Shown piece after piece: positions 1 to 64,000 of a stretch of 64,000 nt of DNA; positions within the stretch are counted from its first letter, which is position 1, and every line of letters begins with the position of its first letter. Both the position numbers and the translations under genes were made by a program. The notes below the pieces were generated by a model, which searched no databases, had not been told where the DNA came from, and was given only the letters and a program-made list of their open reading frames with translations. The stretch is from positions 7,378,001 to 7,442,000 of the forward strand of contig CM059453.1 in assembly GCA_030390025.1 (NCBI GenBank), in the 5' to 3' direction. The DNA is from Squalus acanthias (lineage: Eukaryota).

Positions 1-147
1 GATTTTGAATAGTATTTAACTGATATTTAAATTGCTAATGTGCTGGGAGGTTTTTAATCAATCAACAAGCAATTTTATGGATGCTTAAGCAATTGCAATG
101 CTTTTTGAATGGATACTTAAAGGCCGTCTAATCTTTTATTTTCTCAG

Positions 148-528
148 CCTTTTGTAGTGTTCAATGTTCTGTTGTGATGCCAAAAGTTGTGTCGGCGGTG
201 TTGGGTTCTTGTGCAGAGATCCCGTGTAAATTTGATAACATAGGCTACATCGCCAACCTGAACGGGCGGTGGATAAAGAGGAATCCTGGTCCTGGAACAC
301 ACAATGACTCCATTATCTATGATTCGAATGATCCATTCAGGCAGCATTATAATTTTAGTGGCAGAGCTGAGTTCAAGGGCAACCTTGAAAAAAGACAATG
401 CTCCCTCCTGATAAAGGATATCCGAAAGAGTGATGAGGGTGCATATCAGTTCATCACAGCCATCACCTCGGGCAGAAATTCTATAACACATCGCATTGCC
501 CGTTCCGAAGTCTTTCTTTCTGTTTTAG
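148..528 (+). CDS. Gene A V-set Ig exon
   Basis: ctcag|cct...ttag|gtgag, 381 nt, phase 1-1; GSCAEIPCKF...W...[18 protein letters not shown]. Confidence 0.9.
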
Positions 529-3500
529 GTGAGTTTGCCATTTATTGTTCTTGTACATTTTTATTCCATTGTTTTAGTATGAATTAACATAGAGTCACAG
601 AGTTATAACGGCACAGAGGGAGGTTATTCGGAACATCGAGTGCGTGCCGGGTCTTTTTAGAGCAATCGAGTCAGTCCCATTTCCCCGCTCTATCCCCGTA
701 GCACTGCAAGTTTATTTCCCTCAAGTGCCTATCCAGTCTCCCCTTGAAAACATTGAGTGTCTCCGCTTCCACCACTTCCGTCGGCAGCAAGTTCCAGGAC
801 CTCACCACTCGCTGCGTTACAACGTTTTTACTCACATTCCCCCTGTATCTCTTGCCCAAAACCTGAATACTGTTTCCTGGTCCTGGTACCATCAACTAGT
901 AGTAACAGCCTTTCCCCGTCTAGCCTATCCAAACCCGTCATAATATTGTACATCTCTATCAAATCACCCCTCAACCTCCTTTGCTCTAATGAAAACTAAT
1001 CCAGATTCTCTAAGCTGTCCTGTTAGTTAAGATCCCCCATCTGCCGGAACCATTCTGGTAAATCTCCTCTGCACCCTCTCCAGGGCCTTCACATCCTATT
1101 TGTAAAGTGGGCAATTTTTTTGATTTCTCTGGCCGAACATTAAGGTTAGTGGAAACATAGCGGACAGGGGTACTGATAAGAGACGCAGGCATTCATATAT
1201 TAAACACAGAGGTATATAGAAATTACAGCAGTAAATCAGGCCGTTCGGCACAGACAGCCCGTGTTGCTGTTTGTACTTCACATGAGCAACACTCCGAATG
1301 GCATGTGCCTGCTCAGTTCCCACATCTCTTTATTGCAATTCCCTTCCAACACCTGTCGAGCCTATTCTGAAATGTCCACATGAGGATACATTTACTAAGT
1401 GTTGACTGAACCTAAAGCTGACATTGTTGATCGTACTTATAATACATAAACCAGCAGCTCATTAGTTACAATGAAATGAAAGGTAATGGAACTAGGTTGG
1501 TTGCTAGAATGGGTGACTTGTCTGGAATGACAGTTTTAACCAGGGCGGCCATTTCAAATTCTATCTCAGTCTGCTTCTTTCTCCTCTGTCCAGATGCTTC
1601 AAAAGTTTAAGCACTTCTGTCAAATCATCCCAAAATCTCTTTTCGCCTAATAAAATCTGGCTCAATTTTTAAATAATTGTACTTCATCATACCAGACAGA
1701 AACTACGCGAATCAACCCTGTAGCCTTCCTATAGACTGGCGCCCAATACCCGTATTCTTACTCCAAATGCGAACTAACTACTGTTCTCTTTTGAATCGCC
1801 ACTAATCTCGAATTTATATTTCAGAACTCCTGCCATTAAACTCAGAGCTCCAGAAACATTTTCATACACTTTTACACTGGAGGTGCTGCTTTTACTGTCT
1901 TATGAAGCTGACCCCAAATTCCTCTGCTCTTCCACATCTCCCAGCTTCCTACGGTCCAAATTAACATCTACCACCTCATATTTTCTGATCTTGAATTATA
2001 TCTGCCTCTTATGTCCCCATTCTACAATATCTCTAGTATCCGTTTGTAACTCCCTTTAGTTCTCTAGTTATTTCCTGGGAGTTGTACTTGCAACTTTTTC
2101 ATGGTTGTTAAACTGGCGATATTGGATGCGCCTCTCATTGTACACACTGCCCAATGTTCATGTTGTTGGAATCTAATTAACTCGTAACGGGAAATTTGGA
2201 CATCAGTCTCTTTAGCGCCTTCTCCAAATTATTTTCTCCAAAAAAAAGTAAAATTTTTAAAGTTTATGGTTTTCCATACAGACTGCAGCATTTGACACAT
2301 TAGACCCCCTCTAACCCCACCTCATTGTCTCAGTTGTATCTTGCTATGTCTTTGATGTGGTGCCTTCCTTGCTGACCTGATTGTTTCTCTGCCGAGGTGT
2401 GACAAAAGGCACTCAGGAGGATTAAATGTAGTCGTCTGACTTGTATGCTACACATGCATTGTTCTCTATCTATATATGCTTTGTCGTTTCGTATTCCTTT
2501 ACTTCACCTGACGAAGGTGCAGCAGCTCCGAAAGCTTGTGATTTCAAATAAAACTGCAATGGCTATAACCTGGTGTTGTGCGACTTCTCACTAATGTCCA
2601 CCCCATTCCAACACCGGCATCTCCGCATCATGGCAAATTGTTGATGCACACAGTGAGTAAAAGCAATCCCACAGCACAGCTCTGTGGGACACCGTACTCA
2701 GATCCAACCATTCTGAGCAACTGCACTTAACGGCGACTGACTGCATCGTCCCTTCTAAACAGTTTATTTTGCAATTTCGACATTATCCTTAATTCCAAAT
2801 ATCTTAATATATTCTCCAATAATCTCCCTGTGTTTACCGTCGACAATGGCTGGCTGATTACATTTCAAGTTACATTTTGCTGAAGCGTCTTTTGACGTCG
2901 CCAGGAGTCAAATGGCGCTGAATTAATGCAGTCTTTGTTCGTGCCTTTCCCTATCCAGCGCTCATTTACCCCGCTTTTAATAAGATCTTAATTAAAAAGT
3001 AGATATTTCAGTAATGTGAAAATCAGTTCAAGTTATAATTTATTTGTTCTTTCTAATCCATCGTCAACAAATGATAGTTCTGCTGAAGCCTTCATGAGAT
3101 TCATACGCGAGGAAACTGCCCTTTGTCTGGTCTGTCCCTTTCTTGAGCATTGTCGTTCTCCATTGACGTTTATTGGCAACAGAATCGAGATCTCTCTGGG
3201 TCTGCATTAGTCACCATCATATTGGCAGGTACTCGTGCAGAAGGAATCATAAGAGTGGATGAAATATTCGTGACATTTGAGGAGTTAACGTTGATTCTAT
3301 GTCCAGCCTGCAAAATCTGTTCATTGGAGAATATCCGTGATACATAAAATTTAGGAGACATAACGACTAATGTTTAATTAAGTGGGGCCACATGTTACCT
3401 GATGAGGCCTCATACTAAATTACAACTGCGAGGAGTAATTCAGAATGGAGAACACACTTGCAACATGTAGCAGAGAAAAATAAAAAAAAATGATTTTCTT

Positions 3501-6500
3501 GTTTCTTCTTTCTCAGATTTAGTTGTAAGCCATCAGTCGCCCGTTTTAACATTGAAATGTACCTAACAAGCTGGTTTTCTCCCGTTTTTATAGAAAAGCC
3601 AGAGATTTTAGGTTATGGGGAATTGACCGCTGGACAAACTGCACGAATGACCTGTTCTGTCACCCACAACTGCCCGGATGGCAACCTGAAACTGAAGTGG
3701 ATTAATTACAATGTGTCCCTTCCTCCCGCAATGGATACTCAAGATGGAGCAGAAATTAGCAATGAAAGTTCAGGTTCTCGGACAGTTTCATCCGTGATCA
3801 TCTTCACACCATCATCTGCTAATGACGGGAATATTCTGGGATGCACAATTCTAATTGATGGTATCACAACTCCATCAGCACAATATTTTACCTTGGAGAT
3901 TAAATGTAAGTCATAGAGTCATAGAGTTATACAGCACATAAACAGGCTCTCCGGCCTATCGTGTCCACGCCGGCCATCAAGCCTTGTCTATTGTAATCCC
4001 ATTTTCCAGCACTCGGACCGTAGCCTTGTATGCTATGGCGTTTCAAGTGCACATCTAAATGCTTCTTGAATTTTGTGAGGGTTCCTGCTTCTACGATCCT
4101 TTCAGGCAGTGAGTTCCAGATTCCAACCACACTTTGGGTGAAATTTTTTTTCCTCAAATCCGCTCTAAACCTACTGCCCCTTACCTTGAGACTATGCCCC
4201 CTGGTTATTGACCCCTCTACTAAGGGGAAAAGATCCTTTCTATCGACCCTATCTATGACAAACATAATTTTGTACACCTCAATCAGGTCACCACGCAGCC
4301 TTCTCTTCTCTAGGGAAAACAACCCCAGCCTGTCCAGTCTCTCATCATAGCTGAAGCGCTCCAGCCCAGGTAACATCCTGGTGAATCTCCTCTGCACTCT
4401 CTCCAATGCAATCACATCCTTCGTCTAGTGTGGCGACAAGAACTGCTCACAGTATTTCAGCTGTGGCCTAACTAACGTTTTGTTTAGCTCCATCATATCC
4501 TCCCTGCTGTTATATTCTATGCCTCGGCTAATGAAGTCAACATTTCCATATGTCTTTTTAACGACCTTATCTACCTGTCCTGTTGCCATCAGGGATATAT
4601 ATACATGCACACCAAGGTCCCTCTGATCCTCTGTCCTTCCGAGGGTCTTACCACTCATTGTGTATTCCCTTGCCTTAATAGTCCTCTAAAAATGAATGTC
4701 TTGCTGCAGCTGTACAGGGCCTTGGTGAGGCCACATCTTAAGTACTGTGTGCAGTTTTGGTCGCCTTATCTGAGGAAGGATGTTCTTGCCATGGAGGGAG
4801 TGCACCGAAGATTCACCAGGCTGATACCTGGGATGGCAGGAATCTCGTATGAGGAGAGATTGGGTCGGTTGGGCTGAAACTCGCTGGAGTTTAGATGAAT
4901 GAGAGGGGAACTTATATAAACTTCTAAAATTCTAACAGGACTAGACAGACTAGATGCAGGAAGGATGTTCCCGATGGCCGGGGAGTCCAGAACCACGGGT
5001 CAGAGTCTAAGGATATGGGGTGAGCCATTTAGGACTGAGATGAGGAGGAATTTCTTCACCCAGAGAGTGGTGAACCTGTGGAATTCTCTACCACAGAAGG
5101 CAGTAGAGGCCAATTCATTAAATATATTCAAGAAGGAGTTAGATATATTTCTTCAAGCTAAAGGGATCGAGGTATATGGAGAGAAGGCAGGGACAGGGTA
5201 CTGAATTTGGACGATCAGCCATAATCTCATTGAATGGCGAAGCAGGCTCGAGCGGCTGAATGTCCTCCTCCTGCTCCTATCTTCTATGTTTCTATGTTTC
5301 TAAATGCATCACCCCACACTTTTCAGGGTTACATTCCTTTTGCCACTGTTGTGCTCATCTAACCATCCCTTCTATACCGTCCTGTAGCCTGAGGCTTCCC
5401 TCCCCGCTCCACCAATTTTCGTGTCATCTGCGAACTTTCTGATCATACCTCCTACATTCATATGTAAATCATGAATGTAGACTACAAACAGCAAAGGACC
5501 CAGCACCGATCCCTGCGGTACACCAATGGACACAGGCGTCCAGTCACAAAAACAACCTTCGACCATCACCATCTGCCTCCTGCCACTAAGCCAATTTTGA
5601 ATCCAATGTGCCAAATTGCCCTGGATCCCATGGGCTCTTATCTTCTTGACCAGTCTCCCATGAGGGACTTTGTCAAAATCCTTCCTGAAGTCCATGTAGA
5701 CTACAGCAACTGCACTACCCTCATCCGCACACCTAATCACCCCCTCGAAAAATTCAATCAAATTGGTCAGACATGATCTCCCCCTGATACAGCCATGCAG
5801 ATTATCCTTGATTAATCCTTGCCTCTTCAAGTGGAGACTAATTCTGTCCCTCAGAATTTTTCCAATAACTTCCCTACCACCGATGTTAGGCTCAATAGCC
5901 TATATTTCCCTGGTTCATCCCTACTAGCCTTCTTGAATAATGGTACTACGTTAGCTTTTCTCCAGTCCTCTGGCACCTCCCCTGTGGCCAGAGAGGTTCT
6001 GAAAATTTGTGTCAGTGCCCCTGCAATCTCTTCCCTTGCCTCACACAGCAGCCTGGGATACATCCCGTCAGGGCCTGGGGAGTTATCCACATGTAAGCCC
6101 GCTAAAAACGTTAGTACCTCCTCCATCTCAATACTAATTTGTTCAAGTATATCCCCCTGCCTGATTGCTATATCTACATCACCCTTCTCCATCGTAAACA
6201 CTTCTGCAAAATATTCATTTAAAACCTCACCTACATCTTCCGGCTCTACATTCAGATTGCCACGTTGGTCCCTAATGGGCCCTACTCTTTGCCGCGTTAT
6301 CCTCCTGTCCTTAATATACTTAGAAAACATCTTGGGATTTTCCATTATTTTGCCCGCCAGTGTTTTTTCATGCCCCAGCTTCGCTCTCCTAATTTATATT
6401 TTTAAGTACCCCCTGCGCATTATATACTCCTTTAGGGCTTCCACTGTTTTTAGCCGTTTGTGTCTGCCAAAAGCCTCCCTTTGGACCTAATCCATTCTTG

Positions 6501-9500
6501 TATGTCCCTTGTCATCCAGGGTTCCCTCGGCTTTTTGGTCCCACCCTTGACCTTGACGGGAACATGTTGGTGTTGTACTCTCTCTATTTCGTTTCTTAAA
6601 GACTCCCACTGCTCTGATGTGGATGTTCCTGCAAGTAGCTGATCCCAGTCCACTTTGGCCAGATCCTGCCTTAACATATTAAAATCGGCCTTCCCCCAAT
6701 TTAGAACCTTTATTTCCGGTCCATCTTTATTCTTTTCCATGACTACCTTAAATCTCACCGAATTATGTTCACTGTCACAAAAATGAACTCCTACTGATAT
6801 TTCTACCACTTGCCCAGCTACATTCCCCAGAATTAGGTCCAGTACCGCCCCCTCTCTTGTAGGACTTTCTACATGCTGGCTCAAAAAGCTCTCCTGGATG
6901 CTCTTTAAGAATTCTGAATCCCTCTAAGCCTTTCACACTGTGACTATTCCAGTTAATACTCGGGTAGTTGAAATCCCCTACTATTATTACCCTATTATTT
7001 CTACACTTCTCTGAGATTTGCCTACATATCTGTTCCACTTCTCCCCCTGAATGTATGGGGTCCTATAGTACACTCCCAGCAAAGTGCTTGCACCCTTTTT
7101 TGTTTTTAAGTTCTACCCATATGGCCTCATTAGAGGAACCTGCTCAGATATCATCCCAGTTTACAGCATTAATTGTCTCCTTGAATAATATTGCGGCACC
7201 CCCTCCACTTTTACAGCCCCCTCTCTCTCGCCTGAAGATTATACACCTCGGAATATTGAGCTGCTAGTCCTGCCCCTCCCTCAACCATGTCTCTGTGATA
7301 ATAACAATATCATACTCCCATGCGTTCATCAACACCTTCAATTCATCTGCCTTACTCGCAAGACTCCTTGCATTAAAATAAATGACATCCAGCCTTGCCA
7401 TACTACCTTGTGCCGTTATATATTTGCTCTGCCTTCCAGGCTGACTTGTTTTTTCCTGTATATTTGGCTGTGCATCACCCCCTACTATAGCTCCACTCCT
7501 TATCCCATCCCCCTGCCAAGTCAGTTTAACGCCCCCCCCCCCCCCACCACCCCAAAAGTACTAGCAAACCTCCCCGCAAGTATGTTGGACCCGTCCCGGT
7601 TCAGGTGCAACCCGTCCGAGTTGTACAGGTCCCACCTTCCCCAGAAGCAGACCCAGTGATCCAGGAAAATATAGCCCTCCCTCCTGCACAAACTCTTTTG
7701 CAACGTATTCATCTGCTCCACCCTCCTATTCCTATACTCACTAGCACGTGGCACCGGGAGTAATCCAGAGATTACAACTTTTGAGGTCCTGCTTTTTAAT
7801 CTTCTACCGAGCTCCCTAAATTTTGGTTGCAGGCCCTCATCCCTCTTTCTACCCATGTCGTTGGTACCAATGTGAACCACGACCTCTGACCTTCAGAAGG
7901 CCTTCAGTCGTTCAGTGACATCCTTGACCCTGGCACCAGAGAGGCAACATACGACCCTGGAGTCACGTCTGCGGCCACAGAAACGTCTATCTGTTCCACG
8001 TACGTTAGAATCCCCTATCACTATTGCTCTCCCACTCTTTTTCCTCCCCTCCTGTGCAGCTGAGCCACGACCAGTGCCACGGACTTGGCTCTTGTTGCAT
8101 TCCCCTGAGCAACCTTCGCCCCCATCAGTATCCAAAATGGAAAATCTGTTGGAGAGGGAGATGTTCCCAGGGGACTCCTGCACTATGTTCCTCAATCTTT
8201 TACTCTGTCTGGTGGTCACCCATTTCCTGTCTGCCTGCGCACTCTTTACCTGCGGTGTGACTACCTCGTTAAACGTGCTATCCACGAAGATCTCTGCTTC
8301 GCAGATGCTCCACAGCGACTCCAGCCACAGCTCCAGCTCCGAAACGCAGATTTCGAGTAGCTGCAGCTGGAGACACTTCCTGCACACCTGTTCGCACTGG
8401 ACACAGAAAGTGTCCCTGACTCCCACAGAACACAGGAGGAGCACTCCACGCTGCCGACCTGCCCTGCCATGTCCTACCCGTAATTTACTACATTTACTTC
8501 CTTTAATTTAACGAATATTAATTACACTAGGGACCTTACTTCCCTTTAAACACTACTTAATCTAAACTAGAGACCTTACTTTTTCTTTAACAAATGGACT
8601 GTAGAAATACTCACCAGCTCCTACTTACCAATCAGCTCCTTCCCAGGTTATGACGTCACTTTAGCGGTTTCGCAGTTGTTGTTGTTTGACTGCACCCGCT
8701 CTCGGACTCTTTCCTTGGTGTAAAGTAAGAACCAATTCCCAACTCACAGCACTCTGCTTAAACCGCACTTTTATTTTTCTCCAGATGCGGTTGCGGGATG
8801 TCACAGAGCCGAACTCCCGCTGGTTCTCTGTCCGCTCTTGTGCAGCTTTTTAGCTCCTGCTATCATGGAAGCTGAGAAAGACAGAAAAAGAAAGGAACAG
8901 CTCCCTCCCCGAACTCCCTCACTAACCAAACTCGCAGCTTAACACTCTGTTCCGAGCTGCACTACGTGACAAACTGCACTAAGTGTCCGGTCCAAAGTAA
9001 ACAGGCTTATCCTGTCGGCCAACGGGCACAACATTTGCACTTTTGCCACAAGTAATTTATCAGGAATTAGAACTTCATCAAAGAATGCATCATGAAAAGC
9101 TCAGCCTCTGTAGCAGGGGAGCTCACTTCGATAATAAATGGTTCGGAATGGCTCTCATCTAATTCGCATCAGTCATATTACATTAGAAACATTCATAACC
9201 ATGAATCAATGATGGTCCCTCCAACAGATTTTTTAAAGTGATTGTTAATCTTTATTCTAAGAACTTCCAGTCAGGTTCTGAGTTTAGTCAGTTATAAATG
9301 GAAGCAACAAAGGCCATGCCGAGTTAGGATCTGAATCTATGGCACCAGGTCTCACCTTTGGTTGGGCTTAATAAGAACTTAAGGATTAGGAAAAGGAGTA
9401 GGCAATACGGCCCTTCGAGCCTGCTCCGCCACTCCGGCAATCATGGCTGATCATGGAACTCAACTCCAATTTCCCGACCGATCGCCATACCCAATATAAT

Positions 9501-12500
9501 GAATTAATTATGAGCTTAATTATGCTTATTCGGCAATCACGTTTCTCGTTAACGCCTGTTTTAGATGGACTGGAAATCACAACCGTCAACTCCTCTTTTG
9601 CAGCTGTGGAAGGAAGTTCATTGTTATTATACTGCAGGGCCTGGGGGAAACCCCTGGTCAGTTTAAGGTGGGTGAAAAATGGTGAAGAGACCAGCAGGTC
9701 TTCCACTGGTGAACTAAAGCAGATATTCCACAACATTCGTTCTGAGGACGACGGTGAATATTGGTGCATAGCTGAAAATGCCCTGGGCACCGCCAATCGC
9801 TCCACACAGATTTCAGTACAATGTAAGTATGTATGAATTTATCAATTAGAGAGTAGCCTTTCATTTCACGAACTCTGGATTAAATTCCAATTTCTCTTGC
9901 CTGCTTGCTGGAGGGCGACCATGTGCATGAGTTTGGGATGGTTTCACCTCTTTGCGCGGAAATAGCGGCAAACTACCTCGATGGCTCCAATAATGGAAAC
10001 TAACCTGCATCTCGCTCAGTATGACAGGAGTGGAATATTGCTCAATTTCTCATAAATGCAGCGGGTCTTACATTTATGAGGTTGCGACACAAGCTCATTT
10101 CCTGGGACCATTAATCTACAACTAATTGTTCATAAATTATACTCGTCGTCTGAAATAATCAATTTTCCAATCTATAGAACTGACATGTAGCAATTTGAGG
10201 AGCACAAATTCTCTCAAAAAAAGTGAGATAAAATGGTGTTATCAAACTACTTTTACTTGTATTAACATTGAGTTAATAGTGTAATGTTCTCGAGACTTGA
10301 TTCTTTGAATTGTCGCTTGTTATCCGGAGGATAATTGAAGAATCACGTCAGTCCACCACAAATGAAATGTTTAAATCAGTACACAAAGTGAAGAAATTGA
10401 AATGAATTGAACTTTTAAAACATTGACGGGTGTGACACGTTTGTGGGTATATTATACATAATTAAAACTCTGAGCTAGCTCCGTCTGAGGGTCCCTCACA
10501 ACATCTGTCAGGAGATGTACTGAAAGACTGAACACTCGTTGTATTTAATATGGAATTGTTCATAACGAGCTCACCTGTTATAAGTGAAAATATAATAAGC
10601 CATGAACTGTTGCAACATAGGCTGCTTCATCTTAACATATAACAACCAGAACCATTATGGTTAGTTCAAGTCATTACGTAATTGTAGTTCGACACTGCAA
10701 CTGTTTACATGATCATTCCCGATTGAAGTTTCCATTATTTTTAGATAAACCCACAATTGCAGCAGGCCCGACATGCACCAACTCTGAGAATTGGACGGAT
10801 TGTAGCTGCCGGATCAGAGCCAATCCCCCGGGAAACATCACGTGGTGCCTCAATGGGAGAATTCTCACTGGGGACAGGTCAGATGTGGAAATCATCTCCT
10901 GGGCAGTGAATAGTCACCTCATGGAGAGCTCCCTGAGACTGACTCACCCAACCGGAACCGGAAACCTGATCTCATGTGTTGCAGCAAACGAGCACGGTGA
11001 TTATGTCAGTAAATACCAGCTCCACTCTAAGGGTACGTGTTGAATCTGCCTGTAATTTAATACTATAAGGGAGTTGGTCCATCATGGTCAGTCACTACCT
11101 GAACGGTGTTAGTGTCAGCAAATACCAGCTCCATTAATCAGGTCCATACTGAATCTATATCCAATTAGTGTAAGGACCTCTTTCCATCAGTGGTCAATCA
11201 GCAACTGAAAGGTGGCGTCGGCATCATCCATTTGAACTTTCAGTCTTCTGAAACTTGTTCGGTTCATATTTTCAAGATAAGATGGAATTATCTGAGCACC
11301 AGAAGTAGCCAGTGATCTTGGAAAACAAATTCTTGTGAAATAAGCTATTTTTTTTCGAAAATCCAATTTGCTCTCAATACATGATAGCAAACTGCAATCG
11401 ACCAGTTTGTAGATACATGCTCATCTCTATCTTGTCCAAACTCATTTGAGTATGTAACGCAGACATATAATAAACTAAGCGAAATTGAATTATCTCCATA
11501 GATTATAAATCTTACCGCTGTAATTGGTGACCTTGGCGGGCCTGTATTCAGCTTAGATTATGTCCACTGATTTTCCGAGGGTGGGTTGTCGCGTGAAGTT
11601 AATTTGTCAATTGAGATTTTGACATCAGCGAATCTTCAATTATTAATTCCAATTTACACCAGGATGCAACACAGGAATAAAAGGCTTTTACGCAAGGATC
11701 ATGAGGTTCAGACATGTGGAGTATCTAATTTACCACTAGCTTTGAATCCGAACATAAAGGAAACGTGCTTCTTTACACTCATAAAAGTGCTTCTAAGATT
11801 GTTGTTTAAACCCAACTTCGTAATGTTCATCAATGTTTTTTCCCCAACATTTTAGGAATATTCTCCACGACAACCGTCCTCATAATAGGAGGAGGAGCCA
11901 CAGGGTTTGTTATTCTAATTGCAGTCGTGCTCACGCTGAAGATACAAAGGTATGTGTTATTATAAATTTGATAGAATTGTGTTTTAAAGATGACCCTTTC
12001 GGCCAGTGATTGTTTTCACCTCCGGTGTATTCTGTATAAAGTTTGCAGCATGCTCAAAAATAGGCGGAGAATCCCTGTCAGTTTGTTTCTGCTGCTACTT
12101 TTAAGGGGCCCCCTCACACGAGTCCCCTTGCCATGTCACGCTCTAAGGACAGTACTACACAAGAATGATACTTAAATTCTAACAATCAAGCTAGTCCAGC
12201 AAACAGCTAAACAAGAAGCAAAAAAGTCACGTGAAATATACTTTTACAGTCGTTGTTAAGTTTGTTTGACTCCAGGAGTAGAACATTATATTTCAAAATT
12301 GGGTGTGAATGATGTACTAAAGCATGAAACATGCAATTATTTATGTTGCCCTTGTTATCTTATTCTTTCCGGTGACTTAAGCTACTTGATCTGACTAGCT
12401 CTCACTGAAAGCCGTAGACAGACTCCCTTCTTTTAAAATGCAGGCTGATAATTACCTTCAGAATTGTGACCGGCTCCCAGTGAATTAAAATAACAACCAG

Positions 12501-15500
12501 ATCGGTTTACAATCTGCTGCCTATCAAATTTATCCTTCAACCAATCGGACAGGATGTTTATATTTGACATCTATGACGTTGCTCGTCGGATAGGTGCCGC
12601 CCCTCAACAGCTAATGATTCGACAAAAAACGAAACAAAATGAACCACAACACTCTTGTGAGTGGTGCTAGCTTTTACAGCTTCATGTACCATGATATATT
12701 TAAAGAAGGAAATTCCATGTTTAATAATATGAACTAATCAATGATCGCAAAATGATTGATGAGGAGGATTGATTTATTCCTGATTTCTAACTCCAATGTG
12801 TTGAAGTGTTCTACCTAATAATAGAAAGGACTGTGTTGACACATTGAAACACTTGCATCTGCTATTTACCCATTTTGAAATCATTAATAAACCTCCCACA
12901 GACCGTTATTTATCACACCCAACTTTCACCGAGAGCAATCAGCACCGTGCCGTTAACGTATATTATCGATAAAGTAAAATGTTCCCTTTTGAAATGTTGG
13001 TTGGTGGAAATTGAAAAGAATTGGTTTTCGGATCTGGTCTGCGCTAATCAGGAGAAGTAAAAGCCACAAGGTGCCACATAAAAGGTTAGAACACAAGATT
13101 AGGACTCATGGGGTTGAGGCAAATATAGTAGCATAGGTAGTGGGTTCGTTAACCGACAGAAAACAGACAGTAGGTATAAACGGATCTTTTTCAGGTTGGC
13201 AGGTTGCAACTAGTGGGGTGCCGCAAGGATCACTGTTGTAGCCTCAGCAATTTACAATCTGTATTAATGACCTAGATGAAGGGACCGAGTGTAATGTATT
13301 CAAGTTTGTTGATACAAAGCTAGGTGGGACAGTAAGCTGTGAGGACAACACAAAGAGTCTGCAAAGGGATATAGATAGATTAAGTGAGTGGGCAGTAAGA
13401 TGGCAGATGGAGTATAATGTAGGGAAACGTGAGGTTATTCTCTTTGGTAGGAAGAATAGAAAAACAGAATATTTTTTAAATGGTAAGAAACTTTTAAATG
13501 TTGGTTGTTCAGAAAGATTTGGCTGTCCTCGTGCAAGAAAGACAGAAAGCTGGCATGCAGTTACAAAAAGCATTAAGGAAGGCAAATGGCATTTTGTCCT
13601 TTATTGCAAGGGGTTTGGAGTATAAGAGTAAGGAAGTTTTGCTACAATTGTACAGGTAAGAACACACCTGGAGTACTGTGCACAATTTTGGTCTCCTCTA
13701 AGGAAAGATATACTTGCCTTCGTGACAGTGCAACGAAGTTTCATTAGATTGATTCCTGGGATGAAAGGGCTGTCCGATGGTGAGAGTTTGTGTAGAATGG
13801 GCCTATACTATCTGGAGTATAGAAAGATGAGATGATCTAATTGCAACATACAAGATTCTAAAAGGGAATGACAGGTTAGATGCTGAGAGATTGTTTCCCC
13901 TGGCTGGAGTGTCTAGAACTCTGGGGGATAGTCCCAGGATATGGGGTCGTCGATTTAAGACCGAGTTGAGGAGGAATTTCTTCACGCAGTGGGTTGTGAA
14001 TCTTTGGAATTCCCTGCCCCAGAGGGCTGTGAATTTAGAGTCTTTGATTATTTTCAAGGCTGAGATAAATACATTTTTGGACTCTACGAGAGTCAAGGTC
14101 TACGGACATGGTTTGGGAAAGTGAAGTTGAGGTAAATGATCAGCCATTATCTTATTGAATGGAGGAGCAGGCTTGCGGGGCTCGAATGGCCTACTCCTGC
14201 CTTTATTTCTTATGTTCTTATGTTCTTAAGTCTTTCGTGACCTACTGACGTCCTTCATCGCGCAAGCGCCGTGTATTTTCACTAAACATTCCAGTTAATT
14301 ATCAGAAGTGCCTAATTTGCATGTTTTATTGTTCAGAAAGAAACACGAAGAAGCTGCACGTGTCTCCGAAACACACGATGATTTGGTGATTTACAGTACG
14401 GTGCAGAAGGTACTAAACACTGAAGTAAGTGAAGCCAAGCTGGGCTGCAAATTGTAGTATGGTTTTAGTGCTTTCAACCAGCAAGTAACTCATAACTGGC
14501 ATTACCCAACAGATAAACTGGAGTGTCAGAAACGTGTTGCCCATTAAGGGAGGATTAACCGCCTCAGGTCGCTAAGAGTGCAACATAGCTACAGACTCTA
14601 AGTGTAGTGACCGACTAAATCCAATTAGGGAGTATTTCTCACCTTGGCGTTCCTTCAAAAACCAAATTCTTAATATAGGAATGCGTTTCCAATGTCATCT
14701 TACCCCCTACGAATTAGGTCTCATCTGTTAAATGCCCAACAAGCTCACGAAGTGTCAGCGACCCCAGAGGTGATAATCGTTGCCATTCCTCAGGTTTATG
14801 TGTAACTCCAATTTGCATCTTGCTGCCGATGTGGGCCCCATGTTCTCCACCTTTCCGCAAGAAGGCTGTGGCTTCAAGCTTCGCTTCAGCATCTGAACCG
14901 ATAATCTGGACTGAAACTTCATTTCAACACTGAAAGGTGTGCAGCATTGCCAGAAGACCCGTCCTTTTGTATTAGATGATAAACGAAGCCCCGGTTGTTT
15001 CTTGCTATGGAGGGAATCGATCATTTGGTCCTATTGTGGGGACGAATGAGAGTTTTCCCAGTGCCCTTACTAACATTTCTCCTTCAATGAACACCAGCTA
15101 ACACAGATTAAGTCGCCATTCATCCATTTAACTGGTTGCTGCATATTTTCTACAACAGCGGCTGGAATTCAAAATATATTAATTGCATAGCAGTGCTTCG
15201 GTCTTAATAATCACAGAATCATACAGCCCAGAAGTAGCCATTCAGCCCGCGGTGCCAATGCTGGCTCTTTTAAAGAGCTATCCAATTGGTTACACTATTC
15301 TGCTCTTTGACCTTAGCCTTGATTTGATTTTTTTTCCATGTTCACGCGTATATCAAATTCCCTTTTGAAAGTCACTGTTGAATATGCTGCCACCGACCTA
15401 CATGCAGCTCATTCCAGATCACAAATCGCCTTGCTAAAAAAAAACCTTCTCACCTCCTATTTGGATCTTGTCCCAAATATCTTCAATCTGTGTCCTCTGG

Positions 15501-17403
15501 TTAGCGATGCTCCTGCCAGTGGAATCAGTTTCTCTTTTATTGTGTATTAAAATTCAGCAGTATTTTTATCACCAATATCTAATCTCCCTTTAACATTCTC
15601 TACCCTAAGGAGAACAACCCCAGTTTCCCTGGACTCTTTCTTTAAGTGCAGTCCCTCATTCCTCCTACAATTCTAACAAATTTGTTCTGTACCTTCACTA
15701 ATGCATTGACGTCCTTTCGACGGTGTTATGCACAGAACTGAACAGAATTCGCCAGCCGAGGCATAACCACTGATGTACAAATGTTCAGCGTATTTTCCTT
15801 GTCTTCATAATCTGTAACTCAATTTATAAAAACCCGGATCAAGTATGCTATTTCGAAGCCTTAGAATCATTTTACAGTACAGAAGGCGAATATTCGGTCC
15901 GTTGTACCTGTGCTGGCTCTTTGAAAGAGGTTTCCAAATTAGTCCCACATCCCAGCCTTATCGATTCGTTCGGATATACAATTGCACGTTCTTTATTTCT
16001 TGCATCAAAACTTAACAACGCTCATCTCATGAATCAGCACCATTAGAAATCTTAACAGGTGCAGACAGCGCACTGCCATTGCATTCAGGTCCATATTTTT
16101 TTTAATTCGTTTATGGGATGTGGGCCACGCTGGCAAGGCCAGCATTTATTGACCATCCCTAAATGATCTTGAGAATGTGGTGGTGAGCCCCCTTCTTGAA
16201 ACGCTGCACACCGTGTGGTGAAGTTAGTCCCACAGTGCTGTTAGGGAGGGAGTTCCAGGATTTTGACCCATCGACGATGAAGGATCAGCGATATACTTCT
16301 AAGTGAAATGGGGAACTTGGAGTGGGCGGTGTTCCCATGCGCCTGCCGCCCTTGTCCTTCTAGGTGGAAGAATTCGCGTGTTTGGGAGGTGCAGCTGAAG
16401 AAGCCTTGGCGAGTTGCTGCAGTGCATCTTGTAGATGGTACACACTGCAGCCACGGTGCGCCGCTGGTGGAGGGAGTGAATGTTTAAGGTGGTGCATGGG
16501 GTGATGATCAAGTGGGCTGCTTTGTCCTGGATGGTGTCGAGCTTCTTGAGTATTGTTGGAGCTGCACTCATCCAGGCAAGTGGAGAATATTCCATCACAC
16601 TCCTTACTTGTACCTTATAGATGGCGCAAAGGCTTTGGGGAGTCGGGAGGTGAGACAATCGTCGCAAAATACCTAGCCTCTGACCTGCACTTCTTACCAC
16701 ATATTTGCAATAGCTCTGTTGTGGAGTATTGTAAAACAACACTCGGCACAAGGGTTTAGATCGACAGACAAGTTGTCTTTATTACACCGGTGGAGAGACA
16801 GTCTGCTCTGTCCTAGCCAGACGTTTCCAAATTGTTACAGCAAACACTACATTTTTATACATTACAATACACATGACCATCTCATGCAAAATATATTCCA
16901 GCCACCTGATTGGATCTTGGCCCGCATGCACCTTCACGGATTGGTTACGAATCTTAATATAAGCATGTATAAGCTGCCTCTTCGAACAATCACTCAAATT
17001 GCTGAATGCTAATTAAAAGATACCTTGGAATGCGACCTAGGTAATAAAGTTCTTACGGGTAGTTGAAATGCTGGACATCCTGTCTCCATTTAATTGTTTT
17101 ATATCTCTCCAAATGTCAGCTGTCGTTGACCACATCGTTATAGATGTGGCACTTCATGTTAGCCCTTACCTTTTTACAGTATTCAGGGAAACTGCCAGCA
17201 ATGTAATTTTAACTCTTTCCCCACAGCAGCTCCACATCTAACACAAATGACTTCCGTTACAGAGGGGCCATCAGTGTACAGAGGCTGGTCGTGGCGCCGC
17301 TCAATCGACTAAACCAGATCAGCGTGACGAGATTGTGTATGCGACCGTCAATTTCTCAAACTTCCGCAAACATGATCAATATATTCAAAATGAGGAGAGC
17401 TGA
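148..17403 (+). CDS. Gene A: Siglec/MAG-like inhibitory Ig-superfamily receptor (V-set + 3 C2-set + TM + 2 ITIMs), 5'-partial
   Basis: Exons 148-528, 3594-3905, 9565-9822, 10745-11032, 11856-11949, 14337-14424 and 17263-17403, all with AG/GT boundaries and compatible phases (1,1,1,1,2,0). Siglec-type Cys pattern (GSCAEIPC, E-strand [14 protein letters not shown]). ITIMs VIYSTV and IVYATV. Leader exon is upstream of the window. Confidence 0.88.
588..1097 (-). mobile_element. CR1 3' fragment (gene A only)
   Basis: TQRVVRSWNLLP...FKGRLD plus ctctatg tail; absent from the gene B intron. Confidence 0.82.
2231..2633 (+). mobile_element. Non-coding Penelope-type pLTR fragment (second family) carrying a hammerhead
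   Basis: Absent from the paralogous gene B intron; TSD caaatt (2225-2230, 2634-2639); hammerhead motif at 2504-2541. Confidence 0.7.
2504..2541 (+). ncRNA. Minimal type I hammerhead motif
   Basis: UCAC-CUGACGA-A-GGUGC(AGCA)GCUCC-GAAAG-CUU^GUGA; palindromic AAGCUU helix III; one stem II mismatch. Confidence 0.68.
3594..3905 (+). CDS. Gene A C2-set Ig exon 1
   Basis: tatag|aaaag...aaat|gtaag, 312 nt; EKPEI...CSVTHNCP...W...DGNILGC. Confidence 0.9.
3912..8979 (-). mobile_element. Full-length degenerate CR1 LINE (ORF1 with Cys-rich region and SGNH esterase; ORF2 APE + RT)
   Basis: IVIGDS / VHIGTND / DGLHL (7521-8444); VGDFN, LDLIL, GVPQGSVLGP, FADD; (ctctatga)-type 3' tail; TSD taagt (3907-3911, 8980-8984); absent from gene B. 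Confidence 0.92.
4695..5301 (+). mobile_element. 5'-truncated CR1 nested in the full-length CR1
   Basis: [10 protein letters not shown]...[14 protein letters not shown], ttctatgt tail, opposite orientation to the host; probable aaatg TSD. Confidence 0.85.
9565..9822 (+). CDS. Gene A C2-set Ig exon 2
   Basis: ttag|atgga...caat|gtaag, 258 nt; EGSSLLLYC...W...[12 protein letters not shown]. Confidence 0.9.
10745..11032 (+). CDS. Gene A membrane-proximal Ig exon (MAG domain-5-like C-x8-C-x-C)
   Basis: ttag|ataaa...aagg|gtacg, 288 nt; [19 protein letters not shown]...ISCVAANEHG. Confidence 0.88.
11856..11949 (+). CDS. Gene A transmembrane exon
   Basis: tttag|gaata...aaag|gtatgt; GIFSTTTVLIIGGGATGFVILIAVVLTLKIQR, hydrophobic stretch with no charged residue in its core. 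Confidence 0.88.
13066..14227 (+). mobile_element. CR1 3' fragment (pre-duplication)
   Basis: Degenerate RT C-terminus plus ttcttatg tail; same insertion present at 55114-56284. Confidence 0.85.
14337..14424 (+). CDS. Gene A cytoplasmic exon with ITIM VIYSTV
   Basis: ttcag|aaag...tgaa|gtaagt, phase 2-0; [30 protein letters not shown]. Confidence 0.87.
15210..15850 (-). mobile_element. Old CR1 3' fragment (shared with ~57255-57850)
   Basis: Degenerate CR1 3' sequence (aaggagaacaaccccag etc.); boundaries approximate. Confidence 0.6.
16099..16699 (-). mobile_element. 5'-truncated L2/CR1-group LINE (gene A only)
   Basis: AGQRLGILRR...VRSVMEYSPLAW...LDTIQDKA; TSD catattt (16092-16098, 16700-16706); empty site in gene B at ~60822. 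Confidence 0.82.
16717..17228 (-). mobile_element. Solo LTR (512 bp)
   Basis: TGTTGTGG...CCACAGCA termini (7/8 inverted), 4-bp TSD gctc, minus-strand AATAAA ~16780, absent from gene B. Confidence 0.75.
17263..17403 (+). CDS. Gene A last coding exon with ITIM IVYATV
   Basis: ctaac branch site ~17238; ttacag|AGG; RGHQCTE...DEIVYATVNF...NEES*; AATAAA at 17505-17510, conserved in gene B. Confidence 0.85.
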   Translation, partial: RGHQCTEAGRGAAQSTKPDQRDEIVYATVNFSNFRKHDQYIQNEES

Positions 17404-17808
17404 GAATATGCAGCAATGAAACATAAGTGAAAGTAAACAGTTGTTAAACTGTTAGCGCGGATGGTCTTGAAACTGACAATAGTTTAAAACACCTGATAAC
17501 ATAAAATAAATCAAACATTGTATTGAAATAAGCATTATCAGAATGGCGATCGTTGAGACAATCGGTTGCATGTTTTGATTTAAGTTCTCAAAGTGAAGTT
17601 CATTGGAATACAGTTGAGAGTGTGATTTTTTCATCAATGTAACTTTTCATTTTTTTTTAATCTATTCTTTGAAAATAACAATTTTACAAACCATAGCTAG
17701 CATCGTCTCTCTCTGTTAATCTACTGTAATCGATTGGCCCGCAGTATGAACCCTCACTAACGGGGATCAGGTTGCCAAAAAAGCTTGCAATGAAACACCA
17801 GAGACAAT

Positions 17809-18520
17809 GGCCCTGAATTTCTGTTCGGAGGCTTCCTGCGGGCGGAGGCCTCCGATTGGAAAAAAATCTACGAACTTACCTGCAGGTTCAGTAGATACCG
17901 AGGCTTGAGATCCTGGTCCTCTCCTCTTCGAAATGCGCAGAAGCCCACGTATCCCAGGGGCGCATTCGGTTCCCAAGCGGCCGTGCGATCTCCTGGGCCA
18001 GGCGAACCAATGGAAGAAGGGAATCCCCCTTCATACCTTTTTGACAGTTGCGTCCGCAATGAACTGTCAAACGTATAAATGGGGATGACTACAAAAATGC
18101 ACCAACTCACTGAAATAAATAAATAAAAATCATTACATTTATAACATTAATTAAAATGCCGTTTTATTAAATATTTTAAACAGAAATTTAATTTTTTGAA
18201 AAATGAATTTAAATGTTTTAAAGCAGCTAAATAAACCTTACATTATTGCAAATGTTTTTTCATCTTTAAATGATTGTAAAAAATCATTGTAATGTTATTT
18301 TAAACTCTTAGCTAGTAAAATCAGGCCTGACGCCTGCTTTTACAAGGCGTAAGAATTCTATAGCCTTTCAGCGGGCGGAGGTTGAGCAAAAAGCGCAACT
18401 CTCCAGCCGCGGAGGCCCTTCTCCAGTGGATGCGGAGGATCCGGTATTAGCGCATGCGCTTCGTATGCCTGAACCCGGCACTTGCGCGGCCACTACAGGT
18501 GCGTCGCCAAATTCGGCCCC
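17809..18520. mobile_element. MITE-like non-autonomous DNA element (GGCCC.GAATTT TIRs)
   Basis: ggccctgaattt...aaattcggcccc; GC-rich arms, AT-rich centre; paralog at 61412-62139. Confidence 0.65.
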
Positions 18521-18742
18521 TAAACTTTACTTACTGGTGCGCCTAAAATCAGGTGCTTATTTAAAGAGATCCTTAAAGCAAAGTGCCTGTTTACATCATC
18601 GTATTGTCATATCTAAGGGTTAAATAAAACATTTAAAAAAACAAAATTATGTACATACACTGTATTAAATGAGTGTATGCAGACATCGGCCCGATTACCG
18701 TTTTAATAATGTATGAAATTATCAAAAAAATATTTTTTTATT

Positions 18743-19512
18743 AGCCCTGAATTTGCGGTCGGAGGAATACTTCCGGAGTACACCTCTCACCTGCGAAATA
18801 TTTCCGAACTAAGCCCTTGGCTCCACAGCTACGGAGAGTTCGGATGCTGGGATTCCCAGCGTCCGCCTGCTAAAAGCTAAAGGATCCCAGGGATGCAGTC
18901 GGTCCGGAAACGTCACTGGGATCACGTGGGCCGAGTCCTCCAATCAGAATGGGGAATTCCATTGCAGTCATTTACGAAGGGAATCCGCAAATGATGTGCA
19001 AGTGAAGCCATAAATAATTAGACAATTCAGACAAATCTAATAAATATAAATGTTCTGTTTTTCAAATTTATTTAAAAGTCCCTCAATCACACCAAATGCA
19101 AGAAAAAAATAATTTTCTGATAAATATTTTTAAACATTTTAAGCTGGGCCAAATTTGCATAAACTAATTTTAATTGTTTGTGCAGCATTTTTTATTGTTA
19201 AATTTTTAAATCATGATTTATATTAACCGCTACGCTAGTGAAAGCAGACACTACCCATTCTTAAACAGCCATCAGTGTTTCGTGGGCAATTGTTGTGCAG
19301 TAGTTTGGCAAATAGCCCAACTGTGCGACAGCGAATATGATTTCTCTGTCAGTTCTTTCGAATTCTCAAGGCGTACCTGGACAGATCGCAAGTTCCTGAT
19401 TTGCGCGCATGCGCAACACATGAGTAGACCCAAAATTTGCCGGGCCCAAACTGAAGGATTAGGATGGCATAGGCTGAGCGAATGCCGTCAAAGACACCAT
19501 AAATTCTGGCCC
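18743..19512. mobile_element. MITE-like element of a related family
   Basis: gccctgaattt...aaattctggccc; paralog at 62614-63385; related sequence at ~19513-20050 and ~21600-22290. Confidence 0.65.
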
Positions 19513-20906
19513 ACTGAGTTTAGTGGAATGAAGGTAATTGTGATTAAAATTCCAATTCTGTTAACTGTATAAGTTTTACATTTCGGCATTCCTTTGCATA
19601 TCATTAGCGGATTCCCTTCGTAAATGACTGCAAAGGAAATCTCCTTTGTCATTGGAGGACCAAGCACATGTGATCCCAGGTAGCTTCCGCACTGCCTGTG
19701 CCCTTGGATCTGTGGGCCATTACACTGCCCTCCGCCATGTGGCCCGAGACCGCAACTTTTCGCAGCCTGCCCGCCAACAGGTGATTTCGTCATTGTTTGG
19801 CGGGTCGGAAGCGCACACTGGAGGTACACCTCCAGCCTCAATTTCCAGCAAACCATTTATTTCGACGTATTTGGTTTCAGGCTTCATTTTGCATCTTGAC
19901 AGAAAAAAAATCACAGGATTTGTAAATCTGTTTTCCGCTCACTCACGACAACAGGTGAGTTTCTGATTTTTTTTGAAGATTTAATTGGCTCCAATCAGCC
20001 TCCGCCCACATAGCCCATGCACCGAGGTGAAATTGCTGGAGGGTGTAATTACAGTTTGATCAGTTCACACAGACAGGTTCCAATAGAAATTAGGGCACAG
20101 GAACTTATCATGGGAAATGTTGACTGTAATTGCATTAGACGCATTTAAAAAAAAAAATAGTATTCGATTTTCCCAGTCACTCGACGCGTGGAAGGTCAGA
20201 GAGTGCGGTCTCTATTCCGTGTCGCTGAAGACTACTCATTGCCATTTTGCTCCCTCTATTTCCTCTTTCGCTTCTGTCACTCTCTTGTTCACTCGTTCTC
20301 TGATCTCCTGTGCTTCTCACCAATTAACTTTTCCCACTTTTGTCTCGCCCCCGACTGATTCTCTATATTTCTGTAACTTTCTTATTTCCTTTCAGTTTAA
20401 TTCGTATTGCATGCTGCGATGCGGAAAGGAGTCACCAATGCTTGTATGATGGATTTGTCCTGTCAAATTCAGGGAAAATGCGGCAACGCCAGCTCCCTTC
20501 CCACCTGTTCCCCAATCATTTATGCTTCCCCAATCTCCTCAATCCAGTCCCATCGCCTACCCCGTCAAAGTCCCACTACTCCCTCACGTTTCTATAATTG
20601 CCACACGAATAGAATTACCCATTACTCTGTCAAATTCCACTTGTTCCTTTGGTAACTGTCCCTTCATTAGAATAGTTTGTCATAAGGGTAAATGTCGGAG
20701 CTCCATCTCTTCAGCTTGTTTTCCGAGTCTCCTTTCCCTCACGTTCCTTTGCTCCTTTCCTCTTTCTTCCCCTCAAAGATGCATTGTTTGTATTCAAAAT
20801 AAAACTTTTTTCTTATTCAAGGAAATTACCTTGCAATATGGATATTAACCAGACAGACAGCAAATGATAGATACATAGGTAGAGGGATAGCGGGAGAGGG
20901 AGATAC

Positions 20907-20907
<1 letters not shown>

Positions 20908-20986
<79 letters not shown>
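20908..20986 (+). repeat. (GATA)n microsatellite, ~20 units
   Basis: Perfect tagatagata run. Confidence 0.97.
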
Positions 20987-20987
<1 letters not shown>

Positions 20988-22904
20988 ATTAGTAATCCAG
21001 TTTGATATATCATCAAATATACACCGGCACAAAAGTGAAGCTGTGGATTCCGTCTTAATTTGCTTAATATTAATGGACAGTCGAATTACAACGGCCGAGC
21101 TCTTGTTAATAATCTACAACGATGTCTTTTCAATGTGCTGTTCAGAATTCGTACGCTATTCTGACACAGTGACATCTCAACACTACTTTCTACCTTGTAC
21201 CGATTCTCAGATTGCCATTTTAAGTTTTGTATGTGTTTAACATTCGTAAGTTATTATCACACAGTATTAATCTGAGGCTAGTAAATTATTAATGCACAAC
21301 TGTCACACCGTGCCATTTAAAATCAGGCCTGTATTTGTACATGGTCAAACAATATAATTTAAATACTGAAAATTTTCCATTTCTTATCATGCAAACAAAA
21401 CTCGGTTAACCAAAGAGAAGAATTACATCTGTGTCCCTTGAATTAAACTTTGAGCTCATTGATTCTCATTTTGACTATACATGAATCCCGGGACTGCTGC
21501 ATGTTGGAAATGTAGAATCGGCAAAAAACTAATGCGGATATTGTCGATTATTATTAATGTCTTAATTCAGGAAAAGACTTGCTCTACTGTGCAATAATTG
21601 CCCTTGGAGCTGTGCCTCCAGAGTACGCCTCCGACGTGTGAAATATTTATGCACCTATCTGATGGCGGCGAGGCTGCGAAAACCTGCAGTCTCAGGATGC
21701 GAGGCGGAGGGCAGTGCAATGCCCTAAAGATCCCAGGGACGCAGGCGGTGTGGAAGTTTACCAGGGCTCACGTGGGCCTGGTCCTACATTCAAAAAGTAG
21801 AATTCGATGTTATTCATTTCCGAATGGAATCTCGTGATGAGATGTAATATAATCCCGAAATCTAATTTAATTACAATTTACAGAATTGGAATTTCGATCG
21901 TAATTTGCATCATTCCAGCAACCTCACTTAAAATGTAATTTATGATAATTTTCAACATCTTTAAAACTCTAATCAGGGCCAATATTTGTGGAAACTCACT
22001 TGATACAGTGTAGGTGTATAATTTACGATGTAAAAATGTTCCAATCATGCCAGAAAAATCTTCTTACGCAGATGCAAACAGGCCCTTCACCTCTCCGCAT
22101 CCACCTTAACATTTCTGTGTGCAATTTCTGGCCAGCAATTGCTTTCTTTTGGTCTGTGCGGCTGGCCTGTCAACACGTACGCTGACAGACCGCAAGTTCC
22201 AGAAAGCGCATGCAGAAATCCTGAACTTGCGGTGGATTTCAAAGGAGGAATTGTATCGTACTCTACGCCGCCATACCGACTACAAAAACCGGTCCAATAT
22301 AGAATATTGTGGCTAAAGGGAAGTGGGAGTGCAAAGTGAGATAACGAAGTTCTACATCGCCTAACTTCAACAATTGACAACGAACTCAGTGAAATGCGAT
22401 GGGATCTCTTTTTGTTGTTAGATATAAGAGTTTGTAATGGAGAGTTTGAGCAGTGCCATGGATAGGGAATGGTACAAATATCAAAACGGGTCATCTTTAA
22501 TTCTTCCTTAAACGGACATTAATTCATGGGAGGCTGCAAAGGCATTAAACTACTTAAACGTTAAACCTGTGCAGGAGAGCTGTTGAACTGCGACTGTTGA
22601 AAGGGTAACTGAGACAAGAGATGCACCGTGTGATGTGTGCAATGACACCAGCAATGGTTCCTGAAATTTATCTCTAATTTGTATTCCCATTGAAATCGAA
22701 AAGGTTTGAAGACATACCGCATACCAGCCAAGCGTATTCGCTAATGTATCCTATCTAGTAGTTTGCATTCATTAAAAACAGAAAAAATGACAGCTAAATG
22801 TAGCTCATCGGCTGAAATCTAACGAAGAGGTTCGAATAGCTTATGTGTACATTAACACATACCCAACAATGACTTCGCGATTGGATTTTGATGTATTGTT
22901 TTGG

Positions 22905-23204
22905 GTGGTTTATATGTAGAATAACGGATACCCGGGAGTGAATTACAGGCTGGAATCTAAACAAGGGGTTCAGGGTTGTTATATATAGATTAACAGATAC
23001 CTGGGAGTGAGTTACAGGCTGTAATCTAATCGAGGAGTTCGGGGCGCGGGTAGGGGTTATATATAGAGTAACAGATAACTGGGAGTTAATTACAGGCCGG
23101 AATATAATCGAGGGGTTTCAGTGTGTTTTGTATATAGAATAACAGATAACCGGGAGTGAGTTACAGGCTGGAATCAAATCGAGCGGTTCGGGAGAGGCTT
23201 TATA
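22905..23204 (+). repeat. ~67-bp minisatellite (tatatagaataacagatacccgggagtgagttacaggctggaatctaatcgaggggttc...)
   Basis: Tandem units; the array continues at 24497-24690 and 32716-32880, split by CR1 and Penelope insertions. Confidence 0.88.
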
Positions 23205-24495
23205 TAAGAACATAAGAACATAAGAAATAGGAGCAGGAGTAGGCCAATTGGCCCCTCGAGCCTGCTCCGCCATTCAATAAGATCATGGCTGATCTGATCC
23301 TAACCGCCAATCTACTATCACAGAACCATCTCCTGAACCTAACAGAATTGGACACACGAAATAGGAGCAGGAACAGGCTACACGGCCCCTGGGCCCGCTG
23401 CGCTAGCCACAGAGCCATGGCCAATCCGAACCAACACTCATGTCCAAATTCCAGCCCGCTTCCCGTAACCCTTAATTCCCTTTACTTCTAGGAAACTGTC
23501 TTTTCATGTTTTAAATTTATGTAATGATGTAGCTTCTACAGCTTTTTGGGGCAGCATATTTCATGGACCTACCACCCTCTGAGTGAAGTAGTTCCTTCTC
23601 ATCTCAGTTTTGAAAGAGCAGCCCCTTATTCTAAGACTATGCCCCCTAGTTCTATTTTCACCCATCATCGGGAACATACTCCCCGCATCCACCCGATCCA
23701 AACCCTTCACAATCTTATATGTTTCAATAAGATCGCCTCTCATTCTTCTGAACTCCAATGAGTAGAGTCCCAATTCACCCAACCTCTCCTCATATGTCCA
23801 CCCCCTCATCCCCGGGATTAACCGAGTGAACCTTCTTTGTACTGACTCGAGAGCAAATATGTATTTTCTTAAGTAAGGACACCAAAACTGTATGCAGTAT
23901 TCCACTTGCGGTCTCACCAATACCTTGTACAACTGAAGCAATACCTCCCTATTTTTATATTCTATCCCCCTAGCAATGAAAGCCAACATTCCATTGTCCA
24001 TCTTAATCACTTGCTGCATCTGCATACTAACCTTTTGAGTTTCGTGCACCAGGACCCCCAAATACCTTTGTACTTCAGTACTTTCCAATTTCTTGCCATT
24101 AATATAATAACTTGCTCTACTATTTTTCCTGCCAAAGTTCATAACCTCACACTTTCCAGTATTGTATTCCATCTGCCAAATCTCTGCCCACTTACTTCGC
24201 CTGTCTATGTCCCCTTGCAGATTTTTTATGTCCTCCTCACTCACTACTTTCCCTCCCATCTTAGTTTCATCTGCAAACGTTGATATGTTACAGTCGGTCC
24301 CCTCCTCCAAATCGTTAATATAGATTGTAAACAGTTGGGGATCCATCAATGACCCCTGCGGAACACCACTAGTTACTGATTGCCAGTCTGAGAATGAACC
24401 ATTTATCCCAACTCTCTGCCTTCTGTTAGAAAGCCAATCCTCTGTCCATGCCAGAATTATACCCCCAATCCCGTGATTTTTTATCTTAAGCAATA
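23205..24495 (-). mobile_element. 5'-truncated CR1 inserted in the minisatellite
   Basis: 310-aa RT fragment (GVPQGS, FADE) and ttcttatg tail. Confidence 0.9.
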
Positions 24496-24785
24496 ATATA
24501 TGGAAGAACAGATAACTGGGAGTGAGTTACAGACTGAAATCTATCGAGTAGTTTCATTTTGGTTTGTATATGGAATAACAGATAGCCGGGAGTAAGTTAC
24601 AGGCTGGAATCCAATCGAGGGGTTCGGGGGAGTGTTTATATATAAAATTACCGATAGTGGGGAATGAGTTACAGACTGGAATATAATGGATAGCAAAATA
24701 CTGCGGATGCTGGAAATCTGAAATAACAACAGAAAACGCTGGAAAAACTCAGCAGGCCAGGCAGTATCCAAGGAGAGAGAAAGAG

Positions 24786-24822
24786 AGTTAACGTTTCAGG
24801 TCGATGACCTTCCGTCAGAACT
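24786..24822 (-). ncRNA. Hammerhead motif in the inverted pLTR (core variant CUGACGG)
   Basis: Reverse complement reads agttctgacggaaggtcatcgacctgaaacgttaact; one core substitution. Confidence 0.6.
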
Positions 24823-26209
24823 GTGAAGAGCCGGAAATCAAATAGATTTAAGGCCAGAGTAAAGCTGGGAAAAGGGGGAGGGGATAAAAGAACAAAGGGG
24901 GGGTGGGTGAAGAGACATTAAGAGACATTAAGAGATATGCAAGACTAGAGGCGGTGTTAATGTGACAGATTAAGGCTGAAAGAAGTGTGAAATCCACGGG
25001 CAGAATGAAGGACAGCTGCCAGCTTCTAGGAGGAAAAAAAAGGTAGGGGGGGTGCAAATAAAAGGGTGGAAAAAATAAAATATAAATGTGATTGGAGCTG
25101 AGGTTATGATCTAAAATTGTTGAACTCGATATTGAGTCCAGAGGGCTGTAGCGTGCCTAAACGAAAGATGAGGTGCTGTTCCTCGAGCTTACGCTGCGCT
25201 TCTGTGGAACAGTGTAATAGGCCGAGGACGGTGAGGTCAGAGTGGGAGTGAAGCGGTGAATTAAAGTGACAGGCCACCGGGAGCTCGGGGTCCCCCTTAC
25301 GGACTGAACGGAGGTGTTCCGCAAAGCGGTCACCCAATCTGCGTTTGGTCTCCTCACCTTTCACCCCACCAGCCTCCACATTCAACGGATCATCCTCCGC
25401 CATTTCCGCCACCTCCAGCGTGATCCCACCTTTCAGCATTCCGCAAGGACCGCTCCCTCCGCGACACCCTAGTCCACTCCTCTACCACCCCCAGCACCCC
25501 TTCCCCTTCGCCCGGCACCTTCCCGTGCACGCGCAGGAGATGCAACACATGCCCTTATACCTCCCCTCTTCCCACTGTCCAGGGCCCCAAACACCCCTTC
25601 CAGGTGAAACAGCGATTTACTTGTACTTCCTGCAATTTAGTATACTGTATTTGCTGCTCACGATGTGGTCTCCTCTACATTGGGGAGACCAAACGCAGAT
25701 TGGGTGACCGCTTTGCAGAACACCTCCGTTCAGTCCGTAAGGGGGACCCCGAGCTCCCGGTGGCCTGTCACTTTAATTCACCGCTTCACTCCCACTCTGA
25801 CCTCACCGTCCTCGGCCTATTACACTGTTCCACGGTAGTGCAGCGTAAGCTCGAGGAACAGCACCTCATCTTTCGTTTAGGCACGCTACAGCCCTCTGGA
25901 CTCAATATCGAGTTCAACAATTTTAGATCATAACCTCAGCTCCAATCACATTTATATTTTATTTTTTCCACCCTTTTATTTGCCCCCCCCACCTTTTTTT
26001 TCCTCCTAGAAGCTGGCAGCTATCCTTCATTCTGCCAGTGGATTTCACACTTCTTTCAGCCTTAATCTGTCACATTAACACCACCTCTAGCCTTGCATAT
26101 CTCTTAATGTCTCTTAATGTCTCTTCACTCCCCCCTTTGTTCTTTTATCCCCTCCCCCTTTTCCCAGCTTTACTCTGGCCTTAAATCTATTTGATTTCCG
26201 GCTCTTCAC

Positions 26210-26246
26210 AGTTCTGACGAAAGGTCATCGACCTGAAACGTTAACT
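26210..26246 (+). ncRNA. Minimal type I hammerhead ribozyme in Penelope pLTR
   Basis: AGUU-CUGACGA-A-AGGUC(AUC)GACCU-GAAAC-GUU^AACU: stem I AGUU/AACU, 5-bp stem II, palindromic loop-less helix III (AACGUU). Confidence 0.8.
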
Positions 26247-26264
26247 CTCTTTCTCTCTCCACGG

Positions 26265-29133
26265 ATGCTGCCTGGCCTGCTGAGTTTTTCCAGCGTTTTC
26301 TGTTGTTATTTCAGATTTCCAGCATCCGCAGTATTTTGCTATCGTATTAGTGTTTGGTTCACTGCCACCTCTCTTCTAGGAATGCCTACCTTGAAGAAGT
26401 TCTGCTCTTCTCTTCGACGGGATTTCCGTTTGGCTCTTCAACCTTGTTCATCTTCATTGATTTCAGTTTCCCTTCTCGTGTTTGATGAGGTATCTTCCAA
26501 GACTCGGTTTCACAGCCACATTACTTTCCTCAGCAACTGTCTCCGGTTCCGACTTATCCCACGTGGATTCCAACTAAACTTCCACCCTTCGGGTTTCGGA
26601 TCAACCAAGGATTACAAATATCTCCAAGATATTCATCGTTCCTCGAACTACTGCTCTCGCCGCCTCTTGAGATCCACGCTCAACTCCATGCGGCGCCACA
26701 TGAACACTCTCGACCTCTCTCTTCAGCAGCACCGACGCACTCTATCTCAAAGCTGTCCGGGTCCACAGTTCCATTTCATCCTTAGACTCATCCGACGCTT
26801 CAACAAAAAACTTTTCTTCTTCCTTTCCGATGTCAAGGATCGCAAGCTTCAACAACTCTCGGACACTAACGCCCCTCCAGAACCTTCTTCCCCTTCACTT
26901 TCCTCTGACCCCCCTTCTCCCAATCTCACCCGCTGCCGCGTTTTCACTATCCCCTCTGGCCTTCCCCTCTCTGACTCCGAACGATCAGTCCTCAGCAAAG
27001 GCCTGACCTTCATCCCCTTACGCCCCCATCTCAATGAATTTCGAGCTCGGCACGATGCTGAGCTCTTTTTCCGCCGCCTCCGTCTCCGTGCTCACTTCTC
27101 TGGCCAGGAGTCTTCCCCCCGCACGGCTGACCCTTTCTCCCGCTTTCAGAATTCTCGTTCCACCTGGACCCCTCCCTCTGGCCTCTTACCCTCTCTAGAT
27201 CTTTTCATTGCTAACTGCCGCCGTGACATCGGCCAGCTCAATTTCTCTGCTCCCCTCACTCACTCCAACCTACCTCCCTCTGAACTTGCAGCTCTCCATT
27301 CTCTCCGATCCAACCCTGACATTGTCATTAAACCTGCTGACAAGGGTGGCGCTGTTGTTGTTTGGCGAACCGACCTCTACCTAGCGGAAGTTGAACGCCA
27401 ACTCTCTGACACCTCCTCCTACCTCCACCTGGACCATGACCCCACTACTGAACATCAAGCCACCGTGTCCAAGACCGTCACTGACCTCATCTCCTCTGGA
27501 GATCTTCCCCCCACGGCTGCCAACCTCATAGTTCCCCAACCGCGCACAGCCCGCTTCTACCTCCTTCCCAAGATCCACAAACAGGACTGCCCCGGTAGAC
27601 CCATCGTTTCAGCCTGTTCTTGCCCCACGGAACTTATCTCTTCCTATCTCGACTCTATTTTTTCTCCCCTTGTCCAGTCTCTTCCCACCTACATCCGCGA
27701 CTCTTCCGATGCCCTCCGCCATTTTAACAGTTTCCAGTTTCCCGGCCCCAACCGTCTCCTCTTCACTATGGACGTACAATCCCTCTACACCTCCATTCCC
27801 CACCAGGATGGCCAGAGGGCGCTCCGCTTCTTCCTTGAACAGAGGCCCAACCAGTCCCCATCCACCACCACCCTCCTCCGCCTGGCTGAACTTGTTCTCA
27901 CATTGAACAACTTCTCCTTTGACTCTACCCATTTCCTCCAAATTAAAGGTGTTGCTATGGGTACCCGCATGGGTCCTAGCTATGCCTGCCTTTTCGTGGG
28001 ATATGTGGAACACTCTTTGTTCCAGTCCTACTCGGGTCCCCTCCCTCACCTCTTTTTCCGGTACATTGATGACTGTATCGGTGCCGTCTCCTGCTCTCGC
28101 CCTGAACTAGAACATTTCATTCACTATGCTTCCAATTTCCACCCTTCCCTCACCTTCACATGGTCCATCTCCGACTCTTCCCTTCCCTTCCTCGACTTCT
28201 CCATCTCCATCTCTGGGGATAGGTTATTGACTAACATTCACTACAAGCCCACTGACTCCCACAGCTACCTGGACTACACTTCCTCCCACCCCGCCTCCTG
28301 TAAGGACTCTATTCCATTCTCCCAGTTTCTCCGTCTCCGCCGCATCTGCTCTGATGATGCCACCTTCCATACCAGTGCTTCCGACATGTCTTCCTTTTTC
28401 CTCAACCGAGGATTCCCCTCTACCGTGGTCGACACGGCCCTCGACCGTGTCCGTTCTATCTCCCGCACTTCTGCCCTCACCCCTGCCCCTCCCTCCCGGA
28501 ACCACGATAGGGTTCCCCTTGTCCTCACCTTTCACCCCACCAGCCTCCACATTCAACGGATCATCCTCCGCCATTTCCGCCACCTCCAGCGTGATCCCAC
28601 CACCAAACACATCTTCCCCTCACCTCCCCTTTCAGCATTCCGCAGGGACCGCTCCCTCCGCGACACCCTAGTCCACTCCTCTACCACCCCCAGCACCCCT
28701 TCCCCTTCGCCCAGGCACCTTCCCGTGCACGCGCAGGAGATGCAACACATGCCCTTACACCTCCCCTCTTCCCACTGTCCAGGGCCCCAAACACCCCTTC
28801 CAGGTGAAACAGCGATTTACTTGTACTTCCTGCAATTTAGTATACTGTATTCGCTGCTCACGATGTGGTCTCCTCTACATTGGGGAGACCAAACGCAGAT
28901 TGGGTGACCGCTTTGCGGAACACCTCCGTTCAGTCCGTAAGGGGGACCCCGAGCTCCCGGTGGCCTGTCACTTTAATTCACCGCTTCACTCCCACTCTGA
29001 CCTCACCGTCCTCGGCCTATTACACTGTTCCACGGAAGCGCAGCGTAAGCTCGAGGAACAGCACCTCATCTTTCGTTTAGGCACGCTACAGCCCTCTGGA
29101 CTCAATATCGAGTTCAACAATTTTAGATCATAA
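26265..29133 (+). pseudogene. Penelope-like ORF copy with a +1 frameshift
   Basis: Nearly identical to 29467-32334, but an extra A at 28713 (cccaggc vs cccggc) separates the RT (26265-28907) from the GIY-YIG (28804-29133). Confidence 0.88.
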
Positions 29134-29411
29134 CCTCAGCTCCAATCACATTTATATTTTATTTTTTCCACCCTTTTATTTGCCCCCCCCCCACCTTTTT
29201 TTTCCTCCTAGAAGCTGGCAGCTGTCCTTCATTCTGCCAGTGGATTTCACACTTCTTTCAGCCTTAATCTGTCACATTAACACCACCTCTAGCCTTGCAT
29301 ATCTCTTAATGTCTCTTAATGTCTCTTCATCTCCCCCTTTGTTCTTTTATCCCCTCCCCCTTTTCCCAGCTTTACTCTGGCCTTAAATCTATTTGATTTC
29401 CGGCTCTTCAC

Positions 29412-29448
29412 AGTTCTGACGAAAGGTCATCGACCTGAAACGTTAACT
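29412..29448 (+). ncRNA. Minimal type I hammerhead ribozyme (copy 2)
   Basis: Identical to 26210-26246, 3202 nt downstream. Confidence 0.8.
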
Positions 29449-29466
29449 CTCTTTCTCTCTCCACGG

Positions 29467-32334
29467 ATGCTGCCTGGCCTGCTGAGTTTTTCCAGCGTTT
29501 TCTGTTGTTATTTCAGATTTCCAGCATCCGCAGTATTTTGCTATCGTATTAGTGTTTGGTTCACTGCCACCTCTCTTCTAGGAATGCCTACCTTGAAGAA
29601 GTTCTGCTCTTCTCTTCGACGGGATTTCCGTTTGGCTCTTCAACCTTGTTCATCTTCATTGATTTCAGTTTCCCTTCTCGTGTTTGATGAGGTATCTTCC
29701 AAGACTCGGTTTCACAGCCACATTACTTTCCTCAGCAACTGTCTCCGGTTCCGACTTATCCCACGTGGATTCCAACTAAACTTCCACCCTTCGTGTTTCG
29801 GATCAACCAAGGATTACAAATATCTCCAAGATATTCATCGTTCCTCGAACTACTGCTCTCGCCGCCTCTTGAGATCCACGCTCAACTCCATGCGGCGCCA
29901 CATGAACACTCTCGACCTCTCTCTTCAGCAGCACCGACGCACTCTATCTCAAAGCTGTCCGGGTCCACAGTTCCATTTCATCCTTAGACTCATCCGACGC
30001 TTCAACAAAAAACTTTTCTTCTTCCTTTCCGATGTCAAGGATCGCAAGCTTCAACAACTCTCGGACACTAACGCCCCTCCAGAACCTTCTTCCCCTTCAC
30101 TTTCCTCTGACCCCCCTTCTCCCAATCTCACCCCCTGCCGCGTTTTCACTATCCCCTCTGGCCTTCCCCTCTCTGACTCCGAACGATCAGTCCTCAGCAA
30201 AGGCCTGACCTTCATCCCCTTACGCCCCCATCTCAATGAATTTCGAGCTCGGCACGATGCTGAGCTCTTTTTCCGCCGCCTCCGTCTCCGTGCTCACTTC
30301 TCTGGCCAGGAGTCTTCCCCCCGCACGGCTGACCCTTTCTCCCGCTTTCAGAATTCTCGTTCCACCTGGACCCCTCCCTCTGGCCTCTTACCCTCTCTAG
30401 ATCTTTTCATTGCTAACTGCCGCCGTGACATCGGCCAGCTCAATTTCTCTGCTCCCCTCACTCACTCCAACCTACCTCCCTCTGAACTTGCAGCTCTCCA
30501 TTCTCTCCGATCCAACCCTGACATTGTCATTAAACCTGCTGACAAGGGTGGCGCTGTTGTTGTTTGGCGAACCGACCTCTACCTAGCGGAAGTTGAACGC
30601 CAACTCTCTGACACCTCCTCCTACCTCCACCTGGACCATGACCCCACTACTGAACATCAAGCCACCGTGTCCAAGACCGTCACTGACCTCATCTCCTCTG
30701 GAGATCTTCCCCCCACGGCTGCCAACCTCATAGTTCCCCAACCGCGCACAGCCCGCTTCTACCTCCTTCCCAAGATCCACAAACAGGACTGCCCCGGTAG
30801 ACCCATCGTTTCAGCCTGTTCTTGCCCCACGGAACTTATCTCTTCCTATCTCGACTCTATTTTTTCTCCCCTTGTCCAGTCTCTTCCCACCTACATCCGC
30901 GACTCTTCCGATGCCCTCCGCCATTTTAACAGTTTCCAGTTTCCCGGCCCCAACCGTCTCCTCTTCACTATGGACGTACAATCCCTCTACACCTCCATTC
31001 CCCACCAGGATGGCCTGAGGGCGCTCCGCTTCTTCCTTGAACAGAGGCCCAACCAGTCCCCATCCACCACCACCCTCCTCCGCCTGGCTGAACTTGTTCT
31101 CACATTGAACAACTTCTCCTTTGAGTCTACCCATTTCCTCCAAATTAAAGGTGTTGCTATGGGTACCCGCATGGGTCCTAGCTATGCCTGCCTTTTCGTG
31201 GGATATGTGGAACACTCTTTGTTCCAGTCCTACTCGGGTCCCCTCCATCACCTCTTTTTCCGGTACATTGATGACTGTATCGGTGCCGTCTCCTGCTCTC
31301 GCCCTGAACTAGAACATTTCATTCACTATGCTTCCAATTTCCACCCTTCCCTCACCTTCACATGGTCCATCTCCGACTCTTCCCTTCCCTTCCTCGACTT
31401 CTCCATCTCCATCTCTGGGGATAGGTTATTGACTAACATTCACTACAAGCCCACTGACTCCCACAGCTACCTGGACTACACTTCCTCCCACCCCGCCTCC
31501 TGTAAGGACTCTATTCCATTCTCCCAGTTTCTCCGTCTCCGCCGCATCTGCTCTGATGATGCCACCTTCCATACCAGTGCTTCCGACATGTCTTCCTTTT
31601 TCCTCAACCGAGGATTCCCCTCTACCGTGGTCGACACGGCCCTCGACCGTGTCCGTTCTATCTCCCGCACTTCTGCCCTCACCCCTGCCCCTCCCTCCCG
31701 GAACCACGATAGGGTTCCCCTTGTCCTCACCTTTCACCCCACCAGCCTCCACATTCAACGGATCATCCTCCGCCATTTCCGCCACCTCCAGCGTGATCCC
31801 ACCACCAAACACTTCTTCCCCTCACCTCCCCTTTCAGCATTCCGCAGGGACCGCTCCCTCCGCGACACCCTAGTCCACTCCTCTACCACCCCCAGCACCC
31901 CTTCCCCTTCGCCCGGCACCTTCCCGTGCACGCGCAGGAGATGCAACACATGCCCTTACACCTCCCCTCTTCCCACTGTCCAGGGCCCCAAACACCCCTT
32001 CCAGGTGAAACAGCGATTTACTTGTACTTCCTGCAATTTAGTATACTGTATTCGCTGCTCACGATGTGGTCTCCTCTACATTGGGGAGACCAATCGCAGA
32101 TTGGGTGACCGCTTTGCGGAACACCTCCGTTCAGTCCGTAAGGGGGACCCCGAGCTCCCGGTGGCCTGTCACTTTAATTCACCGCTTCACTCCCACTCTG
32201 ACCTCACCGTCCTCGGCCTATTACACTGTTCCACGGAAGCGCAGCGTAAGCTCGAGGAACAGCACCTCATCTTTCGTTTAGGCACGCTACAGCCCTCTGG
32301 ACACAATATCGAGTTCAACAATTTTAGATCATAA
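29467..32334 (+). CDS. Penelope-like RT + GIY-YIG endonuclease polyprotein (intact, 955 aa)
   Basis: IKPADKGG, PKIHK...GRPIVS, MDVQSLYTSIP, GVAMG, RYIDD; Cys-rich linker CTRRRCNTC; VY...CSRC...YIGET...RFAEH. Confidence 0.92.
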   Translation: MLPGLLSFSSVFCCYFRFPASAVFCYRISVWFTATSLLGMPTLKKFCSSLRRDFRLALQPCSSSLISVSLLVFDEVSSKTRFHSHITFLSNCLRFRLIPRGFQLNFHPSCFGSTKDYKYLQDIHRSSNYCSRRLLRSTLNSMRRHMNTLDLSLQQHRRTLSQSCPGPQFHFILRLIRRFNKKLFFFLSDVKDRKLQQLSDTNAPPEPSSPSLSSDPPSPNLTPCRVFTIPSGLPLSDSERSVLSKGLTFIPLRPHLNEFRARHDAELFFRRLRLRAHFSGQESSPRTADPFSRFQNSRSTWTPPSGLLPSLDLFIANCRRDIGQLNFSAPLTHSNLPPSELAALHSLRSNPDIVIKPADKGGAVVVWRTDLYLAEVERQLSDTSSYLHLDHDPTTEHQATVSKTVTDLISSGDLPPTAANLIVPQPRTARFYLLPKIHKQDCPGRPIVSACSCPTELISSYLDSIFSPLVQSLPTYIRDSSDALRHFNSFQFPGPNRLLFTMDVQSLYTSIPHQDGLRALRFFLEQRPNQSPSTTTLLRLAELVLTLNNFSFESTHFLQIKGVAMGTRMGPSYACLFVGYVEHSLFQSYSGPLHHLFFRYIDDCIGAVSCSRPELEHFIHYASNFHPSLTFTWSISDSSLPFLDFSISISGDRLLTNIHYKPTDSHSYLDYTSSHPASCKDSIPFSQFLRLRRICSDDATFHTSASDMSSFFLNRGFPSTVVDTALDRVRSISRTSALTPAPPSRNHDRVPLVLTFHPTSLHIQRIILRHFRHLQRDPTTKHFFPSPPLSAFRRDRSLRDTLVHSSTTPSTPSPSPGTFPCTRRRCNTCPYTSPLPTVQGPKHPFQVKQRFTCTSCNLVYCIRCSRCGLLYIGETNRRLGDRFAEHLRSVRKGDPELPVACHFNSPLHSHSDLTVLGLLHCSTEAQRKLEEQHLIFRLGTLQPSGHNIEFNNFRS

Positions 32335-32613
32335 CCTCAGCTCCAATCACATTTATATTTTATTTTTTCCACCCTTTTATTTGCCCCCCCCCCCACCTTT
32401 TTTTTCCTCCTAGAAGCTGGCAGCTGTCCTTCATTCTGCCAGTGGATTTCACACTTCTTTCAGCCTTAATCTGTCACATTAACACCACCTCTATCCTTGC
32501 ATATCTCTTAATGTCTCTTAATGTCTCTTCACCCCCCCCTTTGTTCTTTTATCCTCTCCCCCTTTTCCCAGCTTTCCTCTGGCCTTAAATCTATTTGATT
32601 TCCGGCTCTTCAC

Positions 32614-32650
32614 AGTTCTGACGAAAGGTCATCGACCTGAAACGTTAACT
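32614..32650 (+). ncRNA. Minimal type I hammerhead ribozyme (copy 3)
   Basis: Identical motif, a further 3202 nt downstream. Confidence 0.8.
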
Positions 32651-33354
32651 CTCTTTCTCTCTCCACGGATGCTGCCTGGCCTGCTGAGTTTTTCCAGCGT
32701 TTTCTGTTGTTATTTTGGAATATAATGGAGGTGCTTTGGTGGTGTATATACAGAATAACAGAAACCCGGGAGGGAGTTACAGAGTGGAATCTAATCGAGG
32801 AGTCGGGGTGTATACATAGAATAACGGGTACTCGGTGCGTCAGTTACAGGCTGGAATCAAATCGAGGGGTTCGGGTTAATTATGTCCTAATTGCCTCGCT
32901 GGATTATATCAGAGCTAACAAATGCGTTCTGAGGGTGAAGACTGCTCCAGGTTTAAGCTGGTCACATGCTTCAATCGCAGGTCTGTGCAAGGTTGGCAGC
33001 TGCCACACTATTAATGGCATCGACGCTAAATGGAATGAAACAGCCAGTGATCCAATTCCTGATCACTTTCGAGTGTACCCTTCCCACCTGGTCACCGGGC
33101 CCGCATCTTGGCTGCGTAAGCCCAGGGTCAGGCACAACTGTGAGCACGGAGCCCATTGGCAGCCAGAGCGTTTGAGTTAATAATGTTACCATGTGTTCTT
33201 TGTTTATCTGTACCACGTTTTCTTATTGGATCGGTACCACGTGTTCTTGGTGTATCTGTACCACGTTTACATTGTCTACCTGTAACCCGTTTTATTTCTG
33301 TATCTCTACCAAGTGTCCTCTTTTATATGCAGCACGTGTTGTTTCTGTTGCAAA

Positions 33355-33390
33355 GAGACGAGCGAATATGCAGCTATTAAATTTACATGA
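33355..33390 (+). pseudogene. Orphan relic or short exon encoding [11 protein letters not shown], homologous to the receptor tail
   Basis: gagacgagcgaatatgcagctattaaa matches the gene B tail (gagaccagcgaatatgcagcaattaaa) at 25/27 nt. Confidence 0.5.
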
Positions 33391-33925
33391 AAAGGACCAG
33401 AACATGGAGAGGACGTTTCTCTGAATCTCAAAATTTCAGTTTCATTGTCTAAACGAAAAAATTATAACAACGAAGAGATACGACAATTTTTTACAATCAA
33501 GACATTGGAAACGCTCGTTGTTCTTGCTTGCAGTTTTTGCCCCAATATTCTCCACTTCCAACTTGAACGCTTGCTGGAGTTCGATTTCTCTAATCTCTCG
33601 CTTAAACTGTTTTTTTGCAGATCCCTCCCTTCACTACGAGGTTTGTCCCGAGGCCCAATACCCCGGAGTCTGCTCCTGTCCTCACAGGATATCGAAAAGG
33701 CTACTTGCCGCACGGTTCACTGAACAGCGATAAATACTATGGAAGAAATCCCCCTCTCTAACGCGGGGCTCCGAGACCATTTGGATTCCCTCAGCCAAGA
33801 ATGATCAATGAGAGACGTGATTACTTTCGGAACTGCTTTGCTCAACTGCATCGGTTAAAGCCATTTAGAGCAATTGTGCGATGCAACGCACTGCCACCCC
33901 GCCGGATAACCTAAAGCTGATTCTA

Positions 33926-34690
33926 TGGCCCAGAATTTTGACTCGGAGGCTTGCCGCGGGGTGAAGTATCGCGCGCGATCTTACCTACCCCGCCAGCCGT
34001 TGTGTTTCGGGCTCACACGAACTTCGGCTCCTGGGACTCTCCCTGGTGCCGGCGCGCAGTGTGTGCGTGTCGCAGAGGCGCATTTAGTTCGATGCGACCT
34101 CTGGGATCACGTGGGACATGGAGCGCCAATGGCAGCACACCATCTTTCATTCATAGTTTTGACAGGAGAACTGTCAAAACTATGAATACAAATTGCCCCC
34201 AATAGAACAGCAAAACCTCAAATATTTTTTTTCAAAAAACAACACATTAATAAAATAAATATAGTTAAATAAATTTAGCACTTTAAACAAAAATTTAAAA
34301 TTTTGATTTTTTTTTAATTCTTTTTAAAAGTTAGAAAAATAAACTTACCTTTCTTTAAAGTCTCTAAAAAAGATAAACCTGTTGAAAAAAATAATAATAC
34401 TTGATTAACTACTTACCTTGTTAAAAGAGGGTCTTCCGCCTCCTTTCTTCATGTGTAAAATCTTCCATGCTTGCCTTCGCGTTGAAACCAGAAAAAAAAC
34501 CTAAGTGTGCTGCGTGCGCACAGTCTGTAGTGCGCACGCGGTTCACGTAGGAAACCGCCCCCGCTGCGCCATACCGGAAGTGCGGGTTTCCCGCGCATGC
34601 GCAGTGCATGCATGAAACCGGCACTTCGGGACCTAATACGCGAGAGTACACAGTTCGTACTCTCCCGTTTTCAGCCGAATTTTTGGGCCA
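33926..34690. mobile_element. MITE-like element
   Basis: TIRs tggcccagaattt / aatttttgggcca; same GC-arm/AT-core layout. Confidence 0.65.
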
Positions 34691-35107
34691 TTACCTAAGG
34701 AGGAAGCATCCGCGGACGAAGGAATGGGTAGGAACGGGGAACCGTGCACTCTGGTCTCCATAATGCTACATTTCCGAGTGTCCATCTGATAGATACAGTT
34801 CAAGGGAGATCTGACGAACACTTCACAGCCTCCTCATCAGATTAGACATATTAAACACGCAATACACTGTTGGAAAGTTTGGACCAATCGGTGCAGCGCA
34901 GCCCATGTTGCCGCCTGTGAACACAAAAAAAATTCAAGCTACTGCCTTTGTGTTGACTATTGCCTGTTATTGAATCACTCTGAGCTGCTTCCAGCCATAT
35001 TATGCAATGTATTAATAGACTATTAAACAGGAGAGCCAACTGGGTTATTAAAGCGCTTTCACTGTCAGGATGATTAGTAAAAAATTTTTGGGCAATTTGC
35101 AGGCCCA

Positions 35108-35495
35108 CATAGTGGTTGTGTTACTGGAGTAGTAAACCAGAGGCCTGGACTAATGATCCGGAGACATGAGTTGAAATCCACCACGGCAGCTGGGGGAATT
35201 TAAATTCAGTTAATTAAATAAATCTGGAATAGAAAGCTAGTATCAGTAATGCTGACCATGAAACTACCAGATTGTCGGAAAAACCCAACTCGTTCACTAT
35301 TATCCTTTAGGGAAGGAAATCTGCCGTCCTTACCCGGTCTGGCCTACATGTAACTCCCGAAGCAGAGCAATGTCGTTAACTCTTAACTGCACTCTTAAAT
35401 GGCCGAGCAAGCCAGTCAGTTAACGGCAATTAGGGTAGGCAATAAATGCTGGCTTTGGAAGCGACGCCCACATCCCGTGAAAGAATAAACAAAAA
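35108..35495 (+). mobile_element. tRNA-derived SINE with LINE-derived 3' tail
   Basis: A/B-box-like head (tagtggtt...gagttgaaatcc); tail ggcaataaatgctggc...gcgacgcccacatccc shared with the LINE at 16099-16699. Confidence 0.7.
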
Positions 35496-36589
35496 TATTG
35501 CACCTGTTCAAGAAGGCGGCTCAGCAACCCCCTCTCAAGTGAAGCTAGAGGAGGGCAGTAAATGGTGGCTTAGCCAGCGTAGCTCACACCTGAGAGCTAT
35601 TTGAAAAAGGCCCCTGCATTTTCCCCAGGTCTAATTTTCGAATGTTTACCCATTCTGAACAACTTGATTCTTCTTGAAATATGATTCCCGCCGGTAGCTC
35701 TCAAATGATCAGACCTAAGCTTTCAATCTTCAAAGCGAGTGGCGGCTGGATTTTTAACAGGAGCGGTAGCCCTGACTGAACTTGAAGTGCTGAGCCCAGT
35801 TGAGCTAGAGAGCGGACAGACTTATTGCTGAATTGGTCCTTGGTTTTTCAGACGGTTGGACAGTCAAAAATCGCAATTTAAATTGCAGTTTGTTGTAATT
35901 TCTCTGATTCCTCCTGGAAGCCGAGCTCTTGCTTGTGCCATGATCTGTTTGGATGAAGGGTTCGCAATCCAACAGCGCCACAGAATGTCAGGCAGACAGC
36001 ATTACATAGGCGATCTGTCACTGCATCATCAGACACATCTGAGTCCAACAGGGGCTTAAATCCTGCATCTTGCGCAGACAAACTGCTAGTTTACCTCACC
36101 CTCCCCAACATAGACTGTTTAAGTATGTACAGGTGCGTTGACCGATGCAGATGTGGTTGGAGAATGTGCTCTGCTTGAAGAGATGAACTTGCTTCCTTTG
36201 TCCATTAGATGGCGTGCGCCGTGATCTGGTCGCTTTGCGCACATCCTTTCGATGGAAGGAAAAGCGACAAAGGACATTTGAACCACTTTGCAGAGAAAGC
36301 ACAGGAAGCTTCATTTAGCTGAGTGGAATCTGAACCGGAAAACGTAGTGACGCTTGCAAAGGTCCTGTTGGAATGCCTGTTCGTATTAGCCACACATCCT
36401 GTGTGTATTAGGTTGAATTATATTTAAGGGTGGCGATTTACCAAGGTGACTCTTTGCTTCACTTCATGCTTATTATCTGGTTGCCGTTTGAACAGAGTCA
36501 TTTTATGGCAATCAGCGTGCTTTGTTAATTTAACTGGGAATTTGGAATGTGTTACACTGTGCCGGCAAATAAGTTAATGTAAAAAAAAA

Positions 36590-37145
36590 TACAAAATCAA
36601 ATAATTGCGGATCCTGGAAATCTGAAAAAAACCCAGAAAACACTGGAAATACTCAGCAGCTCAGGCAGCATCCGTGGAGAGAGAAACAGAGTTAACGTTT
36701 AAGATCGGTGAATTTTCATGAGAACTGGAAGAGATTAGAGATGTAACAAGTTTTAAGCAAGTGCAGAGGCAGGGAAAGGGGGAGGGGAGGAAACAACAAG
36801 AGGGAAGTTCTGTGATAGGGTGGAAGGCAGTACAGATTAAATGACAAAAACGATGATGGTGCGAGGTGAAAGTTTGGTATTGGACAAGTAAATAAACAAA
36901 AGATGGATTTGGAGGAGATGTAAATGAGAATAGCAGAATCATCATCATCAGCTTCCGTCCGAAAAAATGCGGGCAGAGATTATGAACTGAAATTGTGGAA
37001 CTCAATGTTAAGTCCCGAAGGTTGTAAAGTGCCTAATCGAAAGATGAGGTACTGTTCCTCGAGCTTCCATTGAGCGTCATTGGAACAATGTAGGATACGG
37101 AGGAAAGAGCGGTCAGAGTGGGAATGGGGAGCTGAATTAAAGTGT
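36590..37145 (-). mobile_element. Older degenerate Penelope 3' end/pLTR
   Basis: Similar to 24691-25270 (ctggaaatctgaaa...ctcagcag...gagttaacgttt; GIY-YIG C-terminal remnant tcgaaagatgaggtactgttcctcgagc); hammerhead core decayed. Confidence 0.75.
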
Positions 37146-37644
37146 GTTTCTTACTTCACAAACCGGTAGGGAATGCAATGAGAGTAATGCAAGGAACAAG
37201 AGTTCAAATCCAAACATGGCACTTTGAGCATGTGAATGCAGGTTTTACAAATCTGCACGTAAAAAATCTGGAACCTCAGAGAGTGACATTGTAGCTGTCG
37301 AATGCCAGTCAGTCGAATCAAATTATGTGCGGCCATGGATGAGAATGAAATACATCCTTTGCCATCGTACGTCTAGGTAGCGTGTCGAAAAATATTCTAA
37401 TCATGAAGCTCAAGTTGAATTATTCGCAGAAACACCTCTTTATAATTCCTTCCTTTCAGAAGGATACCGATGGAATCAAAATAAATAGAAAGTTTAGCTG
37501 CTGTAGTGAAGGGAACTGGTGGAAGTTGACAGGAACATGCAGGTTTATTACACTGGGCTGGGAGAGTGTGCAAATCTAACGCCACAACTGACATAGAGAG
37601 TCAACGGTATCCGGCAGGGCTATTTAACAACATAATAGGGAGGG

Positions 37645-38400
37645 GACCCCTCCAGAGACTTGAGCACAAAAATCTAGGCTGACAGTCCAGTGCAGTACTG
37701 AGGGAGCGCTGCACTGTCGGAGGGGCAGTACTGAGGGACCGCTACACTGTCGGAGGGGCAGTACTGAGGGAGCGCCGCACTGTCGGAGGGGCAGCACTGA
37801 GGGAGTGCCGCTATGTCGGAGGGGCAGTACTGAGGAAGCGCAGCACTATTGGAGGGACACTAACGGGGGAGCGCTGCACTGTGGGATGGGCAATACTGAG
37901 GGAGCGTGGCATTGTCGGAGCACTGTACTGATGGAGCGCTACACTATTGGAAGGGCATTACTGAGGGGGTGCTGCATTGTCGCAGGTCCAATACTGAGGG
38001 AGCGCCGCGCTGTCCGAGGAGCAGTACTGAGGGAGCGCAGCACTGTCGGAGGGGCAGTACTGAGGGAGTGCTGCACTGTCGGAGCTGCCGTCTTTCAGAT
38101 GAGACGTTAAAGCAAGGCCCTGTCTTCCCTACAGGTGAACGTAAAAGATGCCATTGCCACTAATCCGAAGAAGAGCAGAGAATTTTCCCCGGTGTTATTG
38201 AACAATATTTATCCCTCAATCAACATAACAAAAACAGATGATCGGGTCATTATCAAATTGCTGTTTTTGGGAGCTTGCTGTGCACAAATTGGCTGCCACG
38301 TTTCCTACATTACGGCAGCGACCACACTTCAAATGTACTTCATTGGCTGTAAATCACATTGGGACGTCCTAAAAGGCGCTATAGAAATGCAAGTGTTTCT
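37645..38400 (+). mobile_element. Deu-domain SINE (SacSINE1/AmnSINE1-like) with internal tandem expansion
   Basis: gccgtctttcagatgagacgttaaa...aaagatgccattg Deu-like core; 3' ggcgctatagaaatgcaag; more decayed relatives at ~14860-15180, ~41250-41480, ~56910-57230. Confidence 0.75.
37692..38085 (+). repeat. 34-bp minisatellite (gcagtactgagggagcgctgcactgtcggagggg), ~11-12 units
   Basis: Direct tandem units visible inside the SINE. Confidence 0.88.
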
Positions 38401-38728
38401 GTTCTTTTTGTTCCGAAATGAAATCAAAGTTCGAACTGGGAAATTATTTTTTTATTATTAAAGCAGATAAAAAAGTTTAAAACTACATTGGTAATTCATG
38501 CCACCTTCCTGCACAGTTTCGGTAGTATGTTTGGAGTGCAGAATCTTTGGGATTGTAAATCAAATCGTCTCACAAAGAGATTTTAAACCGTTAGCTATTA
38601 CTCTCGGAAAGATATCCATTATCACAGCACTTCCTGGAGTGCGAATTTGTGTTCGAACTCATAATCAACAATTGTGTGAAGATATTGACCTGTTCCATCT
38701 GTCAGAATAGGGTGAATGCCGCTGATTT

Positions 38729-41700
38729 TCATTTGCTTTTAATTGCGGCGTATTCACTGGACTCTTCGTGCTGGAGATATCGCTTCTGCTTTCGAACGTT
38801 TGAAACACTGACAGCTGCATACAGGTCCTCTTCACTTTGAGTTGACTGGTTTGATGGAGCCCCTCTCACACCAGTGTTTCTATATTTGTCTTGGCTCTGT
38901 AACAGAAGGTATTGCGTTAGATGTGGAGGTACTGAACCGTGTGAGAGTGCGCTTACTGTACCAGAATAACTCGTTTTATTCCATCACTGCCGCCATTCTA
39001 ATTATCCTATTACGCTACTTCTGCCTCCAAAAGGAAACCTTGGGCTTCTGCTGGCCCCGAGGACCGGCACGCAAAGAGTTATTGCCCCCTCCTTATCACT
39101 TAGCCGACTGATTTAGATAGCGTCGCGAACGTTCTGAGGAGCGGTACCAAACAACATTTGAGACCGACCAATAATGTCCCTTTATAAATGTATTAGGTTC
39201 ATATACCACTTACATTGTACAGAAATTTGTGTGGAGCTGTTTGCGGTACCCAGGTTATTTTCAGCCACGCATCAATACTCCCCCTCATCTTCAGAACTAA
39301 TGCTGTGAAATATCGGCTTTCGTTCACCGGTGGAAGACCTGCTGATCACTTTATCATCTAGGAGCAATGCTAAACTGACAGGCGGGATCCCCAGTGCCGT
39401 TCAGTATAATAATAACGATCTTCCTTCCACTGTTACAACAGAGCAATTGTCGCTTGGTTTCCACAGTGCATCTGAAACACGCAAGAACATTGGTGTTACA
39501 GGAAAATGTCGGAGCAGAAGTTTAGAAACCAATCCGGTTGAAAACCAACGAAGAATATTAAAGCAGATATGGTGTTTATATTGTCAACTGTAAATTGAAA
39601 AGCCAGCTTGAGATTGTTGGTGTTCCATCGACAAGCTTATTTAGATCTGAACCATGCTTTAACTCAACCTTTCCTCTTCTTCTCTTCAAGGAGTTGTAGT
39701 GACTTCCTGGATGTGGTTCTGCTCCACCGATACGTCACTCAAGCGGCCATTCCTCCCAGAGCAAGAACAGTGGGCTCTCACATCCCTTAAGCAGAGCTGT
39801 TGAGGCCAATTGTAGTAACCCGACCATCGCCCCAGCCAACTCGACACAGACCATCTGTGTCAGGTACTCTCTGGCTGCAACTATATCAGGAATTAGGAGC
39901 CTTTGGAATAACATTTGACGTAAAAGACAACGATGGAGCGACCAATATTACTCTATGGGTCTGTGTCAATGTTAAACAATAGAACTTACAATAAATCTCG
40001 GACAGTCCATTTGATTAATTGATTATAGAAACATACGCCATTCTGCACTTCGAGTCTGTTCCACGAATCAATTAGATCATGGTTAATCCATATCGTAACT
40101 CCGTCTACCCGCCTTTGCTTTAATGTAACCCTTAATAGCCTTAACAAATAAAAAATCTATCCATCACAGTTTTGACATTTTCAATTTTCCAGGCCAGCTA
40201 TCACTCCCCTTAGAATAAGGACAAGTTTGGATCCAATTTACCAACAGGATAGTAGAATGAAGGTTACAGCAGTTACTTACAGTCCAGATGTAAGTGTTTC
40301 TTGAACGGTAACCACGACACCATCAACAACAAGCTTACATCACATCATTTTCCCTTTACGGTCCAGTGATAGAGTGAACGTGAATGTTGATGAAACCGTC
40401 CAGGAACCATCGACATTTTTCCACTGTGTCTTGAAGATTTAATCTCTTGTAGTGAATGAAGATTATCCTCGTCCTGAATCCACATCAGTTCATGTTTGGC
40501 AGACGGGAAACTGGTGGTGACTGAGCAGGTCAAATGTGCTGTTTGTCCAGCAATCAGGTCCCCAGAGACTGATATCCATGACTTATCTGTAAGGAGAGAA
40601 AAAAATTCGCGTCACTGTGGCTTGCAATACAAAAAAAAGTGGAGTGAAAGTCAAGGCGATTCAGCCCAACGCCTGAGATAATATCTTGAATAAAAATTAC
40701 TTTTTTTTGCACTTGATCTCTTGTGACGGACACGAACTCGATGGGCCGAATGACCTCCTTCTGTGCCGTTATGATTCTATGGTGCAGGGGAAGGAGCCTA
40801 TTGGCAGTTATTAATTAACGGTTACGGAATCAATCGATTGATATATGTGTTCTTGAACCGAATTATCACTCACTATATCACATGAATTATTCATTGCTGG
40901 CCTGTTTCTTATAGCTCAGTCACCACTCTATTGCACACAAGTGATTTAACTCAACATTAGGTCTGACAAACATAGAAAACTGGGTCCAAGATTATGTTCC
41001 ATATCTGCAGTTGGGATAGAATCTTGGATACTCTTATACTATTGGCTCAGTGTCACGTGAAACGCTTAATTTACCCTATGAGTCACAGGGGTGAATTTAA
41101 CACTTGCTTCTCATTAATTTGACCTCGTTTAAGGTCGTGTAGGGAGCCCTGCAGATGGTCTTCAGGGAGAGGAAAAGGTTAACTATCCTCGTTTGTTCCC
41201 ATTAACAACAGAGCGAAAGTGCAAAGATATCAAAAGAAAGCAAGACCCGGTTAGGGGTTCAAGCCGCACTTCAGAGACTAAAGCACAAGCTGTAGCCTGG
41301 CACACCATTGCAGTACTGATGCAATGCTACAATGCTGGAGATGCCATCTTATGGATGAAACGTTAAACCGATGTCCCGTCTTCCCTCACAGGTGGATGTA
41401 AAATATCCCAATGTATTATTTCAAATGCCCCGTGTCCTGGTTAACATGTTGCATCAACCAGCACCTAAAACAAATCATCTGATCCCTATTGCATTGCCGA
41501 GATATCGCTCCTATCCTTAAATGTTGTCCACTTATTCCCTCTCAGAAGTACAAACCCTGACATTTTTGTCTTGAATCCACTAAGGATTGAATTTTGACCC
41601 GCCCGTCTTTACATCTGAATACAACATTTAGTGTTTCTCTTTCTAACTGAACATTAAAGCATACTTCTGTAAGTGTGTAAGAATGGCAGTGCTGAATATC

Positions 41701-44249
41701 TGTTCAGGTCAAAACATAACAAGTCAACTGGTTCAGATGGGATGCATCCTCGGTTGCTCAAAAGCTAGGATGGATATAGCAGAAGCTCTGACCACAATCT
41801 TTCAATCCTCCTTGGATATTGGAGTGGTACCAGAAGACTAGAGCATTTCAAATTTTACACCGCTGTTCAAAAAAGTGGAGACGGATGAACCTTGTAACTA
41901 AAGCTTAATCAGTCTAACGTCAGTGGTGAGAAAGCTAATTAAGTCAACTGTGAAGGACGAGATTAATTCTCACTTGGAGACGCATGGATTTATTAGGGAC
42001 AGCCAGCAGGGCTTTGTTAAAGGCAAATCGTGACTGACTATCCTGATTGAGTTCTTTGATGAAGTAATAGAGAGGGTTGATGAAGGTAATGCAGTAGATG
42101 TTGTATATGTGGACGTTCAAAAGGCATTAGATGAAGTAACTCATAACAGATTATTCGGGAAATAGAAGAACAGTGTATTTAAAGGATGGTGGCCACGTGA
42201 TTACGAAATTGGTTAACGGATATGAGGCAGAGAGTCGTGGTGAACGGCTGCTTTTCTGATATGAGCGAAGTATGCTGTGGGATCCGCCAGTGGGTCGATA
42301 TTAGGACCATTGCTATTCTTGTTCTATATAAATGATCTGGACGTGGGTATTGGGAGTAACGTTTCGAAGTTTGCTGGTGAGACAAAATTTGGCAACGTAT
42401 TATATATTGAGCATGATTATAGCAGACTTCAGGAGGACATCTACAGACTGTTAAAATGGCCAGGCACATGGCAGATGCAACTTACTGCGGATAAGTGTGA
42501 AGCAGAAATGCACTTTGGGAGAAATATATGGAGAGATCACATACTCTAAATAGTAATATTTTGAGGGAGGCTGCAAGAACAGAGGGACATGGGGTACATA
42601 TTGACAAATCTTTGAAGATGGCAGGGTAAATTGATAAGGCGTTTAAAAAGAAAGTTCATAGGATACTTCGGTTCTTTTTACATGGGGCATTGAAAACAAA
42701 AACAAGGAAGTCATGCTCAAGTTTCACAAACCTCTGGTTTGGCCTCAGCTGGAGTTTTGTGTGCAGTTCTCGGCACTACACTTGAGGAAGGAGATCAAGG
42801 CCTTGGAGGAGGTACAGAAGAAGTTTGCCAGGTTAATACCAGGGACGAGGAAGTTCAGATACGTGCAGAGATTGGAGAAGTTGGGCTTGTTCTCCTTGTA
42901 GCAGAAAAGGATAACGGGAGACCTAACAGTGTTATTCAAAAGTGAGGGGTTTTGATAGAATAATTAAGGAGAAACCATTTCCTCTGGCTTTTGGGTTGGT
43001 AAACAAAGATCTCACATTTAAACCAATTGGCATAAGAACTCGTGAGGAAATGGGGAAAAATGTCTTCTCCCAGAGGGTTGCTAAGATTTAGAATGCACCA
43101 CCTGAAAGGATGGTGGAATCCGTTTCAATGGGGAATTTTTAAAAGCAATTGGAGCTGTCCTAAAACAAGGCTGATTTACAGGGTTCTGTGGAAAAAGATG
43201 GGGAGTGGGACTGAATTGTATAGCTGTTTCAGAGAGCCGGCACAGGCGTGGTGGGCCGAATGGCCTTCTTCTGTGCTGTAAAATTCTATGATTCAATGAT
43301 TCTATTCTATAACACACTCATTGGTATCATGCAGTGTACCAGCCCTGCCGCTGTAGCCTGTGACTTCGGCCAAGAGTAACAAGAAATATTTACATTTAAG
43401 CTCAAGTTAAATGGCACTGAGGAGATGGACGATAAACTAAAAAGGAACAATTCAAAAAACATACATAAAACAGAAAGGGTGATCTAAGACCCGGTAGAAT
43501 ATCCTTCTATATTATTGTGGGCGGTGATGACCTTCAATATAAAATAATAGGCACCTTGATCGCGCTTGCTGATGTCCTTTAACCTTAACCTTTCTTTATA
43601 AATTCGCTGGTGAACTCAGCTCGACCGCTATATTTCAAGGGCACTTTGTCTGAATCCCGGGAATCATAGATAATCGAGACCCCTGAATTTCCAGGATGAG
43701 GACCACCCTTTAACCACATACCCTGTGGACTGCGTCCAGAGGTGGGATAATCAGATGTACACTGATCTCTGCACATGAGCCGTTCACCGCCGACACCTTC
43801 CACGGCACCTTCACAGACCATCGTGAACTATGGACAACTGATGAAAAAATAGAAATTATACACTCATTCAAATCCGCAATAATATAGCAATTAAAAAAAA
43901 CCTTGACCGACAAGTTAAAAACTATTAATTTAACTTTTAAACACCCACTAACATATTCATTAGTACATCTAATGAAATTCATGCAATTTTCTCCAAAACT
44001 CTTTAAATTTTATTAAATATTACATTGCAAACCAATAATTCATAGTGCAATTATCAAATGAATCCTTTATAATACCTAATAAAGTTCTGAATAAAATATA
44101 CATTAAATACCCACTGTCTGAGTACACAAATCATTGACTAACCATGTGCTATGGCTAAAACATTGTTATTTTGTGTGAAATAAATTATTAAAAATGAAAA
44201 TTTTACCTTCGCTAAATATCAGAATGGAAATAAATCTAATACTCTTCAT
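38729..44249 (-). pseudogene. Pseudogene C: divergent Siglec/MAG-like paralog
   Basis: Leader 44249-44207 (MKSIRFISILIFSE). V exon 43837-43465 with frameshifts and stops. C2 exon 40586-~40281 with frameshift and stop. C2 exon 39471-39214 with two TGA stops at Cys and Trp codons. Intact-frame terminal exon 38896-38729 (EDLYAAV...SSEYAAIKSK*). No proximal-Ig, TM or first cytoplasmic exon recognisable. Confidence 0.85.
41680..43310 (+). mobile_element. Degenerate CR1 in pseudogene C intron
   Basis: Fragmented RT (GSILGPLLF, KFAGET, LEFCVQF) and attctatg tail. Confidence 0.82.
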
Positions 44250-45089
44250 GACTGGTGGAGTTTGACGATGTCAAAATGACATAAATTGTTTTTATCTCAG
44301 ATATAAGTGATGTAGTTTCTGTGTTCGGTTCGCCAGTAATATATTGGAGTTCGTAATGAATCGAATCAGAGTATTAGGAGGGCAGCTGTTCGCCACCCAC
44401 CAATCACTGGGAACCGTGGTAGATCACACAGCTTTCGCCACTCCTCAAATGTTGGTGATATAAACTGCTGGAATACTGGGACTCCTTAAATATAACAGTT
44501 TATATCAGTGTGTGGCCAACTGTTGCACGATATATGAGGCTCACTTACTGCTAAAGAACCCTGAGCAGAGATATATCCAGCCACCTCATCATCTGCACAG
44601 TTGCAGGACAGGCAGTGGCACTTTAGATTGCAAGATCTAAAATTGCCTTCTACATCAACTTTAGACGCCTCGACTCTCAACGTCCACACACTGAGCTAAT
44701 TATCAGCGCTTGAACTGCGAGCGTTTCAAGTCTGAATCTGTGGTTAGTTATGTAGCCGTTGTCGACAGACGTGTGGGTTGATCACCTTCAGTAGTTCGGG
44801 GGCACAACACGTATCTGAAATGTCAAATGTTCAATTGTTTCTCAGAAAACAGTTACAAGAGCGTAAACTGTCATTTTTATAAGTGACTTCAACTCTTTAT
44901 ATTAACATTCCAGCGAGCTGAAATCTGCTGAAATTAACTCATTGAGATCCGAATTGCTACAATGACAGGTTTATGAAGATTCTGACTTTAGTGTTAGAAC
45001 TGTGAGGTGTGACTTGAGCTTTTAGATTCGAGTCTCAGCGCTGCTGGAAAGAATGTGGATATTTTTTATCTACGGGAACAAATCCCTGC

Positions 45090-45273
45090 GATGTGTTTTC
45101 AGAACCAGGTCTCAGCTTGGCTTTACTGACCAATTTAGGGATGTGTGTTCAGACACAGGTCTCAGCTTGGCTTTACTGACTAGTTTAGGGATGTGTGTTC
45201 AGACCCAGGTCTCAGCTTGGCTTTACTGACTAGTTCAGGAATGTTTGTGCAGACCCAGGTCTCAGTTTGCTTT
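45090..45273 (+). repeat. 50-bp tandem repeat, ~3.5 copies
   Basis: gatgtgtgttcagacccaggtctcagcttggctttactgactagtttagg units. Confidence 0.88.
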
Positions 45274-45944
45274 AACAATAAAATAAGCCATAATGTCTGG
45301 TCAATCCCAGAGTGGCGGTTGGTGCAATGCAACCTGCTCAATGAAGCTCCACACAAGGCCTAGTTTGCTGAGCTTCCTTCCTACATTTCAATTCTTCACT
45401 GTTTACAGGCCACTAAGGACATGCATTTTTTGCTAAAGTTCATCTCTTATTATCGTTACTTTCTGAATTTGTACCTAATACCTTCATGTTCACTGTGCAT
45501 ATCTTTACAGTCTCCCTCTCGCTGTGTTCCTCTCCTATTCTCTCGGTGCCTAGTTCTAACTAGTTTAGTAAAGGTGGCAGGGATTTTCCGCTGGTGGATT
45601 AATTGCAAACGGCACACAGAATACGCTGCAAATTGTGCCAATTTAACGAGCTAAAGTTACGTTCAAGTTTCCACTCACACTTTGAAGAGCATAAGCCCCC
45701 AATGTTAACTCTCCCATGAACCTGGGCAATTGAGCGGAATCGATGCGTGGCTGGAACAGGGGGCATTTCCACAGCATCGCAAAGCGGGGTGGGTTTCTTG
45801 AGAAATGAGCCATTCTTACGCTTCTCTGATTGGCCAGTGAGGATGACGTGCCACCAATCTAATAAAAATTAACACAATTGCCCCATTATTACTCAGAATC
45901 AAAAAGGTCCAAATTGTCATTAAATATAAGGAGAAACTTTGTGA

Positions 45945-46250
45945 AATTATAACATTTTTGGTCGTATCGACAATGCTCTCTCGTCCCTCCGGTGTCCACC
46001 GCTCGCGGAAGGCCTCAGGCATACCGAGAATCACCGCATGCTCCCACTCAAGGAACACAGGAACGTGTTGGGAGGCAGGCAATCAGACCAAATGGTCCCC
46101 TGGAACGGGTGCTGCCTGGACCTGTGAATGGCCACCTTGACCAAGCCCAGGAGCTGACCCACGAGGAGGTCCGGCCAATTCCCCTCCGCACCCGGTGGCC
46201 AATGAAAATTACTGTGTCTCCCGAAATTGACCACACTCATCTGTTTGGCC
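45945..46250 (-). mobile_element. Tx1/L1-clade LINE ORF2 C-terminal remnant
   Basis: Frameshifted DLLVGQLLGLVKVAIHRSR...VFLEWEHAV...EAFRERW, resembling Tx1-like ORF2 termini. Confidence 0.65.
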
Positions 46251-46508
46251 GAAACTATTGGTTAAATCAATTTTATCTGTGTCTGTTACAGCAATACTTG
46301 TATTTATGACAGGAACCTTAAATCCATTTCACACGTCCCAGACCTCATAACTAAATTTCAATAAATGCACTGCAACAAATAGGATGGAATTTGTGTTTAG
46401 TTCTGCAAAATTACTGAGCTTGAGTGTGAATGTAAAGAGTTAAATCAATTAGAAGAAAGGCTGTTTACCACAGCGTAAAACGGTTAACTGTCAAGCAGCT
46501 CCTATCTA

Positions 46509-46561
46509 TGACATCAGAGATGCATATTAGAGCGCTCCTCAATGAAGGAAACGAAACCACA
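46509..46561 (+). promoter_or_regulatory. Candidate leukocyte promoter of gene B (CRE-like, EICE, RUNX)
   Basis: TGACATCA 46509-46516; GGAAACGAAA (GGAAnnGAAA) 46547-46556 overlapping AACCACA 46555-46561; candidate 5'UTR donor aaat|gtgagt at 46654. Confidence 0.45.
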
Positions 46562-47082
46562 CGTCCACAGACTGCAGCAGGCTAACTAACTGTCGTGACA
46601 CCTCTGCAACATTCATCTGGTATTAGCTGCCTGAAAGCTGAATATGTGTGAAATGTGAGTCAGAGTCATCTGCAAGCGTGGGCTTCGCATTCTGTCGCAG
46701 CCGCCTACATATCAGCATCATAAGTAACTGTACATTTCGTGTTTGTATGTGTTTGTTCGAGAGAGAGAGAGATAGATGTTGTTTCTGTATTAAGTATTAT
46801 TTTGCAGCGGTTAAACTTACCGTAACATCATATTCTGTTACAGTCGGTCACACGCAGCCCATGCACATGATGTGCTAGCTGCCTACCTCACCAACGGAGC
46901 TGATTGAGTGAGCACTGTTCCTACACATCGGTAGCAACCGAATCGGACTTCCCCCATAGTCTGATGCTGATTAGCAAAGAAATCCAAGATGTGACTGGAA
47001 AGAACAATGCTTAAATCTGAATGGTGTAAATTGTGAACTGGGTTCTTCATTTTGCGAGTGAAATCGGCAGCAGTGTCCAGCC

Positions 47083-47125
47083 ATGAGGAGTTGCGTGCTG
47101 CTGCCTCTCATAATGTTGACAGAAG
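47083..47125 (+). CDS. Gene B signal-peptide exon
   Basis: gccATG Kozak context; [14 protein letters not shown] + G|gtac, 43 nt, phase 1; same size as the leader of pseudogene C. Confidence 0.82.
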
Positions 47126-50100
47126 GTACATTTCTGATGTTTTTTTTACAATTTCTGCAAGGGATTTATATCTTGTGGGAAAGGAACAGCAAAATAACGA
47201 ATATGAATGACTTTTTTGTTATTGATTTCAGAACTTGTGAAATAGGAATTTCATGATTGTTTAACGCGTGCATTGTTGTTGTATTATAGCGTATACAGCC
47301 TATTCAAATAATATTTAAATACAGGAATTTCAAAATAATTTTTTATTGTAAAGCACATTTAATAAAATTTACTTCATATTGTTTGATTGATTCAAATGAG
47401 CTTCAATAGATGTTTAATATTTATTTTAATCAATATTTTAATATATATTTAATGAGAATTTTTATTGGGCGTTCGCTTACTTGTTAGTGGAAATGTATTC
47501 GTTTTTTAGATGAGTATTAATTTTTTATATTGCCGGTTCATAAATCTCCCATCAAATAGGTATTCCTATGGCCAATTCCATAGGTGTTGTGATTGGAAAT
47601 GATTCAGTATTTTTTTCTTGATTTTCAAGAGACCTTCACTGATATTTGAATTGCTATTGTGATGGGCGACTATTTGTCAATTAACAAATACTTTAATGGA
47701 TGACAAAGATGCTGAAATGCATTTTGAGTGACTAATGAAAGGGTGTCTAAATTATTTTTCTCAGTTGTTTTTAGTGCTGAATTCTCTGTGATGATACCAA
47801 AAGCTATGTCGGCGGTGGCCGGTTCATGTGCAGAAATCCGCTGTAGGTTTGGTTATCCAGACTATCGGAGAATCGGTGATGTGACGTGGTTAAAGAGGGA
47901 ACATGCTCCTGGTAACCAAGGTTACTCCATTATCTATGATTCTAAAGATCCATACAGGCAGCATTATAACTATGGTGGAGGAGCTGAGTTCAAGTGTAAC
48001 ATTGAAAAAAAACAATGTTCCCTCCTGCTAAAGGATATCAGGAAGAGCGATGAGGGTACATACGAACTCAGCATCGCGAACGCTTCGGCCTGGTCTATTA
48101 ATGGACGTCGCAGTCAGCGTCCGCACGTATTTCTTTCTGTTTTAGGTGAGTATTCCATTTGATCCTTTTTTTGTACATTTTCACTCCAGTGCTTCAGTAT
48201 GAATCAACCTATGTGCAAAGTGGCCATATATTATAATATTCCTTACCGATCTCAAAGGGTAGTTGAAACAAAGGGTGCAGGGATACTGATAAGGGTCGCA
48301 GATGTCTGATATCCTAAACACAGAAGTATACAGACATTACAACAGTAAAACAGGCCATTCGGCCCAGCCAGTTTGTGTTGCTGTTGGACCTTCACATGAG
48401 CAACACTCCGAATCGCATTTGCCTGCTCAGTTCACATATCCCTTTATTGCAATTCCCTTCCAACACGTGTCGAACCAATTAAGAAATATCCACATGAGGC
48501 TAGATTCGTACTTGTTGACTGAACCTAAAACTGACGTTGTAGGTCGTACTTACAATACATAATCCAGCAGCTCATTATTTCCAATGAAATGAAAGGTAAT
48601 GAAACTAGGCCGGTAATCTGGAATGAGAGATTTGACCAGGGCGGCCATTTCAAATTCTACTTCAATCTGCTTCTATCTCCTCTGTCCTGTTGCTTAATAA
48701 GTTTAAGCACTTCTGTCAAATCATCCCAAAGTCTGTTTTATCCTTATAAGATCTGCCCCAATTATTAAATACTTGCTTGGTATTTATTCATCCTCATACC
48801 AGCCAGAAACTACGCGAAGCCGCCCTAAATCCTTCCTCTAGTCTGGAGCCCAATAACCGCATTAACACTCCAACTGTGAACTGACTACTGCTCTCGCTAA
48901 AATCTCCACTGATCTCGAATTTATATTATTGATCTCTTGCCATTAAACCCAGAGCTCTAGAAACATCTTCATACACTTTCCCACTGGAAGTGCCACTTTT
49001 ACTCTCTCATGAACCTGACCCCAAAATCCTCCGCTCTTCCACATCTCCCAGCTTTCTACCGTTCAAATTAGCATCTCCCAACTCATATATTCTGACCTTT
49101 AATTATATCTGCATCTTCTGTCCCCATTCTACTATATCTCCTGTATCCGTTTGTAACTCGCTATAGTTCTCTATTTATCAACTGGGAGTCGTACTTGCAA
49201 GTTTGGCATGGGTGTCAAACTGGAGATATTGGATTCGCCTCTAATTGTACACCACGCCCAATTTTCATTTTGATAGAATCCAATTAATTCCTGACGGGAA
49301 ATTTTGACATCATTCTCTTGCGCGCCTCTCCAAATTATTGATGCACACAGTGAGTAGAAGAAATCCCACAGGACAACCCTGTGGGACACCGTACTGGATC
49401 CAGCTGTTCTGAGCAACTGCGCTTAACAGCGACTCACTACATCGTCCCTTCTGAACAGTTTGTATTGTAATTTCTCCCTAATCCTTAAATACAAACCTCT
49501 TAATATCTTCTCCAATAATCTCCTGTGTTTACCGTCTGCAATCGCTGCTTGATTACATTTCAAATTACTTCTTGGTGAAGCGTCTTTTGACGCCGCGAGT
49601 ACTTAAAAAGCGTTGAATTAATTCAGTCTTTGTTCGTGCCTTTCCCTATCCAGCGCTCATTTACCCCGCTTTTAATTAGATCTTAATTAAAAATTAGATA
49701 TTTCAGTTACGTGAAAAACTGTTCAAGTTATCATTTATTTTTTCATTCAAATTCCACGGCTATAAATATTATTTCTGCTGAAGCCTTCTTCAGATTTACA
49801 CGCGAGGAACCTGGGCTGGTTCTCCAACCCAAGGTGGTGTTACCCGTCGTTTGTCTGGTCTTTCTATGTCTTGAGCATTGTCGTTCTATATTGACGTTTC
49901 TTGACAGCAGAATCGAGATCTCTCTGGGTCTGCATTAATCACCATCACATAGGCAATTGCTGGTGCAGAACGAGGTGTACGAAAGGATGAAATATTCGTG
50001 ACATTTTGAGGAGATAACGTTAATTCAAAGTCCAGCGTGCAAAATTTGTTCACTGGACAATATCCATAATACAAATAATTTGGAGATAATAAGACTCATG

Positions 50101-53100
50101 GTTATATTAAGTGTGGCCATATGTTAACCTATGAGCCATAAAACTGCTTTACAACTGCGAAGAGTAATTCAGAATGGTGAACACACTTGCAAGACGTAGC
50201 AGAGAGAAATGAACAAAATGTGATTTTCTTGTTATTTCTATCTCAGATGTAGTTGTAAGCTATCAATCGCCCGTTTTAACATTGAAATGTACCTAACAAG
50301 CTGTTTTTCTCCCGTTTTTATAGAAAAGCCAGAGATTGCAGGTTATGGGGAATTGATCGCTGGTCAAAAAGCACGATTGAAATGTTCCGTCACCCACAAC
50401 TGCCCGGATGGCAAACTGAAACTGAAGTGGATTAATTACGATGTGTCCCTTCCTCCCCCAATGGATACTCAAGATGGAGCAGAAATTAGCAATGAAAGTT
50501 CAGGTTCTCGGACAGTTTCATCCGTGATCACCTTTACACCATCATCTGCTCATGACGGGAAAATTCTGGGATGCACAATGCTAATTGATGGTATCCCAAC
50601 TCCTTCGGCACAAAATCTTACCTTGGAGATTAAAGGTAAGTGTCCGATCTAAAGTAAACAGATTTATCCTGTAGGACAACGGGCTCCAAATTTTACAATT
50701 TTCCAACAAGTAATTTATTTGGGGTGAGAACTGCATCAAAGAATGCATCATGAAAAGCTTAGCCTCTGTACCAGGAGAGCTCACTTCAATAATCAAAAGT
50801 TCGGAATGCCTCTCATCTAATGCTCATCAGTCAGATTACATTAGAAACATTCATATCCATGAATCAATGATTTTGCCTACAACAGATTTTTTAATGTGAT
50901 TGTTAATCTTTATTCTAAGAACTTCCAGTCAGGTTCTGAGTTTAGTCAGTCATAAATGGAAGCCATGATGCGGAGATGCCGTTGTTGGACTGGGGTGGAC
51001 AAAAATGAGAGGTCGCACAAAACCAGGTTATAGTCCAACAGTTTTATTTAAAATTACGAGCTCGTAATTTTAAATAAAACTTTTGGACTATAACCTGGTG
51101 TTGTGCGACCTCTCATAAATGGAAGGAACAAAGGCCATGCCAAGTTAGGATCTGAAACGATGATACCCAATCTCAGCTCTGGGTGGGCTTAATAAGAACT
51201 TAAGAATTCGGAACAGGAGTAGGCCATACGTTCCTTCGAGCCTGTTCCGCCACTCCGGCAATCATGGCTAATCATCAATCTGAACTCCAATTTCTCACCC
51301 GATCCCCATACCCAATATAATGAATAAAGTAGGGGCTCAATTATGCTTATTCGACAATCACATTTTGCATCAACGGCTGTTTCAGATGGACTGGAATTCC
51401 CAACGTTCTACTGCTCTATAGTAGCTGTGGAAGGAAGTTCATTATTATTATACTTCACGGCCTGTGGGAAACCCCTGGTCAGTTCAAGATGGGTGAAAAA
51501 TGGTGAACAGATCAGCAGGTCTTCCACTGGTGAACTAAAGCAGATATTCCACAGCATCCGTTCTGAGGACGACGGTGAATATTGGTGCATAGCGGAAAAT
51601 GCCGTGGGCACCACAAACCGTTCCACACAAATGTCTGTACAATTTAAGTATGTATTAATTTATCAATTAGATAGCAGCCTTTCAGTTCACGAACTCTGGA
51701 TTAAATACCAATTTTCTCTTGCCTGCTTGCTGGAAGGCGCCCATGTGCACGAGTTAGGAATAGTTTCACCCCTTCCAGCGGAAATAGCGGGAAACTACCT
51801 CGATGGCAACAAAAATGGAAACTAACCCGGCATCTCGCTCAGTATGACAGGAGTGGAATATGGCACAATGTCTCATAAATGCAGCAGGTCTTACATTTAT
51901 GAGGTTGCGACACAAGCACATTTACTGGGACCTTTCCTCTACAACTAATTGTTCATAAATTATATTCGTCGTCCTAAATAAGCAACTTTCCAATCCTTAG
52001 AACTGACTTGCAGGAATTTGATGAGCACAAATTCTCTCCAAAAAAAGTGTGATAAAATTTTGTTAAGCCATCTCCTGTTACTTGTATTAATGTTGATTGA
52101 ATAGTGTAATATTCTCGCGAATTGGTTCTTTGAAATGTCTCCTTGAGAGCCGGACGTTCATTGAAGAATCACATCAGTCCACCACACATGAAGATGTTTA
52201 AAACAGGACACAAAGTGAAGACATTGAAATAAATTGACCTTTTAAAACAATGACGTTTGAGACACCTTTTTGGGTATACTATGCAGAATCAAATCTCTGA
52301 GCTAGCTCCGTCTGAGGGACCCTCACAACATCTGTCAGGAGATGTATTGATGGACTGAACACACATTTATTTAATGTTGATTTGTTCCTAACGAGCTCTC
52401 CTGTTATAAGTGGAAATATAATAAAACATGAACTGGTGCAACATAGGCTGCTTCATCTTAAAATATAACAACCAGAACTATTATTGTTATTTCAACTCAT
52501 TACTTAATTGTATTTCGACACTACGGCAGTTTACATGATCATTTACTGTTGAAGTTTCCATTTTTTGTAGATAAACCCACAATTTTAGCAGGCCCGACAT
52601 GCACCAGCTCTGAGAATTGGACGAATTGCAGCTGCCGGATCAGAGCCAATCCCCCGGGAAACATCACGTGGGGCCTCAATGGGAGAATCCTCACTGGGGA
52701 CAGGTCAGATGTGGAAATCATCTCCTGGGCGGTGAATAGTCGACTCATGGAGAGCTCCCTGAGACTGACTCACCCAACCGGAAACGGAAACCTGATCTCA
52801 TGTGTTGCAGCAAACAAGCACGGTGATTCTGTCAGTAAATACCATCTCCACTCGAAGGGTACGTGTTTACTCTATCTGTAATGTAAAACTATAAGGGAGT
52901 TGGTCCACCACTGGTCAGTCACTAATTGAACGGTGTTAGTGTCAGCACATACCAGCTCCATTCAGCAGGTCCATACTGGATCTCTCTCGAATTAGTATTA
53001 GGACCGCTTTCCATCAGTGGTCAATCTCCGACTGAAATGTGCGGTCGGCATTATCCATTTTAACTTTCATTCTTCTGCTACTTGTTCGGTTTATATTTTC

Positions 53101-56100
53101 AAGATAAATTGAAATCATCTGAGCAGCTGAATTAGCCAGTAATCTTGGAAAACAAATTCTTCTGATTTAAGATAAACCCTTTAGAAATTCCTAAATTATC
53201 TCAATACATGATAGCAAACTGCAATCTACACTTTTGTAGCTATATGCTCATTTCTATCTTATTCAGACTAATTTGGGGATGTAGAACCGATATTCAATAA
53301 CCGAAGCGAAATTAAATTATCGCTATAGATTATGAATCTTACCGCTGTAACTTGTGAACTTGGCGGGCCTGTATTCCGATCAGATTAAACCAACGCTTTT
53401 TCCTTGGGTGGGTTGTGGAGTGAACTTAATTTGTCAATTGAGATTTTTACATCAGTGAATCTTAATTTATTGATTCCAATTTACGCCAGGCCGCAACACA
53501 GGGATAAAAGGCTTTTACGCAAGGATCATCAGGTTTTGACAAGTGGAGTACATAATTTACAATTAGCTTTGTGATCCAATCATGAAGGAAACTTGCTTCA
53601 TCACACTCATAAATGTGCTTCCAAGATTGTTGTTTAATCCCAAATTCCTAATACAGAGCAATGTTATCCGACATTTTAGGAATATACTCCAGGACAATCC
53701 TCCTCATAATAGGAGGAGGAGCCATTGGGCTTGTTATTCTAATTGCAATCGTGATCACGCTGAAGATAAAAAGGTAGGTGTGATTATTAATTATGTAGAA
53801 TTAAGTTTCAACGCAAACCTGCATCAGAACGTTCATGTATCAAAATCTCCTTTAAATTAAACTCCCGTGAGAAAAGTGTGCATCAGCCGAAACTGGTAGG
53901 AAGGTCAATCATCCCTGACCATTCGCTCGCATCTCCAAGCATCACATACAGATTAATATTAGTGGCTGCTTGAATCAGGCTGTCTGTACATTCTTCCTGT
54001 TCCATTATAGGGGTCTGTTTCCTTCTGTTTAAAGTGGAAATGTTTGGACTTCTGATCGCTGGCGCTCTTTGTGCCGGGGAGTGTTTACAATTCCCGTGCA
54101 ATCTGGATAAAGTTTTCAGCAGGCTCAAAGAATGGGCAAACAATCCTTTCAGTTTTTTTCTGCTGCTGGTTTTATGGGGCATCCTCACACGAGCTTCCTT
54201 GTCATGACTGACTCTCAGCAAAACAATACACCAGATTGACACTTAATCTCTATCAATCAAGCTAGTACAGCAAACAGTAAACCAAAAAGCAAACAGTAAA
54301 ATTAACGTGACACAGACGTTTACAGTCGTTGTTAAGGTTGTTTCGCTCAAGGAGTAGAAAATTAAATTTCAAAATTGGTGTGACTGAAGTGCTAAAGTAT
54401 GATACAAGCAGTTATTCATGTTGCGCTTGTTATCTTATTCTTCCCAGTGATTCAAGCTATTTCGTCTGACTAGCTTTCTTTCAAAGCTCTGGACAGACTC
54501 GCTGCTTTATATCGACAGGCTGATAATTACATTCAGAATTGTGACCGGCTCCAACTGAATTCAAATAACACCCAATTAGGTTTACAATCGGCTGCCAATC
54601 AAATTTATCCTTCAACCAATCGGACAGGAGGTGTACAATTGAAATCTATGACGCCGCCCCTCAACAGACAATGTTTCGACAACAACCGCAACAGCATGAG
54701 CCAGAACACTCTTTTAGCTTTTAATCCTTCCTGTACCATGATATATTTAAAGAAGGCAATTCCATGCTTAATAATATCAACTACTCAATGATCGCAAAAA
54801 GATTGATGAGGAATATTGATGTATTCCTAATTTCTAACTTCAATGTGTTGAAGTGGTCTACCTAATAATAGAAAGGACTGCGTTGACACATTGAACCACT
54901 TGCATCTGCTATTTTCCGAGGTTGAAATCATTAATAAACCTCCCACTGACCGTTATTTATCACACTCAACTTTCAGCTAGCGCAATCAGCACAGTATCAT
55001 TAACACCAATCGTAGATACATTGAAATGCACCCCTTTTGAAATGTTGGCCTGTGGAAATTGAAATGAATTGGGTTGCGGATCTGGTCTGTGCTTTTTGGG
55101 AGAAGTAAATGACACAAGGTGCCAAATAAAAGGTTATTACATAAGATTAGGGCTCATGCTGTTGGGGGTTATATAGTTGCATGGATAGAGGATTGGTTAA
55201 CAGACAGAAAACAGTGTCGGTATAAACGGATCTTTTTCAGGTTTGCAGGCTGCAACATGTAGGTTGCCGCAATGATCAGTGTTGGGGCCCCAGCTATTTA
55301 AAATCTATATTAATGATCTAGATGAAGAGACCGAGTGTAATGTATCCAATTTTTTTGCTGATACACAACTCGTGGGACAGTAAGGTGTGAGGAGACAACA
55401 AAGCGTCTGCTGAGGGATATAGATAGACTAAGTGAGTGGGCAGTAAGGTGGCAGATGGAGAATAATGTAAGGAAATGTGAGGTCATTCACTTTGGTAGGA
55501 AGAATAGCAAAACAGAATATTTTTTAAATGGTGAGAAACTTTCAAATGTTGGTGTTCAGGGAGATTTGCGTGTCCTCGTGCAAGAAACACAGAAAGCTAG
55601 CATGCAGGTACAGCAAGCAATAAGGAAGGCAAATGGCATGTTGGCCTTTATTGTTAGGGGGTTGGAGTCTAAGAGTAAGGAGGTTTTGCTACAATTGTAC
55701 AGGGCCTTGGTGGGACCACACCTAGAGTACTGTGCACAGTTTTGGTCTCCTTATCTATGGAAGGATATATTTGCCTTGGAGGCGTGCAACGAAGGTTCAC
55801 CAGATTGATTCCTGGGATGAGAGGGTTGTCTTACGATGACAGATTGTGAAGAATGGGCCTATATTATCTGGAGTTTAGAAGAATGAGAGATGATCTCTTT
55901 GAAGCAGACAAGATTCTGTAGAGGATTGACAGGGTAGATGCTGTCAGGCTGTATCTCCTGGCTGGAGTCTCTAGAAATAGGGGGCATAGTCTCAGGATAA
56001 GTGGTAGGCCATTTAAGACGGAGATGAGGAGTAATTTCTTCGCTCAGAGGGTTGTGAATCTTTGGAATTCTCAGCCCCAGAGGGTAGTGAATGCAGAGTT

Positions 56101-59100
56101 TTGGATTATATTCAAGGCTGAGATAGATAGATTGTTGGACTCTTGGGGAATCAAGGGATATGGAGATTGGGCGGGAAAATGGAGTGCAGTTCGAAGATCA
56201 GCGATGATCTTTTTGAATGGCGGAAAAGTCTAGAGGGGCCGTATGGCCGACTCCTGCTCCTATTTCTTATTTCTTATGTTCTTAAGTCTTTCCTGTCCCC
56301 CTCACGTCCTTCATCGCGCAGGCGCAGTGTGCTTTCACTAAACATTCCAGTTAATTAATAGAAGTGCCTCATTTGCATTTGTTATTATTCAGGAAGAAAC
56401 ATGGAGAAGCTGCACGTGTCTCCGATGCACACGATGATTTGGTGATTTACAGTACGGTGCAGAAGGCACTAAACGATGACGTAAGTGATGCCAAGCTGGG
56501 CTGACAATTGTAGGATGTTTGGTGTACTTTCAACCGGCAAGTGACCAATAAAGGTCAATACCCATCAGATAAACGGGAGTTACAGAAACGTGTTGGCCTT
56601 TAATGGAGGATTAACCGCCTCACGTCGCGAAGAGTGCAACAGAGCTACAAACTTTACATTAAGTGACCTACTAAATACATTTAGAAAGTATTTCTCACAT
56701 TGGCGTTCCTTCTCAAAGCAAATTATTTCTTTAAGAATGCGTTTCCAATGTTATTTTACCTCCTGCCAATTAGGTTTCACGTGTTAAATGTCCAACACGA
56801 TCACAAAGTGTTGGCAACACAGAGGGGATAAACATTTTAGTTCCTCAGGTGCAACTCCGAATTGCATCTTGCTGCCGATGTGGTTCCCATGTTCCTCACC
56901 TTTCATTCAGAAGGTTGTGGCTTCAAGCTTCGCTCCAGCATTTGAACCTATAATCTGGGCTGAAACTTCATTTCAAAACTGAAGGAGTGCAACATTGCCT
57001 GAAGTCCCGTTCTTTCGATTAGTAGTTAAACGTGGCCACCTTTGTTTCCTCCTATGGAGGGAAACGATCTTATGGTGCTACTGTGTGGAAGTTTGACAGT
57101 TTTCCCAGTGCCCTTGCAAACATTTCTCCCTCGATGAACACCAGCTAAAACGGATTAATTCGCCATTCATCCCATTAACTGGTTGTTGCATTTTTTCTAC
57201 AACAGCGGCAAGAATTCAAAATGTATTATTTGCATAGCATCGATTCGGTCTTAATAATCACAGAATCATGCAGTCCAGAATGAGGCCATTCAGCCCATGG
57301 TGCCTGTGCTGGCTGTTTGAAAGAGCTAAATAATTAGTCACACTACACTGATTTGGCCCTTAGCCCTGATTTAATTTGTTTTTCATATTCACGCATATAT
57401 CCATTTCCCTTTTTATAGACACTATTGAATCTACTGCCAGCGCCATAGAGGCAGCTCATTCCAAATCATTTGGTTCTTGTCCCAAATATCTTCAATCTGT
57501 GTCCATTGGTTAGCTACGTTCCTGCCAGTGGAAACAATTTCTCTAAATGTTGTATCAAAATTCTGCAGAATTTTGATCACCAATATCTAATCTCTCTTTA
57601 ACATTCTCTGCACTAAGCAGAACAATCCCAGTTTCCCTGGACTCTCCGTTTAAGTGCAGTCCCTCATTCATCCTATAATTCTAGCAAATTTGCTCTGTAC
57701 CCTCTCGAAGGCATTGACATCGTTTTGACAGTGTTATGCACAAAATTGGTGAAATACGTCAGCCGAGGGCCAACTTCTGATGTATAAAGGTTCAGAATAT
57801 TTTCCTTGTTTTCATAATCTGTACCTCAATTTATAAAAACCCGGATCACGTATGTTATTTAGAATCCTTAGAATTATTTTACAGCACAGAAGGCGGCCAT
57901 TCGGCCCGTTGTACCTGTGCCGGCTCTTTGAAAGAGGTTTCCAATTTAATCCCACACCCAAGCGATATCGACTCGTCCGGATATACAATTGCATTTTCTT
58001 TATTTCTTATAGAATCATAGAACAATAGAAGATATGAGCAGGATTAGGCCATTTGGCCCCTCTAGCCTGCTCCACCATTCAATGCGATCATGGCTGATCA
58101 TCCAAATTCACTACCCTGTCCCTGCTTTCTCCCCATATCCCTTGATCCCTTTAGCCTTAAGAAATATATCCAACACCTTCTTGAATCTATTTAATGTATT
58201 GTCCTCTACTGCCTTCTATGGCAGAGAATTCCACAGGTTCACCACTCTCTGGGTGAATAAATTCCTCCTCATTTCTGTCCTAAACGGCTTACCCCTTATC
58301 CTTCGACTGTGGCCCCTGGTTTTGGTCTCCCCGACCATCGGGAACATCCTTCCTGCATCTAGTTTGTCCTGTCCTGTCAGAATTTTATAAGTTTCAATGA
58401 GATCCCCTCTCATTCTTTTAAACTCCAGCGAGTATAAGCCCAATCGACCCAATCTCTCTTCATACGTCATTCCTGCCATGACAGGTATCAGCCTTGTGAA
58501 ACTTCGCTGAACACCTTCCATGGCAAGAACATCTTTCCTCAGATAAGGCGATCTAAACTGCACACAGTACTCAAGGTGTGGTCTCACCAAGGCCCTGCAG
58601 AACTGCAGCAAGACATCCTTGTTCCTGTACTAAAACCCTCTCCCGATGAAGGCCAACATACCATTTGCCTTCTTAACCGCCTGCTGCACCTGCATGCTTA
58701 CCTTGAGCGACTGGTGCACATGGGCACCCAGATCTCGTTGCACTTCCCCTTCTCCCAATCTATTGCCATTCAGATAATAATCTGCCTTTCTGTTTTTGAG
58801 ACCAAAGTGGATAACCTCGCATTTATCCACGTTATATTGCATCTGCCACGCTTCTGCCCAATCACCCAACCTGTCCAAATCATCCTGGAGTTTCTCTGCA
58901 TCCTCCTAGCAGCACACACGCCCACCCAGTTTTGTGTCGTCAGTAAACTTGAAGATATTACATCTAGCTCCCTTTTACAGATCATTAATATATATTGTGA
59001 ATAGCTGGGGTCCAAGGACCGCTCCCTGCGGTACCCCACTAGTCACTGCCTGCCACTCGGAAAAAGACCCGTTTATTGCAACTCTTTGCGTTCTGTCTGC

Positions 59101-61030
59101 CAACCAGTTCTCTATCCATTTCAATACCTTGCCCCCAATCCCATGTGCCTTAACTTTACACGCAAAAGGTAAATCATGCTTGACTAATCTACTGGAATGC
59201 GGGACCTTATCAAAAGCCTTTTGGAAGTACAAATACACGACATCCATTGGTTCTCCCTTTTCTATTTTAGCAGTTACATCCTCAAAAAATTCCAGCAGAT
59301 TAGTCAAGCATGATTTACCTTTTGTAAATCAATGTTGACTTTGTCCGATCCTGTCACTGTTTTTCAATTGCTCAGCTATTACATCTTTTATAATGGACTC
59401 CAGCATTTTCCCCACTACCGATGTCAGTCTTACCAGTCTGTAATTCCCCGTTTTCTCTCTACAACCCTTTTTCAATAGTGGGGTAATATTAGCTACCCTC
59501 CAATCCATGGGTACTGTTCCAGATTCCATCGAATGTTGGAAGATGATCAGCAATGCATCTACTATTGCTAGGGCCACTTCCTTAAGTACCCTAGGATTTA
59601 GATTATCAGGCCCTGGGGATTTATCGGCCTTCAATCCCTTCAATTTCCCTACCACCATTTCCCTACAAATACTGATTTCTTTCAATTCCTCACTTTCATC
59701 AGACCATATGTTCCCCAACATCTCTGGTGAGTTTATTTGTGTCCTCCTTTGTGAAGACAGAACAAAAATATGTATTTAATTGGCCTGACATTTCTTTGTT
59801 CCCCATTATAAGTTCCCCTGATTCTGACTGCAACGGACCTATGCTTGATTTCACTAATCTTTTTCTCTTCACATATCTATACAAGCTTTTACAGTCAGTT
59901 TTTATTTTCCCTGTAAGCTTACTCTGGTATTCTATTTTCCCCTTCTCAATTAATCTCTTTGTCCTCCTTTGTTCAATCTTAAACTGCTCCCAATCCACAG
60001 GGTTACTGCTTTTTCTGGCCAATTTATATGCCGTCTCCTTGGATCTTATGCTATCCCTAATTTCCCTTGTTAGCAATGGTTGAGTCACGCTTTTTGTTTT
60101 ATTCTTATGCCAAACTGGGATGAACAAATTCAGTAGTTTGTCCATGCGGGCTTTGAATGTTTGCCATTGCCTATCCACCGTCAACCTTTTGAGAGGCAGT
60201 GCCCAATCAATCCTAACCATCTCGCACCTCATACCATCGTAGTTTACTTTATTTAAATTCAGGACCCTACTCTCTGAGTCAACTACTTCATTCTCCATCC
60301 TAATGAAGAATTCTATCATATTATGATCGCTCCGACCCAAGGGGCCTCGCACAACAAGATTGCTAATTAATCCTTTCTCATTGCATAATACCCAGTCTAC
60401 GATGGGCTAATCTCTGGTTGGTTCCTAGCATTATTGGTCCAGGAACCCATCCCGTAAACACTCCAGGAATTCCTTCTCCACAGTATTGTTACTAATTTGG
60501 TTAGCCCAATCTATATGTATATTAAAGTCAACCAAGATGACTGCTGTGCCCTTATTGCATACTTCTCTAATTTCCCTTTTAATGCCATCCCCAACCTCCG
60601 CATTACTGTTTGGAGGTCTATATATCAGTCCCACTAACGTTTTCTGCCTCTTGTTGTTTCTCAGTTCAACCCATACAGATTCCACATCATCAGAGCTAAT
60701 ATCATTCCATCATGTCTTAACAACGCTCATCTCATGGATCAGTTCCATTAGAAAACTTACAAGGGAAAAAATAGTTTGATTTCTTCTGGTGCAGACAGCA
60801 CACTCCCATCGCATTCTAATCCATATCTGCAATAGTTCCATATCTAACACAAATACCTTCCATTACAGAGGGACGATCAGTGTACAGAGGTTGGTCGTGG
60901 CGCCGCACAATCGACTAAACCAGCTCAGAATGACGAGATTGCGTACGCGACCGTCAATGTCTCCAACTTCCGCAAACATGATCAATATATTCAAAATGAG
61001 GAGACCAGCGAATATGCAGCAATTAAATAG
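47083..61030 (+). CDS. Gene B: Siglec/MAG-like inhibitory receptor, paralog of gene A (3 cytoplasmic Tyr motifs)
   Basis: Exons 47083-47125 (leader), 47765-48145, 50324-50635, [51386-51643, donor mutated], 52571-52858, 53680-53773, 56393-56480, 60869-61030. Shared exons have the same sizes and phases as gene A, except that the last exon is 7 codons longer. Motifs VIYSTV, IAYATV, SEYAAI. 455 aa if the donor-less exon is skipped. Confidence 0.82.
47765..48145 (+). CDS. Gene B V-set Ig exon
   Basis: ctcag|ttg...ttag|gtgag, 381 nt; GSCAEIRC...[20 protein letters not shown]. Confidence 0.9.
50324..50635 (+). CDS. Gene B C2-set Ig exon 1
   Basis: 312 nt, AG/GT intact, 89/104 aa identical to the gene A exon. 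Confidence 0.9.
50963..51112. mobile_element. Fold-back insertion of the same pLTR family as 2231-2633
   Basis: ~55-bp arms centred on gag|ctc (51060/51061); TSD tcataaatggaag (50950-50962, 51113-51125); empty site in gene A at ~9292-9304. Confidence 0.78.
51386..51643 (+). pseudogene. Gene B C2-set exon 2, probable pseudoexon
   Basis: Homologous to 9565-9822, but the donor reads caat|ttaag instead of caat|gtaag and the B-strand Cys is replaced (LLLYF vs LLLYC). Confidence 0.75.
52571..52858 (+). CDS. Gene B membrane-proximal Ig exon
   Basis: tgtag|ataaa...aagg|gtacg, 288 nt, ~90% aa identity to gene A. Confidence 0.88.
53680..53773 (+). CDS. Gene B transmembrane exon
   Basis: [32 protein letters not shown]; tttag|...aaag|gtaggt. 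Confidence 0.88.
55114..56284 (+). mobile_element. CR1 3' fragment (paralog of 13066-14227)
   Basis: Same flanks and extent as the gene A copy. Confidence 0.85.
56393..56480 (+). CDS. Gene B cytoplasmic exon with ITIM VIYSTV
   Basis: ttcag|gaag...tgac|gtaagt, 88 nt. Confidence 0.87.
58008..60705 (-). mobile_element. 5'-truncated CR1 (APE+RT) in the last intron of gene B
   Basis: [23 protein letters not shown] fragments; absent from gene A at ~16000. Confidence 0.9.
60869..61030 (+). CDS. Gene B last exon (IAYATV and SEYAAI motifs)
   Basis: ttacag|AGG...[10 protein letters not shown]...ETSEYAAIK*; AATAAA at 61111-61116. Confidence 0.86.
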   Translation, partial: RDDQCTEVGRGAAQSTKPAQNDEIAYATVNVSNFRKHDQYIQNEETSEYAAIK

Positions 61031-61411
61031 AACTGAATGTTAACAGGCGTTATACTATCAGCGCGGATGATCTTGAAACTGACAATACTTTAAAGCACCT
61101 GATGACGGAAAATAAATCAAACATTGATTTGCAACAAGTACTATGAGAATTGTGGTCTTTCAGAAAATCGGTCCCATGTTTTGATTTACGTTCCCAAAGT
61201 CGAGTTCATTGGCATAGAGTTGACAGTGTGACTTTTTCAATAATGTATCTTATCAAATTTTTTATCTATTCTTTGAAAATAACAATTTTACAAAACATGT
61301 CTAACATCGTCTCTGTCTGTTAATCTATTGAAATCCATTGGCCGCAGTGTGAACCCACACAACCGGGGACCGGTTTGCCAAAAAAGCTTGCAATGAAACA
61401 CCAGAGACAAT

Positions 61412-62139
61412 GGCCCTGAATTTTCGATCAGTGGCTTCCTGCGGGCGGATGCCTCCGATCGGAAAAAAATCTACCAACTTACCTGCTGGTTCCGTCGATA
61501 CGGAGGCTTGCGATCCTGGGCCTCTCCTCTTCGAAATGCGCAGAGGCCCAAATATCCCAGCGGCGCATGCGCTTCGCAAGATCCCCTCTGATCACGTGGG
61601 CCAGGCGAACCAATGGAAGAATGGAATCCCCCTCCATCCTTTTGACTGTTCCTGAAGCACAGAACTGTCAAAAGTATGCATGGGGATGACTTCAAAAATG
61701 CACCAACACACTGAAATAAATAAAGAAAAACTAACACAAATGTAAAATTAATTAAAATGCAATTTTATTAAATATTTTAAACAAAACTTTATTTTTTTAA
61801 AAATTAAATTTAAATGTTTTAAAGCAGCTACAAATAACTTTACATTATTGAAAAGGTTTTTCAATATTTAAAAGGTTTTAAAAATATTGTTAATGTTATT
61901 TTAAACTATTATACTGGACGTATTCATTCTATGGCCTTTCATCGGCATAAGTTGCGCAAAAAGCGCAATTCTCCACTCGCAGAGGCACAACTCCCGGTGA
62001 TGCGGAGGATCTGTCAAGAAGATTCTTGACAGATCGCAAGTGCCGGGTATTAGCGCATTCGCTTCGCATGCCTAAACCCGGAAGTTGCGCGGCCACTACG
62101 GGTGCGTACACACCCATAGTGGACGCAAAATTCGGCACC
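61412..62139. mobile_element. MITE-like element (duplicate of 17809-18520)
   Basis: Same flanks and TIRs. Confidence 0.62.
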
Positions 62140-62613
62140 TTAAAATCAGGTGCTAAATTAGAGCGATCCAGAATTATGCACATAGACGAGTTCTGGCAGA
62201 GATCCAAATAATTTTAATTTGTAAGCCCTGGTATTTTATTTTCTGAGTTGACAGAGTTTGCCGTCGTAATCGCTTTGAGATGTGCTGTAATTCCAGATTT
62301 CTGGAACTTGCGAACTGTCAACGTAAGTATTGACAGGCCATCTGCAGGTGCTGCGATGATGCAATCGCTGGCGCAGAGTTGGGCTTTTTGCCCAATTGAC
62401 CCCCCAGCAATTGTTCATGTAAGTCTTACGAGTGATGCAAGCGAAGAACCTGTTTACATCAGCTTAAGGACATATCCAGAATCTAAGGCTTAAATAAAAC
62501 ATTTCAAAATCCAAATTGTATGCACATACACTGAATTAAATGAGTTTATGCAAATACTGGCCCGATACCTATTTTGAAGATGTATGAAATTATCAAATAA
62601 ATATATTTTTGTT

Positions 62614-63385
62614 GGCCCTGAATTTGCGGTCGGAGGCGTACTTCCGGAGCACACCTCTCACCTGTGAAACATTTCTGAACTTACCATTGGCTCCACAACA
62701 ACGGTGAGTTCGGATCTTGTGCCTCGTTGCGTACGCCTGCTAAAGGCTCCTGGATCCCAGGGACGCAGACAGTCCGGAAGCGTCCATGGGATCGTGTAGG
62801 CCGGGTCCTCCAAAGAGAATGGCGGATTCCATTGCAGTCATTTACGAAGGGAATCCGCTAATGAAGTGCAACGGAATCCACAAATAATTATACAATTCAG
62901 ACTACTCTAATTATAATTAATGTTCTTTTTTTCAAATTTTATTCAAAGTCCCTCAATCACACCAAACAAAATAAATAAATATTTTTTCGAAAAATAATTT
63001 TAAACATTTTAAGCCGGGCCAATATTTGCATAACCGAATTTTAACTCTCTGTGCATCATTTTTTTAAATTTTACATTTTTAAATCAAGATTTATTTTAAC
63101 AGTTACGCAATTGAAAGCAGGCCCTGCGCCTGCGTTTGCCAACCATCCGTGTTTCGTGGGCAATTGCTGGGCAGTAGTTCGGTAAATAGCTCAACTGTAC
63201 GCCAGTGAATGTGATTTATCTGTCGGTTTTTTGGATCTGTCAAGGCGTACCTGGACAGATCGCAAGTTCCGTGTTTGCGCGCATGCGAATACATTTGTAG
63301 ACTCGGTATTTGCGGGGTCGAAACTGAAGGATTAGGATGGCACAGGCTGAGCGTATGCCGTCAAAGACAGCATAAATTCTGGCCC
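62614..63385. mobile_element. MITE-like element (duplicate of 18743-19512)
   Basis: Same flanks and TIRs. Confidence 0.62.
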
Positions 63386-64000
63386 ATTGAGTTTGGTGGA
63401 ATGAATTTTATTATGAATACAATTCCAATTCTGTTAATTGTGTAAGTTTCACATTTGGGATTCCACTGCATGTCATTAGGAAATTCAATTCGTAAATGAC
63501 TGCAATGGAATTCTCGTTTGTCATTGGAGGACCAGGCCCATGTGATCGCAGTGCGCTTCCACACTGCCTGTGCCCCTGAGGATCGTGAGCCATTCGGCTA
63601 CCCTTCGGCACGAGATCTGAGATCGCAACTTTTCACAGCCTGGCTCCAGCAGGTACCTTCGTAATTATATGGCGAGTCGGAGTCGTATTTCCAACCCATC
63701 ATTTTTTCGGACGTATTTGATTTGAGCAGTGATTGTGCATCTGGGTTAAAAAAAAACTCAGGACCTGTCAATCTGATTTCCGCCCACTCACGAAACCACG
63801 TGACTTTCTGCTTTTTTTGACGATTTAATTGGCTCCAATCAGGCTCCACCCACATAGCTAGCCATGCACCCAGGTGAAATTGCGGGAGGATGTAATTACA
63901 GTTTGATCAGTTCACACAGACAGGTTCCATTGGAAATGAGCCCAAAGGAAGTTATGGTGGGAAATGTTGACAGTAATTGCATCAGATGCATTTTTGAAAT

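Follow-up and report, generated by a model that had tools for sequence, protein, structure and literature searches.

The tandem array analysed here is a single insertion of about 8 kb (24690-32715) bounded by a 13-bp target-site duplication, located in a window of 64,000 nucleotides from the shark Squalus acanthias (contig CM059453.1, positions 7,378,001 to 7,442,000). It is best explained, with a probability of about 0.72, as one insertion of an EN+ Neptune-type Penelope-like element (PLE), templated by an RNA that ran through the hammerhead sites of the element. The layout of the array, its target-site duplication, both of its ends and the inversion junction can be read directly in the sequence, and from them we infer the priming and templating steps.

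Anatomy of the insertion and its target site

The components of the array are collected in Table 1. A partial tandem with pseudo-LTRs, an inverted 5'-truncated arm and a one-sided tail difference are all present, the insertion ending +69 and +100 nt downstream of the predicted hammerhead cut, that is, with a difference of 31 nt. The long direct arm extends for 7365 nt across three hammerhead sites, and the opposite arm, of 664 nt, across one. The latter contains the 3' half of the endonuclease, the 3' UTR, a hammerhead copy and a 100-nt tail, and its first ATG reads ATA. No palindrome is found at the inversion junction, and the starts of the two arms lie about 360 nt apart within the unit. The inverted fourth hammerhead and the target-site duplication had been overlooked in the initial annotation.

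Table 1. Coordinates of the features of the insertion in the window
Feature	Position	Strand	Basis
Left target-site duplication, 13 bp, TGGAATATAATGG	24677..24689	+	same 13-mer at 32716-32728
Inverted 5'-truncated arm, 664 nt	24690..25353	-	blastn 97% to unit; alignment, lengths
Fourth hammerhead copy, core A9 to G (24812)	24786..24822	-	alignment; within inverted arm
Inversion junction, 3-nt microhomology TCC common to both arms	25351..25353	.	junction comparison
5'-truncated direct copy (upstream pseudo-LTR), 28-nt internal deletion	25351..26242	+	blastn, alignment
Minimal type I hammerhead 1, predicted cut after 26242	26210..26246	+	sequence, descriptor
Full unit 1, 3202 nt	26243..29444	+	blastn
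Minimal type I hammerhead 2, predicted cut after 29444	29412..29448	+	sequence, descriptor
Full unit 2, 3202 nt	29445..32646	+	blastn
Open RT + CX4CX2C linker + GIY-YIG ORF, 916 aa	29584..32334	+	Pfam, homologues, motif positions
Minimal type I hammerhead 3, predicted cut after 32646	32614..32650	+	sequence, descriptor
Element tail, 69 nt past last predicted cut; insertion right end	32647..32715	+	alignment
Right target-site duplication	32716..32728	+	copy of left 13-mer

The 13-mer of the duplication occurs only twice in the window, both strands having been searched, and its length becomes 14 bp if the next, ambiguous A is counted. The empty site, when rejoined, corresponds to one unit of a local repeat of about 70 bp, and the target of this one insertion is an AT-rich site within that repeat, not a microsatellite. 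The partial tandem, the inverted 5'-truncated arm and the one-sided tail are shared with the Neptune clade as portrayed in PMC8557442, from which the present insertion differs in carrying two full units and in its target, the microsatellite bias of Neptune being a tendency and not a rule.

Structure, folding and conservation of the hammerheads

As the initial annotation had it, three identical minimal type I hammerhead cores are spaced exactly 3202 nt apart (C3 at 26214, 29416 and 32618), and the predicted cuts follow from the placement of core and helices. In hammerhead 2, helix I is formed by AGUU and AACU (29412-15/29445-48, 4 bp), the core CUGACGA (29416-22) is followed by one extra A, and helix II (5 bp, 29424-36) is followed by GAAA and C-G, with U16.1 at 29443 and U17 at 29444. 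The conserved core CUGANGA / GAAA / UH with helices I and II is thus present in the hammerheads, together with the extra nucleotide between 9 and 10.1 and the palindromic 15.2-16.2. In the simplest register, the pair at these positions is A10.1-U11.1, not G10.1-C11.1, and is read as a variant inside the family.

The minimal hammerhead (min-HHR) descriptor matched the window three times, whereas 100 shuffles averaged 0.01 matches (maximum 1); as copies of one motif, the three are counted as one observation. A loose hammerhead-like match at 59702 (minus strand) was lost under a stricter descriptor. The Rfam search that the initial annotation had advised returned seven matches between 20000 and 40000 at E<=10, with no hammerhead among them, which is not counted against the motifs since minimal PLE hammerheads are devoid of the helix III that the models expect.

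These motifs were compared with the min-HHR described in metazoan PLE pseudo-LTRs (PMC4209133), with which they share the type I core, the lack of a helix III loop, the palindromic 15.2-16.2, the extra nucleotide after A9, the 4-bp helix I, and an arrangement in which copies spaced by about 3 kb flank an RT ORF, with opposite-strand copies nearby. They differ in the host, here a cartilaginous fish, in the A10.1-U11.1 pair instead of the usual G-C, which was highly conserved in the 2014 set while lying outside its descriptor, and in the 5-bp helix II. Among fish elements, min-HHR are on record for Neptune, Poseidon and Xena (PMC4209133), and two supplements of that work hold no shark, Callorhinchus or Leucoraja match. 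The initial annotation was right to see a Penelope-like element whose minimal hammerheads are of the type described as acting through dimers. They belong to an already described PLE kind and are ordinary as a discovery of kind.

Judged by sequence, these are true minimal type I hammerheads and are conserved, with a helix III that would be formable only as dimers. Helix III is loop-less, as had been noted, but the canonical dimer helix is the 4-nt ACGU, the proposed palindrome AACGUU including A14 and U17. In the predicted fold, pair probabilities are 0.96-0.99 for helix II and 0.2-0.66 for helix I. In the best predicted fold of the monomer, core and cleavage site pair with each other (UGACG/CGUUA); the double hammerhead reaches -10.9 kcal/mol versus -18.4 for two self-folded monomers when nearest-neighbour energies only are considered. 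In this model, folding favours inactive states, the active dimer lying 7.5 kcal/mol above two monomers.

The motif was found in 13 of 80 related loci, with 13 sense matches and 1 antisense match against 0.1 in 20 shuffles. The palindromic 15.1-16.1, which is no part of the descriptor, is present in 13 of these 14 motifs; G-C occupies 10.1-11.1 in 13/14 and A-U in 1/14, and C is found at position 17 in 9/14, where the shark locus has U17. The motif sits in the pseudo-LTR, between the end of EN and the start of the ORF, and its place is the same in relatives. Elements sharing it are only 31-53% identical in protein, and its retention across such distances implies that it does something that selection keeps, which counts against regarding cleavage as a side step. 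Hammerhead cleavage may be more efficient in vivo than in vitro.

The encoded protein and the divergence of the copies

An intact ORF of 955 aa had been proposed, with its first ATG 22 nt past the cut. Such a frame is indeed open in unit 2 from the upstream in-frame ATG at 29467, and the distance is right. The conserved start, however, is the second ATG, at 29584, 139 nt past the predicted cut, which opens 916 aa: of the near-full-length homologues, 38/45 have a residue at M40 and only 1/45 at residue 10. The unit 1 ORF starts at 26382 and is frameshifted by a 1-nt insertion at 28713, leading to a stop at 28907 (841 aa); it also carries L517Q at a conserved leucine.

The ORF of unit 2 contains DKG (30538-52; ADKGG at aa 358, upstream of the RT core), RYIDD (31261-75; aa 599), the linker (31927-53; CTRRRCNTC at aa 821-829, between RT and EN) and the GIY-YIG core (32041-85). 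Pfam locates RVT_1 at aa 478-605 (E=5e-6) and GIY-YIG at aa 857-893 (E=6e-4), both below the curated cut-off, and the ORF has 218 homologues, of which those listed carry RT-type domains. The CCHH motif, with two cysteines between GIY and YIG, and the catalytic residues R, H, E and N are found (VYCIRCSRCGLLYIG); C825, C828, R843, H847, H863, E892 and N908, counted from M40, are at least 90% conserved (n=30 sequences). A sequence search of solved structures with the ORF gave 0 matches at E<=1. An RT followed by a C-terminal GIY-YIG, DKG, a CX2-5CxxC linker and the CCHH motif are features of the Neptune clade in PMC8557442. The element would thus be a Neptune-type EN+ PLE in a cartilaginous fish, the clade being judged by motif, with a linker that Neptune shares with Nematis (PMC8557442).

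The open frame of unit 2 bears P594H, where 43/45 homologues have P, and L946H, where 44/45 have L, I or M, and its alleles at 31125, 31247, 31813 and 32094 differ from the common letter in sequencing runs. With a single open frame, itself bearing private changes at conserved positions, the locus is more likely, as far as sequence can tell, a decaying product than a source. The substitutions between the two ORFs are all non-synonymous (8/8; P about 0.10-0.17 under neutrality).

These changes bear on the proposal of the initial annotation that the locus is a near-intact, potentially active source, in which paired tandem hammerheads release the ORF-complete RNA 29445-32646, to be translated and/or circularised. 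In its favour, three identical intact cores recur once per unit and two predicted cuts enclose the whole ORF, the double-hammerhead fold is feasible in its topology, relatives conserve the motif and its place, and the model has already been published as a proposal (PMC4209133; PMC6765202). Nevertheless, such activity appears improbable: besides the two substitutions and the four uncommon alleles, the predicted fold disfavours the active dimer, the locus departs from most relatives at 10.1-11.1 and 17, published activity is low even for dimers (PMC4209133), and a linear monomer cannot template insertions ending at +69/+100. Nor is the tandem needed to supply a partner ribozyme, as had been suggested, since the two pseudo-LTRs of any PLE already carry two hammerheads and a third is superfluous.

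The four arms differ by private changes only, with 0 shared splits in 628 columns. Units 1 and 2 show 13 substitutions in about 3200 nt, none of CpG type, and the truncated and inverted arms show 8 differences in about 960 columns and 10 in about 630, respectively, 6 of these 18 being CpG-type. That the two units differ less than the other arms, and without CpG-type changes, would be expected if the second unit had arisen by later unequal crossing-over between direct repeats, or by an assembly duplication. This origin is nonetheless rather unlikely, as in the 628 columns the two full units never share an allele that sets them apart from both other arms, and the excess in the inverted arm is only marginal (P=0.056); even so, the RT would still have crossed at least 2 hammerhead sites on the direct arm, and the read-through conclusion would stand. 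Transversions make up 10/13 of the differences between units, an excess that is not significant against a host duplication in the window (P=0.27). Since none of the 13 differences is of CpG type, RT or assembly errors may account for some of them, and the open unit may be closer to intact than its sequence suggests. An age of about 2.9 million generations, calculated from the 13 differences with the epaulette-shark rate of 7e-10 (PMC10587355), was dropped, and no age is given because the lack of CpG-type changes makes the clock unreliable.

Template, priming and the role of the hammerheads

Both ends of the insertion lie downstream of the cut, which implies that the RT crossed hammerhead sites; the template was uncleaved or re-ligated, and a cleaved linear monomer could not have produced ends at +69 and +100. 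The view that release of a unit-length RNA is the key step finds no support here. Under the favoured explanation, the RT/GIY-YIG protein would nick the two target strands 13 nt apart, and cDNA synthesis would start at internal tail sites, 69 and 100 nt past the predicted cut. The RT would then copy the long arm, with its three hammerhead sites, and the short opposite arm, with one, and both would be joined at the 3-nt microhomology. As template, the simplest candidate would be an uncleaved multimeric transcript of a tandem source. Cleavage by the hammerheads would probably be slow or dependent on protein, and would be a side or regulatory step instead of an obligatory release of the template.

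This mechanism is supported by PAc, the Poseidon element of Anolis carolinensis, which in vitro nicks and extends both strands, as is supposed here for two-strand priming, and whose RT starts at two internal sites, downstream of the hammerhead, that coincide with genomic tail ends (PMC11167929). In that system, hammerhead cleavage needed protein and was dispensable for insertion, no RNA-seq ends fell at the cut site, and unprocessed RNA was the dominant substrate in vitro. Minimal PLE hammerheads showed low activity even in dimers and trimers in published tests (PMC4209133). PAc belongs to a different clade, its hammerhead overlaps the start codon and its RT starts inside the ORF, whereas here the cut precedes the conserved ATG by 139 nt and both ends lie in the leader. 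The 31-nt difference between ends matches the optional 30-40-nt tail known in PLEs (PMC8557442 and PMC3846280), which supports the favoured explanation.

Twenty-four sequencing runs contain the stretch or part of it, all as contigs and 0 on record as RNA. In four runs, among the 24 of 916 rows listed, loose contig ends gather at 29511-29520 (29513 in 34 contigs, 29514 in 19) and 29542-29553 (29542 in 45 and 39 contigs), the same two zones as the ends of the insertion itself. Related elements also diverge from each other downstream of the cut, at +54/55 (three copies in L010/L016) and at +43 (L003/L005). No GT..AG splice joint was seen among the joints listed (15 of 50) in run contigs. Contig depth in three runs is about a thousand-fold higher over 29421-29527 than over the 5' part of the ORF, a figure that measures neither copy number nor expression.

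For the inverted arm, the two-primer model is inferred, and the same junction could arise by fold-back priming, in which the long cDNA self-primes at TCC and the arm ends where a nuclease has cut the tail. The junction sequence agrees with this just as well, and self-priming and endonuclease resolution are published suggestions (PMC3846280 and PMC8557442). This route is a tenable minority possibility: the junction has no palindrome, the arm starts lie far apart in the unit, no allele is shared by the inverted arm and the adjacent truncated copy, and the end of the inverted arm falls in the family-wide end zone, which in the anole corresponds to an RT start (PMC11167929).

Regarding the template, the anatomy suits a re-ligated circle no less than an uncleaved multimer. 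A hammerhead in each pseudo-LTR, with about 3 kb between the two, their cleavage as dimers and the formation of circles were proposed in 2014 by Cervera and De la Pena (PMC4209133). Applied to this locus, cutting by two hammerheads and ligation would give a 3202-nt circle, on which RT primed at +69 would roll for 2.3 rounds; the exact 3202-nt period, the star-like copies without shared derived changes, the reading through of every hammerhead site and the conservation of the motif all agree with it, and circles have been shown for small retrozymes with canonical hammerheads (PMC7229834). The uncleaved transcript of a homogeneous tandem, however, predicts the same anatomy; for the anole element, unprocessed RNA was the main substrate in vitro and RNA-seq showed no reads ending at the cut (PMC11167929), and Naiad PLEs build such tandems although they carry no hammerheads (PMC8557442), so that the circle is a doubtful template here. 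The fuller version of this reading, a fossil of rolling-circle reverse transcription in which dimeric hammerheads yield the circle and a dimeric RT-endonuclease primes both nicked target strands at +69 and +100, with 2.3 rounds on one side, is likewise unlikely. Non-LTR retrozymes (PMC7229834 and bioRxiv 10.64898/2026.07.22.740005) also have tandem units with a type I hammerhead in each, but are short and non-coding, with canonical hammerheads and demonstrated circles; the present unit, by contrast, is 3202 nt long and coding, with a minimal motif.

The role of the hammerhead in PLEs has been called unclear (PMC8557442). The locus alone does not decide the matter, yet it preserves a clean natural record, a duplication-bounded insertion with both ends past the cut, which narrows the template to an uncleaved multimer or a circle and, by anatomy only, would extend internal initiation on unprocessed RNA from the anole Poseidon to a Neptune-type element. 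Divergent RT-PCR alone cannot separate a circle from an uncleaved tandem transcript, because their junction sequence is identical. The unit-specific alleles permit a circle test beyond the reach of ordinary divergent PCR, since no linear transcript of this array could link the 3' alleles of unit 2 (32494, 32555 and 32576), across the cut and past +69, to its own 5' allele at +350 (29794), as a circle would. If true, a circular intermediate of 3.2 kb that codes for protein, in an autonomous vertebrate retrotransposon, would bear out what was proposed in 2014.

Anatomy of the insertion and its surroundings

When one unit was aligned to the window, the array proved longer than in the initial annotation, comprising further partial copies at its left side. 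An identical 13-mer occurs at 24677-24689 and 32716-32728 and is absent elsewhere in the window, and the two flanks, once joined, form one unit of a local repeat of ~70 bp; therefore, 24690-32715 (8026 bp) is a single insertion flanked by a target-site duplication. At the junction, its inverted arm and its direct arm (7365 nt) have the letters TCC in common. Units 1 and 2 differ by 13 substitutions and two one-base gaps, and the four arms are star-like (0 shared splits in 628 columns), as expected for one source sequence. The arrangement seen here, with a partial tandem, an inverted truncated arm, a one-sided tail of ~31 nt and a short duplication, is the one described for Penelope insertions (PMC8557442, PMC3846280).

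The insertion lies between two paralogous CD22-like immunoglobulin-domain exon blocks of the same strand (132-9833, 47728-52878), and Pfam gave no match in the plus-strand frames between them (49 of the 62 frames of at least 85 aa). The wider host duplication, pieces of other repeats and a minisatellite are listed in the table.

Features of the array, of its middle hammerhead and of the surroundings
Feature	Position	Strand	Details
5'-truncated direct copy	from 25351	+	blastn
Full unit 1	26243-29444	+	blastn
Full unit 2	29445-32646	+	blastn
Element sequence past last cut		+	blastn, 69 nt
Inverted arm	left side of array	-	blastn, 664 nt
Middle hammerhead, helix I	29412-29415		AGUU, pairing with AACU after the cut
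Middle hammerhead, core and helix II			CUGACGA, one extra A, 5-bp helix II with 3-nt loop
Middle hammerhead, 3' side	predicted cut after 29444		GAAA, CG, UU; AACU next
Host duplication	132-20146 / 47620-63993		spacing 42-47 kb, about 73-88% identity; CD22/Siglec-like V-set, C2-set and I-set exons (plus strand)
Pieces of other RT-encoding repeats	3927-6923, 16299-16778, 23561-24526, 58438-60406		Pfam RVT_1 at 23561-24523; presumably CR1-like LINEs
Minisatellite	37629-38150		33-bp period

Hammerhead motifs and their predicted folding

The three hammerheads first reported, exactly 3202 nt apart, are indeed present, with cores from 26214, 29416 and 32618. A descriptor requiring the core plus both helices matched three times in the window, these being copies of one motif, versus a mean of 0.01 across 100 shuffles; a fourth copy, with A9 replaced by G, lies inside the inverted arm. 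An Rfam search of 20000-40000 gave seven weak matches, none of them a hammerhead. The same descriptor was applied to the best 80 of 522 related loci, which are metagenome contigs, many of them short and without flanks; 13 of the loci yielded 14 motifs, of which 13 are sense and 1 is antisense, versus 0.1 in 20 shuffles. They are placed either downstream of the endonuclease end or upstream of the ORF start, and their helix sequences vary with pairing kept. Taking into account this conserved placement and pairing, the window motif is, on comparative grounds, a true member of the hammerhead family carried by Penelope-like elements (PLEs). Helix positions 15.1 to 16.1 are palindromic in 13/14 of the relatives' motifs, G10.1-C11.1 occurs in 13/14, and position 17 is C in nine, U in four and A in one. 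The less usual choices of the window motif are A10.1-U11.1 and U17, which may lower cleavage rates.

The predicted monomer fold is an inactive state in which the core pairs with the cleavage site (-9.2 kcal/mol), and by predicted energy, which leaves out tertiary contacts, the double hammerhead (-10.9) is less stable than two monomers (-18.4) or an inactive duplex (-23.1). Cleavage would thus probably need help. A C at position 7 lets the monomer pair UGACG (29417-29421) with CGUUA (29441-29445), burying the palindrome and the cut; this could be an off-state, specific to this copy because relatives vary at position 7. Three related hammerheads (L058:2660, L060:2216, L070:2013) show a U3-A8 core covariation, also reported in PMC4209133.

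At 29405-29413, and in the copies, a pyrimidine run is followed by a helix I 5' strand reading CAG, resembling a 3' splice site, and more AG sites occur within the tail (29508-29535). The intron end of D. virilis Penelope maps to helix I (PMC4209133); no spliced joint was found here among the 15 of 50 joints listed for contigs of sequencing runs. The module 29411-29545, made up of hammerhead and tail, is by itself common to many contigs, with differing sequence before 29411 (43 and 32 contigs, two runs), and seems to be common to several families or to short non-autonomous copies.

Protein and state of the two units

Starting at the ATG at 29467, unit 2 has an uninterrupted frame of 955 aa, with Pfam RT and GIY-YIG matches, each under the curated cut-offs. 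DKG, YIDD, a CX4CX2C linker, a CCHH motif and R/H/E/N residues are present, a set that would fit Neptune, or Nematis. Among the best 120 of 218 homologues, the nearest named ones are from Chiloscyllium punctatum (bamboo shark; 70% and 66% identity), in support of a cartilaginous fish as host, and 45 of these 120 are near-full-length. Among those, the position of the second methionine (aa 40, nt 29584) is occupied in 38/45 and residue 10 in 1/45, and the top matches start with MPTL, as does a second-methionine start; therefore, the protein is likely to be of 916 aa, starting 139 nt past the cut. The first ATG is also missing from the inverted arm. Thus, an intact 955-aa ORF opening 22 nt after the cut, as originally claimed, stands as an open frame, its first ATG not being the likely start.

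The description as near-intact is not supported, as neither unit is pristine: unit 1 is frameshifted by one extra nucleotide at 28713 and also has L517Q (L in 43/45 homologues), and unit 2 carries P594H (P in 43/45) and, beside a conserved asparagine, L946H (L, I or M in 44/45). All eight ORF substitutions between the units change an amino acid (neutral P about 0.10-0.17), and at 31125, 31247, 31813 and 32094 contigs of four runs carry the other letter almost throughout. Since CpG-type changes account for 0/13 unit differences versus 6/18 in the shorter arms, RT or assembly errors may contribute, beside plain decay.

Insertion ends and the nature of the template

Both ends of the insertion lie downstream of the cut, by 69 nt in the direct arm and by 100 nt in the inverted arm. 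When the hammerhead cuts an RNA, the upstream piece stops at U17, without the bases to +69 or +100, and priming at +69 on a released monomer would give only 69 nt of cDNA; therefore, the insertion template ran through the hammerhead sites. As for the unit-length RNA whose release had been proposed, this anatomy rules out its linear form as template, the circular form staying compatible. The simplest template is a multimeric RNA left uncut, and a ligated circle fits equally. From the observed anatomy and ends we infer the priming, the number of primers and the template: target strands would be nicked with a 13-nt stagger, RT would be primed at two tail sites, and a long and a short cDNA would be joined at TCC.

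Contig loose ends cluster within 29511-29520 (about +69) and 29542-29553 (about +98 to +109), among 24 of 916 rows listed, from runs not recorded as RNA, and related families diverge at +54/55 in three copies and at +43 in two. Ends past the cut are, from these alignments, a family-wide property. A distant relative (L010:1060-3663, 52% identity) has an inverted and a direct arm, each of which stops about 54 nt downstream of the cut, and a scripted search of it gave no target-site duplication. In the window, 36581-36727 and 36973-37144 (minus strand) belong to an older 5'-truncated relative (78-85% identity, different 3' UTR) whose hammerhead (C3 at 36722) is decayed, with altered core letters, and whose tail likewise reaches about 106 nt past the cut.

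According to PMC11167929, an anole PLE nicks both strands and extends them, and its RT starts at two internal sites that are the genomic tail ends, matching the insertion ends past the cut found here; its hammerhead cleavage requires protein, insertion does not require cleavage, and RNA-seq ends at the cut are absent. Cervera and De la Pena (PMC4209133) describe a minimal hammerhead in each pseudo-LTR, the two separated by about 3 kb, with opposite-strand neighbours, fish examples being Neptune, Poseidon and Xena; monomers were inactive, dimers and trimers had low activity, and circles were proposed as templates of more-than-unit copies. A review (PMC6765202) restates the tandem-dimer argument and gives uncleaved oligomers as insertion templates, PMC8557442 reports the same tandems in Naiad elements without hammerheads, and a 2026 preprint (bioRxiv 10.64898/2026.07.22.740005), with one chondrichthyan sampled, links tandem retrozymes to PLE pseudo-LTRs. 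Neither a shark PLE hammerhead nor a full-length PLE circle was found in the literature searched, most subscription papers lying outside the search. The release model is the proposal of 2014 (PMC4209133), and the locus, which is genuine and well formed, is of an ordinary kind and belongs to a described family.

Follow-up and report, generated by a model that had tools for sequence, protein, structure and literature searches.

Silent and intronic divergence around the V-set exon of two putative Siglec-like receptor genes in Squalus acanthias

Divergence of the V domain in clustered immune receptors is an ordinary and known kind of receptor evolution. For example, passages of PMC6288428 on the mammalian CD33-related Siglecs describe a first Ig domain far more divergent than the adjacent C2 domain, repeated loss of the arginine, and gene conversion. 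The paired Siglecs 5/14 and 11/16 are also conversion mosaics. Sialic-acid binding by Siglecs needs an F-strand arginine (YxFR), as stated in parts of PMC13358205 and PMC10477811, and the latter part adds that the CC' loop sets specificity in mammalian Siglecs. For bony fish, the list in the relevant portion of one paper is limited to four regular Siglecs and includes no inhibitory CD33-related members (PMC7226832). Outside the Siglecs, duplicates such as the red/green opsins and RHCE/RHD are likewise similar overall but strongly diverged locally, also at silent sites (PMC3924837, in part).

A literature search at the level of listings, with most subscription journals outside its scope, found no description of an elasmobranch cluster of Siglec-like genes lacking the arginine. 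CD33rSiglec clusters in bony fish were reportedly described by Cao et al. in 2009. Here, two such genes of Squalus acanthias were compared along a 64-kb stretch of DNA, referred to below as the window.

Gene anatomy and Siglec-like features

The window contained two same-strand copies, A and B, which were collinear over ~16 kb. On the opposite strand lay a third, decayed copy, C. Gene B spanned 47083-61030 on the forward strand. Its leader exon (47083..47125) carried the ATG and the start of a signal peptide and ended in a GT donor. This was followed by one V-set exon of the sialoadhesin type (47765..48145; 381 nt with AG/GT ends), three C2-type exons (domain 1, 50324..50635; domain 2, 51386..51643; membrane-proximal domain, 52571..52858), a transmembrane exon (53680..53773), and two tail exons (56393..56480 and 60869..61030). 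The Pfam matches of C2 domain 1 and of the membrane-proximal domain lay below the cut-off. When spliced at the positions matching A, gene B gave a frame that stayed open to the stop and encoded 541 residues.

Gene A, also on the forward strand, was truncated by the window start. It comprised a V-set exon (148..528; again 381 nt with AG/GT ends), C2 domains 1 (3594..3905), 2 (9565..9822), and the proximal one (10745..11032), a transmembrane exon (11856..11949), and two tail exons (14337..14424 and 17263..17424). Gene C (38730..43843, reverse strand) was a more distant pseudogene of the A/B family with frameshifts and stops. Its V part (~43843-43470), two C2 parts (~40590-40285 and ~39471-39212), and tail (~38895-38730) could be located, and its V part was ~42% different from A and from B alike. 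Elsewhere in the window, positions 25351-32715 held two tandem copies, 98.7% identical, of a retroelement that we take to be Penelope-like from its motifs; in the copy at 29320-32331, a frame of 1004 aa was open and had motifs resembling those of reverse transcriptase and GIY-YIG.

A and B had the single-pass layout of Siglecs, in which C2-set domains come after a V-set domain at the N terminus. Both V exons matched Pfam V-set and Ig_CD22 above the cut-off, and their best sequence matches were sialoadhesin and MAG (E 1.6e-10 for B and 1.7e-11 for A), with weaker matches to CD33. A fold search with an AlphaFold model of the V domain (mean pLDDT 78.6; residues 106-115 below 50) also returned the N-terminal domains of sialoadhesin/MAG as the best hits (E 2.2e-10). 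Cys21, 26, and 84 of the V domain aligned with sialoadhesin Cys17, 22, and 79, which is the Siglec cysteine pattern, and an F-strand cysteine was absent from the V domain of A and of B. The sialoadhesin pattern has no B-F disulfide pair. The features of antigen-receptor V domains were thus unmatched: the B-F disulfide was lacking, and one exon ran through the G strand to its splice donor with no separate J.

The essential F-strand arginine of Siglecs was absent from both copies. In A, Ile102 stood opposite sialoadhesin Arg97 in a gap-free alignment. In B, Ser102 was assigned to this position by the family alignment, and HMMER placed a gap there. Among 16 aligned homologs, this position held Arg in 5, Ile in 7, Thr in 2, Lys in 1, and Ala in 1. 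The tails carried VIYSTV (in the first cytoplasmic exon of B) and IAYATV/IVYATV, which fit the ITIM signature quoted in part of PMC7226832, and the last exon of B encoded IAYATV and SEYAAI motifs before the stop. Together with a transmembrane span without charged residues, these are the features of inhibitory-type Siglecs.

Judged on sequence, A and B appear to be tandem Siglec-like receptors with an ITIM-like tail, and both may signal as inhibitory receptors. Since they resemble the inhibitory CD33-related Siglecs but lack the arginine, they were filed as Siglec-like. Their ligands would differ from each other and would probably not be bound through the canonical sialic-acid site. A and B differed from sialoadhesin (Siglec-1) and MAG (Siglec-4) in having Ile/Ser in place of Arg97, only three C2 domains, an ITIM-like tail, and a tandem cluster arrangement. 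Like the CD33-related Siglecs of mammals, they are clustered inhibitory-type genes with the V domain diverging most and the arginine missing. Unlike in those Siglecs, the arginine is missing in a whole elasmobranch clade, and the likeness is one of features. In comparison with the paired Siglecs 5/14 and 11/16, the polarity was opposite: in those pairs the V domain is homogenized and the tails differ, whereas in A and B divergence was greatest in the V domain, and the tails of both were ITIM-like.

Divergence in and around the V exon

The initial annotation had counted 68/127 identical residues between the A and B V exons, 89/104 for C2 domain 1, and ~86/95 for the proximal domain. Codon-wise counting gave 68/126, 88/103 (89/104 with the split codon), and 86/95, and the loop peptides quoted there were exact. 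In the middle C2 domain, which had been left out, 68/85 residues were identical. Protein identity thus reached 85-91% for C2 domains 1 and 3, and it was 54% for the V exons (72.5% in nucleotides). The differences in V were clustered, as had been claimed (52 runs, permutation p=0.022), and a 40-codon core was conserved (p=0.006). By modeled segment, the identical residues numbered 1/8 in BC, 2/6 in the C strand, 3/10 in CC', 5/5 in C', 9/14 in C'-D, 20/24 in D-E-EF, 3/8 in F, 3/15 in FG, and 6/7 in G.

Several descriptions in the initial annotation could therefore be kept only in part. The length of the V exon was conserved, but the framework only partly so: A/A' (11/21 identical), C, and F were all variable, and gene B altered two framework sites conserved in the family (R72G and G77C). 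The differences were CDR-like for the BC and FG loops but not for the CDR2-equivalent C'-D segment; the CC' loop was variable instead. On the structural model, the variable surface is the GFCC' face of Siglecs with its CC' loop, plus the BC loop, and not the set of CDR1-2-3. The differing sites were also variable among other family members: scored on the other 16 rows of the V family alignment, conservation averaged 0.43 for the 58 sites that differ and 0.64 for the 68 shared by A and B (p=1.6e-6). The term "recent duplicates" holds only in a relative sense, with intron K2P distances of 0.12-0.20; slow evolution in sharks is described in part of PMC8455134.

The silent sites of the V exon were also strongly diverged. 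In a codon model, V dS was 0.51 (95% interval 0.34-0.78), compared with ~0.097 for the other six exons pooled, and equal dS was rejected (p=4.6e-8), as was a V dS fixed at the intron value of 0.18. An alternative, codon-shifted alignment of the BC and FG loops is possible, and the gap-free one used here may overstate loop dN and dS; the framework result is unaffected by this choice. Framework codons alone gave a dS of 0.39-0.45 (0.39 versus the rest, p=1e-4), and the V core (codons 54-99) gave 0.38 with a wide interval of 0.18-0.78. Two model-free counts agreed: silent differences at codons for the same residue were found at 14/67 in V versus 22/320 in the other exons (p=0.002), and four-fold sites differed at 7/28 versus 12/161 (p=0.011). 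As a separate observation, the silent divergence of the non-V exons (50324-61030 versus 3594-17424) lay below the intron value of 0.158 (p=0.002), with an omega of 0.89; later conversion of these exons and constraint on silent sites are both options.

The rise extended into both introns flanking the V exon. Upstream, 37/133 intron positions differed, compared with a background of 1663/10537 (p=5e-4), and none of 79 non-overlapping background windows was as high. Downstream, a change point was located at 48315, with a non-coding A/B difference of 0.28 before it and 0.154 after it; none of 300 permutations reached this value, and the alignment across the step was unambiguous. The tract of apparently older ancestry in B (47620..48315, forward strand) thus covered upstream intron, the V exon, and ~170 nt of intron 2. 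Its 5' end lies beyond the comparison because copy A ends at the window start, so that 133 nt of the upstream intron were comparable. Directly 3' of the change point, at 48328..48431, a high-copy repeat was present in both A and B; its summed contig depth in run X1 was 6318 versus 200-820 elsewhere, a depth that is not a copy number. Over ~15 kb, the intron divergence between A and B was fairly flat (block p 0.11-0.17), with K ~0.18. With pseudogene C as the outgroup, the DNA changes in A and B were symmetric (33 versus 32). In most intron blocks, transversions outnumbered transitions (~0.10 versus ~0.06; kappa ~1.3), an unusually weak transition bias.

Our preferred explanation, to which we give a probability of roughly 55%, is that the V module is older than the stalk and tail, conversion or unequal crossover having combined an old V lineage with a stalk and tail of younger age. 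From intron 2 to the 3' flank, A and B would descend from one duplication, whereas the lineages of the V exon plus flanking intron would have split at least twice as long ago. The exchange may have been resolved near the shared repeat, at ~48315-48430. Most amino-acid differences would then have been gathered over the longer time, at family-variable sites and on the GFCC' ligand face. The likely outcome would be two inhibitory receptors with similar signaling and different ligands. This explanation is favored by the raised V dS, the raised upstream intron, the step at 48315, and, as described below, the closeness of the A V domain to horn-shark proteins and the pairing of A with B in C2 trees. 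Against it stand the short upstream comparison, the wide dS interval of the V core, and a donor paralog that was not found within the 64-kb window. Pseudogene C was rejected as donor of the V tract of either gene, being equally far from both (p 0.42).

The main idea of the initial annotation had been that the genes arose by simple duplication, with all parts of equal age, and that the V loops then came under strong positive selection. When dS was forced to equal that of the rest of the gene, loop omega indeed rose to 6-7, and M2a assigned 10% of sites an omega of 13.6. In addition, sequence from one other organism differed from B at 29/411 positions in V and at 4/182 in a piece of C2 domain 1 (p=0.019), although the paralogs compared may differ. 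However, the equal-dS constraint was rejected (p=1.3e-6; framework alone, p=1e-4), the flanking introns were raised too, and M2a was not preferred over M1a for the two sequences (p=0.11). The raised framework dS and intron divergence thus largely refute selection after a simple duplication as the main cause, and we consider it very unlikely.

Omega for V as a whole was ~0.6 (0.61) versus ~0.88 for the rest, and equality was not rejected (p=0.29). For the loops picked in the initial annotation, with shared dS, omega was 1.92 (p=0.04), a circular result since they were chosen after the differences had been seen. Five partitions were fixed without using the A/B differences, and omega was compared with 1 on the two sequences A and B. 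The values were 1.10 for family-variable sites (p=0.76), 1.21 for CDR-equivalent loops (p=0.55), 1.87 for the BC, CC', and FG loops (p=0.054), 0.72 for all non-strand V codons (p=0.27), and 1.08 for the GFCC' face (p=0.78); none of the five was significantly above 1. The initial annotation had itself proposed that loop dN/dS of 1 or less, together with dS raised across the exon, would indicate an old exon replacement rather than selection. The second part was clearly observed, and the loop values of ~1-2 were never significantly above 1. Of the two causes it had offered, diversifying selection and patchwise gene conversion, recombination was favored, acting on the entire exon together with its flanks and not on single loops. 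The A/B data gave no support to allorecognition.

A role for selection is nevertheless conceivable in another form. The BC, CC', and FG loops evolved far faster than the framework (omega 1.87 versus 0.38, p=9e-9), so that long-term selection on the ligand face of V is possible. A and B could have been duplicated at the older date, with conversion homogenizing the stalk and tail and selection removing the conversions that crossed the ligand face. This genealogy is the same as that of the preferred explanation, with selection on V as the cause, and with two sequences a one-off swap and a divergence island kept by selection give the same signal. Such an island fits the loop/framework contrast and the low silent divergence of the other exons (12/161), as if these had been converted more recently, and a model in part of PMC3924837 predicts a divergence peak around a selected region. 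On the other hand, the flat introns are more suggestive of a single duplication date than of continuing, patchy conversion, and loop omega was not significantly above 1. We regard the island as a doubtful but serious alternative. The two explanations differ in whether divergence drops again 5' of V, which for A lies beyond the window. The opsin-type divergence peak includes ongoing conversion, whereas for A and B the 3' step is the known side.

Silent, replacement, and non-coding differences all rose together, as they would if the V exon and the DNA beside it had a higher mutation rate than the rest. However, in contigs from another organism, V and intron 2 differed from B equally (29/411 versus 45/616, p=0.9), and A was no more distant from the horn-shark protein P0002 in V (path 0.78) than in C2 domain 1 (0.67). 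A mutation hot spot therefore appears the least probable of the explanations considered.

Relatives in sharks and rays and condition of the copies

The homologs were 50%-identity representatives among the best 150 of 208 matches, a set without close orthologs for site models, and the 16 in the V family alignment were picked by hand out of 155 proteins. All 18 homologs that were looked up were shark or ray proteins. By automatic name, 16 of them were Siglec-, MAG-, CD33-, or Schwann-cell-myelin-protein-like, one nectin-4-like, and one hemicentin-1-like. XP_067883557.1, XP_067874525.1, and XP_067831324.1, whose names are likewise automatic, shared the domains, exon units, and tail motifs of A and B, with V identities of 38-62%.

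The V domain of A was closer to two horn-shark proteins (62% and 60%) than to that of B (54%). In the BC loop, A was identical to the horn-shark protein P0004 at 6/8 residues and B at 2/8. The loop of A is thus lineage-specific and conserved along its lineage, not freshly scrambled. In C2 domains 1 and 3, A and B were about equally far from the same outgroups. They grouped in the proximal-C2 tree as a starred pair (97/98, path 0.12) and also in the tree of C2 domain 1 (90/91). The V trees were poorly supported: the A-B path was 1.11 versus 0.69 for A-P0004, with a support of only 54/76 for A+P0004, and an AU test, run without the partial or mispredicted rows P0021, P0050, and P0076 (of 18), did not reject an A+B clade (p=0.35). 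The V branch of B was about threefold longer than that of A (0.70-0.73 versus 0.24-0.27 in protein trees), and relative-rate tests were skewed toward B for 6/16 outgroups at p<0.05. The unrejected A+B clade counts against an older V module, and the long branch and skewed rates also fit faster protein change in B.

Another reading is decay, in which B, and partly A, are losing constraint and the V changes are neutral. The V exon of B, with Cys21/26/84 in place, carried an extra Cys77 and had Gly72 for a conserved Arg, and contigs of runs X1, X6, and X5 all had Arg at codon 72. Its second C2 exon had lost the B-strand Cys (to Phe) and had TT instead of GT as its donor (51644-51645), which lies outside the range of the contig comparison; all five GT within the next 110 nt shift the frame. 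The corresponding donor and Cys were intact in A, in which an in-frame TGA in the last exon cut off the terminal tyrosine motif, which B and C retain. Moreover, C is already a pseudogene, and omega outside V was 0.89, not different from 1 (p=0.65). However, decay cannot lift dS fivefold in one exon only, and the V core had an omega of 0.26. In addition, skipping domain 2 is frame-neutral, so that the frame of B was open with or without this exon, and horn-shark P0002 also is without the domain. Decay as the source of the V differences is therefore improbable.

If the V module is indeed older than the stalk, the locus cautions clearly against reading recent selection into a single poorly conserved exon of paralogous proteins, since older ancestry can produce the same low identity. 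A more useful lead is the gene family itself: Siglec-like genes with ITIMs, often without the arginine, occur across sharks and rays, and A and B would be members as type I receptors in an elasmobranch cluster. We suggest only tentatively, from sequence comparison, that sharks and rays might have their own expanded, Siglec-derived inhibitory cluster. One clade of it would have given up sialic-acid binding and would swap whole V modules (and perhaps FG segments) onto shared stalks, to recognize ligands other than sialic acids, for instance self proteins or those of pathogens. Such a cluster would be an elasmobranch counterpart of the CD33-related Siglecs or of KIR/LILR, built on the sialoadhesin/MAG fold. 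If non-sialic ligands are bound, fast-evolving Siglec-type clusters would have arisen early or repeatedly in jawed vertebrates.

Public sequencing runs were compared with the B region over 47600-50700, with 40 of 657 letter differences displayed, and contained many contigs 85-99% like it. One contig from another organism covered the whole V exon without gaps over 411 nt, with 29 differences from B. Thus, V relatives closer to B than A is (72.5% in nucleotides) exist in these runs. Single contigs in 2/4 runs matched B to ~48062 and resumed at 48130-48173, as if the FG segment had been replaced or were too diverged to align. At 47846, 47980, and 48048, nearly all X1, X6, and X5 contigs differed from the window (Thr27, Arg72, and a silent change, respectively); the letters of B could be peculiar to this copy or individual, or could be assembly errors. 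At 48169, sequence matching intron 2 was immediately preceded by a leader-exon-like stretch in two contigs of run X1; this might represent a family copy without the V exon or a chance join.
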